This document shows positions 1 through 36,829 of a stretch of 36,829 nt of DNA, in pieces. Source of the stretch: Nocardioidaceae bacterium (lineage in GTDB: Bacteria; Actinomycetota; Actinomycetes; Propionibacteriales; Nocardioidaceae); contig JALDXR010000001.1 in NCBI GenBank assembly GCA_032154865.1, forward strand, positions 1-36,829, read 5' to 3'. How positions within the stretch are numbered: position 1 is the stretch's first letter; the number at the start of each line of letters is the position of its first letter. Under the pieces are notes generated by a model, which saw nothing but the letters and a program-made list of their open reading frames with translations, ran no database searches and had not been told where the DNA came from. Both the position numbers and the translations under genes were made by a program.

Positions 1-618
1 GCCCAGGTGCAGTCGCACTTCGTGCCCGTCGTCGCCGGCGACTCGATCTGCTGCTCCTTCGTCTCGTGGGCGACGGTGCCCAACGTGACGATCATGTTCA
101 CCGCCGAGTTCTTCACCGACGAGGGCCCGCAGTACGTCTTGTCCATCGACGGTGTGAAACAGAGCGTCCACGGCAAGGCATGGACGATGACCGACGCTCC
201 GTACCGCTACGAGCTACGCAGCGTCCTGGTCCCACCGAACGCGACCTTCGCCCGGATCATCATCGAGACACGGGGCTCGCCGGTGGTCACCGAGCCCGGG
301 CCGATCGATCCCGAAACCGGTGAACCCGGTCCCGATATCACGACCGGCACCGGCCCCTACACCGCCTACCTCCAGCAGGCGTTGATCGAGAACGCCCAGG
401 TGCCCGGGCCCTACTTCGACGGCAACGACGTTGACTGCGCCTACGGCGACTACTTCTTCTTGGACAAGCCGTACGAGACGTACTCGGTCTACTACCAGAA
501 CTACCGCAGCTTCATCAACGATCCCGGCGGCAGCGACCGGATCCGATCGTTGATGAACGAGCTGCTGCCGATGGGCTCGGCGTTCGTGCTGCGCACGGCG
601 GCGGGAGGCCTGTACTAG
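1..618 (+). CDS. 3' part of an ORF entering from upstream; probable virion (tail/fibre-like) protein C-terminus
   Basis: Frame 1 is open from base 1 to TAG 616-618 with strong GC3 bias. A Pro/Gly linker (PGPIDPETGEPGPDITTGTGP) sits between beta-rich halves. No enzymatic motif was seen, so the function is only a positional guess. Confidence 0.55.
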   Translation, partial: AQVQSHFVPVVAGDSICCSFVSWATVPNVTIMFTAEFFTDEGPQYVLSIDGVKQSVHGKAWTMTDAPYRYELRSVLVPPNATFARIIIETRGSPVVTEPGPIDPETGEPGPDITTGTGPYTAYLQQALIENAQVPGPYFDGNDVDCAYGDYFFLDKPYETYSVYYQNYRSFINDPGGSDRIRSLMNELLPMGSAFVLRTAAGGLY

Positions 619-627
619 AACAACGGT

Positions 628-906
628 GTGCCTGCCATCGCCGCCGCTGCCGCTGCGTTCGTCGTCGCCCGCTGGTTGACGTTCCTCAACCGCTGGGAGT
701 TCCTCCGGGTCACGTTCAACGACGCTTTCATCGCCCTCGCCCAGGTCGGCGCCGTGGTCACGACACTGCTCGTGATGGGTCAGTTCAGCTTCACGTACCT
801 CGTCGCGGGTCTCGCCCTCGCCGACTTCGCCATGGCCGTGGCGGTCCTCATTGACCGACTCATCGTCGCTGCTAGTGTCTGGCCCTCTCTACCACGGCGG
901 CGTTGA
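628..906 (+). CDS. small integral membrane protein
   Basis: GTG start 10 nt after the upstream stop. The 92 aa include long hydrophobic runs (AIAAAAAAFVVARWL; VGAVVTTLLVMGQFSFTYLVAGLALADFAMAVAVLI). Confidence 0.55.
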   Translation: MPAIAAAAAAFVVARWLTFLNRWEFLRVTFNDAFIALAQVGAVVTTLLVMGQFSFTYLVAGLALADFAMAVAVLIDRLIVAASVWPSLPRRR

Positions 907-935
907 GCCCACAGCACCCCCTTGGAGCAAGGTCA

Positions 936-1943
936 ATGACAGCGTACGGAATCTTCGGTGATGTCGAGGCGTCGCCGAAGCTCGTCCGGGCGACGCTCAG
1001 TGACCTCCTGGAGGCACATCGTCGTTCGACACCCGACGGTGAGTTCTGGATCACGATCGCTGTGCGCGCCGGCGGGACCAAGGTCCACACCGCCGTGCTC
1101 GACTGGGCCGTGCACAACGACGTGTACCACGAGATCGTCACGCCGGCGTCGAACTGGGCGCCCGACGTCGAGCCCAACAAGTTCACCATTTCACCATCGT
1201 TCATGCTCGATGTGGTAGAGATGATGCACCACGCAGATGGTGGCAAGATCTTGGCTCTCGTCGGGGACCAGACCCCGAAGACGGACGTGTTGAGGGCGCT
1301 CGCCAAGGCCAAGGACAACGGGACCGAGATCCGCGATCTCGCTGAAGCAGGTCTCACACTGATCCTGTTTCGAGGGGACGACCCACCCGCATACGACAAC
1401 CACTCCGAGGAGGAGAACATGGCAGACGATGAGACCACCGAACTGAGCCTGGCCGAGCTGGGCGAGATCGCCGACGACTCCGAGCACGACAACGCCGAGG
1501 AGGCGCAGGGGCTGCTCGAAGAGGCGTCCGAGGAAGTCGGGGTCGATCCGAACGAGTACCCCACCTGGGCCGAGCTGGCCACCGCCCTGCAGGACCTGAA
1601 GGACGAGGCCGAGGAGCAACAGGAGGAGGAGTCCGAGGGGCTCACCCGCGAGTCGCTGGTGGGCCAGAGCATCGCCGAGATCAAGGCGCTGGCCAAGGCG
1701 GCCGGCATCGAGGGCTACGCCAAGATGCGGCGCGAGCCACTGATCAACGCCCTGCTGGGAGAGGAAGAAGAGGCTCCGCCGGCGCCCACGCCGCCGGCGA
1801 AGAAGGCCGCCGGGGCGGTCAAGAAGACAGCTGCGGGGAAGGTCTCCGGCAACGGGGATGTCACCGCCCTCAGCGACAGCGACGTCGCACGGATCGCCGA
1901 CGCTGTCGTCACGAGGATGGCGACGGCGCTGTCCGCTGGCTGA
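936..1943 (+). CDS. hypothetical protein with Rho-N/SAP-like helix motif, acidic linker and Lys/Ala-rich tail
   Basis: ATG 936 is preceded by GGAGCAAGG; the track ORF opens at TTG 903. LVGQSIAEIKALAKAAGIEGYAKMRREPLINALL matches the Rho N-terminal/SAP-like pattern. It is flanked by an acidic tract (EEENMADDETTE...EEQQEEESE) and PPAKKAAGAVKKTAAGK. Confidence 0.7.
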   Translation: MTAYGIFGDVEASPKLVRATLSDLLEAHRRSTPDGEFWITIAVRAGGTKVHTAVLDWAVHNDVYHEIVTPASNWAPDVEPNKFTISPSFMLDVVEMMHHADGGKILALVGDQTPKTDVLRALAKAKDNGTEIRDLAEAGLTLILFRGDDPPAYDNHSEEENMADDETTELSLAELGEIADDSEHDNAEEAQGLLEEASEEVGVDPNEYPTWAELATALQDLKDEAEEQQEEESEGLTRESLVGQSIAEIKALAKAAGIEGYAKMRREPLINALLGEEEEAPPAPTPPAKKAAGAVKKTAAGKVSGNGDVTALSDSDVARIADAVVTRMATALSAG

Positions 1944-2362
1944 TGCCCCGGTCGTTTCGGGACGATTGGGACACCCCCGGCGGCCACGGCGGACGAGAGG
2001 TGTTGGAGTCCCTCGCCGTCCAGCTCGGGCGCAACCGCGGCTGGTCGGCGAAGGCACTTCACCGTCACTGGCGGGAGGTCATGGCCGAGGTTGTCCAGGG
2101 GCGTGTCCTGAAGAGCACCGTCTCACCTCAGGAGTTCAACACCTTCCGCCGGCGCCGGCTCGACGAGGGGCTCACCGACGAGCAGCTCGCCCTGTCGTTC
2201 GAGGTCTACGCCACCGCCGTCATCTACGGGCCCGCCAGGGTGTACCACAACGACCTGTGGCGCACGTATGCCGGCACCTGGGCTCGATGGACCAGTCAGG
2301 TCCCAGCGCCCGCCACAGGGCCTCTGGAGGGCCAATCAGAGCGTTCTGACTGGCAACGCTGA
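1943..2362 (+). CDS. hypothetical protein
   Basis: ATG overlaps the upstream TGA (TGATG). 139 aa, GC3-rich, no recognisable motif. Confidence 0.65.
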   Translation: MPRSFRDDWDTPGGHGGREVLESLAVQLGRNRGWSAKALHRHWREVMAEVVQGRVLKSTVSPQEFNTFRRRRLDEGLTDEQLALSFEVYATAVIYGPARVYHNDLWRTYAGTWARWTSQVPAPATGPLEGQSERSDWQR

Positions 2363-2384
2363 CCAACTACGGTCCCACACGCGA

Positions 2385-2413
2385 CAGAGGCCCCGTTCAC
2401 GACAGGGCCTCTG
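2385..2413 (+). terminator. perfect 9-bp stem hairpin (CAGAGGCCC-11 nt-GGGCCTCTG) in an intergenic gap
   Basis: The arms at 2385-2393 and 2405-2413 are exact reverse complements. It lies 23 nt after the stop at 2362. There is no U-tract. Confidence 0.5.
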
Positions 2414-2449
2414 GCAGTACCAACCCCAACGATCCAGAAGGAGAAGGTG

Positions 2450-3067
2450 ATGCCGAAGGTACCACCGTTCGAGCCTGCTCGTCCAACGTTGACACTGAAG
2501 ATGTTGAATGATCTACGCCAGCAGGCGCAGCGACTCAAGATGACAGGGATCGAGCGGGAGATCACCAACCTCCTCCTCTTCGAGGGCTACGACCTGCGTT
2601 GGGCGATGTACACCGGCACCAACTTCGCCAGCGCGATGGGCGGCCTCATCGAAAGAGGCACTGTCGTTGTGAAACACGCCCTCCATTCGCTGGAGGAACG
2701 GGGTTGGATCGACCGCGGCGTCAACGGCGATGGTCAGACCTACGTCGAGCTGACGACGAAGTTCATCGCTGCCTGCCGGCTGGCATGGCAGCGGTATCTG
2801 GTCCGTCGTACCGTGGGCGCAGTGAGATGGCAGAAGTGCAACGGTGATGGCGCAGTCGCTGATCTGCTGCATCAACGGGCGCTGGGGCGTGGACGCGGAT
2901 CGTACAAAGATCGTCTGAAATCGGTGGCTGATGCGTACATCGACGGTGTAGAAAGAAGACAGAACTCAGGGTGGGTTTCCCACCCTGGCAGGGTGGGAAA
3001 GAAACCCTCGCAGGGTGGGAATCCCACCTTGAGGCTCATCGCCGGTGAACGGAAATCTGGTGCCTGA
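2450..3067 (+). CDS. winged-helix (MarR/Rep-like) DNA-binding protein; candidate replication initiator
   Basis: ATG 2450 (or GTG 2447) follows GAAGGAGAAGG. The central region TNFASAMGGLIERGTVVVKHALHSLEERGWIDRGVNGDGQTYVELT looks like a wHTH recognition helix plus wing. The gene's 3' end contains the 22-bp iterons. Confidence 0.7.
   Translation: MPKVPPFEPARPTLTLKMLNDLRQQAQRLKMTGIEREITNLLLFEGYDLRWAMYTGTNFASAMGGLIERGTVVVKHALHSLEERGWIDRGVNGDGQTYVELTTKFIAACRLAWQRYLVRRTVGAVRWQKCNGDGAVADLLHQRALGRGRGSYKDRLKSVADAYIDGVERRQNSGWVSHPGRVGKKPSQGGNPTLRLIAGERKSGA
2966..3031. repeat. three tandem 22-bp iteron-like units, each starting nCAGGGTGGG
   Basis: CAGGGTGGG occurs at 2967, 2989 and 3011, exactly 22 bp apart. 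Unit 1 contains GGGTGGG-ttt-CCCACCC and unit 3 contains GGTGGG-aat-CCCACC. The period is not a multiple of 3 and the peptide is not repetitive. Confidence 0.8.
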
Positions 3068-3128
3068 CCTGGGCCGATGCCGGATCGAGGTCTCGCGTTA
3101 TAAGAAGGACCACAACCACTTCGTTCCA

Positions 3129-3147
3129 CTCAGTGCTTCGCACTGAG
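3129..3147 (+). terminator. 8-bp stem hairpin CTCAGTGC-ttc-GCACTGAG
   Basis: Exact inverted repeat in the 137-nt gap after the stop at 3067. No U-tract. Confidence 0.4.
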
Positions 3148-3170
3148 CTGCACGAAGACTGATAAACAGT

Positions 3171-3185
3171 CCGGCCTGCGGCCGG
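3171..3185 (+). terminator. 6-bp GC stem hairpin CCGGCC-tgc-GGCCGG
   Basis: Exact inverted repeat 20 nt upstream of the ATG at 3205. It could be a terminator or a 5' UTR structure. Confidence 0.3.
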
Positions 3186-3204
3186 AACAACTGAGGTACT
3201 GACG

Positions 3205-3951
3205 ATGAAACCAACTCCGCAGGAGATCAGGTCAGCCCGGCGGATCCGCTTGTCCAGTCAGTCACAGCTGTTGTACGAGACGGACCGTTACGGGAACCGG
3301 GTGTACGACGATGAGGGGGAGCAGATCTGGGATCTCGGCCGGGCTCCGGTGGTGCTCGAAGCCGTCGGCGTGCCCAGGACCTTGTGCCAGGCCACGTTCG
3401 CCGGCTCGCAGTTCACCGAGATCGACCGGGTGCGGGACTGGTACGTCGACTCGCTCGCCGACGGTGTCGGCGGCGAGTACCTGTCGGTGCTCATCGGTGA
3501 CGCCACCAACTACACTGCTGCTGCAGTTCTGCGCAACGCCGTGAAGCACGGGCTCACCGTTGCCTGGTACGACTGGAACACCTTCACCCAGCGCTACACC
3601 GACAACATCATCCGAGATCGGCTGATCACCCACGGTAACGCCGAGGAGTCGGCGTCGGCATCCAGCGAGGTGTACACGGCGGAGGACGAGGACTTCCACA
3701 TCCGTTACGTCTACGAGGTCCTGGCGATCGTCGAGTTCAACATCGACGATGTCCGGGACTTCGCCGTGCCCGACATCTGCGCCATCTTCCGGCACCGCAC
3801 CAGCGCCGGCCTGATCACTGTGGTCACCGTCCCCACCGCCAATGGGGGTCAGATGCGAGAGAGCGCGTCCAGCTTCGGCGAACGCGGTGCTCTCCTCCGC
3901 CTGTTCGAGCACGAAAGTGTGGTCTTCGATGGAAGACAACGACATCGCTGA
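3205..3951 (+). CDS. hypothetical protein; positional candidate for a helicase loader
   Basis: ATG follows CTGAGGTACTGACG. 248 aa with no intact Walker A. LSVLIGDATNYTAAAVLRNAV sits where a P-loop would be in DnaC-like loaders. It lies between the iteron-bearing gene and the DnaB-like helicase. Confidence 0.6.
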   Translation: MKPTPQEIRSARRIRLSSQSQLLYETDRYGNRVYDDEGEQIWDLGRAPVVLEAVGVPRTLCQATFAGSQFTEIDRVRDWYVDSLADGVGGEYLSVLIGDATNYTAAAVLRNAVKHGLTVAWYDWNTFTQRYTDNIIRDRLITHGNAEESASASSEVYTAEDEDFHIRYVYEVLAIVEFNIDDVRDFAVPDICAIFRHRTSAGLITVVTVPTANGGQMRESASSFGERGALLRLFEHESVVFDGRQRHR

Positions 3952-4366
3952 CTTCGGCGCCGAGACCTACAACGTCGTGATCCTCGAACCGACGCTGGTG
4001 TACCTCGGCAACTCGCGCCGGCGGCGGTGGCGGATGCGTACCCTCACCACCGCCGATGTCGTCGCCGAGTACCGGGTCAGCGAACTGATGGGCCGGTGGA
4101 TCAACCAGCAGGGCTATATGTACTCGGTGCGCACGGCGATCTGGGGGTTCGGTGACCGCGAGATCTTCAACGCCCTGATCGAGCACGTCGATCGTCTCTT
4201 CGGCCGTTACGTGTTCCGCTATGAACACTTCGAGCGTGAGGACGACGCCCGCGCTGCGTTGATGGCCGACGGCAGCATCCACTCGGTGTACGACGCCGAC
4301 GAGGACCGCCTGGAGCGGCTGTGGGGGATGCGCGGTCACCGGGTGCAGATCGGTGGTGCCCCGTGA
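3929..4366 (+). CDS. hypothetical protein
   Basis: In the 23-nt overlap with the upstream gene, this frame has the high GC3. An alternative GTG start is at 3977. 145 aa. Confidence 0.6.
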   Translation: MEDNDIADFGAETYNVVILEPTLVYLGNSRRRRWRMRTLTTADVVAEYRVSELMGRWINQQGYMYSVRTAIWGFGDREIFNALIEHVDRLFGRYVFRYEHFEREDDARAALMADGSIHSVYDADEDRLERLWGMRGHRVQIGGAP

Positions 4367-5661
4367 GCGGTGACCCCGAGATGATGCTCCTCGCCCGGAT
4401 CATCGACACCGGTGACATCGTCACCGTGATCGAGGCCGGCGTGAAGGACGACTGGTTCGCCTCCGAGCGCGGGCTCGCCTCGTGGGACTACGTGCGCACG
4501 TACTGGGCGCAGCACCGCGAAGTGCCCACGGAGGAGGCGTTCGCCCGACGCTTCCCTGACGGCCGTCTGGAGCCCAATGGTGAGCCTCTGGGGGCACTGG
4601 TGGCCGAGCTACGGGGCAAGCGGGGCTATCTGCTGCTGTCAGACGGGCTCAAGGAGTCGGTCGACCACCTCTCCAAGGTCGCTCCCGAGGATCGTCCCGG
4701 GATGGTCACCGAGGTGGCCTCGTATCTCGTGGCGATGGCGGCCGAGATCGTCACCGACACCGCCGAGTCGACGGTCGAGGCCGTCACTGACACCGCCGAT
4801 GATTACCTGGAGTACGTGATGACCAAGGAGCCGCTGTCCGTCACCGGTGTGCGCACCGGCATCGACTTCATCGATCGTGTCACCGGCGGGATGCAGCCCG
4901 AGCAGCTGTACATCCTCGGCGGCCCACCGAAGTCGGGCAAGTCGACGATCGCCCTGTGGTGTGCGATGCAGGCCCACGCCCAGGGTGAGCGCGTCCTGTT
5001 CGTCGGCCACGAGATGTCCAACGAGGAGCAGAAGCAGCGGCGCTTCTCGCTCGGCGCCGGCGTCAACCTCAACCTGATCAAGGAGGGGCTGCGAGACAAC
5101 CCGCATGCCGAGACCGTCCGGCGCAAGCTGGTGGCGTTCATCGAGGAGTCGGCGGAGTATGGGGGCGAGCTGTACTTCGTCCATGACAACAACCCGTTCC
5201 TGTCCGGGATCGTGGCCAAGATTGAGCAGTACCATCCCACCGTGGTGGTGGTCGACGGGCTCTACCTGATGCATGACGACAACGGTGAGTCCGACGGTTC
5301 GCCTCAGGCATTGACCAACATCTCTCGGGCGATCAAGCGCTTGGCGCGCTCGCATCATCTCGCCATCTTCGCCACGACCCAGGTGTTGGAATCGAAGATG
5401 ACCAAGAGTGGGGGCGTCACCCTGTTCAGCTTCGGCTACACGTCCGCCTTCGGACAGGACGCCGACACCGTGCTCGGGGTCTGGCGCCCGGACCACACCC
5501 AGCCTTCCTCGAACATGCGCGTCGTCGCCTCCCGCAACTCGCTCGGTGCCGAAGGAACCATCGAGATCGACTTCCACGACGGCAGGGTCACCGACACCAC
5601 TGGTGACAACGAGGTCGTCAACTTCCAGGGCGAGTTCGAGAGCAGCAATGTCACTGACTGA
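4363..5661 (+). CDS. dnaB: DnaB-like replicative DNA helicase
   Basis: GTG 4363 overlaps the upstream TGA (GTGA); an alternative ATG is at 4381. Walker A LGGPPKSGKST, Walker B-like TVVVVDGLYLM, and the RecA-fold C-terminal half typical of DnaB or phage gp4-type helicases. Confidence 0.9.
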   Translation: MSGDPEMMLLARIIDTGDIVTVIEAGVKDDWFASERGLASWDYVRTYWAQHREVPTEEAFARRFPDGRLEPNGEPLGALVAELRGKRGYLLLSDGLKESVDHLSKVAPEDRPGMVTEVASYLVAMAAEIVTDTAESTVEAVTDTADDYLEYVMTKEPLSVTGVRTGIDFIDRVTGGMQPEQLYILGGPPKSGKSTIALWCAMQAHAQGERVLFVGHEMSNEEQKQRRFSLGAGVNLNLIKEGLRDNPHAETVRRKLVAFIEESAEYGGELYFVHDNNPFLSGIVAKIEQYHPTVVVVDGLYLMHDDNGESDGSPQALTNISRAIKRLARSHHLAIFATTQVLESKMTKSGGVTLFSFGYTSAFGQDADTVLGVWRPDHTQPSSNMRVVASRNSLGAEGTIEIDFHDGRVTDTTGDNEVVNFQGEFESSNVTD

Positions 5662-6586
5662 TACCCCCGTCGAGTACGCCCTCGAAGCACTGGGCGTCGA
5701 GATCGTCGGCGCATCCGGTGACGAGATCCAGTGCTTCTGCCCGGTGCACCACCTGACTCGGGGTCGGGCCCAGTCGCACCCTCGCTTCTACATGAACGCT
5801 GAATCCGGCGCCGCCCTGTGCTTCACCTGCGGTTGGCGGGGCAACCTGGCCCGGCTGGTCTCCGATCTCGAAGCCGACATCGACCTGGACGACTTCGAGT
5901 TCACCGTCCTTGTACGTCGGACCGACCGCCTCACTCGTGCTGGAGAGAGTGAAGGAGAGGAGGAGGCGGTCGATCCGTACGTCTCCGAGTACGCCTTCAA
6001 CAAGAACCCCTACCCACCGCACAAGCAGCTGCAAACTAGGCACCTGACTAAGGCCGTGGCGATGCGGTTGAATCTGCGCTGGGACGAGGCTCGCCGGCTG
6101 TGGTTGATCCCGGTGCTCGGCTTCCACGGGGAGTTCCTCGGGTGGCAGGAGAAGGGGCCCGGGTACTTCAACAACGTGCCTCCGAGAATGCGCAAGCGGC
6201 GCTCCCTGTTCGGGCTGCAACAATCGACCGGGAACCGGGTGTTCGTAGTCGAGTCCCCCCTCGACTCCGCCCGGTTCCTCCGTCACGGGCTCTCCTCGGT
6301 GGCCACCTACGGCGCTGCCATGTCGAGCGACCAGCTGCACATGGTCTGCCGGCGCTACAAGCACATCGTGCTCGCCTACGACAACGACCGCGCCGGCTGG
6401 GATGCCACGGCGTCGGTGGCCGATCAGCTGCGCATCATCTATGGTCGCCCGGCGTTGTACTACCGCTACCCACCGGGAGCCCGCGGCGAGGACCCAGGCT
6501 CGCTGTCCGGGGCGCAGTTCCGGCTCGCCGCAGCCGAACCACTGCCCGTGCCGCCAGGGATCGTGCGCTCGCTCCAGGAGCTGTGA
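5648..6586 (+). CDS. dnaG: DnaG-like DNA primase (CHC2 zinc finger + Toprim)
   Basis: ATG 5648 overlaps the helicase 3' end. Zinc finger CFCPVHH...CFTCGWRGN. Toprim signature VFVVESPLDSARF ... IVLAYDNDRAG. The upstream part of the track ORF (5408-5647) is Ser/Pro/Arg-rich out-of-frame helicase sequence. Confidence 0.9.
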   Translation: MSLTDTPVEYALEALGVEIVGASGDEIQCFCPVHHLTRGRAQSHPRFYMNAESGAALCFTCGWRGNLARLVSDLEADIDLDDFEFTVLVRRTDRLTRAGESEGEEEAVDPYVSEYAFNKNPYPPHKQLQTRHLTKAVAMRLNLRWDEARRLWLIPVLGFHGEFLGWQEKGPGYFNNVPPRMRKRRSLFGLQQSTGNRVFVVESPLDSARFLRHGLSSVATYGAAMSSDQLHMVCRRYKHIVLAYDNDRAGWDATASVADQLRIIYGRPALYYRYPPGARGEDPGSLSGAQFRLAAAEPLPVPPGIVRSLQEL

Positions 6587-6753
6587 CGAAGGTCAAATAC
6601 CTGCCGTACCCACCGCTCGGCAAGGTCGAGTTCTACTGCGACAACTGCTTGGTCACCGCTGTTGTACCATCGCACTACCCGGAGGCGTGCACGGTGCGGG
6701 TGTTCCACCACTGCCACAAGACGCACCGAGACAAGGAGCTGCTGCGCCGGTGA
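6583..6753 (+). CDS. small Cys/His-rich (zinc-ribbon-like) protein
   Basis: GTG overlaps the primase TGA (GTGA) and its own TGA overlaps the next GTG. 56 aa with YCDNC ... CTVRVFHHCHKTH. High GC3. Confidence 0.6.
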   Translation: MTKVKYLPYPPLGKVEFYCDNCLVTAVVPSHYPEACTVRVFHHCHKTHRDKELLRR

Positions 6754-8333
6754 TCCAGTCGGTCACCCCGTTCCTCTTCCAGGAGGAGGCCAAGGACCTC
6801 GTCGTCGAGCGCGGCAACGGGCTCGTTGCCCTGACGATGGGGCTGGGCAAGACGCTGGTGGCGGTGATGGCGGTCGAGGAGCTGTACGACCAGGGTGAGC
6901 TGTCCACCGGGCTGGTGATCGTGCCGGCGTCGTTGAAGTACCAGTGGCAGCGTGAGATTAAGCGCTTCACCGGGCAGAACGCACTGGTCATCGACGGCCC
7001 GCCGGAGACTCGGGCCAAGCTCTATCGCTGGGCTCCCAGGTTCCGCTACGTGATCATCAACTATGACCTCATCGTGCACGACTGGGCGCCGAAGAAGAAG
7101 TCCCCCGTCAACGCCGTCAGTGTGCGGGACATGGAGTTCGACTACATCGTCATTGACGAGTCGACGGCGATCAAGAACCCCAAGGCCAAGCGCAGCAGGT
7201 ACGTCAAGTTCCTCGGCAACCGTGCCGCTTTCCGCATCGCCCTCACCGGTACACCAGTGTTGAATCGCCCTGAGGAGCTGTTCAGTCAGATGGAGTTCGT
7301 CGACTCCGAGGTGCTCGGCGACCCCCGGGTGTTCGAGAAGACGTTCATCGTCCGTGATGACTACAACCGACCCAAGCGCTACCGCAACCTCCACGTGCTG
7401 CGGGAGCGGATGTCCGAGGTGATGTACCGCAAGACCCGTGCCGACGTCGCCGATCAGCTGCCGGCGATCCTCACATCGGTGGTGCCTTTCGATCTCTCCC
7501 CGTCCGAGGTGCGGCTGTACAACCGGGCCCGCGATCACACTCTGACCAAGCTCGCCGAGGCCCAGAAGGTGCTCGGTGGGAGCTTCAACATCCTTGCTCA
7601 CTACGGGCACATCGACGACCCGGCGGTGGAGCAGATGCGGGGCGAGGTGATGGCCGGCATGTTGATGCTGCGGTTCATCTGTGACGACCCGCATTTGATC
7701 CGGGTGTCGGCGGAGAAGTACGCCCGCGGCCGTGGTGACGGGTCGGTTCTGGCTCAGCAGTTCGTCCAGTCCGGGCTCCTCGACCACGTGCCCAAGGTGT
7801 CGACCAAGCGGGCGCTGTTCGCCGAGCTGCTCCAGTCGGCGCTCGACGAGCACCCCGAGGCCAAGGTCGTTGCGTTCTCCACGTTCAAGGATCTGCTCGA
7901 TCTCGTCCAGGACGACACCGCCGGCATCGCCAAGTCGGTGCAGTTCACCGGCGACATGAACGCTCGGCAGAAGAACGAGTCGATGCAACGGTTCAAGTCC
8001 GACCCCAAGACCCGGCTGTTCCTGTCCTCCGACGCCGGCGGGTACGGCGTCGACCTGCCCGAGGCCAACCATCTCATCAGCATTGACCTGCCGTGGTCCG
8101 GCGGCAACTTCGACCAGCGCGAGTCGCGCATCATCAGGCTCAGCTCGGAGTGGGAGCACGTCAACCTCACCGTGCTCGTCGCCCGGGGCTCGATCGAGGA
8201 GCGGATGCACAAGATGATCGAGCAGAAGCGGGGCATCTCCGACGCCTTCCTCGACGGTCACTACGACTCTCGGGGCTCGTTCTCACTGTCGTTGTCGTCG
8301 TTGACGGAGTTCCTCTCGACGTCCCGCGTGTAG
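6750..8333 (+). CDS. SNF2/Rad54-family helicase (copy 1)
   Basis: GTG 6750 in a GTGA overlap. Motif I TMGLGKT, motif II VIDESTAIKN, motif III LTGTPVLNRPEEL. C-terminal helicase lobe: GGYGVDLPEANHLISIDLPWSGGNFDQRESRIIR. Confidence 0.9.
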   Translation: MIQSVTPFLFQEEAKDLVVERGNGLVALTMGLGKTLVAVMAVEELYDQGELSTGLVIVPASLKYQWQREIKRFTGQNALVIDGPPETRAKLYRWAPRFRYVIINYDLIVHDWAPKKKSPVNAVSVRDMEFDYIVIDESTAIKNPKAKRSRYVKFLGNRAAFRIALTGTPVLNRPEELFSQMEFVDSEVLGDPRVFEKTFIVRDDYNRPKRYRNLHVLRERMSEVMYRKTRADVADQLPAILTSVVPFDLSPSEVRLYNRARDHTLTKLAEAQKVLGGSFNILAHYGHIDDPAVEQMRGEVMAGMLMLRFICDDPHLIRVSAEKYARGRGDGSVLAQQFVQSGLLDHVPKVSTKRALFAELLQSALDEHPEAKVVAFSTFKDLLDLVQDDTAGIAKSVQFTGDMNARQKNESMQRFKSDPKTRLFLSSDAGGYGVDLPEANHLISIDLPWSGGNFDQRESRIIRLSSEWEHVNLTVLVARGSIEERMHKMIEQKRGISDAFLDGHYDSRGSFSLSLSSLTEFLSTSRV

Positions 8334-8337
8334 TTGC

Positions 8338-8349
8338 TACAGTCGGTCC
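8338..8349 (+). promoter_or_regulatory. possible -10 (TACAGT) 6 nt upstream of the ATG at 8350, with no SD
   Basis: TACAGT at 8338-8343 fits TANNNT. The spacer CGGTCC has no purine-rich SD. TCGACG lies 16 nt upstream as a weak -35. Confidence 0.3.
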
Positions 8350-8775
8350 ATGCCTCCGAAGATCAAGCGTGAGCTGACCGAAGACGACCTCCCCCGCTAC
8401 CTGTCGGAGTACCTCCGCCAGAAGGTCGTCGCCGATCAGCTGACCGCCAAGGTCAACGACATGAAGGCAACGATGATGGCCTACGTCGAGGCCAACGGGT
8501 ACGAGGACGACAAGGGGCACCAGTGGGTTGACATCGAAGGTGTCGAGGGGGTCAGTCATCTCAAGCGGGAGCGGCGCACCTCCACGTTCCTCGACACCGA
8601 TGTCGCCGAGCAGGAGATGGAGAAGCTCGGGATGCTCAAGAAGTGCACCAAGATCGTGCGGGAGTTCGACGAGGACAAGATGCTGGCGCTCGCCTACGAG
8701 AATCAGATTCCGCGCACTGTCGTGGACAAGTGCTATGTCGAGAAGACCTCGTACGCCTTCAAGCCCACAGCGTGA
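8350..8775 (+). CDS. hypothetical protein (N-terminal coiled coil + beta-rich C-terminal half)
   Basis: 141 aa, GC3-rich. The layout resembles the protein at 28917-29315. A Gam/Gp157-like architecture is only a guess. Confidence 0.7.
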   Translation: MPPKIKRELTEDDLPRYLSEYLRQKVVADQLTAKVNDMKATMMAYVEANGYEDDKGHQWVDIEGVEGVSHLKRERRTSTFLDTDVAEQEMEKLGMLKKCTKIVREFDEDKMLALAYENQIPRTVVDKCYVEKTSYAFKPTA

Positions 8776-8785
8776 GCGCGTCGGC

Positions 8786-8965
8786 TTGGAGGGCCCGCTG
8801 GTCAAGTGGCTCGACCGGCCACCGCTGGTGCACATGAAGAAGGAGATCATGGGCTCCGCCGGCGTGACCCGGTGTGGGATCCCGTACGAGGCCAACGACC
8901 GGGAGCCGACGCGGACCACGGCGTGGTACTCGGAGTGCACCTGCGATGAATGCTCACCGTCATGA
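8786..8965 (+). CDS. small Cys-rich protein (start uncertain)
   Basis: Very high GC3 from about 8777 to TGA 8963-8965. TTG 8786 or ATG 8834 are possible starts. Its stop overlaps ATG 8962 (ATGA). Contains RCG...ECTCDEC. Confidence 0.4.
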   Translation: MEGPLVKWLDRPPLVHMKKEIMGSAGVTRCGIPYEANDREPTRTTAWYSECTCDECSPS

Positions 8966-9429
8966 GTGATGATGACGTCGATGCTCTGGATGCCGTCATC
9001 TTTCCGGGCGGGGTGCCATCTCGACGGGCGCTCGTCGAGCGCGGCGCCCCGCCCCCGGAGACGCCGGCGAGCATCGAACTGGCGTGGGACAACAACCCGC
9101 AGCACCGGTTCGAGAAGTATCTCCACGGCGAGAAGGTCGAGGTGTTCACCGTCGGGGCGCTCGCCGAGGCCCTCGGTGTGTCGACCAAGGCGATCTACAA
9201 GTGGGAGCGCCAGCGGGTCCTGCCACCGTCGCGGTACCGGGCGCCCGAGCCCCAGGGCAAGCTGCCCGGCAAGGTTCCCGCCGGCCGGCGCTTCTACACT
9301 CGGGCTCACATCGAGGCCGTGGTCGAGGCAGCCAGGGAGGCCCACGTTCCCTACCGACCGAAACAGCCCCGACCAGACTGGAAGCTGTTCACCGCTCTTG
9401 TTGTACGATCGTGGAAGGCCCTCGGCTGA
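8962..9429 (+). CDS. MerR/excisionase-family helix-turn-helix DNA-binding protein
   Basis: ATGA overlap with the upstream small ORF; an alternative ATG is at 8950. FTVGALAEALGVSTKAIYKWERQRVLPP is a typical MerR-superfamily HTH. Confidence 0.7.
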   Translation: MSDDDVDALDAVIFPGGVPSRRALVERGAPPPETPASIELAWDNNPQHRFEKYLHGEKVEVFTVGALAEALGVSTKAIYKWERQRVLPPSRYRAPEPQGKLPGKVPAGRRFYTRAHIEAVVEAAREAHVPYRPKQPRPDWKLFTALVVRSWKALG

Positions 9430-9462
9430 CACACACTTGACCACCAAGCTCATGGAGGACTG

Positions 9463-10221
9463 ATGCCGCTCTCGATCAAGAAGTCCACACCACCGCCGAA
9501 GAAGCTCGCGCTGAAGAAGAAGGCGGCGACGAAGAAGTCGTTCGCCCGGGCTCCTTCCGACAGCGGCAACGGTCCGCGGCCGACCAAGAAGTTGAGCGCC
9601 GCCAAGAAGGGTGGCGCCGCCCGGCGACGGGTGGATGCGGCAGCGCTCAACAAGCCGGACTGGGGCGAGGGCATCGACAACGACCTCCTCCGTGGCTTCC
9701 GTCCCAAGGCCGACAGTGAGACCGTGATCAAGTTCCTCGACGAGCGTCCGTACGCCAACGTGCTGATCCACTGGCTCGATGAGCGTGACCGTCCGGTGGG
9801 CCGGCGGTCGTTCCCCTGCCTCGGCGAGGGCTGCCCACTGTGCGGCATCGGCGACGAGCCCAGCGGTGAGCACCGGATCAACATCGCCATCATCAGCGAT
9901 GTCGCGCCGGTGCACCACAGCTACACGCCGCCTAAGACGGTGTTCAACAAGATCAAAGCCTTCGCCAGTTCGGTGCGTACCAAGCCATTGCCTCGCCGGT
10001 ACTACCTGCTCCAGCGGGAGGGCTCGACGAAGACCAACACTCGCTATGAGCTGACCGACTACCGGCGCGACGAGGATGTCCTGGAGGACTTCCCGGACTA
10101 CTACCTGCCGTCGCAGGAGGAGATCGAGGCCATCGAGAAGTTCACCCTCGATGACTTCGAGAAGGAGATCGCGAGCTTCGAGGAGCTGGAGGATGTCGTG
10201 CGGGAGATCACCGGCGAGTGA
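9463..10221 (+). CDS. putative ssDNA-binding protein (Zn-containing, acidic C-terminal tail) with Lys-rich N-terminal tail
   Basis: ATG follows GGAGGACTG. N-terminus: KKSTPPPKKLALKKKAATKK...KKLSAAKKGG. CLGEGCPLCG cysteine cluster. Acidic C-terminus: FEKEIASFEELEDVVREITGE. It sits directly upstream of the polymerase and is coupled to it by a GTGA overlap. The function is inferred from architecture only. Confidence 0.5.
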   Translation: MPLSIKKSTPPPKKLALKKKAATKKSFARAPSDSGNGPRPTKKLSAAKKGGAARRRVDAAALNKPDWGEGIDNDLLRGFRPKADSETVIKFLDERPYANVLIHWLDERDRPVGRRSFPCLGEGCPLCGIGDEPSGEHRINIAIISDVAPVHHSYTPPKTVFNKIKAFASSVRTKPLPRRYYLLQREGSTKTNTRYELTDYRRDEDVLEDFPDYYLPSQEEIEAIEKFTLDDFEKEIASFEELEDVVREITGE

Positions 10222-12374
10222 TCATCACGACGGCGTCCGACCTGCGGGACATCGTCGATGAGTACCGCCGGAATGATGCCTTCGTCTTCGACCTGGAGAC
10301 GGTCTACCGTCCGACACCGGAGGAGCGTGCCCGTTTCGCTCGGCTCGACGCGCTGACCAAGAAGCAGCGCCGGCCCGACGATCAGGCGTGGTATGAGCTT
10401 CATCGACTGCGGGCGACCGACCCGCTCGTCAACGAGGTGATCTGGATCGGGCTGTCGACCTACGGGCGCTCGGACTGCGTGCCCGTCGGCCACCCCAAGG
10501 GCGAGCTGATCGAGGCGGCGCACGAGATCCGTCAGCTGGCTGAGCAGGTGTACGCCGAGGGCGACCCGCGGCTGTACACACCGACCGGTGCGGTCTCCAA
10601 GCGTCAGGTCAAGACGATCGTGCCGGCGACCTACGAACCCCCGCCCGAGCAGCTCGACGTCGTCGAGGCGTTCCAGATCCTGCGCCCGCTGTTCTTCGAC
10701 ACCGGCATCCGTAAGGTCAACCAGGAGCTGAAGTTCGACATCAAGACCACCGTCAAGTACTACGACGGTGAGTTCATGCCGGGCCCGTACGGTGACATCG
10801 CTGTTGGTCAGAGTCTGGTCGACGAGAACGCCTTGATGAAGTCGAGCTTGGAGAACGAGGTCAAGTACCACTTCGAGCACACCTACGACAAGCTCGGCGC
10901 CAAGGGCGTGCAGAACTTCAGCTTCTCCAAGGCCGCCCGCTACACCGAGCAGGACGCCCGCTTCGCTTGGCTGCTGTGGACCAGGCGGATCCTGCCGTAC
11001 CTGATGCGCAACCCGGAGCTGTGGGCGTACCACGAGGCCGTCGAGCAGCGCCTCTATGGCGTGTTGATGCGCAAGGAGTACCGGGGCATCGACATCGACA
11101 CTGCCAAAGTCGAGAAGCTGCGCCCGGTATTCACACAGAAGATGAACGAGGTGCTCGACAGATTGATTGTCGACTACGGGGCGCCGGCAGACTTCAACCC
11201 CAATGCCAATGCTCAGATCTCGGAGCTGATCTACAAGAAGTACAAGGCTACTGTGGTCAAGCGGACGGAGAAGACGAAGGCGCCGTCGACCGACGCCGAG
11301 ACTCTGCAGCGGGTCAGCAACACCATTGATGATGACGGCATGCCCACGCCGGCAGCCGAGGTGGCCAACCTCCTCCTCGACTACGCCGAGAACCAGAAGA
11401 TGCTCGGTACCTACATCATCGGTATGGGCTCACGCCTGGATCACAACGGGCGACTGCACCCCAACTTCCTCCAGTACTCCACCGACACCGGGCGGCTCAG
11501 CTGTCGCGAGCCCAACGTCCACAACATCCCTCGCGAGTCCGACATGCGGGAGATGTTCGTCGCCCCACCCGGCTACGTCGTGATCGGTGTCGACTACGAC
11601 CAGATCGAGCTGCGCTTCATCGGCATGTGTGCCGACGATCCTGAGCTGCAGCGGATCTTCCGCTCCGGGGAGGACGTGCACGCCGGCACGGCAGCAGCGG
11701 TGCTCGGTGTCGACATCAGCACTGTGGATCCTGAGCGACGCAACCACTACGGCAAGATGCCCAACTTCATGCTCGGCTACGGCGGTACCGCCTATGGTCT
11801 GGCCGGCAAGCTCAACATCCCGATCGAGCACGCCGAGAAGCTGCTCGCCGACTACTACCGGACGTTCTCCCGGATCAACCCGTGGAAGACCCGGGAGCTG
11901 CGCGCCGCCCGGCATCGGGCCGAGTACAGCCAGGTCAACGGGGATCGTCATCTGGTCGTGCCGCCGTACGTGGAGACCCAGCTCGGTCGCCGGCGCCGGC
12001 TGCCGCATCTGTTGATCAACCCGAGCCGGGCGAAGAGCAAGGAGGAGTGGAAGCGGCTCAAGGGGATGCTCCGGCACGCCGAGCGTCAGGCGATCAACGC
12101 GATCATCCAGGGCACCGCCGCCGATGTGATCAAGGTCGCGATGATCGACCTGCAGGAGTTCATCGACACTGACGGGTTCCCACTGCAACTGGTGATGAAC
12201 ATCCACGACGAGCTGGTCGCGATCGCCCCCGAGCGGCACGGCGAGGAGGCGAGGGAGATCATGGAGTCGATCATGTCCGACGTGGTCAACCCGTTCACCC
12301 GCGAGCCGTTCCTACGCGGATGGTGCGACCTCGTAACCTCGGGGGTGGTCGACTACTGCTGGAGGAAGTCGTGA
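10218..12374 (+). CDS. polA: family-A DNA polymerase (Pol I-like) with 3'-5' exonuclease domain
   Basis: Exo I FVFDLET. Motif A VDYDQIELR. Motif B RRNHYGKMPNFMLGYGGTAYGL. Motif C VMNIHDELV. 718 aa. Confidence 0.95.
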   Translation: MIITTASDLRDIVDEYRRNDAFVFDLETVYRPTPEERARFARLDALTKKQRRPDDQAWYELHRLRATDPLVNEVIWIGLSTYGRSDCVPVGHPKGELIEAAHEIRQLAEQVYAEGDPRLYTPTGAVSKRQVKTIVPATYEPPPEQLDVVEAFQILRPLFFDTGIRKVNQELKFDIKTTVKYYDGEFMPGPYGDIAVGQSLVDENALMKSSLENEVKYHFEHTYDKLGAKGVQNFSFSKAARYTEQDARFAWLLWTRRILPYLMRNPELWAYHEAVEQRLYGVLMRKEYRGIDIDTAKVEKLRPVFTQKMNEVLDRLIVDYGAPADFNPNANAQISELIYKKYKATVVKRTEKTKAPSTDAETLQRVSNTIDDDGMPTPAAEVANLLLDYAENQKMLGTYIIGMGSRLDHNGRLHPNFLQYSTDTGRLSCREPNVHNIPRESDMREMFVAPPGYVVIGVDYDQIELRFIGMCADDPELQRIFRSGEDVHAGTAAAVLGVDISTVDPERRNHYGKMPNFMLGYGGTAYGLAGKLNIPIEHAEKLLADYYRTFSRINPWKTRELRAARHRAEYSQVNGDRHLVVPPYVETQLGRRRRLPHLLINPSRAKSKEEWKRLKGMLRHAERQAINAIIQGTAADVIKVAMIDLQEFIDTDGFPLQLVMNIHDELVAIAPERHGEEAREIMESIMSDVVNPFTREPFLRGWCDLVTSGVVDYCWRKS

Positions 12375-12718
12375 GTGCAGCCGTCATCGCGCCACACGAT
12401 CAACGACGGTTCCTGATGATCGCTTTCCATCCGTACGGGTCCGACGTGTGCAACCTGCTCGGGCTGCAGCAGCCGTCGCTCGATGTCGACGAGGTCGAGC
12501 GTCAGGCGGCCGGCGTCCCCTGGCACGTGCTGATGGGACAGGGTGGCGGTGGCGCCCAGAACCATGTCACGACGCTCCAGGTGCTCGGGCTCGCCAACCT
12601 CTACGAGGCAGCTGCAGCATCGTTGATCGAGGCCAACCACCCGCACTATCATCGGAGCCTCAGCGAAGATCTCGTCTCGTTCTTCATCGCTCTTGTCACT
12701 CTCGGAGGAGTCCAGTGA
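12371..12718 (+). CDS. hypothetical protein
   Basis: GTG 12371 follows GGAGGAAG and overlaps the polA TGA. 115 aa. Confidence 0.6.
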   Translation: MSAAVIAPHDQRRFLMIAFHPYGSDVCNLLGLQQPSLDVDEVERQAAGVPWHVLMGQGGGGAQNHVTTLQVLGLANLYEAAAASLIEANHPHYHRSLSEDLVSFFIALVTLGGVQ

Positions 12719-13158
12719 GTTCAGCCGACTGGTGGGCCGCTCGCCTGCGCGGTCAGCCCACGCCGCCGCCGGCGGCGATCCAGTACCCCGCCATCCCTCA
12801 ACAGTTCCAGCCGACGATCACCCAGCCGGCAACGCCGGTGACCCAAACGCTCGACATCGACACGTACAAGCAGCAGCTCGCCTATGCACTGCGGACCAAG
12901 GCGATCACGCCCGAAGCGGCGGCGGCGGAGTGGGCCAAGCTCGGCGGTGGCGACGGCACCAAGTTCGAGCCCGACAGCTGCCCCGAGTGCGGCGGTGTCC
13001 GCTACTACCACCGGCGGGTGCTGCGCACGATGAACGATCAGCTGCGCACGATGTCGATCCCGCCGGCGCCGATGTGCATGGACTGCGGGTACTCCGGCGC
13101 CGTGCTCGACCTGGCTCAGTACGCCGCCACCCACCCAGCTCCCCCGTCGGGCAGCTGA
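12715..13158 (+). CDS. Pro/Gln-rich protein with C-terminal zinc ribbon
   Basis: GTGA overlap at 12715-12718. CPECGG ... CMDCG. Confidence 0.6.
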   Translation: MSSADWWAARLRGQPTPPPAAIQYPAIPQQFQPTITQPATPVTQTLDIDTYKQQLAYALRTKAITPEAAAAEWAKLGGGDGTKFEPDSCPECGGVRYYHRRVLRTMNDQLRTMSIPPAPMCMDCGYSGAVLDLAQYAATHPAPPSGS

Positions 13159-14252
13159 TGGCCGTCGTCGACAAGAAGTCCAAGGAGCTGAAGCATCTCA
13201 CCGTCGATGAACTGATGGCCGAGGTGCGCAAGGAACACGGCGAGGGTGCCATCGTCCGAGGCGTCGACCGCGAGGTTCTCCCGCGCCTCACGACCGGCGC
13301 GATCGGGTTCGACCTGATGCTCGGTGGTGGCATCCCCGCCGGCCTGCCGAGCGAGGTGATCGGCGAGTTCTCCAGCGGCAAGACATCGTTCGTGCTCAAG
13401 ATGATCGCCGCCAACCAGCTGCTCGATCCGCGGTTCCTCGTGCTGTGGGTGGCCAGCGAGGAGTTCGTCGAGCCCTGGGCGGTGATGGCCGGCTGCGACC
13501 TCGACCGCATCGTCCGGTTCAAGACCAGCCACATGGAGGCGGCGCAGGACTACATCGTGAAGTTCACCGCCAACCGGGCGGTCGACATGATCGTCATCGA
13601 CTCGATGCCCGCCCTCACCCCGCTCGACGAGTACGAGGGGGACATGGCCGACAGCCTGCCGGCACTGGCAGCGCGGCTGAACAACAAGTTCTTTCGCAAG
13701 ATGGGGATGGCTGCGGCGAGCCCGATCATCGGCGGTGAACGGCTGTGCACCCTGCTGGTGGTCAACCAGTGGCGCTCGACGCTCAGCTCCATGGGTGACC
13801 CGCGCACCACGCCTGGAGGCAAGGGCAAGGACTTCGCCTACTTCACCCGCACCGAGCTGCGCCGGGCCGACTGGCTCCAGGAGACCAAGTCGACGCCCCG
13901 TATCGGGATCGCCATCGCCGCCCGGACGATCAAGAACAAGACCTTCGCTCCCCAGCGCACAGCGCTGGTGGACTTCTACTTCGCCCAGTACGGCAACATC
14001 CCTCCCGGCAGCTACGACGTGGCCAAGGACATCATGCTGGCGGCGGTGGAGCTGGACATCATCCGTCGCGGCGGCGCCACGTACCGCTTCAACGAGCGCA
14101 AGTGGATGGGCAAGGAGACCCTGCTGCGTGAGCTGCGGGAGGACCTCGACCTGCGCCGGCTGGTCTACTCCGAGACGATGCGGGCGGCCGGCCTGGTCCC
14201 CGACCCCGCCCTCGTCCAGGCCCCCCGTAAGCGCCTGGCGAGGAAGCGGTGA
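13158..14252 (+). CDS. recA: RecA-like recombinase
   Basis: ATG in a TGATG overlap. LTTGAIGFDLMLGGGIPAG, Walker A GEFSSGKTS, Walker B MIVIDSMPAL, then VVNQWR...PGGKGKDFAYF, colinear with RecA. The track ORF region 12693-13157 is out-of-frame sequence. Confidence 0.9.
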   Translation: MAVVDKKSKELKHLTVDELMAEVRKEHGEGAIVRGVDREVLPRLTTGAIGFDLMLGGGIPAGLPSEVIGEFSSGKTSFVLKMIAANQLLDPRFLVLWVASEEFVEPWAVMAGCDLDRIVRFKTSHMEAAQDYIVKFTANRAVDMIVIDSMPALTPLDEYEGDMADSLPALAARLNNKFFRKMGMAAASPIIGGERLCTLLVVNQWRSTLSSMGDPRTTPGGKGKDFAYFTRTELRRADWLQETKSTPRIGIAIAARTIKNKTFAPQRTALVDFYFAQYGNIPPGSYDVAKDIMLAAVELDIIRRGGATYRFNERKWMGKETLLRELREDLDLRRLVYSETMRAAGLVPDPALVQAPRKRLARKR

Positions 14253-14560
14253 CCGACCGCCGGGTCAAGGCCAGCCGCAAGCAGGAGGAGGCCACGGCCA
14301 AGGCGATCAACGGGCGCCGGCAGCCGGGCAGCGGGTCCGGGTGGGTGCACCGCAATGACGTGCGGTCGGACCGGTTCCTCGTCGAGAACAAACGCACCGA
14401 CAATGAGCGGACGATCACCATCAAGGCCGATGACCTCCGTCAGCTGAGGATCAATGCCATCCGGCTCGACCGGATCGGGGTGCTGGAGTTCTACCTCGGT
14501 GGGCACAACTATGTGGTCCTTCACCGTGATGACTTCTCGGAGTATGTTGAAGGTCAGTGA
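14249..14560 (+). CDS. small PD-(D/E)xK nuclease, Hjc-like putative Holliday-junction resolvase
   Basis: GTGA overlap with recA. GSGSGW..NDV(R)SD..LVENK gives a D...ExK arrangement in a roughly 100-aa protein. Confidence 0.6.
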   Translation: MTDRRVKASRKQEEATAKAINGRRQPGSGSGWVHRNDVRSDRFLVENKRTDNERTITIKADDLRQLRINAIRLDRIGVLEFYLGGHNYVVLHRDDFSEYVEGQ

Positions 14561-14919
14561 ACGATGATCGGGTCGCTCGCTACGGTCTGTCGGCGTGGGC
14601 CTTCTTCTTCGTCGATGAAGAGGTGCGCGCTGCAGTCACGGGCTGGATGCTGCAGGGGAAGTGCTTCGACTCCGGGCTCGGGGACCTGTTCGTCCCCAAG
14701 GTCGGCTCCACCACGGCCACCCACGACCGCAACCGGGCGATCGCGATCTGCAACGGCACCGAGGACGGGCGCCCGTGTCCGGTGAGAGACGCCTGCGGCG
14801 AGTACGCAATCGTCCACGGGATCACCAGGGGGGTGTGGGGCGGGATGTCAAGCCGGCAGCTCAAGCTGGCAATCAAAGAGCGAACAAAGCTCGGCGTCGA
14901 AAGCCCGCAGTACCACTAG
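14557..14919 (+). CDS. whiB: WhiB-family Fe-S transcription factor
   Basis: Four Cys (C..CNGTEDGRPCPVRDAC) followed by the GVWGG turn and a basic tail. GTGA overlap at the start. Confidence 0.9.
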   Translation: MNDDRVARYGLSAWAFFFVDEEVRAAVTGWMLQGKCFDSGLGDLFVPKVGSTTATHDRNRAIAICNGTEDGRPCPVRDACGEYAIVHGITRGVWGGMSSRQLKLAIKERTKLGVESPQYH

Positions 14920-14930
14920 AGCTGGGCTGG

Positions 14931-15788
14931 GTGAAGGACACCTTCACCAAGCCGCAGCACCCACTGGTCGGAGCGATCCAGCGTCACGTGGTGCTGATGA
15001 ACGAGGGGCGCAACGTCGGGCGCGACACCAAGCACCTCCATGCATCAGAGATGTGCAAGCAGGACTGGTGCCCGCGTCAGAGCCTGTACCGGATCCGGGG
15101 CGAGCCCGAGGAGGGCGATCAGACCCCGTGGTGGAGGCTGGCCAACATCTACGAGGAGGGCCACTTCATCCATGACAAGTACCAGACCTGGCTGTGGGAG
15201 ATGGGCGTGCTTGAAGGGATGTGGGCGTGCCGGGTCTGCCACCACCGGTGGTGGGCGGTGTCGCCGGCGGTGTGCGCCCGGTGCGCATCGTCGTTCATCC
15301 GCTACGCCGAGGTGCCGTTGGAGTCCGAGGAGCTGATGCTCGTCGGGCACGGCGACGGGATCTGGAACGACGCCGCCGAGTCGGGAGCCCGGGCGCTGAT
15401 CGAGGTCAAGTCGATCGGTCTGCGCTCGATCGAGCTGGAGGTGCCGGCGTTCTACAAGAAGTACGCCGAGCACGAGGTCGACCTCGTCGGGCTGTGGAAG
15501 CTGATCAAGCGTCCGTTCCCGCAGCACGTACGCCAGGGCATGCTTTACTGCCGCGTCACCGACATCCACGACATCGTGTTCTTGTACGAGTTCAAGGCGA
15601 ACCAGGACTTCAAGGCGTTCACCGTCAAGTACCAGCCGGCGTTGATCCAGTCCCGCGTCGACGATGCACTGGCGGTGAAGGAGGCGTTGAAGACCGGTGG
15701 TATGGTCCGGCGTCCGACGTGGGCTCAGGACGAGGACAACGCAACGTGTAAGGCCTGTCCGTTCCGCTCGACGTGCTGGCACCTATGA
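14931..15788 (+). CDS. Cas4/RecB-family PD-(D/E)xK exonuclease with Fe-S cysteines
   Basis: GHGDGIW ... LIEVKS nuclease core. One N-terminal Cys plus a C-terminal CKACPFRSTC (CxxCx5C), as in Cas4. An extra CRVCHH...CARC ribbon is inserted. The start (GTG 14931) is approximate. Confidence 0.85.
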   Translation: MKDTFTKPQHPLVGAIQRHVVLMNEGRNVGRDTKHLHASEMCKQDWCPRQSLYRIRGEPEEGDQTPWWRLANIYEEGHFIHDKYQTWLWEMGVLEGMWACRVCHHRWWAVSPAVCARCASSFIRYAEVPLESEELMLVGHGDGIWNDAAESGARALIEVKSIGLRSIELEVPAFYKKYAEHEVDLVGLWKLIKRPFPQHVRQGMLYCRVTDIHDIVFLYEFKANQDFKAFTVKYQPALIQSRVDDALAVKEALKTGGMVRRPTWAQDEDNATCKACPFRSTCWHL

Positions 15789-16279
15789 CTCTGCGCATCA
15801 AGAACAACAACAGTGTGTTCGCCCAGGCCGAGCGCATCGCTGCGTCCTACGGGTTCACCCGCCCGGATACTCCGAGCCCGCAGGCACCGATGGTGCCGAT
15901 GGATCTCGGTGAGCTGACTCCCGACGAGATGATGAACCTGTTCGCCGAGTTCTCCGCCTGGGCCGGCTACGCCGCGATCAAGGTCGCCGAGGCCGAGGCG
16001 GCAGAGGAGGACACCGAGGGTGATCTCAAGGTGGCTGAGGCCAAGTTCATCATCAATGAGATGGAGGTGGGTGGCGAGGAGAAGGTCACCGTCGCCCGGT
16101 CGCGACGAGACTCCGATCCTGAGGTTATACGGCTGCGCAAGTTGCTGCGCAAGCGGAGAGCTGTGCGCAAGCTGTTGACGACCTACTTCAACAACTATGA
16201 ACGGTCGGCGGCGGTGCTGTCTCGGGAGCTGACCCGGCGCAGCACGTTGTTCCCGCAGGAGATGAGGAGCAGTAAGTGA
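15785..16279 (+). CDS. hypothetical protein (coiled-coil, basic C-terminus)
   Basis: ATGA overlap at 15785-15788. 164 aa. Confidence 0.65.
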   Translation: MTLRIKNNNSVFAQAERIAASYGFTRPDTPSPQAPMVPMDLGELTPDEMMNLFAEFSAWAGYAAIKVAEAEAAEEDTEGDLKVAEAKFIINEMEVGGEEKVTVARSRRDSDPEVIRLRKLLRKRRAVRKLLTTYFNNYERSAAVLSRELTRRSTLFPQEMRSSK

Positions 16280-16830
16280 CCGTGCTGGGTATCGATCCAG
16301 GGATGAGCGGTGCGATCGCCTACGTCCACCAAGGCAAGCTCCTGGAGGTCGCCGACATGCCGGCGGTCGGCGGTGACATCAGCGGGCCCCTGCTGCATCA
16401 GATGGTGCGCATGATCCCGGTGGAGTGGGCTGCGGTCGAGCGGGTTCACTCGATGCCCAAACAGGGTGGGGCGACAACGTTCAAGTTCGGCATGGCCTAC
16501 GGCATGGCTCGGATGGCGGCCGGCGGTCTGCTCGTGCCGATGGTCGAGCCCACGCCGAACGTGTGGAAGAAGCACTTCAACCTCAGCTCGGACAAGGAGA
16601 AGTCACGGCTGCTGGCACTGAAGCTGTTCCCGGACAAGTCCGAGCTGTTCAAGTTCAAGAAGAATGAAGGGCGGGCTGAGGCAGCGCTGATCGCACTGTG
16701 GTGCGAGCGCCTACACGCGGCTCCGAACTACGCTGACCCCGATGGCACACCTGAACGTGTCCCTCGACTTCGACTCCGTATCAGAGCAAGCGACCGGGAG
16801 CGGCTGGCGCGTCATCGACTGGCTCGATGA
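16276..16830 (+). CDS. ruvC: RuvC-like Holliday-junction resolvase
   Basis: GTGA overlap at the start. N-terminal VLGIDPGMSGAIA (RNase H-fold catalytic Asp), VERVHSMPKQG, and C-terminal NEGRAEAALIALW. The last roughly 30 codons are Arg-rich with low GC3 and overlap the next gene. Confidence 0.85.
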   Translation: MTVLGIDPGMSGAIAYVHQGKLLEVADMPAVGGDISGPLLHQMVRMIPVEWAAVERVHSMPKQGGATTFKFGMAYGMARMAAGGLLVPMVEPTPNVWKKHFNLSSDKEKSRLLALKLFPDKSELFKFKKNEGRAEAALIALWCERLHAAPNYADPDGTPERVPRLRLRIRASDRERLARHRLAR

Positions 16831-17068
16831 CGGCTCGGGCACGCCGCCCGAGGACCAACGCCACACCAACTTCTACACCACGATCACCGACGCCCAGGGA
16901 GCGATCGAGGAGCTGTTCTCCTCGGACCCCGAGGTCGACCAGTTCTTCCATCTCAAGGCCGTTGACTCCCTCGTCGTCGACAACACGGCGGCCATCGAGA
17001 CCGAGAAGTCAGCGTTGCGCGTCGCCGACGGTCTCGACCCGACGACAGCACCCGAACCGGCGCCATAG
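16742..17068 (+). CDS. hypothetical acidic protein
   Basis: In the 89-nt overlap with ruvC, this frame carries the high GC3. 108 aa. Confidence 0.6.
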   Translation: MAHLNVSLDFDSVSEQATGSGWRVIDWLDDGSGTPPEDQRHTNFYTTITDAQGAIEELFSSDPEVDQFFHLKAVDSLVVDNTAAIETEKSALRVADGLDPTTAPEPAP

Positions 17069-17107
17069 CCAGCGCCTGATCAGGGCCAACAGCTACTGTC
17101 GTGGGAC

Positions 17108-17428
17108 ATGACCCAGGTTGAGACGGAGGTCGTGCCCGCGGTCGTTGAGCTGCACGTGCGCGGGGGATCCGACTGCCGGCAGATGGCCGGGTTGATCGGC
17201 AAGCGCATCTCCGAGGGCATCGACCGTGTGTCTCTGCGCTGCGTCGGTGCGGCGGCGGTGAACCAGGGCATCAAGGCCGCTGCCATCGCCCGGCGGTTCG
17301 CTGCGCTCGAAGGGGTCGATCTGCGGGTGTCGCCGCGGTTCACCACGGCCAAGCCGATCCGTCCGCACCGCTCGGGCCAGGCCGACAGCATCACCGTGAC
17401 TGTGCTCGACGTGGAGGTGGTGCCGTGA
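17108..17428 (+). CDS. spoVS: SpoVS-family protein
   Basis: VELHVRGGSDCRQMAGLIGKRISEG..RVSLRCVGAAAVNQGIKAAAIARRFAALEGVDLRVSPRF aligns colinearly, from memory, with Bacillus SpoVS (LKVSAKS.PNSVAGALAGVLRE..AEIQAIGAGALNQAVKAVAIARGFVAPSGVDLICIPAF). Confidence 0.75.
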   Translation: MTQVETEVVPAVVELHVRGGSDCRQMAGLIGKRISEGIDRVSLRCVGAAAVNQGIKAAAIARRFAALEGVDLRVSPRFTTAKPIRPHRSGQADSITVTVLDVEVVP

Positions 17429-17691
17429 CGATCCAATCCCGCCGGCTCGTACGTCAGGAGCAGCAGCGGACCCAGGCCTCGATCTGGAGTGACCACCTCG
17501 CCGAGACCCGCGATCGCGAGGCGCTCGCGAAGAAGCCCCGCTCTCAAGGTGCGTGGTCCGCCGAGCAGGCTCGCCTCGGGTCGTGGCGCACCGGGGTCGG
17601 CGGCTTCCAGATGATGGGCCGCACGCCCGGCTTCGTCGTCGGCCAGTCGGATCCGCTGTACCAACAGAACGAGGATGAGGAAGAGCAGTAG
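17425..17691 (+). CDS. hypothetical protein
   Basis: GTGA overlap at the start. 88 aa with an acidic C-terminus NEDEEEQ. Confidence 0.55.
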   Translation: MTIQSRRLVRQEQQRTQASIWSDHLAETRDREALAKKPRSQGAWSAEQARLGSWRTGVGGFQMMGRTPGFVVGQSDPLYQQNEDEEEQ

Positions 17692-18179
17692 TGCCTGCTC
17701 CACATCAGCGCTCCTTCTCGAACTGGCAGGACCTGTGGTCGATGTTCACCGGCAACGGGCCCAACCCGGGTCCGATGCCGCACATCCGCGACGCCCTGGA
17801 CGCCGAGCGCCTCTCGTGGCGGCACACCCCGGAGGCGATGTTCCCCGACGGGTACCTCGGCACCGTCGGTGGCCGGCGTACCGGGGACAACGTCCGCACT
17901 GCCATCTGGCGTGACACGAGGTCGTACACCAGAGGTGTGCACAAGGGTGAGCGCCTCGACCTCTCCAGCTACTTGTGGCCCGAGGAGTTCCATCCGTTGT
18001 CGGGGATCATCAATGAGGCCTACACCGGGTTGCGGTTCGCTCCGCCGGCGTACGGCCACGAGCCCGTGGTGCTCACCAACGAGGGCAAGCCCGGGCCTCA
18101 CGAGATCGGCACACCGGTGGAGATCGACGACTCGGCGTGGCCGGATCGACTGTCCAAGTTCCTGCCGGCATGGAAGTGA
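17691..18179 (+). CDS. hypothetical protein
   Basis: GTG overlaps the upstream TAG by 1 nt. 162 aa, GC3-rich. Confidence 0.6.
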   Translation: MPAPHQRSFSNWQDLWSMFTGNGPNPGPMPHIRDALDAERLSWRHTPEAMFPDGYLGTVGGRRTGDNVRTAIWRDTRSYTRGVHKGERLDLSSYLWPEEFHPLSGIINEAYTGLRFAPPAYGHEPVVLTNEGKPGPHEIGTPVEIDDSAWPDRLSKFLPAWK

Positions 18180-18189
18180 GAGGAGCGCG

Positions 18190-18483
18190 ATGCCCAGAGG
18201 ACGCGACACCAGGCATGACCCTCGACGTCAGGTGACGTCGTGGACAGGGAGTTTCGATCTCGCCACAGGGGATCTCTACGACGCGGGCGGGAAGCCTGTC
18301 GCCGGCCCAGCTGCCAAGCGGGCGTCGGAAGAGCAGCGGCTGGCGGCAGAGAACCAGTCGTGGGAGGAGTGGCACGCACAGCATGAAGCGAACATGCAGG
18401 CTGCCAAGAAGGGGGCGGAGTTCGACGCCGCTCAGGAAGCGTCGGCGCGAGCCCGACATCAAGACCTATTCCCAGAGGGGTGA
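18190..18483 (+). CDS. hypothetical protein
   Basis: ATG follows GAGAGGAGCGCG. 97 aa with a helical, charged C-terminal half. Confidence 0.6.
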   Translation: MPRGRDTRHDPRRQVTSWTGSFDLATGDLYDAGGKPVAGPAAKRASEEQRLAAENQSWEEWHAQHEANMQAAKKGAEFDAAQEASARARHQDLFPEG

Positions 18484-18486
18484 CCG

Positions 18487-18678
18487 ATGAGCAATGACGA
18501 TGAAGATCAGGGCGATGAGGTCGAGTTCATCGAGGAGGAAGACGAGGACGATCTCGACGACGATGAGCTGGACGAGGACGACGAGCTGCCCGACGACGTC
18601 GATCCCGACGACATCCCTGAGAAGTTCGAGGGGCCCGAGCTTCACGACGAGCGGGGGATACCGGAGGGTGCTGACTGA
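18487..18678 (+). CDS. hyper-acidic small protein (candidate DNA mimic)
   Basis: 63 aa, roughly half Asp/Glu (DDEDQGDEVEFIEEEDEDDLDDDELDEDDELPDDVDPDD) and only one basic residue before the C-terminal 10 aa. It is coupled to the endolysin start (TGATG). Confidence 0.7.
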   Translation: MSNDDEDQGDEVEFIEEEDEDDLDDDELDEDDELPDDVDPDDIPEKFEGPELHDERGIPEGAD

Positions 18679-19403
18679 TGGCGACCACCTTCCCCTACGG
18701 CTACAAGCCTGACGCCTCCGGCACCCTGGGCATGGGCACCAGGCTGACCAGAGCCCAGCTCGAATCGATGACCACCATCGCCAGGATGGACCCCGAGTGC
18801 TGGCGCCGGCACATCGCGATGTACGAGGAGGCTGCTCGTCAGGGCGTGCCACTCGGCCCCGGCACCGGCTGGCGGATCCAACCCAACCCACCGCCGGCGG
18901 GCTTCGCTCCCCCGGGCAACAGCAATCACGAGGGCTTCATGGACGATGAAGCCGTCGCCATCGACAACGTCCCGGACAAGAGCTGGACTTGGATGCAGAA
19001 CAACTGCGCCAAGTTCGGATTGCGCACGTTCAGGGACGTGAACTCCGAGCCCTGGCACACCCAGCCGGCGGAGATCCCCGCCGGCCGCAACTGGCGCACC
19101 CAGCCGTGGGATCTCAAGCGGTTCAACCTGCCCGGCCCGCCGCCGCTCCCGAAGGTGCCGCGGCCCGTGCTCCGCAAGGGTGACAAGGGACTTGGTCCAC
19201 GCCGGCTGATTAACCTGACCAAGTTCTTCAAGTGGTACCCGCGTCGGTACATGGGCGACAAGAACGACGGTCTCTACGGTGACCGTCTGGTGCGTGGCGT
19301 GAGGAACATGCAGCGCGCACTGAAGGTGCCGGTCCATGGCACCTACGACCGGCGTACGGCTCGGGCGCTGCGCAACTTCCTCGTGGCGGTGAGCAAGCTG
19401 TGA
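18678..19403 (+). CDS. endolysin: LAS/M15-type zinc peptidase + PG_binding_1 domain
   Basis: NSNHEG...AVAID ... SEPWH zinc-ligand pattern. The C-terminus LRKGDKG...DGLYGDRLVRGVRNMQRALKVPVHGTYDRRTARALRNF matches the peptidoglycan-binding repeat. Confidence 0.85.
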   Translation: MATTFPYGYKPDASGTLGMGTRLTRAQLESMTTIARMDPECWRRHIAMYEEAARQGVPLGPGTGWRIQPNPPPAGFAPPGNSNHEGFMDDEAVAIDNVPDKSWTWMQNNCAKFGLRTFRDVNSEPWHTQPAEIPAGRNWRTQPWDLKRFNLPGPPPLPKVPRPVLRKGDKGLGPRRLINLTKFFKWYPRRYMGDKNDGLYGDRLVRGVRNMQRALKVPVHGTYDRRTARALRNFLVAVSKL

Positions 19404-19705
19404 GTACCGACGATCCATCGGCGTCACCTGTCCCGACGCCGCCTCCTGAACCCCCCTCGTTCACTCCGGTGCGTTCGTTGTGGGAACGGGAGCCGGTGCG
19501 GGTGATCAGTGCCGTGTTCACGCTCGTCGCCGCCATCAACGCTGTACTTCTCGGCGCTGGTGTCTACGACGGAGCGGTGGCCGGCATCATCACCGGCATC
19601 ATCGCCGCTCTGGCTGCGTTCACGCACGAGGTGGTCACCAGAGCTGAAGTCGTGCCGTTGAAGCCACTGGAGGACTTGGCCAAGGCCACACAACCTCCGG
19701 GGTAG
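19400..19705 (+). CDS. holin-like membrane protein (2 TM)
   Basis: GTGA overlap with the endolysin. TM segments VISAVFTLVAAINAVLLGAGV and AGIITGIIAALAAF. Confidence 0.6.
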   Translation: MSTDDPSASPVPTPPPEPPSFTPVRSLWEREPVRVISAVFTLVAAINAVLLGAGVYDGAVAGIITGIIAALAAFTHEVVTRAEVVPLKPLEDLAKATQPPG

Positions 19706-19708
19706 CGC

Positions 19709-20032
19709 ATGCCCCTGCCGAAGCCACCCATCTCCAACATGACGGAGTTCGTGGTCTTCTGCTTCGTCAGCCTCGTCGTCCTCGTCTTCTTCCTCTCCAC
19801 GGTCGGCATCTTCGTCGGCATCATCACCGACTCGACCTTCGACTTCACGCCGTTGGTCAATGCGATGACCGACATCCTCACCACCATCATTGGTGCACTG
19901 ATCGGCTACATCGCCGGCAAGGGTGAGGCTCAGGCGCGGGCGGCGGAGGAGAAGGCCAAGGAGGAAGCTCGGATTGCCGCTGAGAGGTCAGCGACGACGA
20001 AGGCGGCGGCGACTGAGCAGGATGGCGCCTGA
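19709..20032 (+). CDS. second holin-like or lysis-accessory membrane protein (2 TM + charged tail)
   Basis: TM segments [26 protein letters not shown] and [14 protein letters not shown], then a Lys/Glu/Ala-rich helix. Confidence 0.6.
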
Positions 20033-21066
20033 TGGCGATGACTCCGAAGCACGGGCTGGGCGCCATCGCAGCGATGGTCGCGGTGATCGGCGCCGGCGTA
20101 GCGATGAGCTTGATCGGTGACGAGGCGAGCGGCTCGGGAGCGGTGTCGCCCACTACGGTCGAAGCTCCACCTGACTCCTCCGGTATCTCTGTTGGTCCTC
20201 CGGGACCGCCGGGGGAGCCGGGACTGCCAGGCGAAGACGGTCAGTCGATCGTCGGCCCTCCGGGCGAGCCCGGGGAGCGCGGTCCTCGCGGAGCTACAGG
20301 TAGCCCCGGTACTCCCGGTCTCGACGGCGTTGACGGCGTCGGTGTGCCTGGTGCGCCCGGCGCAACTGGGGCGACCGGCGCCACTGGGGCGACGGGGGCT
20401 CCGGGCGTGGGAACACCCGGTCCGCAAGGAGTGCCGGGCCCTCCAGGTCAGTCCATCGTTGGTCCGCCGGGGGCTGACGGGAGCGACGGCGCTCCCGGTG
20501 AGCGCGGACCTCGGGGACTGCCAGGTAGACCAGGAGCGCCAGGAGAATCAGTCCAAGGGCCGCCCGGAGAGCAAGGTCCGCCAGGTGAATCAGTCGTCGG
20601 ACCGCCGGGACCACAGGGTGAACAGGGTATCCCGGGCGCCGATGCCACCGATGCGCAGGTGGCCGCAGCTGTTGCTGCGCACTGCGCTCCGCTCAACGAC
20701 TGTGTCGGTGCGACCGGAGCTACGGGCCCGCAGGGTCCGCCCGGTACGCCGGCGGCGATCATCCCCTTCGTGCGCGGACTCGTCGCTGCCGACTGCACCA
20801 TCCTCGGCGGTTCAGGGTTCACGTGCACACAGCTCGGCACCGGGCGTTACCAACTCACCTGGGACACGCCGTTCGTGAACCGACCGACGCTGCTCGTGGC
20901 CAAGGGATTCACCAGTCCTGATGTCGACGCCGGCACCGGCGTGCAGCCGGGCGAGAGCATGGTCGTCGATGTGATCACCATCACTCAGGCGATCGTCGCC
21001 ACCGGCAGTGCGGCGGGCGTGCTGCAGAACTCGTCGTTCGGCTTCTTCGCCATCGGCACGCCATGA
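20032..21066 (+). CDS. membrane-anchored collagen-like protein with C-terminal beta-rich globular domain
   Basis: N-terminal [21 protein letters not shown]. About 150 aa of Gly-X-Y triplets. A roughly 110-aa C-terminal domain ([20 protein letters not shown]...). Confidence 0.9.
20194..20643 (+). repeat. Gly-X-Y triplet-coding region with four periodic G(Q/E)S(I/V)(V/Q)GPPG breaks
   Basis: [24 protein letters not shown]... includes [16 protein letters not shown]. The breaks are QSIV, QSIV, ESVQ and ESVV. Confidence 0.9.
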
Positions 21067-21164
21067 ACCCATCGCCCCGAGCGATCATCTTCGGTGTATT
21101 TCTGGGCACGGTGCTGTGGGTCCTGTTCCTCTGGTGGCTGCGGTGGGCTCTGGGTCTCTTCTAA
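21063..21164 (+). CDS. 33-aa single-TM micro-protein (below the ORF-track length cutoff)
   Basis: ATG 21063 overlaps the TGA of the collagen-like gene (ATGA). Translation is [33 protein letters not shown], ending at TAA 21162-21164. Confidence 0.45.
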
Positions 21165-21173
21165 CATCGGACC

Positions 21174-21554
21174 ATGCCTACGCCGGTGTCGCGGGATGCT
21201 GCTGCCGAGCTGCCGCAGTACTACTCCCGGCCGTGGCAGCTGAACCGGGAGTACTCCACCGATGCCGTGTTGGAGCTGGCGATGGTCCCGTCGGAGGTCA
21301 TCCGACAGCAGCAGTCGCAGGTTCCTCAGACGCTGTTCCCACCGCGCTACGGGTACCGCCAGGTTCCGCTCACGATCAACGATGTGTTGGCCACCGACCA
21401 GTGGGCGCCCAAGCGCCGGCAGTGGGTGTCGGGAGCCCGGGCGATGCCCGAGCCGGCGGTGCGCTACCCGGTGATCACCACTGAGGCGTCGGTGCAGCCG
21501 GCAGCGAGCACCAACCCTGTCATGGGCGGTTCCTCCTCCGGGCCGTCATGGTGA
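21174..21554 (+). CDS. hypothetical protein
   Basis: 126 aa, GC3-rich, no motif recognised. Confidence 0.6.
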   Translation: MPTPVSRDAAAELPQYYSRPWQLNREYSTDAVLELAMVPSEVIRQQQSQVPQTLFPPRYGYRQVPLTINDVLATDQWAPKRRQWVSGARAMPEPAVRYPVITTEASVQPAASTNPVMGGSSSGPSW

Positions 21555-21588
21555 GCACGTCCTGAACCCCCGGAGCTACGCTGCGGGC

Positions 21589-21849
21589 ATGGCGCTCGAA
21601 GTGGATCGCTCGATGAACCACGAGCTGCTCAGGGGCACGCTCGATGGCACGGTGAGGATGCTGCGGCCCAATGCCGCCAACGCCGAGTACGTCTTCGCCC
21701 AGAACCGTGCAGCGTTGCTGCACTCCCTGCACTACGGCACGCTCGGGCTCGCCGGCGAGACGAGCCCGCGGATCAACGAGGCCTCGCCGTTCAACGGTTG
21801 CCCGACCGGTTACGGGCCGACCAAGCCCAAGCGCCCAGTTCGTAAGTGA
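21589..21849 (+). CDS. hypothetical protein
   Basis: 86 aa. TACGCT lies 6 nt upstream of the ATG and CCGGAG further upstream. Confidence 0.55.
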   Translation: MALEVDRSMNHELLRGTLDGTVRMLRPNAANAEYVFAQNRAALLHSLHYGTLGLAGETSPRINEASPFNGCPTGYGPTKPKRPVRK

Positions 21850-21858
21850 ACAACGCTG

Positions 21859-22083
21859 ATGTCTTGGCAGCGCGCCTGGGACTACGAGGAGGCCGAGCGT
21901 CGTGTCGCCGAGGATGAGGGCTACGACGATCGTGACCGTCCGTCACGGGCGGAGCTGGAGGAGGACGACCGCCGCGATCGGGTGCTCTCCCGGGAGCAGT
22001 TCACTACCCGCGAAGGCAACGAGCCCACGATCGAGGACCGGATGGAGCGCAACGCCTGGAGCATGATCGACGAGCCTGACTGA
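21859..22083 (+). CDS. hypothetical acidic protein
   Basis: 74 aa rich in Asp/Glu/Arg. Its stop overlaps the next ATG (TGATG). Confidence 0.55.
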   Translation: MSWQRAWDYEEAERRVAEDEGYDDRDRPSRAELEEDDRRDRVLSREQFTTREGNEPTIEDRMERNAWSMIDEPD

Positions 22084-22958
22084 TGACGATCCGGGCCAAG
22101 ATCTACCGCGGCGAGGTGCGGCACATCTATCCGACGCCCGACTACCCGGACCCGGCGAAGGCAGCGCGCACAGACCCTCAGGGTCTGATCGAGCACTGGA
22201 TGTCGGGCAGTCATCCGTACACCCCGGAGCAGGGTCGCGGTGTTTGGACGAAACACCCCGAGACGGGGGAGCTGTACCTCGGTCCGTCCAACAAGATCAC
22301 CACCGGTGTGCACTGGTCGTACTCACCGCAGTCGATCCCCGAACGGTTCACCGAAGGTGTCTTCAAGAATCCGCAAGAGGGTGTGCCGTTGCCCAAGCGG
22401 GACGTCAACCTCATGCGTGCCCACGAGGCGGTGGAGGACTGGGAGTACGGCGGCTACGAGGCGGCTCGGCAGGCGCACTACGAAGCCAAGGAACGTGGCG
22501 AGATCGACTGGCACGAGAGCTTCGAGGAGCCGGCGCACATCACCAGGGCCAGGGCGATGGTCCAGCGCCGTGGCGAGATGTACCGGGATCTCAGCGCCGA
22601 GGGGACGACGGGCAAGCCGTACAAGATGGCTGTGGTCTGGCATGGGACGCACCCGGGCAGGGAGCACGAGGACCCGAACAATCCGACGACCAACTACGAG
22701 GACGAGATCAATTTCCGCTCGGGCACCAACGTTCCGATTCACGCCATGCGCTTCTCCGTCCCGGAGTCTGGGATCACCACGTACGAGCAGAAGATCTGGC
22801 ATCCGACGCCGGGGATCGTGAAGGCCGGCGAGTTCAAGGGGTGGCATACCTCAGGCTTCGGTGTCGTCAACGAGCGAGGGTTCGTGCCGTGGAACGTCGC
22901 CCAGTTCAAGAATGTTGATCTTCCGGTCGAAGGGCAACGCAAGTACTGGAGAGTCTGA
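22083..22958 (+). CDS. hypothetical protein; weak R-S-E (ADP-ribosyltransferase-like) motif resemblance
   Basis: 291 aa. IYRGE (R9), HWSYS (S79/S81), and NYEDEINFRSGTNVPI (E206/E208). The last resembles the ExE-hydrophobic-x-x-x-G-S/T strand of R-S-E ARTs. The spacing is atypical. Confidence 0.7.
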   Translation: MTIRAKIYRGEVRHIYPTPDYPDPAKAARTDPQGLIEHWMSGSHPYTPEQGRGVWTKHPETGELYLGPSNKITTGVHWSYSPQSIPERFTEGVFKNPQEGVPLPKRDVNLMRAHEAVEDWEYGGYEAARQAHYEAKERGEIDWHESFEEPAHITRARAMVQRRGEMYRDLSAEGTTGKPYKMAVVWHGTHPGREHEDPNNPTTNYEDEINFRSGTNVPIHAMRFSVPESGITTYEQKIWHPTPGIVKAGEFKGWHTSGFGVVNERGFVPWNVAQFKNVDLPVEGQRKYWRV

Positions 22959-22976
22959 GACCTACAGTGTCGATGC

Positions 22977-23507
22977 ATGCGGCTCGCCACGTGCTTCTCC
23001 TGCAAGACGATCACCAAGCTCTCTGACTTCGAGGGCAAGAACCCGGACCACGACGTCGTCCTGCAGGACTGGATCGATCGGCACCTCCACGGCATCCCGC
23101 TCGACGAGATCCCCGGGCCGCGGCACCCAGGTGCACGCACCATCGCTGTCGATATGCCCGACATCACGCGCTCGGAGAAGTTCCTCGCCATGCCGATCGA
23201 GGACCAGGAGCGGGCGCTGGAGCGCATCGGCGGTGAAGCGGTGATCAGCCTGCAGTCAGAGCTGCTCCGGCAGACCCAGCAGGTGTTCGAGTACCGCGAC
23301 GACCTCCGCGAGGAGGCGGCCAAGTGCTACCTGGCGCACGGCTCGCCGAGCTATCCGGGTCGTGGATGCATCGACTTCCGGGACGACTCCAAGCGAGTCG
23401 GGCGCACTCAGGTGCCCGCGAAACTGCAGAAGTACCTCTGCCACTTCTGCCCATACTCATCAACGATCATGGTCGAGTTGCGCCGGCGAAAGGGCGCGTA
23501 TCGATGA
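22977..23507 (+). CDS. hypothetical protein with split CxxC pairs
   Basis: CFSC at the N-terminus and CHFC near the C-terminus. 176 aa. TACAGT lies 8 nt upstream of the ATG. Confidence 0.65.
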   Translation: MRLATCFSCKTITKLSDFEGKNPDHDVVLQDWIDRHLHGIPLDEIPGPRHPGARTIAVDMPDITRSEKFLAMPIEDQERALERIGGEAVISLQSELLRQTQQVFEYRDDLREEAAKCYLAHGSPSYPGRGCIDFRDDSKRVGRTQVPAKLQKYLCHFCPYSSTIMVELRRRKGAYR

Positions 23508-23950
23508 TGACGATCGCCGTACTCCTCGACGGGCTCTTGGTCGAGAACGTCGCCACCCTCCCCAACGCCGACCCGATCCCCGCCGCCCTGCGGTTCGTCC
23601 GCATGTTCGGCGGCTACAGCCGGGTGCTCATCGTGACGGCGGCGCCGGCGGAGATCGACGACGACACGATCCGCAACTGGGTCCGGCAGTACAACATCCC
23701 GATGACCGACCTCGTTCGCCTGGAGCCCCACCCCGCCGTGCGCAACGAGGACTTGATTCTGTCCGCCGCCGGGTACCGGGCGACGGTACTTGGTCTCTAC
23801 GTTGTGGCGTACCCTTACGACGTCGAGTACATGGCCGCCCACGGCGTGCCGACGGTCGCCTTCGCCCACGCCGACCCGGTGATCGACTACCGCCCCGAGC
23901 GCGGTCTGACGTGGGCCAGCTACGGGCGGAGTCAGGAGGCTGACGAGTGA
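23504..23950 (+). CDS. HAD/NT5C-like fold protein lacking the nucleophile Asp (tentative)
   Basis: ATGA overlap at the start. The N-terminus IAVLLDGLLVEN resembles the 5'(3')-deoxyribonucleotidase motif I, recalled as IAVDMDGVLAD, but the first Asp is Leu. Confidence 0.55.
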   Translation: MMTIAVLLDGLLVENVATLPNADPIPAALRFVRMFGGYSRVLIVTAAPAEIDDDTIRNWVRQYNIPMTDLVRLEPHPAVRNEDLILSAAGYRATVLGLYVVAYPYDVEYMAAHGVPTVAFAHADPVIDYRPERGLTWASYGRSQEADE

Positions 23951-25230
23951 GACTTTGGTTCGGCGGTGCCGAGGTCCCCGAGCACCGGACGACGCTCGGG
24001 CGCGCCGGCGTTCGGCGGGTCGCCGTGAACCTCGCTCCGATCCTCAAGCAGCGCTCCGGCGGCGCCGGCCCGGTCGAGAGCCTGGAGCCCTTCGCAGCGC
24101 TGTTCTACGCCTCTCAGGCCGATCTGCGGGCCGAGGGGGTGGATGAGTTCCTGGAGGCCTACAGCGACGATCAGAGCGCCTTCTACGGGCTCCTGACGCC
24201 ATTCACGGAGCGCTCCGGGCGCCTGGTGCCCGAGTGGCTCGGGCTCGATCCCGAGGAGGCCATCGAGATGGTCGTCGAGCACGGCGCCGTCGGCATCCCC
24301 GAAGCCCGGGCGATCGAGGCTCGCACGAGCCGGATCCTGACCAAGTTCCTGCGCCGCAACAGCGCCTCGCGGTTCTTCGTCAACAGCTCGAAGGTCTCGG
24401 TGCTCCAGCAGCCCTTCATCACCGACGTCATCGTCAACGGGTGGGTCTCGGCCCAGCGCTACCGCGAGCTGCAGGTGTGGGATGGCACCAAGGTCGTGCG
24501 CGCCGGCAAGGAGCGCCGGGCCGCCGCCCTGTCCAAGTTCTCCCAGCAGATCGAGAACCTGGGCGGCGACTTCGAGGCCGTCGAGGAGGGCGACGTCGCC
24601 GCGACCACCGAGGTGGCGATCGCCTCGTGGCTTCAGTACGAGCAGGTGGTTGCTACGCCTCATGCTCTCGGGCTCTCCGGCGAGAACGACGGCACCGACG
24701 TTGCCGTTGCGACGCACGGTGCCGTGGTCCGCAGGCCGGAGCAAGTGCCGATCCCGATCGCTCACGTCGATGAGGCCGGCACGATGGCCGGCGTCATCGG
24801 CGGGTCGTTCCGTCAGTGCGACGCCTGTCTGCTCGCCGACCTGTGCCCGAAGTTCGAGTCCGGGGCCTACTGCGCCTTCACGGTCGATGTCGAGATCCGC
24901 GACACCGACCAGGCGATGGCGGCGATGTCGACGCTCATCGAGATCCAGATGCAGCGCGCCCAGCGCGCCGTGTTCGCCGAGGAGGTCCTGGGCCAAGGGC
25001 CCAAGCATGAGGTCTCGGTCGAGCTGGAGCGGGTGTTCCGCATGTTCGAGTCGATGCGTCGGATCCAGGAGAACCGGGAGACGCTGACGATCCACGCCTC
25101 GACGTCGGGCGGCGACGGTGTGCTCTCGAAGATCTTCGGGCCCCGGGTCGGCTCGGCGAACAAGGAGCTGTCTCAGCCAGTCACCATCGATGCAGTCATC
25201 GAGGAGTCAGGAATAATCGACGCGGAGTGA
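23947..25230 (+). CDS. hypothetical 427-aa protein with internal Cys cluster
   Basis: GTGA overlap at the start. CDACLLADLCPKFESGAYC cluster and a helical C-terminal third. It is the last gene before the sparsely coding boundary region. Confidence 0.75.
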   Translation: MRLWFGGAEVPEHRTTLGRAGVRRVAVNLAPILKQRSGGAGPVESLEPFAALFYASQADLRAEGVDEFLEAYSDDQSAFYGLLTPFTERSGRLVPEWLGLDPEEAIEMVVEHGAVGIPEARAIEARTSRILTKFLRRNSASRFFVNSSKVSVLQQPFITDVIVNGWVSAQRYRELQVWDGTKVVRAGKERRAAALSKFSQQIENLGGDFEAVEEGDVAATTEVAIASWLQYEQVVATPHALGLSGENDGTDVAVATHGAVVRRPEQVPIPIAHVDEAGTMAGVIGGSFRQCDACLLADLCPKFESGAYCAFTVDVEIRDTDQAMAAMSTLIEIQMQRAQRAVFAEEVLGQGPKHEVSVELERVFRMFESMRRIQENRETLTIHASTSGGDGVLSKIFGPRVGSANKELSQPVTIDAVIEESGIIDAE

Positions 25231-25338
25231 TGTAGTAACTACCGTCGTACTCATCGTTGTGGAAGGCCGTGTCAGCGGCCCTGTGCATGGGACAGCTACC
25301 GTGGTCTCCAGCTGAGCACCTGCACCAGGAGGAACCAC

Positions 25339-25680
25339 ATGGCCACGAAGAAGTCCGCCGCCGATGAAGAGGCTGTGGCGGATCCCCACGCCGAGGCGTT
25401 CGCCGAGCGTCAGAAGGACGCCCGCTACGACGACCCGACCGTGTCCACGCCCGGCGTGCTCGAAGACGCCGCCGGCGAAGGACCCACGGCGCTCGTCGAC
25501 CCCGAGGCCGAGGGCGACGTCGGGCTCGACCCCGGCATCGACAACCGCGATCAGGTCCAGCCGATGCTCGACAAGCTCGCCTCCGACGCGGAGGAGAAGG
25601 CCGAGGAGCAGAAGGAAGCAGCGGCCGCCGCCAGCTCCAGCTCGTCGAGCAGCTCGACCACCAAGTCCGCCGACAAGTAG
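25339..25680 (+). CDS. acidic, low-complexity protein with poly-Ser run
   Basis: Strong SD AGGAGGAACCAC before the ATG. 113 aa with a Glu/Asp/Ala-rich composition, ending [20 protein letters not shown]. It is a stand-alone gene between non-coding gaps. Confidence 0.65.
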   Translation: MATKKSAADEEAVADPHAEAFAERQKDARYDDPTVSTPGVLEDAAGEGPTALVDPEAEGDVGLDPGIDNRDQVQPMLDKLASDAEEKAEEQKEAAAAASSSSSSSSTTKSADK

Positions 25681-25743
25681 ACCTCCCGCCGTCTTCCCAC
25701 CCTCCTGGGAGTCCGCCGCCTGGGAGCTTGACGGTGGTCGAGA

Positions 25744-25777
25744 GGTAGTGCCTCACTCTCGCCAGTGGGGCACTACC
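25744..25777. terminator. 14-bp stem hairpin (GGTAGTGCCTCACT-ctcgcc-AGTGGGGCACTACC), potentially bidirectional
   Basis: 13 Watson-Crick pairs plus one G-T wobble. It lies 64 nt after the + strand stop at 25680 and overlaps the stop of the candidate minus-strand ORF. No U-tract on either strand. Confidence 0.65.
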
Positions 25778-26030
25778 GCGTCAATCGCCGAAGTCGTTCC
25801 TGAACCCCCTCTCGGTCCATGCGGGCACTGCGCAACTCGCGCTTCGCACACACGACCTTGGAGTGACCGTGCTCGGATGCCTGGCCGTGGAGGGGGCAGG
25901 CAGGATCTGAGCCCGCCGGCGCCCAGTCGGCCGAGCGCCCAGGCCGGGGCTGTCGGCATGAGCACGAGCCGCACACCGTGCACCAGCGGCCGCCGTAGCG
26001 CTCGTCGCACCAGATGATCACGGCCGGCAA
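25773..26030 (-). CDS. candidate Cys-rich small protein (only plausible minus-strand gene)
   Basis: This frame has very high GC3 over its first ~40 codons, clearly better than any + frame here or the overlapping 113-aa minus frame. TTG start, or GTG at codon 4. WCDERYGGRWCTVCGSCSC...CPLHG. No SD was seen. Confidence 0.4.
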   Translation of the reverse strand: MPAVIIWCDERYGGRWCTVCGSCSCRQPRPGRSADWAPAGSDPACPLHGQASEHGHSKVVCAKRELRSARMDREGVQERLRRLTR

Positions 26031-26048
26031 GGTAGTTCATCGCCGATG

Positions 26049-26084
26049 TTGTGTCTCGCACACCGACGGTGTAGCTTCTGGGCC
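26049..26084 (+). promoter_or_regulatory. promoter cassette P1 (leaderless): TTGTGT-N17-TAGCTT-N7-ATG
   Basis: -35 at 26049-26054, -10 at 26072-26077, ATGAGCAC at 26085. No SD in the 7-nt spacer. Confidence 0.65.
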
Positions 26085-26405
26085 ATGAGCACATCCACCA
26101 AGCGCCCCCGCCTCGTCGTGGGCCACACCTACCGCATCACCTTCGCCGATGCTGAGACCGGCAACCGCCGGTACAGCACCACGGTCACGATTGTGGACAA
26201 GGACCAGACCTGGAGCGACAAGCGGGCCAGCGCCGTCCATGCCTACATCTCCCGCTGGATCCGTCACGGCCGCAACACCGTCGAGATCGTCGAGGTGGCA
26301 GCGCTTCAGTATCGCTGCACCGAGTGCGACACCGTCCACAGCACGTTCGACGCCGCAGCTCGTTGTCACTGGGGTATCGGTGGGGTCGAGGAGGTGGCGG
26401 CATGA
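26085..26405 (+). CDS. hypothetical protein, first gene of operon 1 (MST...)
   Basis: Starts ATGAGCAC 7 nt after the -10. 106 aa with CTEC...C near the C-terminus. Confidence 0.7.
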   Translation: MSTSTKRPRLVVGHTYRITFADAETGNRRYSTTVTIVDKDQTWSDKRASAVHAYISRWIRHGRNTVEIVEVAALQYRCTECDTVHSTFDAAARCHWGIGGVEEVAA

Positions 26406-26773
26406 GCTTCTACCGCAAGTCTCGCCCTCGTCCCGACGGGACCACGGGCTACAGCGGGTACGACCACGCTGACACCATCGATGACGCCGTCGAGGCCTAC
26501 AAGCGGGCTCGATCGACGAAGCACTTCATCCTCACCGACGGGTCCCCGGACCTCGACATGCTGACCTGCACGTGCGGCCACAAGCTCTCCGAGGGCGACG
26601 ATGGCAACCGCTGCCAGCTCGTCAAGCGCAACGGCGTGTTCTACGTCCTGGCCCAGCACTACAAGTGCGCCTGGGGCACCCTCCTCGGTGCCATCGGCAC
26701 TTCCCACACACTGGCCGAGGCCGGCGGCAAGCTCGCCCGCGCCGAGGCCGGCGGCTGGAAGGCGGTCGCATGA
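26402..26773 (+). CDS. hypothetical protein
   Basis: ATGA overlap at the start. 123 aa, contains CTCGH...C...C. Confidence 0.65.
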   Translation: MSFYRKSRPRPDGTTGYSGYDHADTIDDAVEAYKRARSTKHFILTDGSPDLDMLTCTCGHKLSEGDDGNRCQLVKRNGVFYVLAQHYKCAWGTLLGAIGTSHTLAEAGGKLARAEAGGWKAVA

Positions 26774-26940
26774 GCGTCATCGTCATCTGCGAGGACGGTG
26801 AGCGTCGGCACGACGAACCGTTCGAGACACGGGCCCAGGCGGCCGAGTTCGCCAACTGGGGCCACTGCTGCACCAACCGTCACCGCATCGTCACCGACGC
26901 CGGCGTCGAGTTGGGCATCACCTCGACGGAGTCACGATGA
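26770..26940 (+). CDS. hypothetical small protein
   Basis: ATGA overlaps at both ends. 56 aa. Confidence 0.6.
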   Translation: MSVIVICEDGERRHDEPFETRAQAAEFANWGHCCTNRHRIVTDAGVELGITSTESR

Positions 26941-27164
26941 AGTGGAACTTCATCGACAGTGGTCGTTGGGAGTCTGCCGATGGCCAGTGGCGCATCGAGA
27001 CCGAGGGCGTCCCGAGCAACTGGGGCGGCGGCGACATCATCGTCTGGCGCATTCATCGCTGGGACGGCCACCGGTGGCGCACGTTCGACCCCAAGAGCCG
27101 GCACCGCACATTGGCGGCCGCCAAGGTCGCCGTCGTCATGCACCTGGAAGACGCGAAGCGGTAA
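26937..27164 (+). CDS. hypothetical Trp-rich small protein
   Basis: ATGA overlap at the start. 75 aa (WNF..GRWESADGQWRIE..WRIHRWDGHRWR). Confidence 0.65.
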   Translation: MKWNFIDSGRWESADGQWRIETEGVPSNWGGGDIIVWRIHRWDGHRWRTFDPKSRHRTLAAAKVAVVMHLEDAKR

Positions 27165-27219
27165 CATCGTTGTACAACACAGATCTTGCCCGAGCTGGGT
27201 ATCTCTTTGGTGAGTGCTC

Positions 27220-27486
27220 ATGCAGTACCGGTGGTGCACCGGGAAGCGTGGCTCGGGAAGTGCACCGGATCAGCCCCGGGGGGATTCGTCCCTCCGGGGC
27301 TTGGTCATTGTGAAGAACGATCTCATCGCCACGGCCGCCTTCGGGCTGGTTCTGTACGTCTGCTGGCTGAGGTTCCTCGTGCGGGTGCACGAGAACCGGC
27401 TCGACCGCCGTGACTACTACGACCCGCCGACCGGCCGGCCGTGGGTACGGCCCCGACCCAGGTACGACAGAGATCTTTCACACTGA
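27220..27486 (+). CDS. small membrane protein (start uncertain: 27214 GTG, 27220 ATG or 27310 GTG)
   Basis: One TM (LIATAAFGLVLYVCWLRFLV). GC3 is very high after 27310 and moderate before it. Confidence 0.5.
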   Translation: MQYRWCTGKRGSGSAPDQPRGDSSLRGLVIVKNDLIATAAFGLVLYVCWLRFLVRVHENRLDRRDYYDPPTGRPWVRPRPRYDRDLSH

Positions 27487-27488
27487 CG

Positions 27489-27524
27489 TTGTGCACAACG
27501 ACGTTGTGCTGTAGCGTCTCCGCC
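27489..27524 (+). promoter_or_regulatory. promoter cassette P2 (leaderless): TTGTGC-N17-TAGCGT-N7-ATG, with nested palindromes
   Basis: -35 at 27489-27494, -10 at 27512-27517, ATGAGCAC at 27525. A 14-bp palindrome CGTTGTGCACAACG lies at 27487-27500 and a 17-bp palindrome GCACAACGACGTTGTGC at 27493-27509. Confidence 0.7.
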
Positions 27525-27713
27525 ATGAGCACTTATCCAGACATCACGGGCGACGCCCAAGCCGTCGTCCGCTTCCAGCAGGCGTACGCCGAGTTCGCCT
27601 TCCTCTGCTACGGCATCCCCGTCGGGCAGCCGATCGTCGTGACCGTCGAGCAGGACAAGTTCCTGTGCGACTCCGCCGTCGAGTACCTGCGGGATCAGGC
27701 GGTGGCGCGATGA
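27525..27713 (+). CDS. hypothetical protein, first gene of operon 2 (MST...)
   Basis: Leaderless-type start. 62 aa. Confidence 0.7.
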   Translation: MSTYPDITGDAQAVVRFQQAYAEFAFLCYGIPVGQPIVVTVEQDKFLCDSAVEYLRDQAVAR

Positions 27714-28078
27714 GGGCCATCGATCGTCACGAGGACGCCATCGTCGCTGTCCTCGACGCCGTCGACTACGACGGCATGAGCTACTGGCGGGCGCTCAAGC
27801 AGGTCGCCAACGCCAATGGTCTCCGCTCGGCCCGCCTCGACCAGCTGGTGCGCACATGGTGCGCCATCGCCGGTATCGAGGTGCCGACTGGCAACTACTC
27901 GTTCCACGTCAGCCTTCACCGGTTCGACGACGGCGGGACGCTCGCCAAGTGGTCCGCCATGGGCCCCGTCAATCAGACCGCCACCTTCGTCCGCTTCATC
28001 GGTTCCGGTACCGCCGGCACCATCGATGAGGCCGAGGCGGCCGCCATCAACTACATCGCAGAGAGGACTCCATCATGA
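27710..28078 (+). CDS. hypothetical protein
   Basis: ATGA overlap at the start. 122 aa. Confidence 0.65.
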   Translation: MRAIDRHEDAIVAVLDAVDYDGMSYWRALKQVANANGLRSARLDQLVRTWCAIAGIEVPTGNYSFHVSLHRFDDGGTLAKWSAMGPVNQTATFVRFIGSGTAGTIDEAEAAAINYIAERTPS

Positions 28079-28422
28079 ATCGTGAACAAGCCATCACCAA
28101 CCTCGGCTTCGGGCGGGCGTTCGCCGCTCTCGCGCCGGCGCCCGAGGACACCCACCTCCAGGTCGACCTCGACACGCTGTTGTCGGTCCTGGAGGCGCTT
28201 CCCGGCTACGCCGAGGTCGACATCACCTTCACTGAAGGTGGCGACTCCCAGAACTTCCACCTGATGGCCCGCGACATGCCCGGCCCCGGCCGGCGCTTCA
28301 CGTGTCTCACGCACGGCACCGAGTGGCTCGACGTCAGCGACATCATCCGCAGCACTCGCCCGGACTTCATCCACATCGTTCGCCACGACGACCCAGGTCA
28401 GACGATCTGGGTCACGTTGTGA
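28075..28422 (+). CDS. hypothetical protein
   Basis: ATGA overlap at the start. 115 aa. Confidence 0.65.
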   Translation: MNREQAITNLGFGRAFAALAPAPEDTHLQVDLDTLLSVLEALPGYAEVDITFTEGGDSQNFHLMARDMPGPGRRFTCLTHGTEWLDVSDIIRSTRPDFIHIVRHDDPGQTIWVTL

Positions 28423-28423
28423 C

Positions 28424-28852
28424 ATGAACGTTCTTCCCGTTGCACTGGGCCGCCTGGCTGGCCGCATCGTCATCGACGGTGATCACTGGCTGTGGACTGG
28501 CTACATCGACGCCAAGGGCTACGGCGCGGCCAGGCACCCGGTGCACGGGAAGGTGCGTCGTGTTCACATCATCGTCTGGGAGCTGCTTGTCGGTCCTCGG
28601 ACACCGGGCCTGCAGTTTGATCATCTGTGCCGAGTTCGGCACTGCTGTAACCCGGCACATTTGGAAGAGGTGACAGCGGCCGAGAACACCGATCGTGGTG
28701 CAGCCCGACGTGGTCACCATCTGACACGCACACACTGCAGTCACGGCCACCTGCTCGTCGAGCATGGCTACATCGATCCGCGTCGCGGTCAGTGGCGCTG
28801 CCGAGTGTGCCTCCACGAAAGTTATTTGCGCAGGTCAGCGCAGTCTGACTGA
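28424..28852 (+). CDS. HNH homing-type endonuclease
   Basis: DGDHWLWTGYIDAKGYG...VHIIVWELLVG...LQFDHLCRVRHCCNPAHLEEVTAAEN is the classic phage HNH_3-type signature. Confidence 0.85.
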   Translation: MNVLPVALGRLAGRIVIDGDHWLWTGYIDAKGYGAARHPVHGKVRRVHIIVWELLVGPRTPGLQFDHLCRVRHCCNPAHLEEVTAAENTDRGAARRGHHLTRTHCSHGHLLVEHGYIDPRRGQWRCRVCLHESYLRRSAQSD

Positions 28853-28916
28853 TGCGCGCACCCATCTGCGCACAATGCGTAGGACATCAACCCAACCCCG
28901 GAAGGAAACACCAACC

Positions 28917-29315
28917 GTGAATACTCAAACCAACACCGCTGAAGTCGTCGAGCTGGCTGATGCCACGCTCGGACTTCAGGTCCACCGGCTGATCGAGCTG
29001 GACGCCAAGATCAAGGCGGCCAAGGAGGCTCGCGACGAGCTGGCCGCCGAGATCGTCGAGGCGATCGACGCCCGTGACGGCACCGTCACTGTCGACGGCA
29101 TCAAGGTCACCGTCGTGCGCGCCGTGCGCCGGGTGATCGACATCGCCAAGCTGGAGCAGGTCACCAGCCGCCGGCTGTTCGCCAAGCTCACCGAGCGCGT
29201 CGTCAGCATCAAGGCGTACGACGCCCACCTGGCTGCCGGCACGGCCGGCATCGAGGCGGTCGAGGAGATCGTCGAGGAGCGTGAGAACGCTCCGGTCCTC
29301 AGGATCACGAAGTGA
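28917..29315 (+). CDS. hypothetical coiled-coil protein (similar layout to 8350-8775)
   Basis: GTG 28917 lies 10 nt after GGAAGGA; an alternative ATG is at 28875. 132 aa. Confidence 0.6.
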   Translation: MNTQTNTAEVVELADATLGLQVHRLIELDAKIKAAKEARDELAAEIVEAIDARDGTVTVDGIKVTVVRAVRRVIDIAKLEQVTSRRLFAKLTERVVSIKAYDAHLAAGTAGIEAVEEIVEERENAPVLRITK

Positions 29316-29319
29316 CGTC

Positions 29320-29940
29320 ATGAGCTACGTCAATGCGCAGTATGACCCCGACGGTCAGCTGCACCTCGTCCCGCAGCCTCACTCCTTCTGGAGTGGGGCT
29401 GCCAAGGGCGCCGTCTTCGGCGCCATCCTGGCCGGCGTCACACGACCTGTCCGGCGCTACATGCTGACGATGCTGGCGCTCACCTTCGCCATCATCTTCA
29501 CCATCGAGACACCCAGCGACTACTGGGACGGTGTCTCGACGCCGGCGCCCGAGCCGGGCGACTACCGCTTCCCGTGGTACTGCATCGCTCTCATCATCAC
29601 CTTCGTTGTCTGGGGCATCTACGGAGGCATCCGGGCGTGGATCCTCAACCGCCAGATCTACGCCGCCGGACAGGCGCCTGTGCAGCGCCTGAAGGCTCGC
29701 ATGAGCGGCCGGGCGATCATCGCCGTCGATACCACGCCGCGGCCGCCACAGAGCCCCACAGGGCCCTCTCGTGGGCCCGTAGTGGACACGACCGCGACCG
29801 ATGCGCCGGTGGGCTCGAACCTGCCGGCGATCTGGGTCCCGACCTACAGCGGGCCGGCCAAGCCGGTGCGCCGGATCGAGACCGGGCTCAGCGGTCACAC
29901 CATCCATGATCACCGCGGCGTCGACCCGGAGGACCTGTGA
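29320..29940 (+). CDS. integral membrane protein (3 TM) with Pro-rich C-terminal region
   Basis: TM segments AVFGAILAGV, YMLTMLALTFAIIFTI and WYCIALIITFVVWGIYGGI. Confidence 0.65.
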   Translation: MSYVNAQYDPDGQLHLVPQPHSFWSGAAKGAVFGAILAGVTRPVRRYMLTMLALTFAIIFTIETPSDYWDGVSTPAPEPGDYRFPWYCIALIITFVVWGIYGGIRAWILNRQIYAAGQAPVQRLKARMSGRAIIAVDTTPRPPQSPTGPSRGPVVDTTATDAPVGSNLPAIWVPTYSGPAKPVRRIETGLSGHTIHDHRGVDPEDL

Positions 29941-30245
29941 TGCACTACCAACTGTTCCACAACCGCTCCGCCGGCTTCTGGCGGACCTACGAGCCGGGCG
30001 ACGAGCTGGTCGCCGGCTACCGGGGCGAGTTCCCGCCGTGCTTCAGCATCCGCGACGACCTCGACCCTCGCGAGGCGCTCCTCGGCATCGCCGAGGTGAT
30101 CTTCGCCAAGCACAACCGCGATGACCGCCCCGACGGCAAGACGGCGCCCAGTCTGAGCGTCGGCGACGTCGTCGTGATCGGTGAGGTCGCTCTGTCGGTC
30201 GACCGGCTCGGCTTCGTCTTCGTCACCCTGGAGCCGGCGTCATGA
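29940..30245 (+). CDS. hypothetical protein
   Basis: ATG in a TGATG overlap (or GTG 29937). 101 aa. Confidence 0.65.
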   Translation: MHYQLFHNRSAGFWRTYEPGDELVAGYRGEFPPCFSIRDDLDPREALLGIAEVIFAKHNRDDRPDGKTAPSLSVGDVVVIGEVALSVDRLGFVFVTLEPAS

Positions 30246-30430
30246 GCGCCAAGGCCTGGGTCTGGAAGCGGTGCTCCGCCGGCCACAACCGGTGGTACGA
30301 GTACGGCCCCTACACGATCATGCACTTCCCGCAGCGACATCTCTGGAAGCTGTACATCGACGGTGAGATGGTCCGCACGTTCGACACCTTGCGCGCCGCC
30401 AAGCAGTGGGCCCAGTGGAGGATGTCATGA
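30242..30430 (+). CDS. hypothetical small protein
   Basis: ATGA overlap at the start. 62 aa. Confidence 0.6.
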   Translation: MSAKAWVWKRCSAGHNRWYEYGPYTIMHFPQRHLWKLYIDGEMVRTFDTLRAAKQWAQWRMS

Positions 30431-30654
30431 GCCGGTTCGAGTTCGAGCCCGAGACCCCCGAGTACGACCTCGTGATCGCGGCCATCGAGGTCGCCATGCG
30501 GCCGCCCTTGCAGCCGCATCCGCACGTGGTCGACGCCAAGGTCCCGTGGAAGCTGATCACCGACCTGCGCGAGCGCCTCGACGCCCTGGGCATCGACTGG
30601 CGCAAGGCCAAGCAGATCGACGAGGAGCGGCGAGCCCGGAGGGCTGCGTCATGA
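30427..30654 (+). CDS. hypothetical small protein
   Basis: ATGA overlap at the start. 75 aa. Confidence 0.6.
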   Translation: MSRFEFEPETPEYDLVIAAIEVAMRPPLQPHPHVVDAKVPWKLITDLRERLDALGIDWRKAKQIDEERRARRAAS

Positions 30655-30842
30655 TCATCCACGAGAACTACAGCGGGGATGACAACGGCCAGCTGGTGTA
30701 CGTCAACATCTTCGAGGAGAACGGCGGCCAGGTCGTCGTCAGCTTCGAGGATGCCGGCGAGGCACGGTTCGACGCCCACCGCCTGCGGCGGTTCCGCAAC
30801 AACCTCAACAAGGCGCTCCGGGCGCTCGGTGAGAAACCGTGA
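30651..30842 (+). CDS. hypothetical small protein
   Basis: ATGA overlap at the start. 63 aa. Confidence 0.6.
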   Translation: MIIHENYSGDDNGQLVYVNIFEENGGQVVVSFEDAGEARFDAHRLRRFRNNLNKALRALGEKP

Positions 30843-30851
30843 TCATCGACG

Positions 30852-30887
30852 TTGTTGTTCATCGACGGTGTGGATAGCGTTCCGCCC
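30852..30887 (+). promoter_or_regulatory. promoter cassette P3 (leaderless): TTGTTG-N17-TAGCGT-N7-ATG
   Basis: -35 at 30852-30857, -10 at 30875-30880, ATGAGCAC at 30888. Shares the CGACGTTG..TTCATCGACGGTG block with P4 and P5. Confidence 0.7.
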
Positions 30888-31580
30888 ATGAGCACTTACG
30901 AAGTTGAACACGACACCCGCCTCCTGGAGCTGTTCCGGGCGGCGGCCAAGGCCGAACAGACCCTCATCTGGAAGGACGCCCACTACCGCAGCGAGTCGGA
31001 GGGCCGCCTGGTCCGGCGGAGGTACGGGGACAAGGACACCCGCACGATCGCCGAGGTCGCCGCTGACATGCAGGCCCGCCGCGACGAGGCCGTTCCGTTC
31101 TGGACCGAGAAGCACCCCGAGGACCCTCAGCGCATGATCGACTACGTCGTCGGCAAGCTCGACGAGGTCGAGAACAGCTACCGCGAGGCCGCCCAGGCCG
31201 TCGTGGACGCCGAGGCCGCGATCGTCGAGCACGAGCGGGCGTACGCTGGCTGGCAGCGCTTCTGGCTGGTGACGTCGAGCAACGGGCTCGTGCACCGGTC
31301 GACGGGCTGCTCGACCTGCAACAAGGGCCGCAGCGCCACCACGTTCGCCCTCGTTGCCGCGATGAGCGGCCGGCCGATCGACCACCTCGTCGAGGCCGTC
31401 GGTCCGTTCCTCTGCAGCGTCTGCTTCCCCTCGGCCCCGGTCGAGTGGCAGGAGCAGGACCGTGTGCCGGCGACCGTCGCCACGGTGCTGTTCGACGAGG
31501 GCTACGACGCCTTCGTCGCCGCCTGGGCCGAGTTCAAGCGCAAGCGGGCCGCCCGCCTCGCCAAGAAGGCGGCGAAGTGA
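30888..31580 (+). CDS. hypothetical protein, first gene of operon 3 (MST...)
   Basis: 230 aa. Contains GCSTC ... CSVC and a basic tail KRKRAARLAKKAAK. Confidence 0.7.
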   Translation: MSTYEVEHDTRLLELFRAAAKAEQTLIWKDAHYRSESEGRLVRRRYGDKDTRTIAEVAADMQARRDEAVPFWTEKHPEDPQRMIDYVVGKLDEVENSYREAAQAVVDAEAAIVEHERAYAGWQRFWLVTSSNGLVHRSTGCSTCNKGRSATTFALVAAMSGRPIDHLVEAVGPFLCSVCFPSAPVEWQEQDRVPATVATVLFDEGYDAFVAAWAEFKRKRAARLAKKAAK

Positions 31581-31822
31581 TGGCCCGCTACCTGCGCACC
31601 ACGATCTCACGTGTCACCGGGCGACCGGTGACCGTGGGCCACGGCGCCGATCTCGGTCTCGACTTCGAGGGCGAGGGCCCGTGGTACACCATCTGTGACG
31701 ATCACGCTCAGCTGTGCTCGCACACCACCCTGGCCGACGCACGTGGGTGGGCCGCCGAACCGACGATGTGGTGCGAAGCCTGCCAGTCCGAGCACCCGCT
31801 CAAGCTCCGAAAGGACGCATGA
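31580..31822 (+). CDS. hypothetical protein
   Basis: TGATG overlap at the start. 80 aa with C..C...C..C. Confidence 0.6.
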   Translation: MARYLRTTISRVTGRPVTVGHGADLGLDFEGEGPWYTICDDHAQLCSHTTLADARGWAAEPTMWCEACQSEHPLKLRKDA

Positions 31823-32145
31823 CCATGGGCAATCTCAATGCCGCTGCGATGGCTGAGGCCGTCGGCGAGGGCCAGGTCGGACTCCGGCCGGCGCTCGTTT
31901 GGCACCTCCAGTCCAACCACTACCCGCCGGTGCCGACCTCGATGGTCGACGCCTGTATCGCCGCCATCGAGGCGGCCGCCGATGATGACTGGGACCTCGA
32001 CATCGAGCTGCCCGACAGCGTCACCTACCGCGACCAGTCGACAGCTCCGGCGTCGGCGATCGTCGCCAACTACCACCTGGAGTTCTTCGTCGAGAACCAG
32101 TTGGTCATCAACGAAGCAACCGAGTTCGAGACCGAGGAGTCATGA
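31819..32145 (+). CDS. hypothetical protein
   Basis: ATGA overlap at the start. 108 aa. Confidence 0.6.
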   Translation: MTMGNLNAAAMAEAVGEGQVGLRPALVWHLQSNHYPPVPTSMVDACIAAIEAAADDDWDLDIELPDSVTYRDQSTAPASAIVANYHLEFFVENQLVINEATEFETEES

Positions 32146-32510
32146 GCATCCACCCAGCCCAACACCCCCGCTTCGCCCAGGCGATGTGGTACGCCTGGGG
32201 CCAGCAGGACGCCGGCATCGGCCGTCATGTCGACGCCCCCGAGTTCGCCCTGGCGCACGCCACGCACGCCGTGCGCGTCGACGAGGGCCAGGACAACTGG
32301 CTGCCGTCGATCCAGGACGCCTGGAAGACGTTCATCGCCTCTCGTCAGACCATGTCGGCGCTCTCCGAGCCCGAGATCGGCACGATCCAGAAGCGTCTCT
32401 CATCGGCGATGAACGAACTCGACGCCTGCGGCCAGGGCGACCTGGCGAACCGGGTGCACGACATCTTCAAGGAAGTCGCCCGCCGCACGTTCGGGGAGGT
32501 GCCGGCATGA
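32142..32510 (+). CDS. hypothetical protein
   Basis: ATGA overlap at the start. 122 aa. Confidence 0.65.
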   Translation: MSIHPAQHPRFAQAMWYAWGQQDAGIGRHVDAPEFALAHATHAVRVDEGQDNWLPSIQDAWKTFIASRQTMSALSEPEIGTIQKRLSSAMNELDACGQGDLANRVHDIFKEVARRTFGEVPA

Positions 32511-32851
32511 ACACCGCCGTTGATCAAGCGATCGACTGGGTGCGGGACAACATGCCCATCGAGTCGGGCGCGGCGATCGAGCAGTTCGTCAAGCGCAACC
32601 CGCACTACGCCGGCGCCAACTGGGACGACGTCCTGGAGATCCTCCTCGACGCCGACGCCGACCTCACTTGGACCGAGCCGCTGCACGAGGTCGACGAGAC
32701 CTTCCCGGCCAACGTCCTGGAGTCCGCCGTCACCACCACCTTCGCCTGGGCCATCGAGGCCTTCATCGAGGAGCTGGCGCCGATCGAGCGCATCTCCTCG
32801 GTGCGGACGACCATCAACCTCATCAACGAAGACAAGGAACAACAGCAATGA
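32507..32851 (+). CDS. hypothetical acidic protein
   Basis: ATGA overlap at the start. 114 aa. The track ORF region 31838-32506 is out-of-frame Arg/Pro/Ser-rich sequence. Confidence 0.65.
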   Translation: MNTAVDQAIDWVRDNMPIESGAAIEQFVKRNPHYAGANWDDVLEILLDADADLTWTEPLHEVDETFPANVLESAVTTTFAWAIEAFIEELAPIERISSVRTTINLINEDKEQQQ

Positions 32852-33051
32852 CCGCGAATCGACACAGCGAGATCACCCGCACCATCGAAGCCGACAAGGA
32901 GGGACTCATCGAGCACCTCCGCGAGGCGCTCGGCCGCCACGAGCACACCCACCTCCGGTCGCCGAGCGAGGCCTGGGCCGCCGGCTGGAACCGAGGTCTG
33001 GAGTTCGCCATCGGCGTGCTCGAAGACTGGGACGGCAAGGTGCCGTCATGA
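32848..33051 (+). CDS. hypothetical small protein
   Basis: ATGA overlap at the start. 67 aa. Confidence 0.6.
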   Translation: MTANRHSEITRTIEADKEGLIEHLREALGRHEHTHLRSPSEAWAAGWNRGLEFAIGVLEDWDGKVPS

Positions 33052-33425
33052 GAGGCTCCGTCGAGTTCAGCACCAACGTCACGGTCGATGATCGTGACCC
33101 TGTGGTGCTCACCAATCAGGATCACTTCTCCCATCGCGGCAAGCCGTTCCGTACGGAGCAATGGCGAGCCGTCGGTAACACCTACGGTGACGACATCGGC
33201 ACGTGGTCGTGGTATCGCTCCGGCAAGATCCTCAAGAACGACGGCACGCCGCGTGCGGACGGGGCCGGCGCTACGTCGTACGTCAAGTTCGACGACGTCC
33301 CCGGCTACGTCCTGCGGGCGGTGCTGAAGGAGATCGAGCGGCGCGCCCGGGCGGCGCATGCCGAGATCGATCACTGGGTCCAGAGGGCTCGCGATCAGGT
33401 TACCGCGGTGGAGGCACCGGCATGA
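33048..33425 (+). CDS. hypothetical protein
   Basis: ATGA overlap at the start. 125 aa. Confidence 0.65.
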   Translation: MRGSVEFSTNVTVDDRDPVVLTNQDHFSHRGKPFRTEQWRAVGNTYGDDIGTWSWYRSGKILKNDGTPRADGAGATSYVKFDDVPGYVLRAVLKEIERRARAAHAEIDHWVQRARDQVTAVEAPA

Positions 33426-33658
33426 GTCAGCATCGTTGTCACTGCCGGCAGCCGGCGACGTGGACCGCCCGCGTCGTGCCGGCGCGGGAGGTCGTCCTCG
33501 TCGAGGGCCACCTGCCCGAGTACGTCCTGGCTCCCTCGTCGGTCGACACCTGGGCGGCGTGTGATGAGCACGTCGCCGAGGCGATGCGCAACCTCGTCGA
33601 GCGCAACGACATGGCCGGCGCTCAGCTCGTGCTCCGTCGAGAGGGCGAGGAGGACTGA
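33422..33658 (+). CDS. hypothetical small protein
   Basis: ATGA overlap at the start. 78 aa. Confidence 0.6.
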   Translation: MSQHRCHCRQPATWTARVVPAREVVLVEGHLPEYVLAPSSVDTWAACDEHVAEAMRNLVERNDMAGAQLVLRREGEED

Positions 33659-33963
33659 TGCGGTTCCTGATCTGTCCGGTGTGCGGCGAGGAGTGGGATC
33701 TCGACGACCTCCACGCAGAGGTCGCTGAGAGCGCCCACAAGGGCCTCAGGCGGCCATTCAGCGCCGTTGTGCGTGAGTTCCAGCGGCAGGGCTGTGGCGT
33801 CGCTCTGGAGGCCTTCACGGGCCCTCTGGCGTGCCGCCCGAGCACCGACCCGGACACCGTCGAGCTGGCCGAGATGGCGAAGATGACCTACGAGCTGCTC
33901 GGCGCCGACATCGACGGGTGCATCAACGAGATCGAGGACTACCGGCTCGTGCACGGGCTCTGA
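33658..33963 (+). CDS. hypothetical protein with N-terminal CPVC motif
   Basis: TGATG overlap at the start. 101 aa. Confidence 0.65.
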   Translation: MRFLICPVCGEEWDLDDLHAEVAESAHKGLRRPFSAVVREFQRQGCGVALEAFTGPLACRPSTDPDTVELAEMAKMTYELLGADIDGCINEIEDYRLVHGL

Positions 33964-33970
33964 GGAACTT

Positions 33971-34016
33971 GCACAACGACGTTGTGCTTCATCGACGATG
34001 ACGTAGACTTCCCGCC
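33971..34016 (+). promoter_or_regulatory. promoter cassette P4 (leaderless): TTGTGC-N16-TAGACT-N7-ATG, with the 17-bp palindrome
   Basis: The palindrome GCACAACGACGTTGTGC at 33971-33987 is identical to 27493-27509. -35 at 33982-33987, -10 at 34004-34009, ATGAGCAC at 34017. Confidence 0.7.
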
Positions 34017-34826
34017 ATGAGCACAACAGCCACCTCGAAGCAGCTCGGCTTCCTCGGTTCCCTCCTCCGGGAGCGGGCCCGCCAGCTGCATATCACCGAT
34101 GTCGAGGCCGCCATCACCGCACTCACCGAGCAGCGGATCACGATGGACGGCGCCTCGGCGACGATCAACCACCTCCTCACGCTGAAGACCGACGCCGTCG
34201 TCTTCCCCGCTGCGCCGGTCCAGGGCGACCCCCGCGGCAACCTGCCGAAGAACCGCTACAGCGGCCGTTGCGTCCTGTGCAACGCGAACGTCGCCGAGGG
34301 CGCCGGCACCTACCGCCGCGGCGACCGCGGCTGGGAGACGCTGCACCTGCCCGGTCAGTGCGCCGGCCCGGCCCTGACCTCGGACAAGCCGAAGCAGACC
34401 TTCGGCGAGCGCGTCACCGAGATCCTCGGCGACCTGCCCGACGGCTGGTACGCCGTCGAGGCCGTCGGCGAGAGCACCAACGACCTCACCTTCGTCCGGT
34501 TCGCCACGAACAAGGGCGTGTACGACGCCTCGAAGAAGGGTCAGCGCTACGTCCGCCACATCGTCGGCGGGCACGGCGAGCAGGGCAACGTCACCATCGC
34601 CTGGATCGAGAAGGTGGCCGCCGCCGTGCGTGCCGCCGGGACCGACGAGTCGGCGATCCTGTTCGGTCAGCGGATGGGCCAGTGCGGGTTCTGCCACACC
34701 GAGCTGACTCGTAAGTACAGCGCCGACAAAGGCTACGGCCCGACGTGCGCAGACAAGCACGGGCTTCCCTTCGACTACACCGCCTATGCGGCGAGCCAGA
34801 AGATCTCGGACGCGAAGGGTGAGTGA
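34017..34826 (+). CDS. hypothetical protein, first gene of operon 4 (MST...), with C-terminal DUF6011-like Cys motif
   Basis: CGFCHTELTRKYSADKGYGPTCADKHG fits my recollection of the CxxC...LT...S...G(I/Y)GPxC pattern. An extra CVLC...C lies mid-protein. 269 aa. Confidence 0.7.
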   Translation: MSTTATSKQLGFLGSLLRERARQLHITDVEAAITALTEQRITMDGASATINHLLTLKTDAVVFPAAPVQGDPRGNLPKNRYSGRCVLCNANVAEGAGTYRRGDRGWETLHLPGQCAGPALTSDKPKQTFGERVTEILGDLPDGWYAVEAVGESTNDLTFVRFATNKGVYDASKKGQRYVRHIVGGHGEQGNVTIAWIEKVAAAVRAAGTDESAILFGQRMGQCGFCHTELTRKYSADKGYGPTCADKHGLPFDYTAYAASQKISDAKGE

Positions 34827-34827
34827 G

Positions 34828-35076
34828 ATGGACAGGCATCTCGTCGTCCGCAGCCGGAACCCCTGGGTCGGTGTGAGCAAGTCTCACGCCGCCCAGGCCG
34901 GTACCGGCGCTCCTCCGCGCAACGCTCCCGCCGGCTACGCCAACGACGTCGAGTACACGTCGTTGTGCGGCCGCCGGCATTTCATCGCCACGACCGGCAC
35001 CTTCGAGGAGCTGGCGGAGTGGGAACAGTGCGGCCGGTGTGCCGCGATCATCGAACGAAAGGAACAACAGTCATGA
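34828..35076 (+). CDS. hypothetical small protein
   Basis: ATG lies 1 nt after the upstream stop and is preceded by AAGGGTGAGTGAG. 82 aa, with C...CGRC at the C-terminus. Confidence 0.55.
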   Translation: MDRHLVVRSRNPWVGVSKSHAAQAGTGAPPRNAPAGYANDVEYTSLCGRRHFIATTGTFEELAEWEQCGRCAAIIERKEQQS

Positions 35077-35417
35077 CCACGTCCATCCTCGTGGGCCCGG
35101 ACGACACCGGTCGGGACATCGTGCCCGAGCAGCTGCTCGCCCAGATCGGCATCGGCAACCTGATGGCCGTCTCCGGCGGCCGCTGGATCCGCTACGGGTT
35201 CAGCTCGGTCCGGTTCCCCTGCGGCGCCGGCTACGAGGTCCTCGTGACCCTGGAGGCCGACGACACCTACACCGTGCGGCGGATCTTCAGCCGCAGCGGT
35301 ACGTGGTTCCTCCACGGCGAGCGCACCAACGTCTACAACGACGCTGTCTCCGAGGTCGTCTACTTCGCGTCTTGTTTCCGTAGTTACGAGCCCGGCGAGT
35401 GGGAGCACAAGGCATGA
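35073..35417 (+). CDS. hypothetical protein
   Basis: ATGA overlap at the start. 114 aa. Confidence 0.65.
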   Translation: MTTSILVGPDDTGRDIVPEQLLAQIGIGNLMAVSGGRWIRYGFSSVRFPCGAGYEVLVTLEADDTYTVRRIFSRSGTWFLHGERTNVYNDAVSEVVYFASCFRSYEPGEWEHKA

Positions 35418-35578
35418 TCTGCAAGCACTGCGCCTGGACCCACGATCACGTGCACTGCACTTGTAGCCGGTTCTTCCGCGGCGTGCAGGTGCACGAGGTC
35501 CAGGCGCTCGATCCGAACTGCCCGCAGCACGGCATCGGCACCGACTGGTACCGGCGAGAGGTCGAGCTGGAGAGCTGA
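35414..35578 (+). CDS. 54-aa Cys/His-rich protein (below the ORF-track cutoff)
   Basis: ATGA overlap at 35414. Translation is MICKHCAWTHDHVHCTCSRFF...NCPQHG...ELES, ending at TGA 35576-35578. High GC3. Confidence 0.5.
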   Translation: MICKHCAWTHDHVHCTCSRFFRGVQVHEVQALDPNCPQHGIGTDWYRREVELES

Positions 35579-35599
35579 AGTGCAGTGTCGTTGCACTTC
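35577..35599 (+). terminator. 8-bp stem hairpin GAAGTGCA-gtgtcgt-TGCACTTC followed by TTGG
   Basis: Exact inverted repeat that starts in the stop codon of the last operon-4 ORF. Confidence 0.55.
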
Positions 35600-35635
35600 T
35601 TGGCTGCCGTTCACCCCTGCGTAACCCGATCTTCA

Positions 35636-35671
35636 TTGACGCTGGACTTCCTGGCGTGTTGACTGGGCCTC
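35636..35671 (+). promoter_or_regulatory. degenerate sixth cassette: TTGACG-N17-TTGACT-N7-GTG
   Basis: It has the same N17/N7 geometry as P1-P5. However, the -10 position 2 is T rather than A, and the start codon is GTG. Confidence 0.3.
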
Positions 35672-35854
35672 GTGACTGCTCCTCTCGACGACGTCGCGGT
35701 GCACCGGGTGCCGTGCTCGGACTGCGGTCGCACGCGCCTGCTCGGCATCGAGCGCACCGTTCTGGCCATCGTGCCGGCGCCCGGTCCGCACCGCAATGAA
35801 CTCATCGTCGATGTGATCGTGACCGTGCTCGACGGCTGCGGGGACTGCACCTGA
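35672..35854 (+). CDS. 60-aa zinc-ribbon protein
   Basis: CSDCG ... CGDC pairs. GTG start with no SD. Confidence 0.45.
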   Translation: MTAPLDDVAVHRVPCSDCGRTRLLGIERTVLAIVPAPGPHRNELIVDVIVTVLDGCGDCT

Positions 35855-35873
35855 GAAATCCCGCTCAGCGGCG

Positions 35874-35908
35874 TTGCGTTCATCAACGGTGTGCGTAGAC
35901 TTCCCCCC
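35874..35908 (+). promoter_or_regulatory. promoter cassette P5 (leaderless): TTGCGT-N16-TAGACT-N7-ATG
   Basis: -35 at 35874-35879, -10 at 35896-35901, ATGAGCAC at 35909. GTAGACTTCCC is identical to P4. Confidence 0.7.
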
Positions 35909-36829
35909 ATGAGCACGACCAATGAACTCCGGGCGCTCCTCGGCGATCTCGCCGACCTGGCGCTCCCGCACCTGCAGGGCCGCCTGGTCCCGATCCACAA
36001 GGGCCGCACGACCCTCTCCAAGGCGCACGACGCCGACCTGGGCGACTTCTTCCTCGCCTCGACGATGTACCCCTATCAGCGGGCCGGCGCGGCGTTTGTC
36101 GCCGAGGTCCGCCGGGCGCTCATCGCCTACGACATGGGCCTGGGCAAGACCATCACGGCGATCGGCTCGGTCGTCCGCGAGGAGCTGTTCCCCGCCGTCG
36201 TGATCTGCCCGCCGAGCCTCGTGCTCAACTGGCGCAACGAGTTCGCCAAGTTCACCCCCGGTGTGCGCACCCACGTGATCCGCGGCCAGGAGATCACCGA
36301 CCTGCCCGACGCCGATGTCTACATCGTCGGTGACGCCATCATCGGCGAGCGCAAGGAGACCAAGAAGCTGGCGGCGACCCCGGGCTGGGCTGCGAAGCTC
36401 GCCGAGCTGGGTCCCCGGGCGCTCGTGATCGACGAGTCGCACCGGATGAAGAACCGCAAGGCGGCCCGCACCATCGCCGCCCGGGCGATCGCCCGCAAGG
36501 TCGACGACAAGGGCATCGTGGCGCTGCTGTCCGGCACGCCGATGCGCTCGAACCCGGCCGAGCTGCTGGAGCAGTTCCAGGTGATGGGCGTCGTCGAGCA
36601 GATCTGGGGTTCCCCCTTCGCCTTCCTCGACCGGTTCTACCCGAAGGTCGACCAGTGGGGCGGCCGTGAGGCGGACAACCTGGGCGAGCTGCACGCCGAG
36701 ATGGTCGACACCGTCGTTGCTCGGCTCACCTTCGCCGACGTCAGCTACCAGCTCGGCGAGGCGGCGCCCAAGGGCCGTCTGCGGGTCCCCGTCGCCACGC
36801 CGCTCACCGGCACCGCGGCGACGAAGTAC
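35909..36829 (+). CDS. SNF2-family helicase (copy 2), 5' partial, runs off the window end
   Basis: I translated this by hand; it is absent from the track because no stop is reached. MSTTNELRALLG..., YPYQRAGAAF, motif I DMGLGKT, motif II VIDESHRMKN, motif III LSGTPMRSNPAEL. 307 codons remain open to base 36829. Confidence 0.9.
   Translation, partial: MSTTNELRALLGDLADLALPHLQGRLVPIHKGRTTLSKAHDADLGDFFLASTMYPYQRAGAAFVAEVRRALIAYDMGLGKTITAIGSVVREELFPAVVICPPSLVLNWRNEFAKFTPGVRTHVIRGQEITDLPDADVYIVGDAIIGERKETKKLAATPGWAAKLAELGPRALVIDESHRMKNRKAARTIAARAIARKVDDKGIVALLSGTPMRSNPAELLEQFQVMGVVEQIWGSPFAFLDRFYPKVDQWGGREADNLGELHAEMVDTVVARLTFADVSYQLGEAAPKGRLRVPVATPLTGTAATKY

Follow-up and report, generated by a model that had tools for sequence, protein, structure and literature searches.

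The DNA analysed here, a stretch of 36,829 nucleotides (36.8 kb) filed under a Nocardioidaceae bacterium (GCA_032154865.1 JALDXR010000001.1:1-36829) and hereafter called the window, comes from the genome of an uncultivated phage. Tail and baseplate genes, a 92-aa ORF, a gene for a 346-aa Rho_N protein and a 135-aa ORF lead up to a 205-aa gene on the + strand (2450-3067, stop codon at 3065-3067), a candidate initiator gene encoding a winged helix-turn-helix (wHTH) protein. Downstream follow a 248-aa gene, a small ORF and genes for DnaB, a Toprim primase, an SNF2 helicase, PolA and a RecA-like protein. The DnaB-family replicative helicase (4321-5661, + strand) matches Pfam DnaB_C (3.8e-25) and phrog_19 (8e-48), and the Toprim DNA primase (5408-6586, + strand) matches Pfam Toprim_2 (1.7e-9) and phrog_47 (1.6e-33); the primase coordinates are those of the maximal ORF, and the actual start is likely to be close to where dnaB ends. 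The downstream genes agree with those named in a preliminary description of the locus, namely an ORF with a degenerate P-loop, a DnaB-like helicase and a primase. Relatives share the gene order of the window, and its part from the wHTH gene through the DnaC-like gene and the small ORF to dnaB is kept in the 9 relatives with enough flanking sequence.

No terminase, ParA, integrase, repressor or lysogeny module was found in the 36.8-kb window, and no large terminase gene was present within the 10-kb flanks of any relative. A megablast search with positions 2000-6000 against 50,697 phage records gave no match. The closest cultured phages are Streptomyces phages of 113-116 kb, such as BRock and LuckySocke, with about 29% identity in DnaB and PolA. 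Neither gp109 nor gp110 of LuckySocke is homologous to the 205-aa or the 248-aa protein of the window, and no phased repeat is seen upstream of the LuckySocke DnaC-like gene. GC skew in the window shows no inflection near 3 kb.

The 248-aa protein (3205-3951, + strand) is a probable DnaC/IstB-like AAA+ protein and a candidate helicase loader. Its Walker A motif is degenerate (LIGDATNYTAAA), a Tyr taking the place of Lys here as it does in the family consensus GDGSNYT, and an intact GxxGxGK[ST] motif is absent from the protein. Pfam returned no match to it. In a Foldseek search of the PDB with the AF2 model (pLDDT 67), the top match was Escherichia coli DnaC (6qel_G; probability 0.99, E 4e-3), and DnaA and IstB came next; probabilities for these proteins ranged from 0.94 to 0.99, with E values of 4e-3 or worse and TM scores of about 0.4. 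Matches in BFVD were phage DnaC proteins (E 8e-4, TM 0.42-0.46), and two PHROG families of DnaC-like loaders matched 3/8 and 2/8 of the family members, respectively, at E 0.04-0.06. The loader proposed earlier at this position is thus probably DnaC-like, judging by its modelled fold and by weak PHROG matches.

The 205-aa protein belongs to a new winged-helix gene family. Its wHTH domain covers about residues 56-98 (nt 2615-2743), with the recognition helix at about 69-84. A C-terminal domain of helices comes next (about 98-172), then a disordered segment specified by the repeats described below (173-194) and finally the conserved tail LIAGERKSGA. A winged-helix gene had been proposed here from the outset, and both PDB profile matches and Pfam matches of family members support it. 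The family profile matches the wHTH region of MecI, MarR, ZitR and Crp in the PDB (E 0.007-0.1) over helix 2, the recognition helix and the wing, and some family members weakly match Pfam MarR_2, HTH_Crp_2 and HTH_36. The window protein itself has no match in Pfam, curated MarR and MarR_2 models included, or in PHROG, and a tblastn search of the 50,697 phage records with it returned nothing. None of 25 family members matches a Rep_3-type Pfam family; the single wHTH is followed by the helical domain, with no WH1-WH2 signature. PHROG 'replication initiation O-like' families match family members at E 0.03 or worse, at best on a par with generic transcriptional-regulator matches. Homology to SPP1 gp38 or gp39 was not found in PHROG, Pfam or PDB sequence searches, nor was a terminase match found in Pfam or PHROG. 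Two homologues are named MarR-family regulators in JGI annotation. AF2 modelled the protein poorly (pLDDT 54, and below 50 for residues 173-205), so a fold search with the model was uninformative. A third protein search, with a 25-sequence profile, returned almost exclusively members already known.

A phased dyad array inside the gene end

Near its 3' end, the 205-aa gene carries CAGGGTGGG three times on the + strand, at 2967-2975, 2989-2997 and 3011-3019, in exact 22-bp steps. Reverse-complement copies of CAGGGTGGG at 2979-2987 (exact) and 3023-3031 (1 mismatch) complete three 22-bp dyad units, which together form an array of 66 bp (2967-3032) that has no strand. Unit 1 (2967-2988) reads CAGGGTGGG-TTT-CCCACCCTG(G) and unit 3 (3011-3032) reads CAGGGTGGG-AAT-CCCACCTTG(A). 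Both are 9+3+9 palindromes, symmetric at 9/10 positions. The degenerate unit 2 (2989-3010), CAGGGTGGG-AAAGAAA-CCCTCG, is symmetric at 5/10 positions, with the left half-site intact and the right arm reduced to CCCT, a form also present in relative L014. The 22-bp repeats at 2967, 2989 and 3011 and the palindromy of units 1 and 3, as first described, both hold. Nowhere else in the window does a 7-, 8- or 9-mer occur three times at equal spacing. First-order Markov simulations produced such a triple in 0/300 cases for k=8 and for k=9 and in 4/300 for k=7. An exact CAGGGTGGG occurs once elsewhere in the window, at 16462. Tandem Repeats Finder did not report the array, because the repetition is confined to the half-sites. 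Three dyad sites at a spacing of about 22 bp would fit operator arrays too. The peptide encoded by the repeats, SGWVSHPGRVGKKPSQGGNPTLRL, is identical to the translation given earlier and is predicted to be disordered, which would account for its tolerance of an overlaid DNA signal.

Protein searches and contig look-ups yielded 12 metagenomic relatives with DNA, which together with the window make a comparison set of 13. The preliminary description had named homologues lacking a repeat at this position as evidence that would count against it; all 12 relatives carry a phased array, lineage-specific in sequence, the 2.5-4 dyad units of which occupy the corresponding codons directly before the conserved tail. 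The best array period is 22 bp in 11 of the 13 sequences, 23 bp in L015 and 21 bp in L016. The window and L014 have the dyad CAGGGTGGG-N3-CCCACCCTG; L006 has CAGGGGG-N7-CCCCCTG, L011 has CCGGGAA-N5-TTCCCGG and L016 has AGGTTGC-N4-GCAACCT, and the four-unit arrays of L012 and L015 are built from GGTAGC-N5-GCTACC and GGTCGCC-N4-GGCGACC, respectively. The dyads of L002, L003, L009 and L013 are CCGACGAATCGTCGG, TCAACGAATCGTTGA, CTGACGAATCGTCAG and GTGACGAATCGTCAC, and the L001 array has the half-site CAGCAGAC. Each specificity group has its own array sequence. Close relatives with different arrays share samples, L001 and L002 being found in one and L005 and L008 in another. Further searches for related loci in IMG/VR and JGI metagenome contigs, with the family alignment and P0015 as queries, confirmed nothing.

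Among the four closest relatives, identity is 61% in the array, compared with 87% in the 66 nt before it and 92% in the 36 nt after it. This makes the array a hypervariable cassette, with units that are homogenised within each genome. Between the window and L014, the pattern is reversed, with 89% identity in the array and 61% just upstream. Across the relatives, mean nucleotide identity is 0.50 in the array versus 0.86 in the last 36 nt (3032-3067). Such a hypervariable cassette with homogenised units is characteristic of a recognition site acting in cis rather than of coding constraint. A further copy of the dyad with no more than 2 mismatches was not found in any of the loci examined, so the protein would have a single target per genome segment.

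Symmetry was scored over 30 units with 300 mirror positions, all units being placed in one fixed 22-nt frame centred on position 11. Complementary bases occupy 225/300 mirror positions (75%). The innermost pair, which a hairpin would be unable to form, is complementary in 23/30 units. Mismatches comprise 7 that would be G.U on the + strand, 12 that would be G.U on the - strand and 56 others, showing no + strand G.U enrichment. Moreover, units 2 and 3 of L001 and unit 2 of the window keep only the direct half-site. The dyad symmetry, together with the contrast in identity between array and flanks, supports the earlier view of a DNA signal laid over coding sequence and indicates that the array is a signal in double-stranded DNA.

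Covariation between the array and the protein was assessed with Mantel tests that compared the recognition helix (residues 66-80) with array distance in 10 related sequences. The distances are correlated (r=0.61, p=3e-4) and remain so when the other residues of the protein are controlled for in a partial Mantel test (r=0.66, p=1e-4), compared with r=0.20 for the array and those other residues. The pattern is plainest for the window and L014, which have the helix start GTVV.KH and the same iteron (89% array identity) although their proteins differ at 56% of all other positions. The members with DHVSRG or DLVKRG helices have the core GACGAATCGTC in common. This covariation suggests that the array is a protein-binding DNA array that co-evolves with the product of its own gene, and it makes the 2450-3067 protein the likely binder.

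The conserved 3' flank

Between the array and the end of the gene, the last 10 codons and the stop (CTCATCGCCGGTGAACGGAAATCTGGTGCCTGA; 3035-3067, + strand) are nearly invariant in DNA sequence across the relatives, synonymous sites included. The tail codons are non-preferred ones, namely GGT in 12/12 cases, GAA in 12/12 and AAA in 11/11, whereas the rest of the gene prefers GAG and AAG and uses GGT in a minority. This invariance points to a constraint at the DNA or RNA level. A search for the tail motif in viral contigs gave no match, and its 4 matches in genome contigs were in unrelated taxa and about as many as expected by chance for 19 specified bases.

A conserved low-GC patch without strand, a candidate DNA unwinding element, spans 3097-3126 and begins 30 bp beyond the stop codon, with GTTATAAGAAGGA at 3097-3109. 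This 30-bp window has 43% GC, compared with 66% overall. It belongs to the least stable 0.07% of windows and ranks seventh among non-overlapping windows in the 36.8 kb, so the patch is real but mild; the AT-rich segment initially placed at 3097-3109 is thus present, albeit less pronounced than first described. In the relatives, the corresponding patch has 33-43% GC. When the 30-bp windows of 8 loci were ordered from the least stable upwards, the patch took a rank of 1-7 in each, and rank 1 in 3 of them. Intergenic DNA is less GC-rich than coding DNA anyway, and position alone could explain a low-GC patch here. A second low-GC stretch lies to the left of the array, at 2903-2966.

The patch is followed by three conserved + strand stem-loops within 3118-3186, namely H1 (3118-3157), the small H2 (3157-3171) and H3 (3170-3186). 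All three are predicted in 11/11 sequences; every tier shows compensatory changes, and most G.U pairs are on the + strand. The two hairpins mentioned in the preliminary description are therefore present, along with a third, but by these changes and pairs they resemble RNA elements more than parts of an origin. H1-H3 probably act in the RNA of the intergenic leader (as a processing site, terminator or attenuator), and they do not necessarily belong to the origin. A terminator-like match lies on the - strand at 3186-3170. RNAalifold missed H1 because the MAFFT alignment of the intergenic region was misaligned. The pairing of the tail with the Shine-Dalgarno region of the next gene, which RNAalifold proposed, showed no covariation and was discarded. 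Rfam gave only sub-threshold matches to miRNA-like hairpins, and no promoter-like site was found within 1800-4400.

A candidate origin and its alternatives

The architecture of the locus and the order of its genes suggest that the array and the adjoining low-GC patch are, with somewhat better than even confidence, a phage replication origin. Phased dyads lie in the end of a gene and change with the recognition helix of its product in 13 phages, so the most likely function of the site is to start genome copying. In the mechanism that we propose, dimers of the 2450-3067 winged-helix protein would bind the three dyads, which are about two helical turns apart and hence on one face of the DNA, and would form a nucleoprotein complex. 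This complex would destabilise low-GC DNA, either at 3097-3126 or on the opposite side at 2903-2966. The conserved C-terminal tail or the helical domain might then recruit the DnaC-like protein (3205-3951) and DnaB (4321-5661), after which primase and PolA would act. The steps from unwinding to helicase loading are inferred.

An origin inside the initiator gene is a kind already known from lambda and SPP1; what is new here is the protein family. The lambda origin lies inside gene O and combines 19-bp imperfect inverted-repeat iterons with an AT-rich tract (PMC7466680). Both systems have dyad-symmetric sites inside the initiator's own gene (here the gene of the candidate binder), an AT-richer tract adjoining them (here the mild low-GC patch) and a next gene that brings, or here may bring, the host-type DnaB helicase (PMC7466680). 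However, the present array has three sites instead of four to six and is placed at the extreme 3' end of the gene, before an 11-residue conserved tail, instead of mid-gene; its AT-rich tract is much weaker and lies outside the ORF; and the partner is DnaC-like rather than P-like, in a phage that encodes its own DnaB and primase. In lambda, phi80, 82 and P22, the site sequence and the DNA-binding domain of the initiator vary together, and the same pattern is seen in the present family. Since Pfam and PHROG searches turned up nothing homologous to O or P, the parallel with lambda O and its origin drawn in the preliminary description holds for the logic of the arrangement and not for the protein families.

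In SPP1, gp38 binds the oriL repeats inside gene 38; an AT-rich unwinding element comes after the repeats, and the genes for the loader gp39 and the DnaB-family helicase gp40 come after gene 38 (PMC6316719). Here, too, the repeats are in the gene of their candidate binder, with a candidate unwinding element beyond them, and the order of initiator, helicase loader and phage DnaB-family helicase is the same. The repeats of the present array are dyads, in contrast to the plain direct repeats of SPP1; no second copy resembling oriR was seen in the 36.8 kb, and homology to gp38 or gp39 was not detected. Iteron plasmids such as pPS10, R6K, RK2 and pSC101 have sites spaced by about 22 bp, a winged-helix initiator and iterons beside an AT-rich segment, and the IncQ plasmid RSF1010 has hairpin-forming priming signals next to the iterons of its oriV. 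The present locus is similar in its spacing of about 22 bp, its winged-helix protein and its AT-rich neighbour and, as regards RSF1010, its hairpins. It differs from the iteron Rep systems in having a single wHTH without a Rep_3 or WH1-WH2 signature, palindromic units, which suggest dimer binding, instead of asymmetric monomer sites, and an array inside coding sequence.

The same dyads could be operators of a MarR-like regulator that act at the end of its own gene, either controlling read-through as a roadblock or acting together with the hairpins. We regard this as unlikely, although several observations agree with it. The sole similarities of the protein at the sequence level are to the repressor-type wHTH families MecI, MarR, ZitR and Crp, and the JGI names of the two homologues agree with them; the profile similarity to MarR and MecI repressors (helix 2, recognition helix and wing) is weak but consistent, and palindromic targets fit dimers. 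The lambda operators OR1-3 are a phage operator triplet of three dyads at a similar spacing of about two turns, which the present sites resemble, and lineage-specific pairs of protein and site are also typical of heteroimmune repressor/operator systems. In addition, terminator-like hairpins directly follow the gene. However, the window protein is below curated thresholds for these repressor families and has an extra helical domain, a conserved tail and a replication-module context. Furthermore, the sites are in the 3' coding end, away from any promoter, and the 1800-4400 interval lacks a promoter-like site. There is no other site in any locus examined and so no regulon, the tightly conserved linkage is to the DnaC-like gene and dnaB without a divergent promoter, and an integrase, repressor or lysogeny module was not seen in the window.

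As single-stranded nucleic acid, the region has a strong fold (-27.9 kcal/mol, z=-6), which, along with the sub-threshold Rfam matches of hairpin type and the RNA-like conserved hairpins in the adjoining intergenic region, would fit a reading of the palindromes as three mRNA hairpins affecting stability, processing or translation. The symmetry of the innermost pair in 23/30 units, which is impossible in a hairpin, the lack of preference for + strand G.U mismatches (7 vs 12), the units reduced to a half-site, the helical phasing kept at 21-23 bp and the covariation of the array with a DNA-binding recognition helix all speak against it, and we rejected this very improbable explanation. Small terminases begin with an HTH or wHTH, oligomerise through a helical core and contact the large subunit with their C-terminal tail, and terS itself often contains the pac site. 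The domain layout of the 205-aa protein is similar, and the array might accordingly be a pac- or cos-type site within the gene of a small-terminase-like protein, were it not that a large terminase is absent from the window and from within 10 kb on either side in the relatives, that the gene lies between tail genes and the helicase-loader/dnaB block, and that terminase matches are missing from Pfam and PHROG. With neither a terminase neighbour nor a family match, packaging was likewise set aside as highly improbable. Par loci combine repeated dyad arrays with adjacent genes for a DNA-binding protein and an NTPase-like protein, and the present locus resembles them in having all three, as if a centromere-binding protein acted on a parS-like array with the downstream P-loop-like protein as motor. 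Yet the 248-aa protein matches the DnaC/DnaA/IstB clade of AAA+ proteins rather than ParA/MinD and has no Walker A lysine, the genes come in the opposite order to parA-parB-parS, and the context is a large phage replication module; a role in partition was rejected on these grounds, its probability being slight in the extreme.

These uncultivated high-GC phages, with large genomes of about 111 kb, form a clade for which we know of no origin, and the origin reading provides it with a concrete, testable candidate for both origin and initiator. Although the mechanism would be a familiar one, the covariation is exceptionally clean for such a series and open to direct testing: the 13 natural pairs of protein and site constitute a ready specificity-swap series for how a winged-helix recognition helix reads DNA, and they could be used for orthogonal replicons in high-GC hosts. 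The analysis also illustrates that a DNA signal overlapping coding sequence can be told apart from it by comparative metagenomics alone.

More tentatively, the array and the recognition helix may form a rapidly co-evolving specificity module that gives each phage a private origin, one that co-infecting relatives or satellites could neither fire nor titrate, whereas the invariant tail DNA (3035-3067) would be a shared helicase-loading or unwinding element. The cassette would then reside in a disordered linker between strongly conserved flanks and would diversify among close relatives that share samples, partly by mosaicism of whole units, as in L008, the array of which is a mosaic of L002 and L001 unit types.

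Compensatory changes in the intergenic stem-loops

Three successive conserved stem-loops, H1 (3118-3157), H2 (3157-3171) and H3 (3170-3186), occupy window positions 3118-3186, between the wHTH gene, which encodes the candidate initiator, and the next gene, which encodes a putative DnaC-like protein. They are also found at the equivalent place in the metagenomic relatives L001, L002, L003, L006, L009 and L011-L015, and comparison of the window with these loci revealed compensatory changes all through the three elements. H1 is long and is built in three tiers, with the apical mini-hairpin deleted in the window version, and H3 is a GC-rich stem-loop. The stem arms of H2 read GACTG/CAGTC in the window, ACCAC/GTGGT in L012, CCAC/GTGG in L015 and CCGC/GCGG in L013. 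The G.U pairs in H1-H3 fall mostly on the + strand. H1-H3 resemble an RNA element of the processing, terminator or leader kind.

Upstream of the stem-loops, the final 10 codons and the stop of the wHTH gene (window 3035-3067) are almost invariant among the relatives at the DNA level, and the non-preferred synonymous codons GGT, GAA and AAA are used in this segment. A possible pairing between TGGTGCCT (3057-3064) and the next gene's Shine-Dalgarno region (3192-3199) found no support from covariation.

Array variation among relatives

The array of phased dyad units inside the 3' end of the wHTH gene is mosaic in L008 (960-1025), in which the first and third units belong to the L002 type (array at 10465-10530) and the middle unit to the L001 type (10516-10581). 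L001 and L002 originate from one sample, and L005 and L008 likewise share a sample; thus, close relatives with different site specificities co-occur. In two relatives, L012 (5692-5786) and L015 (680-777), the three phased units are preceded by a fourth dyad unit, 34 bp further upstream, and the array of L015 has a 23-bp period with an even spacer (N4).

Upstream region and gene calls

A terminator-like hairpin, CAGAGGCCC/GGGCCTCTG, lies directly 5' of the wHTH gene, and a direct copy of ACAGGGCCTCTGG is located 86 bp before it (window 2315-2327, 2385-2413). The hairpin and the earlier copy might allow alternative pairing. L006 contains an equivalent upstream hairpin, CAGAGGCCCCC/GGGGGCCTCTG.

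In a single relative contig, L010, the gene call joins the wHTH gene and the ORF upstream of it into one 366-aa fusion (390-1490); this may be an artefact of gene calling or a genuine read-through form. The second gene upstream of the wHTH gene (window 903-1943) encodes a 346-aa product with a Rho_N (SAP-like) domain, and it is kept at that place in all relatives. Elsewhere in the window, a collagen-repeat protein (20032-21066; Pfam Collagen match, 5e-19) and an HNH endonuclease (28424-28852; HNH_3 match, 4e-12) are encoded.

Follow-up and report, generated by a model that had tools for sequence, protein, structure and literature searches.

Near-identical promoter-like cassettes with paired dyads in the accessory arm of a putative soil actinobacteriophage

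Introduction

The systems closest to the one described here are the SigA-like leaderless promoters of Cluster O mycobacteriophages, the early promoters and operators of phage phiC31, and the promoter-early stem-loops (PeSLs) of T4-like phages. PhiC31 is a 41-kb temperate siphovirus. According to the work attributed to Ingham, Smith and colleagues (1993-1995), it reportedly carries many highly similar early promoters in its intergenic gaps, with conserved inverted-repeat operators through which one phage repressor is said to join them into a single regulon; these promoters are reportedly unlike the housekeeping consensus and are said not to have been described as leaderless cassettes. In Cluster A mycobacteriophages, the stoperators (the sites of L5 gp71) are present in many copies and in one orientation along co-directional arrays and give one protein genome-wide control; these 13-bp sites are asymmetric, stop elongation, and lie mostly away from promoters. 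Leaderless mRNAs are widely used in the host group of halovirus HF2.

In the Cluster O mycobacteriophages (Corndog group), SigA-like promoters are predicted to give leaderless mRNAs (PMC4351075). PeSLs are small repeated host-sigma promoter cassettes located between ORFan genes in the hyperplastic regions of large lytic phages (PMC4122927). Here we analyze a repeated cassette in a 36,829-nt stretch of DNA, hereafter the window.

Cassettes in the window

The five cassettes of the preliminary description, named P1 to P5, were recovered with their start codons at 26085, 27525, 30888, 34017, and 35909. They are the only matches in the window to TTGNNN-N16/17-TAGNNT-N7-ATGAGCAC, for which 0.01 chance matches are expected, and they make up five of the six matches to GTAGNNTNNNNNCCATG with at most one mismatch (0.96 expected). 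A weight matrix built over positions -16 to +8 scores them at 31.6-34.2 bits, with 8.7 for the next-best position on both strands, and finds these five and no more, always on the plus strand. Taken alone, ATGAGCAC is found 10 times in the window for 1.15 expected; one copy without a cassette, at 33564, could belong to a TGATG-overlap start.

The -10 element is separated from the ATG by 7 nt in all five cassettes and none of them contains an SD, in agreement with the preliminary description. Its companion statement, that almost every other gene starts by overlap or after an SD, is broadly true, but at least three other starts (8350, 21174, and 22977) and one minus-strand gene also show a TANNNT-N6-8-start geometry, in a sequence unrelated to the cassettes. 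The 5' end of the predicted cassette mRNA is unpaired in four of the five cases. The cassettes are confined to the accessory arm: none was found by the weight-matrix scan in the first 25 kb of the window, and 42 kb of two relatives, covering baseplate and replication genes, likewise contain none.

Two 11-bp elements with dyad symmetry, of the form CAnCG-A-CGnTG, are built into each cassette, the first lying over the -35 element, to which it supplies the TTG, and the second in the spacer. These paired dyads are not mentioned in the preliminary description. P1 (26036-26092) has the layout TTGTGT-N17-TAGCTT-CTGGGCC-ATG. Its dyad 1, CATCGCCGATG (26038-26048), is followed by the -35 TTGTGT (26049-26054) and by dyad 2, CACCGACGGTG (26061-26071), which abuts the -10 TAGCTT (26072-26077); then come the 7-nt discriminator and ATGAGCAC at 26085-26092. 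P2 (27481-27532) reads TTGTGC-N17-TAGCGT-CTCCGCC-ATG, with dyad 1 CACTGACGTTG (27481-27491) enclosing the TGA that ends the upstream gene, the -35 TTGTGC at 27489-27494, dyad 2 CAACGACGTTG at 27496-27506, the -10 TAGCGT at 27512-27517, and ATGAGCAC at 27525-27532. In P3 (30844-30895; TTGTTG-N17-TAGCGT-TCCGCCC-ATG), dyad 1 CATCGACGTTG (30844-30854) lies directly 3' of the TGA stop at 30840-30842, and the -35 TTGTTG (30852-30857), dyad 2 CATCGACGGTG (30860-30870), the -10 TAGCGT (30875-30880), and ATGAGCAC (30888-30895) follow. Both dyads of P4 (33974-34024; TTGTGC-N16-TAGACT-TCCCGCC-ATG) are embedded in longer palindromes: dyad 1, CAACGACGTTG (33974-33984), in the perfect 13-bp palindrome ACAACGACGTTGT, and dyad 2, CATCGACGATG (33990-34000), in TCATCGACGATGA; the -35 TTGTGC, the -10 TAGACT, and ATGAGCAC are at 33982-33987, 34004-34009, and 34017-34024, respectively. 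P5 (35866-35916; TTGCGT-N16-TAGACT-TCCCCCC-ATG) consists of dyad 1 CAGCGGCGTTG (35866-35876), the -35 TTGCGT (35874-35879), an imperfect dyad 2, CATCAACGGTG (35881-35891), the -10 TAGACT (35896-35901), and ATGAGCAC (35909-35916).

The first genes after the cassettes, all on the plus strand, encode, as first described, proteins of 106, 62, 230, and 269 residues and a fragment of an SNF2 helicase; all five products begin with MST and two with MSTY. They are an orphan (P1, 26085-26405), the 62-residue product of P2 (27525-27713), a member of phrog_2433 of unknown function (P3, 30888-31580), a protein with a C-terminal DUF6011 (P4, 34017-34826), and the SNF2-family helicase, which is cut by the contig end (P5, 35909-36829). 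Family matches downstream of the cassettes are restricted to SNF2, DUF6011, and functionally unassigned PHROGs. The preliminary description placed these genes in a putative early host-takeover or anti-defence regulon; an anti-defence function is recognizable in none of their products.

The preliminary description had the cassettes partition the arm into operons, which the gene arrangement does not support. P2 to P5 completely fill terminator-free gaps of 38-54 nt, with the upstream stop located at the 5' edge of the cassette (P4 and P5), abutting dyad 1 (P3), or within it (P2); only P1 is preceded by a change of strand and a strong hairpin. The transcripts from P2 to P5 are therefore probably nested rather than insulated operons.

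Conservation in relatives

The cassette architecture recurs far above chance and in stable positions across relatives. The same cassette occupies syntenic sites in two related contigs, L028 and L029 (marker protein identity of 75% and 64%, respectively; L029 derives from a contig of 177,771 bp), and further copies are carried by about a dozen JGI soil metagenome contigs. A detector restricted to the upstream part, with no ATG requirement, gathered 37 copies from 14 contigs, a set in which several columns are fixed by the search patterns themselves. An ATG follows all 37 copies, after N7 in 34, N6 in two, and N8 in one; 16-17 nt separate the -35 from the -10 in 32 of them, and 72% of the discriminator positions are C or T. 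Positions +1 to +8 are nearly invariant and +9 is free, with ATGAG(C/T)A in 36/37 copies. Codon 2 is AGC or AGT in 36/37 and a TCN serine codon in none, while AGY accounts for only 28% of the serine codons in the window genes. As had been proposed, it is the nucleotide sequence that is conserved, +1 to +8 included.

The preliminary description had named loss of the motif in relatives that retain the genes as evidence against it; the opposite is seen. The motif is kept at orthologous sites in relatives with about 75-85% nucleotide identity, even where the genes are replaced by unrelated ORFs, and cassette identity remains at 59-93% where that of a flank is no higher than between unrelated sequences (about 40%). 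The P1 cassette is 84-90% conserved in L028 and L029 and heads three unrelated first ORFs in the three genomes, those of L028 (72 residues) and L029 (82 residues) being unrelated to that of the window. Homology between P2 and L028 is limited to the cassette (27485-27547), with both flanks unrelated; in L029, the orthologue of the P2-led gene is second after the cassette and starts by an ATGA stop-start overlap. The orthologues of P3 lie at 10001 in both L028 and L029, and homology of the P4 region to these two contigs starts at the cassette's 5' edge (33971). P5 is 93% identical to its L029 orthologue, in which a C-run shorter by 1 nt reduces the spacing to 6. More distant relatives, L030 to L032, carry different cassette sequences, so the sequence detail is lineage-specific.

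Paired dyads as predicted operators

Inside the cassettes, the density of the dyad pattern is about 55 times that of the remaining window. In the left half-site, which is not constrained by the detector, C is found at -5 in 37/37 copies and A at -4 in 31-37 of 37; the two variable positions show no co-variation between half-sites. The position of dyad 1 is fixed, while that of dyad 2 varies by 0-6 nt with respect to the -10 element. The distance between the dyad centres is either 15-16 or 19-20 bp, and such a pair of classes does not point to simple cooperative binding. The dyads look like operators, and we predict this role for them. Among the encoded products examined, no DNA-binding protein able to read the dyads was identified.

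The divergent pair at P1

The sole minus-strand gene recognized in the window is an 82-residue Cys-rich ORF (25773-26021, minus strand; GTG start at 26021) with the sequence pattern VIIWCDERYGGRWCxVCGxCSCR...WAPxGxDPxCPLHG. It is matched by tblastn at 10 related loci on nine distinct contigs, with 47-78% identity, and adjoins the P1-type cassette in every contig that carries one. Its substitutions favour the third codon position (11 versus 3-4 pairwise; 423 versus 269 and 285 overall). No Pfam, PHROG, or credible PDB match was found for this ORF and it is not called in the protein database; its product may be regarded as a candidate regulator.

P1 is one half of a divergent pair with a predicted leftward leaderless promoter, whose core (26022-26034, minus strand) consists of the -10 TACCTT, complementary to 26029-26034, followed by N7 and the GTG at 26021. 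The two start codons are 63 nt apart and dyad 1 is common to both. A leftward TANNNT-N6/7-start is kept in seven relatives with varying inner bases (TACCTT, TACGGT, and TATCTT). This divergent partner had been missed in the preliminary description. Between the convergent genes 25339-25680 (plus strand) and 25773-26021 (minus strand) lies a hairpin with a 14-bp stem (25744-25777), and the 121-nt region folds at -56 kcal/mol (z = -3.4). The hairpin probably serves as a terminator in both directions and ends the replication-module transcript ahead of P1.

Leaderless promoters and alternative readings

The host is likely actinobacterial: the window encodes a WhiB-like protein (14557-14919), a related NCBI contig is binned as Actinomycetota, and accessory proteins match those of Mycobacterium and Gordonia phages. 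We consider it probable that the cassettes are SigA/HrdB-type promoters giving leaderless mRNAs from the A of the AUG, with the dyads as regulator operators and with nested starts. The housekeeping-sigma RNA polymerase of the host would read TTGNNN, a 16-17-nt spacer, TAGNNT, and a 7-nt pyrimidine-rich discriminator with C at -1 and A at +1; a start on the A of the ATG would place the first gene of each unit on a leaderless mRNA with the 5' end fixed as AUGAGCAC.

The published start-site geometry fits this reading. In M. tuberculosis, TANNNT lies 7-12 bp upstream of the start and the +1 purine is flanked by a pyrimidine (PMC3898074); in M. smegmatis, ANNNT is found at -6 to -13 (PMC6448022); and in S. 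coelicolor, leaderless mRNAs arise from 21% of the primary start sites, with AUG preferred (PMC4895711). At the sequence level, the elements behave like promoters whose geometry places the transcription start on the A of the AUG, in line with the original prediction. Promoter activity, start position, sigma factor, operator function, and timing are inferences.

Small orphan genes in a single orientation form the array that contains the cassettes; this array would be the accessory arm of an uncultured soil actinobacteriophage of large size, roughly 105-178 kb. P1 would open this arm after the terminator-like hairpin and the strand switch, back-to-back with the leftward leaderless promoter, and P2 to P5 would act as internal promoters that superimpose new leaderless starts on read-through transcription. 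Lacking an SD on the read-through RNA, the cassette-led genes would probably be translated mainly from their own leaderless transcripts. The dyads would most likely be operators of one putative dimeric regulator switching all cassettes together.

Against the main reading, the fit of the cassette -35 and -10 elements to consensus is loose. The conservation of the spacer and of +1 to +8 also exceeds the need of an ordinary SigA promoter, and a phage-specified factor may therefore take part. Transcription could even be redirected by the phage, by means of a sigma factor or an RNA polymerase of its own, or of a factor, WhiB-like or other, that appropriates sigma. Conservation over about 60 nt into the transcribed region, as in promoters of dedicated polymerases, and the encoded WhiB-like protein favour this explanation, and the distinct cassette sequence of each sub-lineage suggests co-evolution with a phage factor. 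We nevertheless consider it unlikely, as the conserved core is the textbook TTG-N16/17-TANNNT-N7-purine, the spacer dyad varies in position by as much as 6 nt with respect to the -10, a poor fit to a rigid polymerase site, and no RNA polymerase or sigma gene was seen among the roughly 100 kb examined in the window and relatives.

Slightly less probable again is that the cassettes are chiefly recombination modules for ORF swapping, with promoter activity secondary and the shared ATGAGCAC a by-product of within-cassette exchange, a role compatible with the leaderless-promoter reading and with a precedent in T4-like phages (PMC4122927). Homology does end at or in cassettes (at +7 and +16 in P1, on both sides of P2, and at the 5' edge of P3 and P4), unrelated ORFs follow the same P1 cassette, and nested gene insertions and deletions are found behind one cassette at the P2 locus. 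However, the cassettes hold 9 of 57 homology end-points, close to their share of gene boundaries (5 of about 27), so that there is no enrichment; orthologous cassettes of different genomes are more alike than paralogous ones within one genome, which speaks against frequent exchange or gene conversion; and the strict -35/-10/ATG geometry is left unexplained. That the cassettes are not promoters but signals for translation on a long polycistronic RNA, comparable to the start-associated sequences of Cluster K mycobacteriophages, is very improbable: every cassette does end at a start codon and takes in the first codons, but the 7 nt before the ATG are pyrimidine-rich with no SD or purine-rich ribosome-binding sequence, the conserved blocks fall where -35 and -10 elements with canonical spacing would lie, and a mirror-image TANNNT-N7-GTG lies on the opposite strand at P1.

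Comparison with known systems

As leaderless housekeeping-type promoters, the cassettes resemble those of Cluster O, where a long run of small co-directional genes without known function is broken up by several strongly predicted housekeeping-sigma promoters, +1 is the first base of the start codon at several promoters, the divergent promoters PL1 and PR2 are both leaderless, and a separate dyad-symmetric repeat is also present (PMC4351075). In contrast, neither near-identical 60-nt cassettes nor a shared first 8 nt of coding sequence are reported for the Cluster O promoters, and the 17-bp Cluster O dyad repeat lies mostly away from promoters, whereas two dyads are found in every promoter here. 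The present phage is of a different lineage and shares no sequence similarity with them.

Like phiC31, the present phage would be an actinophage with similar promoters in gaps and inverted repeats, here predicted operators; a repressor is known for phiC31, while here none was identified and lysogeny is not indicated. As with PeSLs, the cassettes persist while the intervening genes are exchanged (PMC4122927). PeSLs differ as composites of terminator and promoter with a stem-loop, the present cassettes having neither stem-loop nor terminator, and PeSL-led genes have leaders and ribosome-binding sites; the lack of breakpoint enrichment at the cassettes is a further difference. Halovirus HF2 carries repeated intergenic sequence classes that are promoters by reporter assays (PMC8707807). 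The HF2 sequences and machinery are unrelated, with archaeal TATA/BRE-type transcription and AT-rich motifs. With the stoperators, the cassettes share the many copies of one short site, here a predicted regulator-binding site, across a co-directional array, but the present sites are dyad-symmetric and embedded in promoters. The kind of system is not new: the cassette set represents a strategy already known in phages, in a well-preserved form specific to this lineage.

Sequence and predicted function of the cassette core

The five putative promoter cassettes P1 to P5 end at the plus-strand ATGs at 26085, 27525, 30888, 34017 and 35909 and consist of a TTGNNN −35 element, a spacer, a TAGNNT −10 element, a 7-nt discriminator and an octamer beginning with the start codon (+1 to +8). 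All five sites were re-read in the window, and the pattern and positions assigned to them in the preliminary description are correct. The strict pattern is observed five times against 0.01 expected by chance in the window. With a weight matrix over −16 to +8, the cassettes score 31.6–34.2 bits and the next-best position on either strand 8.7, no further copy being found on either strand of the window.

A detector restricted to the upstream sequence, which demanded two core elements and TANNNT and did not demand ATG, retrieved a family of 37 cassettes on 14 contigs; an ATG follows every one of them, and the start reads ATGAG(C/T)A in 36. The −10 hexamer TANNNT has A at position 2 and T at position 6 in 5/5 window and 37/37 family copies, with G at position 3 in 31 of the 37. 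It is separated from the −35 TTGNNN by 16 or 17 nt in 5/5 window and 32/37 family copies, the others having spacers of 18–19 nt. The TG of the −35 TTG is fixed by the detector pattern, which allows G or T as first base; the five window copies have the TTG irrespective of this constraint. Between the −10 element and the ATG lie 7 nt in 34 of the 37 cassettes, 6 nt in two and 8 nt in one. Pyrimidines predominate in the 7 nt preceding the ATG (C or T at 72% of positions across the family), where neither GGAG nor GAGG occurs, and all five window copies have A at N7 after the −10 element and C at −1. An ECF-type GGAAC-N17-CGTT reading was rejected, as its spacing is merely 11–12 nt.

The claim that nucleotide-level conservation reaches 8 nt into the coding sequence is confirmed: positions +1 to +8 hardly vary and +9 is unconstrained. 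As codon 2, 36/37 copies have AGC or AGT and one has AAC, the TCN serine codons never being used, and AGY makes up only 28% of the serine codons in window genes. Seven copies collected without any ATGAG-containing pattern read ATGAGCA (six) or ATGAACG (one). The invariant AUGAGCAC octamer is under purifying selection, rather than the result of recent copying, because orthologous cassettes retain type-specific differences across genomes and yet every type has the octamer. Stop-start coupling through ATGA was discarded as the cause of ATGAGC, since the upstream ORF ends on that TGA at a single cassette only. The octamer ATGAGCAC is also found within 33561–33571 (GTGATGAGCAC), at a possible TGATG 1-nt overlap start without an upstream cassette.

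Comparative evidence gives good support to the promoter and leaderless interpretation of the cassettes. In Mycobacterium tuberculosis, TANNNT lies 7–12 bp upstream of the transcription start, a purine flanked by a pyrimidine (PMC3898074); in M. smegmatis, ANNNT is found at −6 to −13 (PMC6448022); in Streptomyces coelicolor, 21% of primary start sites give leaderless mRNAs, with AUG preferred (PMC4895711). The cassettes would be housekeeping-sigma (SigA/HrdB) promoters transcribed from the A of the AUG, because TTGNNN-16/17-TAGNNT, the 7-nt pyrimidine-rich discriminator, C at −1 and A at +1 match actinobacterial start-site maps. From the 7-nt spacing between −10 and ATG and this published geometry, we infer that transcription of cassette-led genes starts on the first base of the AUG. 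For lack of a Shine–Dalgarno (SD) sequence, translation of the first gene in each unit would begin at a leaderless 5′ end, and this gene would be poorly translated on read-through RNA from upstream. The predicted mRNA 5′ ends are unpaired in four of the five window cassettes. Promoter activity, start position, sigma identity, putative operator function and timing, that is, all functional steps, are predicted from sequence.

Several other sites of the window have related features. The gene starts at 8350, 21174 and 22977 read TACAGT-N6-ATG, TAACAT-N6-ATG and TACAGT-N8-ATG, a leaderless geometry with sequence unrelated to the cassettes; they are conserved at the orthologous sites in relatives (L154 13998, L028 750 and L028 1802) and may represent a second promoter class of replication and structural genes. 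At 25675–25691, the end of the gene 25339–25680, GTAGACCTCCCGCC equals the P4 −10/discriminator GTAGACTTCCCGCC at 13/14 positions with no ATG after it, and may be a cassette remnant or a chance match. The stretch 35619–35671 reads TTCATTGACGCTG...TTGACG-N17-TTGACT-N7-GTG upstream of a conserved 60-aa CxxC...CxxC ORF (35672–35854); it is about 95% identical to the related syntenic contig L029, more than the following ORF, and has the look of a degenerate or variant cassette whose "−10" does not fit TANNNT. The gene starts at 32822–32856 and 35047–35081 have a common block, about 80% identical (ATCA(A/T)CGAA...AAGGAACAACAGnnATGACC), which is a repeated SD-type start region.

Paired dyads and candidate regulators

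Each cassette contains two 11-bp dyads, CAnCG-A-CGnTG, many of which form part of a 13-bp palindrome such as ACAACGACGTTGT or TCATCGACGATGA. The 5′ dyad (dyad 1) supplies the TTG of the −35 element and the 3′ dyad (dyad 2) sits in the spacer. In the left half-site, which is free of the detector constraint, C at −5 is present in 37/37 copies and A at −4 in 31–37 of the 37. Dyad 1 is fixed relative to the −10 element (spacer of 16–17 nt) and dyad 2 floats by 0–6 nt, with centre-to-centre distances of 15–16 or 19–20 bp. This arrangement is more in keeping with a protein-binding site than with a polymerase contact. A second overlapping promoter using dyad 2 as its −35 element has no −10 at a suitable distance, and an RNA hairpin role for the dyads was rejected, since it would require a 5-bp stem closed by a 1-nt loop, which is not possible.

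Putative operators, through which one dimeric regulator would act on all cassettes, are the best explanation of the paired dyads; the dyads' location over the −35 element and in the spacer suggests repression. Within the window, 8 of the 34 matches to the dyad pattern fall in the roughly 200 nt made up of cassette sequence. The background in coding sequence is about 0.7 per kb in the window and relatives alike, and is tentatively attributed to codon usage; a genome-wide enrichment outside cassettes was dropped given the same density in the coding regions of relatives. Pfam and PHROG scans of roughly 45 window ORFs detected no helix-turn-helix protein, the sole regulator-type match being the WhiB-like protein. 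The candidate regulators are this protein, the Cys-rich 82-aa ORF divergent from P1 and a 165-aa ORF (8966–9463) with faint MerR hits in relatives.

The divergent pair at P1 and the packing of P2 to P5

The Cys-rich ORF (82 aa, GTG start, 25773–26021, minus strand) is located upstream of and back-to-back with P1 and is the only minus-strand gene recognised in the window. It is conserved in relatives, with 10 related loci on nine distinct contigs at 47–78% identity and substitutions biased to third codon positions, and is not called by the gene caller of the protein database. A homologue search gave no candidate for it; its PDB matches were weak and judged spurious, with designed ankyrin-repeat proteins as the top hit (E = 1.8e-5, some 30 residues aligned). 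On the minus strand, a putative leftward promoter core (TANNNT-N7-GTG, 26022–26034) gives this ORF a putative leaderless geometry. Across genomes, the inner bases of the leftward TANNNT-N6/7 vary (TACCTT, TACGGT, TATCTT) and the T, A and T are kept. The start codons of P1 and of the leftward GTG are 63 nt apart, and dyad 1 is common to both. A hairpin with a 14-bp stem (25744–25777; z = −3.4 for the 121-nt fold) lies between the Cys-rich ORF and the last gene of the replication module, and P1 would open the accessory arm after this terminator-like hairpin.

The gaps before P2 to P5 measure 38, 45, 53 and 54 nt and contain nothing but promoter and dyad sequence. In P4 and P5, the stop codon of the preceding gene is placed at the 5′ edge of the cassette; it directly abuts dyad 1 in P3 and falls inside dyad 1 in P2, as in CACTGACG variants. 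No terminator-like site adjoins any window cassette. The proposal that the cassettes partition the region into operons goes beyond the evidence, since the gaps before P2 to P5 are tight and without terminator-like sites. P2 to P5 would instead be added internal starts, and the transcripts of the accessory arm are therefore probably nested, not insulated. The proposed early or anti-defence regulon likewise outruns the evidence.

Genomic setting

The window has a GC content of 65.7% over 36,829 bp, and its plus strand carries every recognised gene with one exception. The replication/recombination region within the first 25 kb comprises genes for a DnaB-like helicase (4321–5661), an SNF2 helicase (6402–8333), DNA polymerase I (10218–12374), a RecA/UvsX-like protein (12693–14252) and a Cas4-type exonuclease (14661–15788), and its replication module includes a WhiB-like transcription factor (14557–14919). 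A collagen-like tail-fibre protein (20032–21066) is also encoded in these 25 kb. Just upstream of the accessory arm, a TGT/DpdA-like gene (23947–25230; phrog_887, queuine tRNA-ribosyltransferase family) hints at 7-deazaguanine DNA modification; all these genes are on the plus strand. The accessory arm, from about 26 kb, is a co-directional array of about 25 small ORFs, nearly all without a family match, and an exact look-up of the P4 protein returned no record. A second SNF2 helicase gene (35909–36829) closes the contig; an assembly wrap-around or recent duplication was ruled out, since the two SNF2 genes are only 31% identical. Rfam and tRNA scans of the window were empty. A long, very stable hairpin of GGGTGGG/CCCACCC units is observed at 2965–3033 (101-nt fold 2950–3050, −57 kcal/mol, z = −6.4), within the 3′ portion of a weak ORF and ahead of the gene at 3205; terminator, origin and regulatory structure are possible roles for it.

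Neither half of the window matched any of 50,697 deposited phage genomes by megablast. The closest cultured relatives of its polymerase are 113–116-kb Streptomyces phages, at 29% identity, and DnaB homologues at 74–81% identity lead to an uncultured clade on contigs of 105–178 kb, in which baseplate genes lie upstream of the replication module. An actinobacterial host for the putative phage is suggested by the WhiB-like gene and the GC content, by the binning of a related contig as Actinomycetota, and by accessory-arm proteins that match those of Mycobacterium and Gordonia phages; Streptomyces phages are also matched.

Conservation and spread of the cassette

Homologues of the P3-led protein are encoded on two syntenic contigs, L028 (an NCBI MAG contig of 17 kb, 75% identity) and L029 (an ENA contig of 177,771 bp, ERZ25039565 contig_6670, 64% identity), both of which carry cassettes at orthologous and at additional positions. 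About a dozen further soil contigs with true cassette copies came from scanning JGI metagenomes. Among 185,579 representative genomes (GTDB), multiple hits occur on the L028 contig only. The cassette is not a host or prophage repeat, because the remaining single hits, about 52, are close to the estimated chance number. In a blastn search of 50,697 phage records, one copy had no hits other than chance ones within proteobacterial-phage coding regions, and pattern and protein scans of IMG/VR found no relative with the cassette; a high-GC IMG/VR contig with TTGACA-N18-TAGCCT-N7-ATGAGCAC appears to carry an unrelated leaderless promoter. Outside the accessory arm, the first 25 kb of the window and 42 kb of baseplate and replication genes of two relatives are free of cassettes.

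Relatives with a P3-led marker protein 48–56% identical have the same geometry with a different sequence. The repeated cassettes of two such distant contigs (L030 and L031) read GTTGYACGTCGTTGAAC..TGCTAnnAT-N7-(A/G)TGACCA and that of a third (L032) TGTACACT-N7-ATG. Because these contigs have their own repeated leaderless-type cassettes, the predicted architecture is clade-wide and its sequence lineage-specific. Reading of the cassettes by a phage-specified transcription factor or polymerase would explain both such lineage-specific sequences and the length of the conserved footprint; the host holoenzyme with an accessory regulator is nevertheless favoured by the canonical geometry and by the floating of the spacer dyad.

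Comparison of the window with L028 and L029 reveals about 75–85% nucleotide identity in syntenic blocks. The cassettes are kept at 59–93% identity, and a flank often drops to about 40%, the level of unrelated sequence. P1 heads three unrelated ORFs of 106, 72 and 82 aa in the three genomes, with homology ending at +7 or +16 of the ATG, and the match of P2 to L028 is confined to the cassette itself. At the P2 locus, the three genomes have nested gene sets behind one cassette, and the P2-led 62-aa gene is internal in L029, where it starts by an ATGA stop-start overlap. The 16 cassette-led genes of the three genomes belong to at least 10 unrelated families and all begin with MS(T/N/K). These homology junctions agree with a recombination role like that of PeSLs, elements made of a stem-loop terminator and an early promoter. 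However, the blastn end-points against the two relatives that fall within cassettes (9/57), about four times the length expectation, correspond to roughly the cassettes' share of gene boundaries, so that by this count they appear no commoner there than at other gene boundaries; in addition, a stem-loop is absent from the cassettes, and the paralogous copies show no homogenisation. A signal acting purely in translation is contradicted, as the cassettes contain no ribosome-binding sequence.

Discussion

The cassettes, favoured here as host-sigma promoters with a leaderless start, can be read jointly as a portable promoter/operator/start-codon module with a single dedicated regulator and the octamer as a new determinant of leaderless initiation, a combination that we consider rather unlikely as a whole. 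In this joint reading, any ORF behind a cassette may be expressed from a fixed AUGAGCAC 5′ end without its own ribosome-binding site, and the accessory arm may serve as a platform for gene capture and expression. The dedicated regulator, acting via the paired dyads, would possibly be the divergent Cys-rich 82-aa protein, and the +1 to +8 octamer may act on promoter escape or 70S ribosome loading.

The cassettes reveal no new mechanism: host-sigma promoters in repeated copies, leaderless transcripts of phages and operators embedded in promoters are already known. If the interpretation is true, they form an unusually clean natural set, with at least 37 copies ahead of at least 10 unrelated genes, usable for studying the requirements of a leaderless promoter and start module in Actinobacteria and able to address the role of the first 8 transcribed nucleotides in leaderless initiation. 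They would also be compact (about 55-nt) candidate expression cassettes for high-GC hosts, and would show how a large uncultured soil phage may organise and co-regulate an arm of orphan genes.

In phage phiC31, numerous early promoters are alike, and each is accompanied by a conserved inverted repeat that serves as operator for the phage repressor; a dyad-symmetric site repeated at promoters, as in this CIR-type regulon, is likewise present in the window cassettes as predicted operators. The start-associated sequences of Cluster K phages are a conserved motif that immediately precedes the start codon and contains a ribosome-binding sequence; the window cassettes differ from them in having no purine-rich ribosome-binding sequence and in their conserved blocks at −35 and −10. 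The organisation is of the same kind as in Cluster O mycobacteriophages, which have 8–9 SigA-like promoters, several predicted to be leaderless, including a divergent pair, and in which four SigA-like promoters split a long array of small genes into operons (PMC4351075). The PeSLs of T4-type phages, repeated cassettes with an early promoter located between ORFans, mediate gene shuffling (PMC4122927); the window cassettes, having no terminator, fall outside this class. No description was found of Cluster O, phiC31 and PeSL features combined with a fixed octamer; the window cassette joins these features in one compact module and adds to them fixed first eight transcribed bases, as predicted.

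Follow-up and report, generated by a model that had tools for sequence, protein, structure and literature searches.

The repressors of phages lambda, 434 and P22 act on tandem dyad operators that overlap promoters, and the phiC31 repressor recognizes 17-bp conserved inverted repeats. In other phages the sites are asymmetric and bound by monomers, as in the operators of P1 C1 and the stoperators of Cluster A mycobacteriophages (L5 gp71); the Cluster A stoperators are located within transcribed regions, where they block elongation.

Cluster O mycobacteriophages carry a 17-bp repeat, TGTTCGGNNNCCGAACA, at 34 sites across the genome, including sites inside genes, and the protein binding to it is not known (PMC4351075). 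In T4-type phages, the PeSL cassette combines a promoter with a stem-loop terminator (PMC2839356, PMC4122927). On the side of actinobacterial promoters, the Streptomyces consensus consists of a –10 TANNNT and a –35 BTGACN; 22% of the mRNAs are leaderless, and AUG is preferred for leaderless starts (PMC8780764).

Here, we describe a family of promoter cassettes in a stretch of 36,829 nucleotides (the window), which is DNA of an uncultured actinobacterial phage. The window has a G+C content of ∼65% and carries nearly all of its genes on the + strand. Its replication genes encode a DnaB-like helicase, a primase, a SNF2-type helicase and a DNA polymerase I, and other products include a RecA/UvsX-like protein, a WhiB-like protein, a Cas4-type exonuclease, a RuvC-like resolvase and a DpdA-like transglycosylase. 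Rfam and tRNA scans of the window were empty, and no sign of a lysogeny module was seen within it. Within the isolate collection, no phage has a DNA polymerase with more than 30% identity to that of the window, those of ∼113-kb Streptomyces phages included.

Palindromes and promoter cassettes of the window

The initial annotation had singled out a group of palindromes at the promoter P2, and each of its elements was found: a perfect 14-bp palindrome, CGTTGTGCACAACG (27487–27500), an overlapping perfect 8+1+8 palindrome, GCACAACGACGTTGTGC (27493–27509), a direct repeat of GACGTTGTGC with copies at 27485 and 27500, and a second, identical 17-mer at the promoter P4 (33971–33987). Moreover, a third, imperfect copy of the 17-mer (TCACACTGACGTTGTGC, 27478–27494) abuts the perfect copy of P2. 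The view that this recurrence exceeds chance was also borne out, as the window contains 5 matches with at most 3 mismatches for 0.12 expected, a number reached by none of 100 shuffled sequences. A megablast search with both promoter regions returned no relatives among sequenced phages.

We searched the window for promoters with the pattern TTGNNN, 16–18 nt, TANNNT, 4–9 nt, and ATG or GTG. Exactly five sites were obtained (P1 to P5), all on the + strand, all in gaps between operons and all located between 26.0 and 35.9 kb. They share the same layout, i.e. TTGNNN, 16–17 nt, TAGNNT, exactly 7 nt and then ATGAGCAC, which contains the ATG start codon. A matrix of the positions –30 to +8 gives 36–48 bits to P1–P5, and all other sites of both strands stay at or below 7.3 bits. 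Built into this promoter are two copies of a box with the consensus G-Y-W-CAnCG-A-CGkTGT, a U copy over the –35 and a D copy at the –10 end of the spacer. Judged from its sequence, the 17-mer is the most symmetric copy of this short box, which recurs in near-identical promoter cassettes. The features are as follows:

26085–36829, + strand: block of five co-oriented operons, mostly of small genes of unknown function, driven by P1–P5
26035–26092, + strand: P1 cassette; box U 26035–26051 (GTTCATCGCCGATGTTG); –35 TTGTGT 26049–26054; box D 26058–26074 (GCACACCGACGGTGTAG), holding the perfect 13-bp palindrome ACACCGACGGTGT; –10 TAGCTT 26072–26077; predicted leaderless start ATGAGCAC 26085–26092
27478–27532, + strand: P2 cassette; imperfect box U 27478–27494 (TCACACTGACGTTGTGC); –35 TTGTGC 27489–27494; box D 27493–27509, the perfect 17-mer (GCACAACGACGTTGTGC); –10 TAGCGT 27512–27517; ATGAGCAC 27525–27532
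30841–30895, + strand: P3 cassette; box U 30841–30857 (GATCATCGACGTTGTTG); –35 TTGTTG 30852–30857; box D 30857–30873 (GTTCATCGACGGTGTGG); –10 TAGCGT 30875–30880; ATGAGCAC 30888–30895
33971–34024, + strand: P4 cassette; box U 33971–33987, the second perfect 17-mer; –35 TTGTGC 33982–33987; box D 33987–34003 (CTTCATCGACGATGACG), holding the perfect 13-bp palindrome TCATCGACGATGA; –10 TAGACT 34004–34009; ATGAGCAC 34017–34024, start of the DUF6011 gene (34017–34826)
35863–35916, + strand: P5 cassette; weak box U 35863–35879 (GCTCAGCGGCGTTGCGT); –35 TTGCGT 35874–35879; box D 35878–35894 (GTTCATCAACGGTGTGC); –10 TAGACT 35896–35901; ATGAGCAC 35909–35916, start of an SNF2-type helicase gene

This arrangement changes how the two perfect 17-mers are to be read. 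At P4, the 17-mer covers the –35 TTGTGC as had been noted, and a spacer of 16 nt separates this element from the –10 TAGACT. At P2, the palindromes had also been placed over the –35, which is correct for the 14-bp palindrome, since it contains TTGTGC, but not for the 17-mer, which fills the spacer and ends 2 nt before the –10 TAGCGT. The 17-mer therefore corresponds to box D at P2 but to box U at P4, and its two copies, instead of occupying equivalent positions, are ∼15 bp out of register with respect to the –10. The stop codon of the upstream gene (27484–27486) lies inside box U of P2. Moreover, P1, P3 and P5 had been described as carrying half-sites only, whereas a position weight matrix built exclusively from the relatives described below scores full boxes in all three; with this matrix, box D of P3 (GTTCATCGACGGTGTGG) even reaches 25.6 bits compared with 23.7 bits for the perfect 17-mer.

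In a scan of the window with the same relatives-only matrix, the promoter boxes rank among the top matches, and no comparable intergenic box was found elsewhere in the window. The top score belongs to a box at 2935–2951, which was rejected: it encodes a conserved peptide, AYIDGVE, and its DNA is not kept in the relatives. The short core CANCGACGNTG was also rejected as a window-wide signal. It is enriched throughout because codons of the ATC-GAC-GGT type are common.

From their sequence elements, P1–P5 and the family to which they belong are predicted to be actinobacterial sigma-A-type promoters. In all 49 promoters of the family, a –10 TAGNNT or TACNNT is found 6–8 nt before the ATG; the TTG of the –35 is invariant and located 16–18 nt from the –10, and its last three bases deviate from the TTGACA/BTGACN consensus. 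An E. coli-type promoter scan of the region 20–36.8 kb, performed with the E. coli consensus, called no promoter, and it misses P1–P5 because only the TTG of the –35 matches. Given the geometry of the –10, transcription is expected to start at the A of the ATG and hence the mRNAs are predicted to be leaderless, a prediction drawn from the 7-nt gap, the absence of a Shine-Dalgarno sequence and the invariant CC before the ATG. The conservation of the cassette extends from about –50 to +8 and includes this CC and a G at –14; the discriminator varies freely.

Box anatomy, distribution and modularity in related phages

The DUF6011 protein encoded after P4 has metagenomic homologues whose identity is graded from 80% to 35%, several of them on contigs of 105–178 kb. 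Nine of the homologue loci were retrieved. The six closest (L004–L009), whose DUF6011 protein is 65–80% identical to that of the window, contain 5 to 9 cassettes each. These amount to 44 more cassettes, and thus to 49 promoters with the five of the window, although orthologous promoters are non-independent samples. All 44 are co-oriented with the genes and some are found at matching positions. In alignments of the P4 and P2 orthologues, the upstream DNA is unrelated, and conservation sets in sharply where box U begins and ends at about +8. The cassette was also detected in three further fragments from soil metagenomes. The cassette is absent from the first 26 kb of the window and from the regions for structure and replication of the related contigs L108 and L109.

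Exact copies of the 17-mer are present at further promoters of the relatives, namely at 2833 of L006, in box U of the P2 orthologue, and at 8130 of L009. A search of 185,579 species genomes of GTDB gave no indication of a host regulon. In this set, the exact 17-mer is present in 95 contigs as single copies scattered over many phyla, at about the level expected by chance, and the host regulon reading was thus rejected; the only locus with several copies, in an archaeal MAG, is an unrelated array of repeats. Only noise was returned by a blastn search of the isolate collection with the consensus cassette. For IMG/VR, protein-guided and cassette-pattern scans yielded nothing, and a scan for the 17-mer yielded three unrelated single matches only.

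More distant relatives keep the promoter and change the boxes. In L010 and L012, with 42 and 44% identity, respectively, the –35, the TACNNT –10 and the leaderless ATGAGCA are retained, and different dyads occupy the same place. The dyad of L010, TTGTGAACnnCGTACA, is present in both orientations, and those of L012 are inverted repeats such as CTGTAGG..CCTACAG around a perfect TTGACA. Across the clade, three types of box are therefore seen, CAnCGACGnTG, TGTGAACGnCGTACA and CTGTAGG..CCTACAG. A constant core promoter combined with lineage-specific dyads is the pattern expected from the co-evolution of operators with their regulator.

Two boxes are present in 45 of the 49 promoters of the window and its six closest relatives, which allowed us to compare 45 U and 45 D boxes. 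The boxes were found with a palindromic core pattern, which most of them match with 0–1 mismatches. Across the family the inner CAnCG-A-CGnTG is a symmetric dyad: the similarity of the box matrix to its own reverse complement is 0.63, compared with a mean of 0.27 for column permutations, none of 5000 reaching 0.63, although these symmetry statistics are partly circular because the palindromic core pattern was used to locate the boxes. The dyad is perfect over 5+1+5 or longer in 19 of the 45 D boxes and in 9 of the 45 U boxes. In D boxes, the variable positions at ±3 are complementary beyond expectation (16 of 37 distinct boxes, permutation p = 0.016). The information content is 1.2–2.4 bits at the core positions and ∼0–0.5 bits at the n positions and in the flanks, which points to constraint on specific positions and not to copying in recent times. 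On the coding strand, 74 of the 90 boxes have an A as their central base. Concerning the outer arms, the left one exists in two forms, GCACA and TTCAT, of which GCACA alone complements TGTGC, the right arm. Asymmetry of the outer arms is frequent (TTCAT versus GTGTG), and they are symmetric in a minority of the boxes. Within the range of box forms, the fully symmetric 17-mer marks one extreme.

Palindromes of this kind might act at the RNA level, as hairpins that terminate the upstream operons or serve as processing sites. P2 does fold slightly better than shuffled sequences (z = –1.98); however, the four other cassettes show no gain in folding over shuffled sequences (z from +0.14 to –0.92), and no T-tract follows the palindromes. 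Moreover, such a hairpin would have its loop in the conserved centre and its stem in the variable outer arms, which is the opposite of what selection on structure would produce, and we consider hairpins to be extremely improbable.

The position of the boxes bears on whether they are read by a protein other than the polymerase. Box U has its centre 25–29 nt before the start of the –10, or at about –38 to –42 from the predicted start, and its right arm provides the TTG of the –35. The centre of box D varies from –6 to –13 relative to the start of the –10, whereas the –35/–10 spacing is constant at 16–18 nt, and the distance between U and D centres is mostly 15–16 bp, with a range of 13–23 bp. 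If no separate regulator existed, the boxes could belong to an extended promoter that the host RNA polymerase reads directly, by contacts upstream, in the spacer and at an extended –10, and their conservation would reflect the great strength of these early promoters. This would account for the conservation of the whole cassette, invariant CC and G at –14 included, and for the contribution of box U to the –35. However, the same box is present twice, D shifts by up to 7 bp and the centre spacing by as much as indicated above, while polymerase contacts should be fixed; furthermore, the box has a dyad core, and the distant relatives swap the boxes for unrelated dyads with the –35 and –10 retained. 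We thus find an extended promoter quite unlikely. The floating of box D with respect to the –10 argues against a contact with polymerase and is better explained by a site for an occluding protein.

The cassette reaches into the coding sequence. When promoters were detected without the start codon, from the TTG, the two boxes and the –10 only (n = 35), ATGAG(C/T)A(C/A), encoding Met-Ser-Thr/Asn, was found 6–8 nt after the –10 in 35 of 35 cases despite the fact that the first genes belong to 17 unrelated families. The start codon and the next two codons are supplied by the cassette itself, a unit of ∼60 bp that also holds the promoter and the two boxes. The gene content of the 26–36 kb region is mosaic between relatives, and orthologous promoters often precede a different first gene.

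These observations raise the possibility that the cassettes are mainly recombination modules, an actinophage counterpart of PeSL, in which the boxes are conserved as homology for the shuffling of small genes. The mosaic structure, the frequent change of the first gene and the constant ATGAG(C/T)A(C/A) before unrelated genes all favour it, and PeSL cassettes of T4-like phages behave in this way (PMC2839356). On the other hand, homology would conserve the cassette uniformly, whereas the n positions, the flanks and the discriminator vary here and specific positions are invariant, and the stem-loop terminator component is absent. As the main role of the boxes, recombination seems very unlikely to us; it is compatible with an operator function and is an added role more than a true rival. 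A combined view is possible but doubtful, in which the cassettes would be self-contained, portable expression units specific to leaderless translation, recombination between them would allow this phage clade to add unrelated small genes to an early programme with a central switch, and the protein binding the boxes would belong to a DNA-binding family missed by current profile libraries. A Met-Ser-Thr/Asn start common to unrelated first genes suggests that leaderless translation both constrains and shapes modular gene exchange.

Proposed mode of action and candidate regulators

The interpretation of the palindrome as an operator-type protein-binding site is the most likely one given the sequence data. 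The initial annotation had read it as the operator of a dimeric regulator, and part of this reading stands: the boxes are tied to promoters, they are dyads and they are conserved at the promoter positions of relatives. However, they are not specific to P2 and P4 and their outer arms are often asymmetric. For the more precise proposal that the boxes are operators of a putative dimeric, probably phage-encoded regulator that represses by occlusion, we see about an even chance. One protein molecule would bind each box, and occupation of the –35 and the spacer would exclude the host RNA polymerase. The whole block of small-gene operons could then be switched off together, for example during early-gene shut-off, and differences in box quality between promoters would result in a graded sensitivity. 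Repression by occlusion is the likelier direction because one of the two boxes separates the –35 from the –10, at a spacing that is normal. Two sets of observations do not fit easily. The oriented central A and the asymmetric outer arms are not required by a strictly two-fold dimer, and the weak –35 elements, typical of activator-dependent promoters, as well as the location of box U at the position of a class II activator, speak against repression.

Wbl proteins bind region 4 of sigma-A, and a WhiB-family protein is encoded in the window (14557–14919). The boxes might bind an activator or a dual-function switch protein. The regulator at box U would contact sigma region 4 or the alpha subunit and thereby offset the poor –35, as a class II activator or by an appropriation of sigma of the T4 MotA/AsiA type, possibly with the phage WhiB-like protein, and box D would repress at higher concentrations or stabilize the complex. 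A –35 made of TTG and three non-consensus bases, at which the E. coli-type scan finds nothing, and the centring of box U at ∼–38 to –42 from the predicted start are consistent with this, and the orientation of the central A suggests a directional function. Yet a protein on box D, in a normal spacer of 16–18 nt, should block polymerase. In addition, relatives of the L012 type have a perfect TTGACA and still carry flanking dyads, which argues against dyads that compensate for a weak –35. Activation of the MerR type, which needs a spacer of 19–20 nt holding the dyad, is excluded by spacers of 16–18 nt. Taken together, we judge an activator or dual-function switch protein unlikely, and occlusion by a repressor remains our preferred reading.

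Which protein could bind the boxes? The winged-helix protein encoded at 2450–3067 (205 aa), put forward in the initial annotation, is real and conserved. However, its gene contains three 22-bp dyad repeats of its own (2967–3031), whose sequence changes together with the protein in relatives. This co-variation makes it more likely that the protein is a replication initiator with its own iterons, rather than the binder of the boxes. The other candidates of the window are a MerR/Xis-like helix-turn-helix protein (8950–9429) and the WhiB-like protein, and this analysis found no link between either of them and the box. PDB sequence searches with the winged-helix and MerR-like proteins were uninformative. 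Pfam detected no DNA-binding domain in 24 proteins encoded at 25.3–36.8 kb. Further candidates are small proteins that all relatives share, encoded at 25339–25680, 27710–28078, 29320–29940 and 31819–32145. The DUF6011 protein after P4 was considered as a regulator and rejected: its confident AlphaFold model (pLDDT 86) had no match at E ≤ 0.001 in a Foldseek search against the PDB.

Comparison with known phage control systems

The boxes are most likely binding sites of a regulator, a familiar kind of phage control that here takes a new form. Conceptually, no new kind of regulation is involved. What the cassettes offer is a testable regulatory grammar for a clade of large (∼105–180 kb), uncultured, high-GC actinophages without close sequenced isolates, in which one promoter class and one box are associated with a defined block of putatively co-regulated operons of unknown function. 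As compact promoters that are predicted to be leaderless and that include a putative operator, the cassettes may also provide parts for switchable expression in actinobacteria.

The operators of lambda, 434 and P22 (OR/OL) and the phiC31 repressor sites resemble the boxes in several respects: they are ∼17-bp dyads, more than one is present per promoter, they overlap the –35 and the spacer or –10, and a single motif of varying site quality serves several promoters. In contrast to the separated sites of lambda-type operators, the boxes overlap by 1–2 bp (centres 15–16 bp apart). They also differ by their oriented central base, by a symmetry restricted to the inner 5+1+5 and by the lack of a visible lysogeny module in the window. 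P1 C1 and the Cluster A stoperators likewise illustrate how one phage regulator reaches many dispersed sites via a short motif, but the sites described here are dyads and always lie inside promoters.

Among actinophages, with whose operator motifs a comparison had been suggested, the Cluster O mycobacteriophages come closest, with a many-copy 17-bp dyad and SigA-like promoters predicted to be leaderless (PMC4351075). The likeness does not extend to the motif. The Cluster O repeat is unrelated in sequence and has invariant arms, a variable 3-bp centre and no orientation bias (PMC4351075). Its sites are scattered and not built into promoters, whereas the boxes are restricted to promoters and occur only as pairs in one promoter family.

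Finally, the PeSL elements are also short conserved promoter cassettes in a hyperplastic region of small non-essential genes whose content varies between close relatives (PMC2839356, PMC4122927). Unlike PeSL, the cassettes of the window have no stem-loop, as the RNA of four of the five folds no better than shuffles, and they include within the cassette two dyad boxes together with the first three codons, start codon included, of a predicted leaderless mRNA.

Promoter dyads in distant relatives and box matches elsewhere

The box of the window is a 17-bp motif with a dyad core (CAnCG-A-CGnTG), present in two copies in each promoter cassette (P1-P5); the cassettes are predicted to be leaderless. 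Dyads were located at promoters of two more distant metagenomic relatives, L010 and L012, and the fully symmetric box of P2 and P4 was matched exactly in L041.

L012 1052, 7174, 8764, 9824 and 10877: leaderless promoters with a perfect TTGACA -35 between inverted-repeat arms
L010 3200, 7706, 9619, 13234 and 14155 (+) and 718 (-): promoters whose -35/-10 spacer carries the box TGTGAACGnCGTACA
L041 (WNEG01000102.1, archaeal MAG contig) 4997-5161: three exact copies of the 17-mer, with a spacing of 74 bp

The box of L010 is found in both orientations and has the inner AACGnCGT in common with the window boxes. The arms of the L012 promoters vary from one promoter to another yet remain complementary (GCTGTGG/CCACAGC, CCGTACC/GGTACaG and CTGTAGG/CCTACAG). 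The variation looks compensatory, which would be unusual for a protein-binding site. The L041 copies look like a repeat array, possibly CRISPR-like, and have no connection with the phage.

The top box score of the whole window (25.7 bits, GTACATCGACGGTGTAG) falls at 2935-2951, within the wHTH gene, where the match codes for the conserved peptide AYIDGVE. It was discarded as a genuine box and is most likely a coding coincidence, because the DNA sequence is not kept in relatives.

The gap upstream of P1, the DpdA-like gene and the SNF2-type helicase genes

23947-25230: queuine tRNA-ribosyltransferase/DpdA-like gene (PHROG 887, E = 5e-20)
25681-26084: gene-free gap of 404 nt between the operon end at 25680 and P1
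25744-25757/25764-25777: 14-bp inverted repeat inside the gap, 93% complementary
6750-8333: SNF2-type helicase gene in the replication module
35909-36829: SNF2-type helicase gene, first of operon P5, predicted to be leaderless

The DpdA-like gene is followed by 25339-25680, the last gene of the operon preceding the gap. Within the gap, at 25959, stands an orphan ATGAGCAC that lacks recognisable -10 or boxes and may be a decayed cassette. The DpdA-like gene hints at possible 7-deazaguanine modifications in the phage DNA; if present, these could alter protein recognition of the G-rich boxes. SNF2-type helicases are thus encoded twice within one phage region.

A dyad array within the wHTH gene

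2967-3031: tandem array of three 22-bp inverted repeats (CAGGGTGGG-nnn-CCCACCCTG) within the gene 2450-3067
L108 10476-10541: array of three 22-bp dyads, with AATCGTCGGctgcCAACCGACG
L109 10516-10581: array of three 22-bp dyads, with GCGAGCAGACccacAGTCTGCT
3119-3157: 18-nt inverted repeat, 83% complementary, intergenic, ahead of gene 3205
~3170-3186: short hairpin TCCGGCCtgcGGCCGGA, intergenic, ahead of gene 3205

The short hairpin is kept downstream of the wHTH gene in the related contigs L108 and L109, directly 5' of the ribosome-binding site. The window array occupies the 3' part of the gene, which encodes a conserved 205-aa MarR-like wHTH protein; the genes for DnaB and primase follow shortly after. 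The arrays of L108 and L109 have the same position and a sequence unrelated to that of the window. The array thus co-varies with the wHTH protein. The window array together with this protein looks like a candidate origin with its cognate initiator, of the lambda O/ori type.
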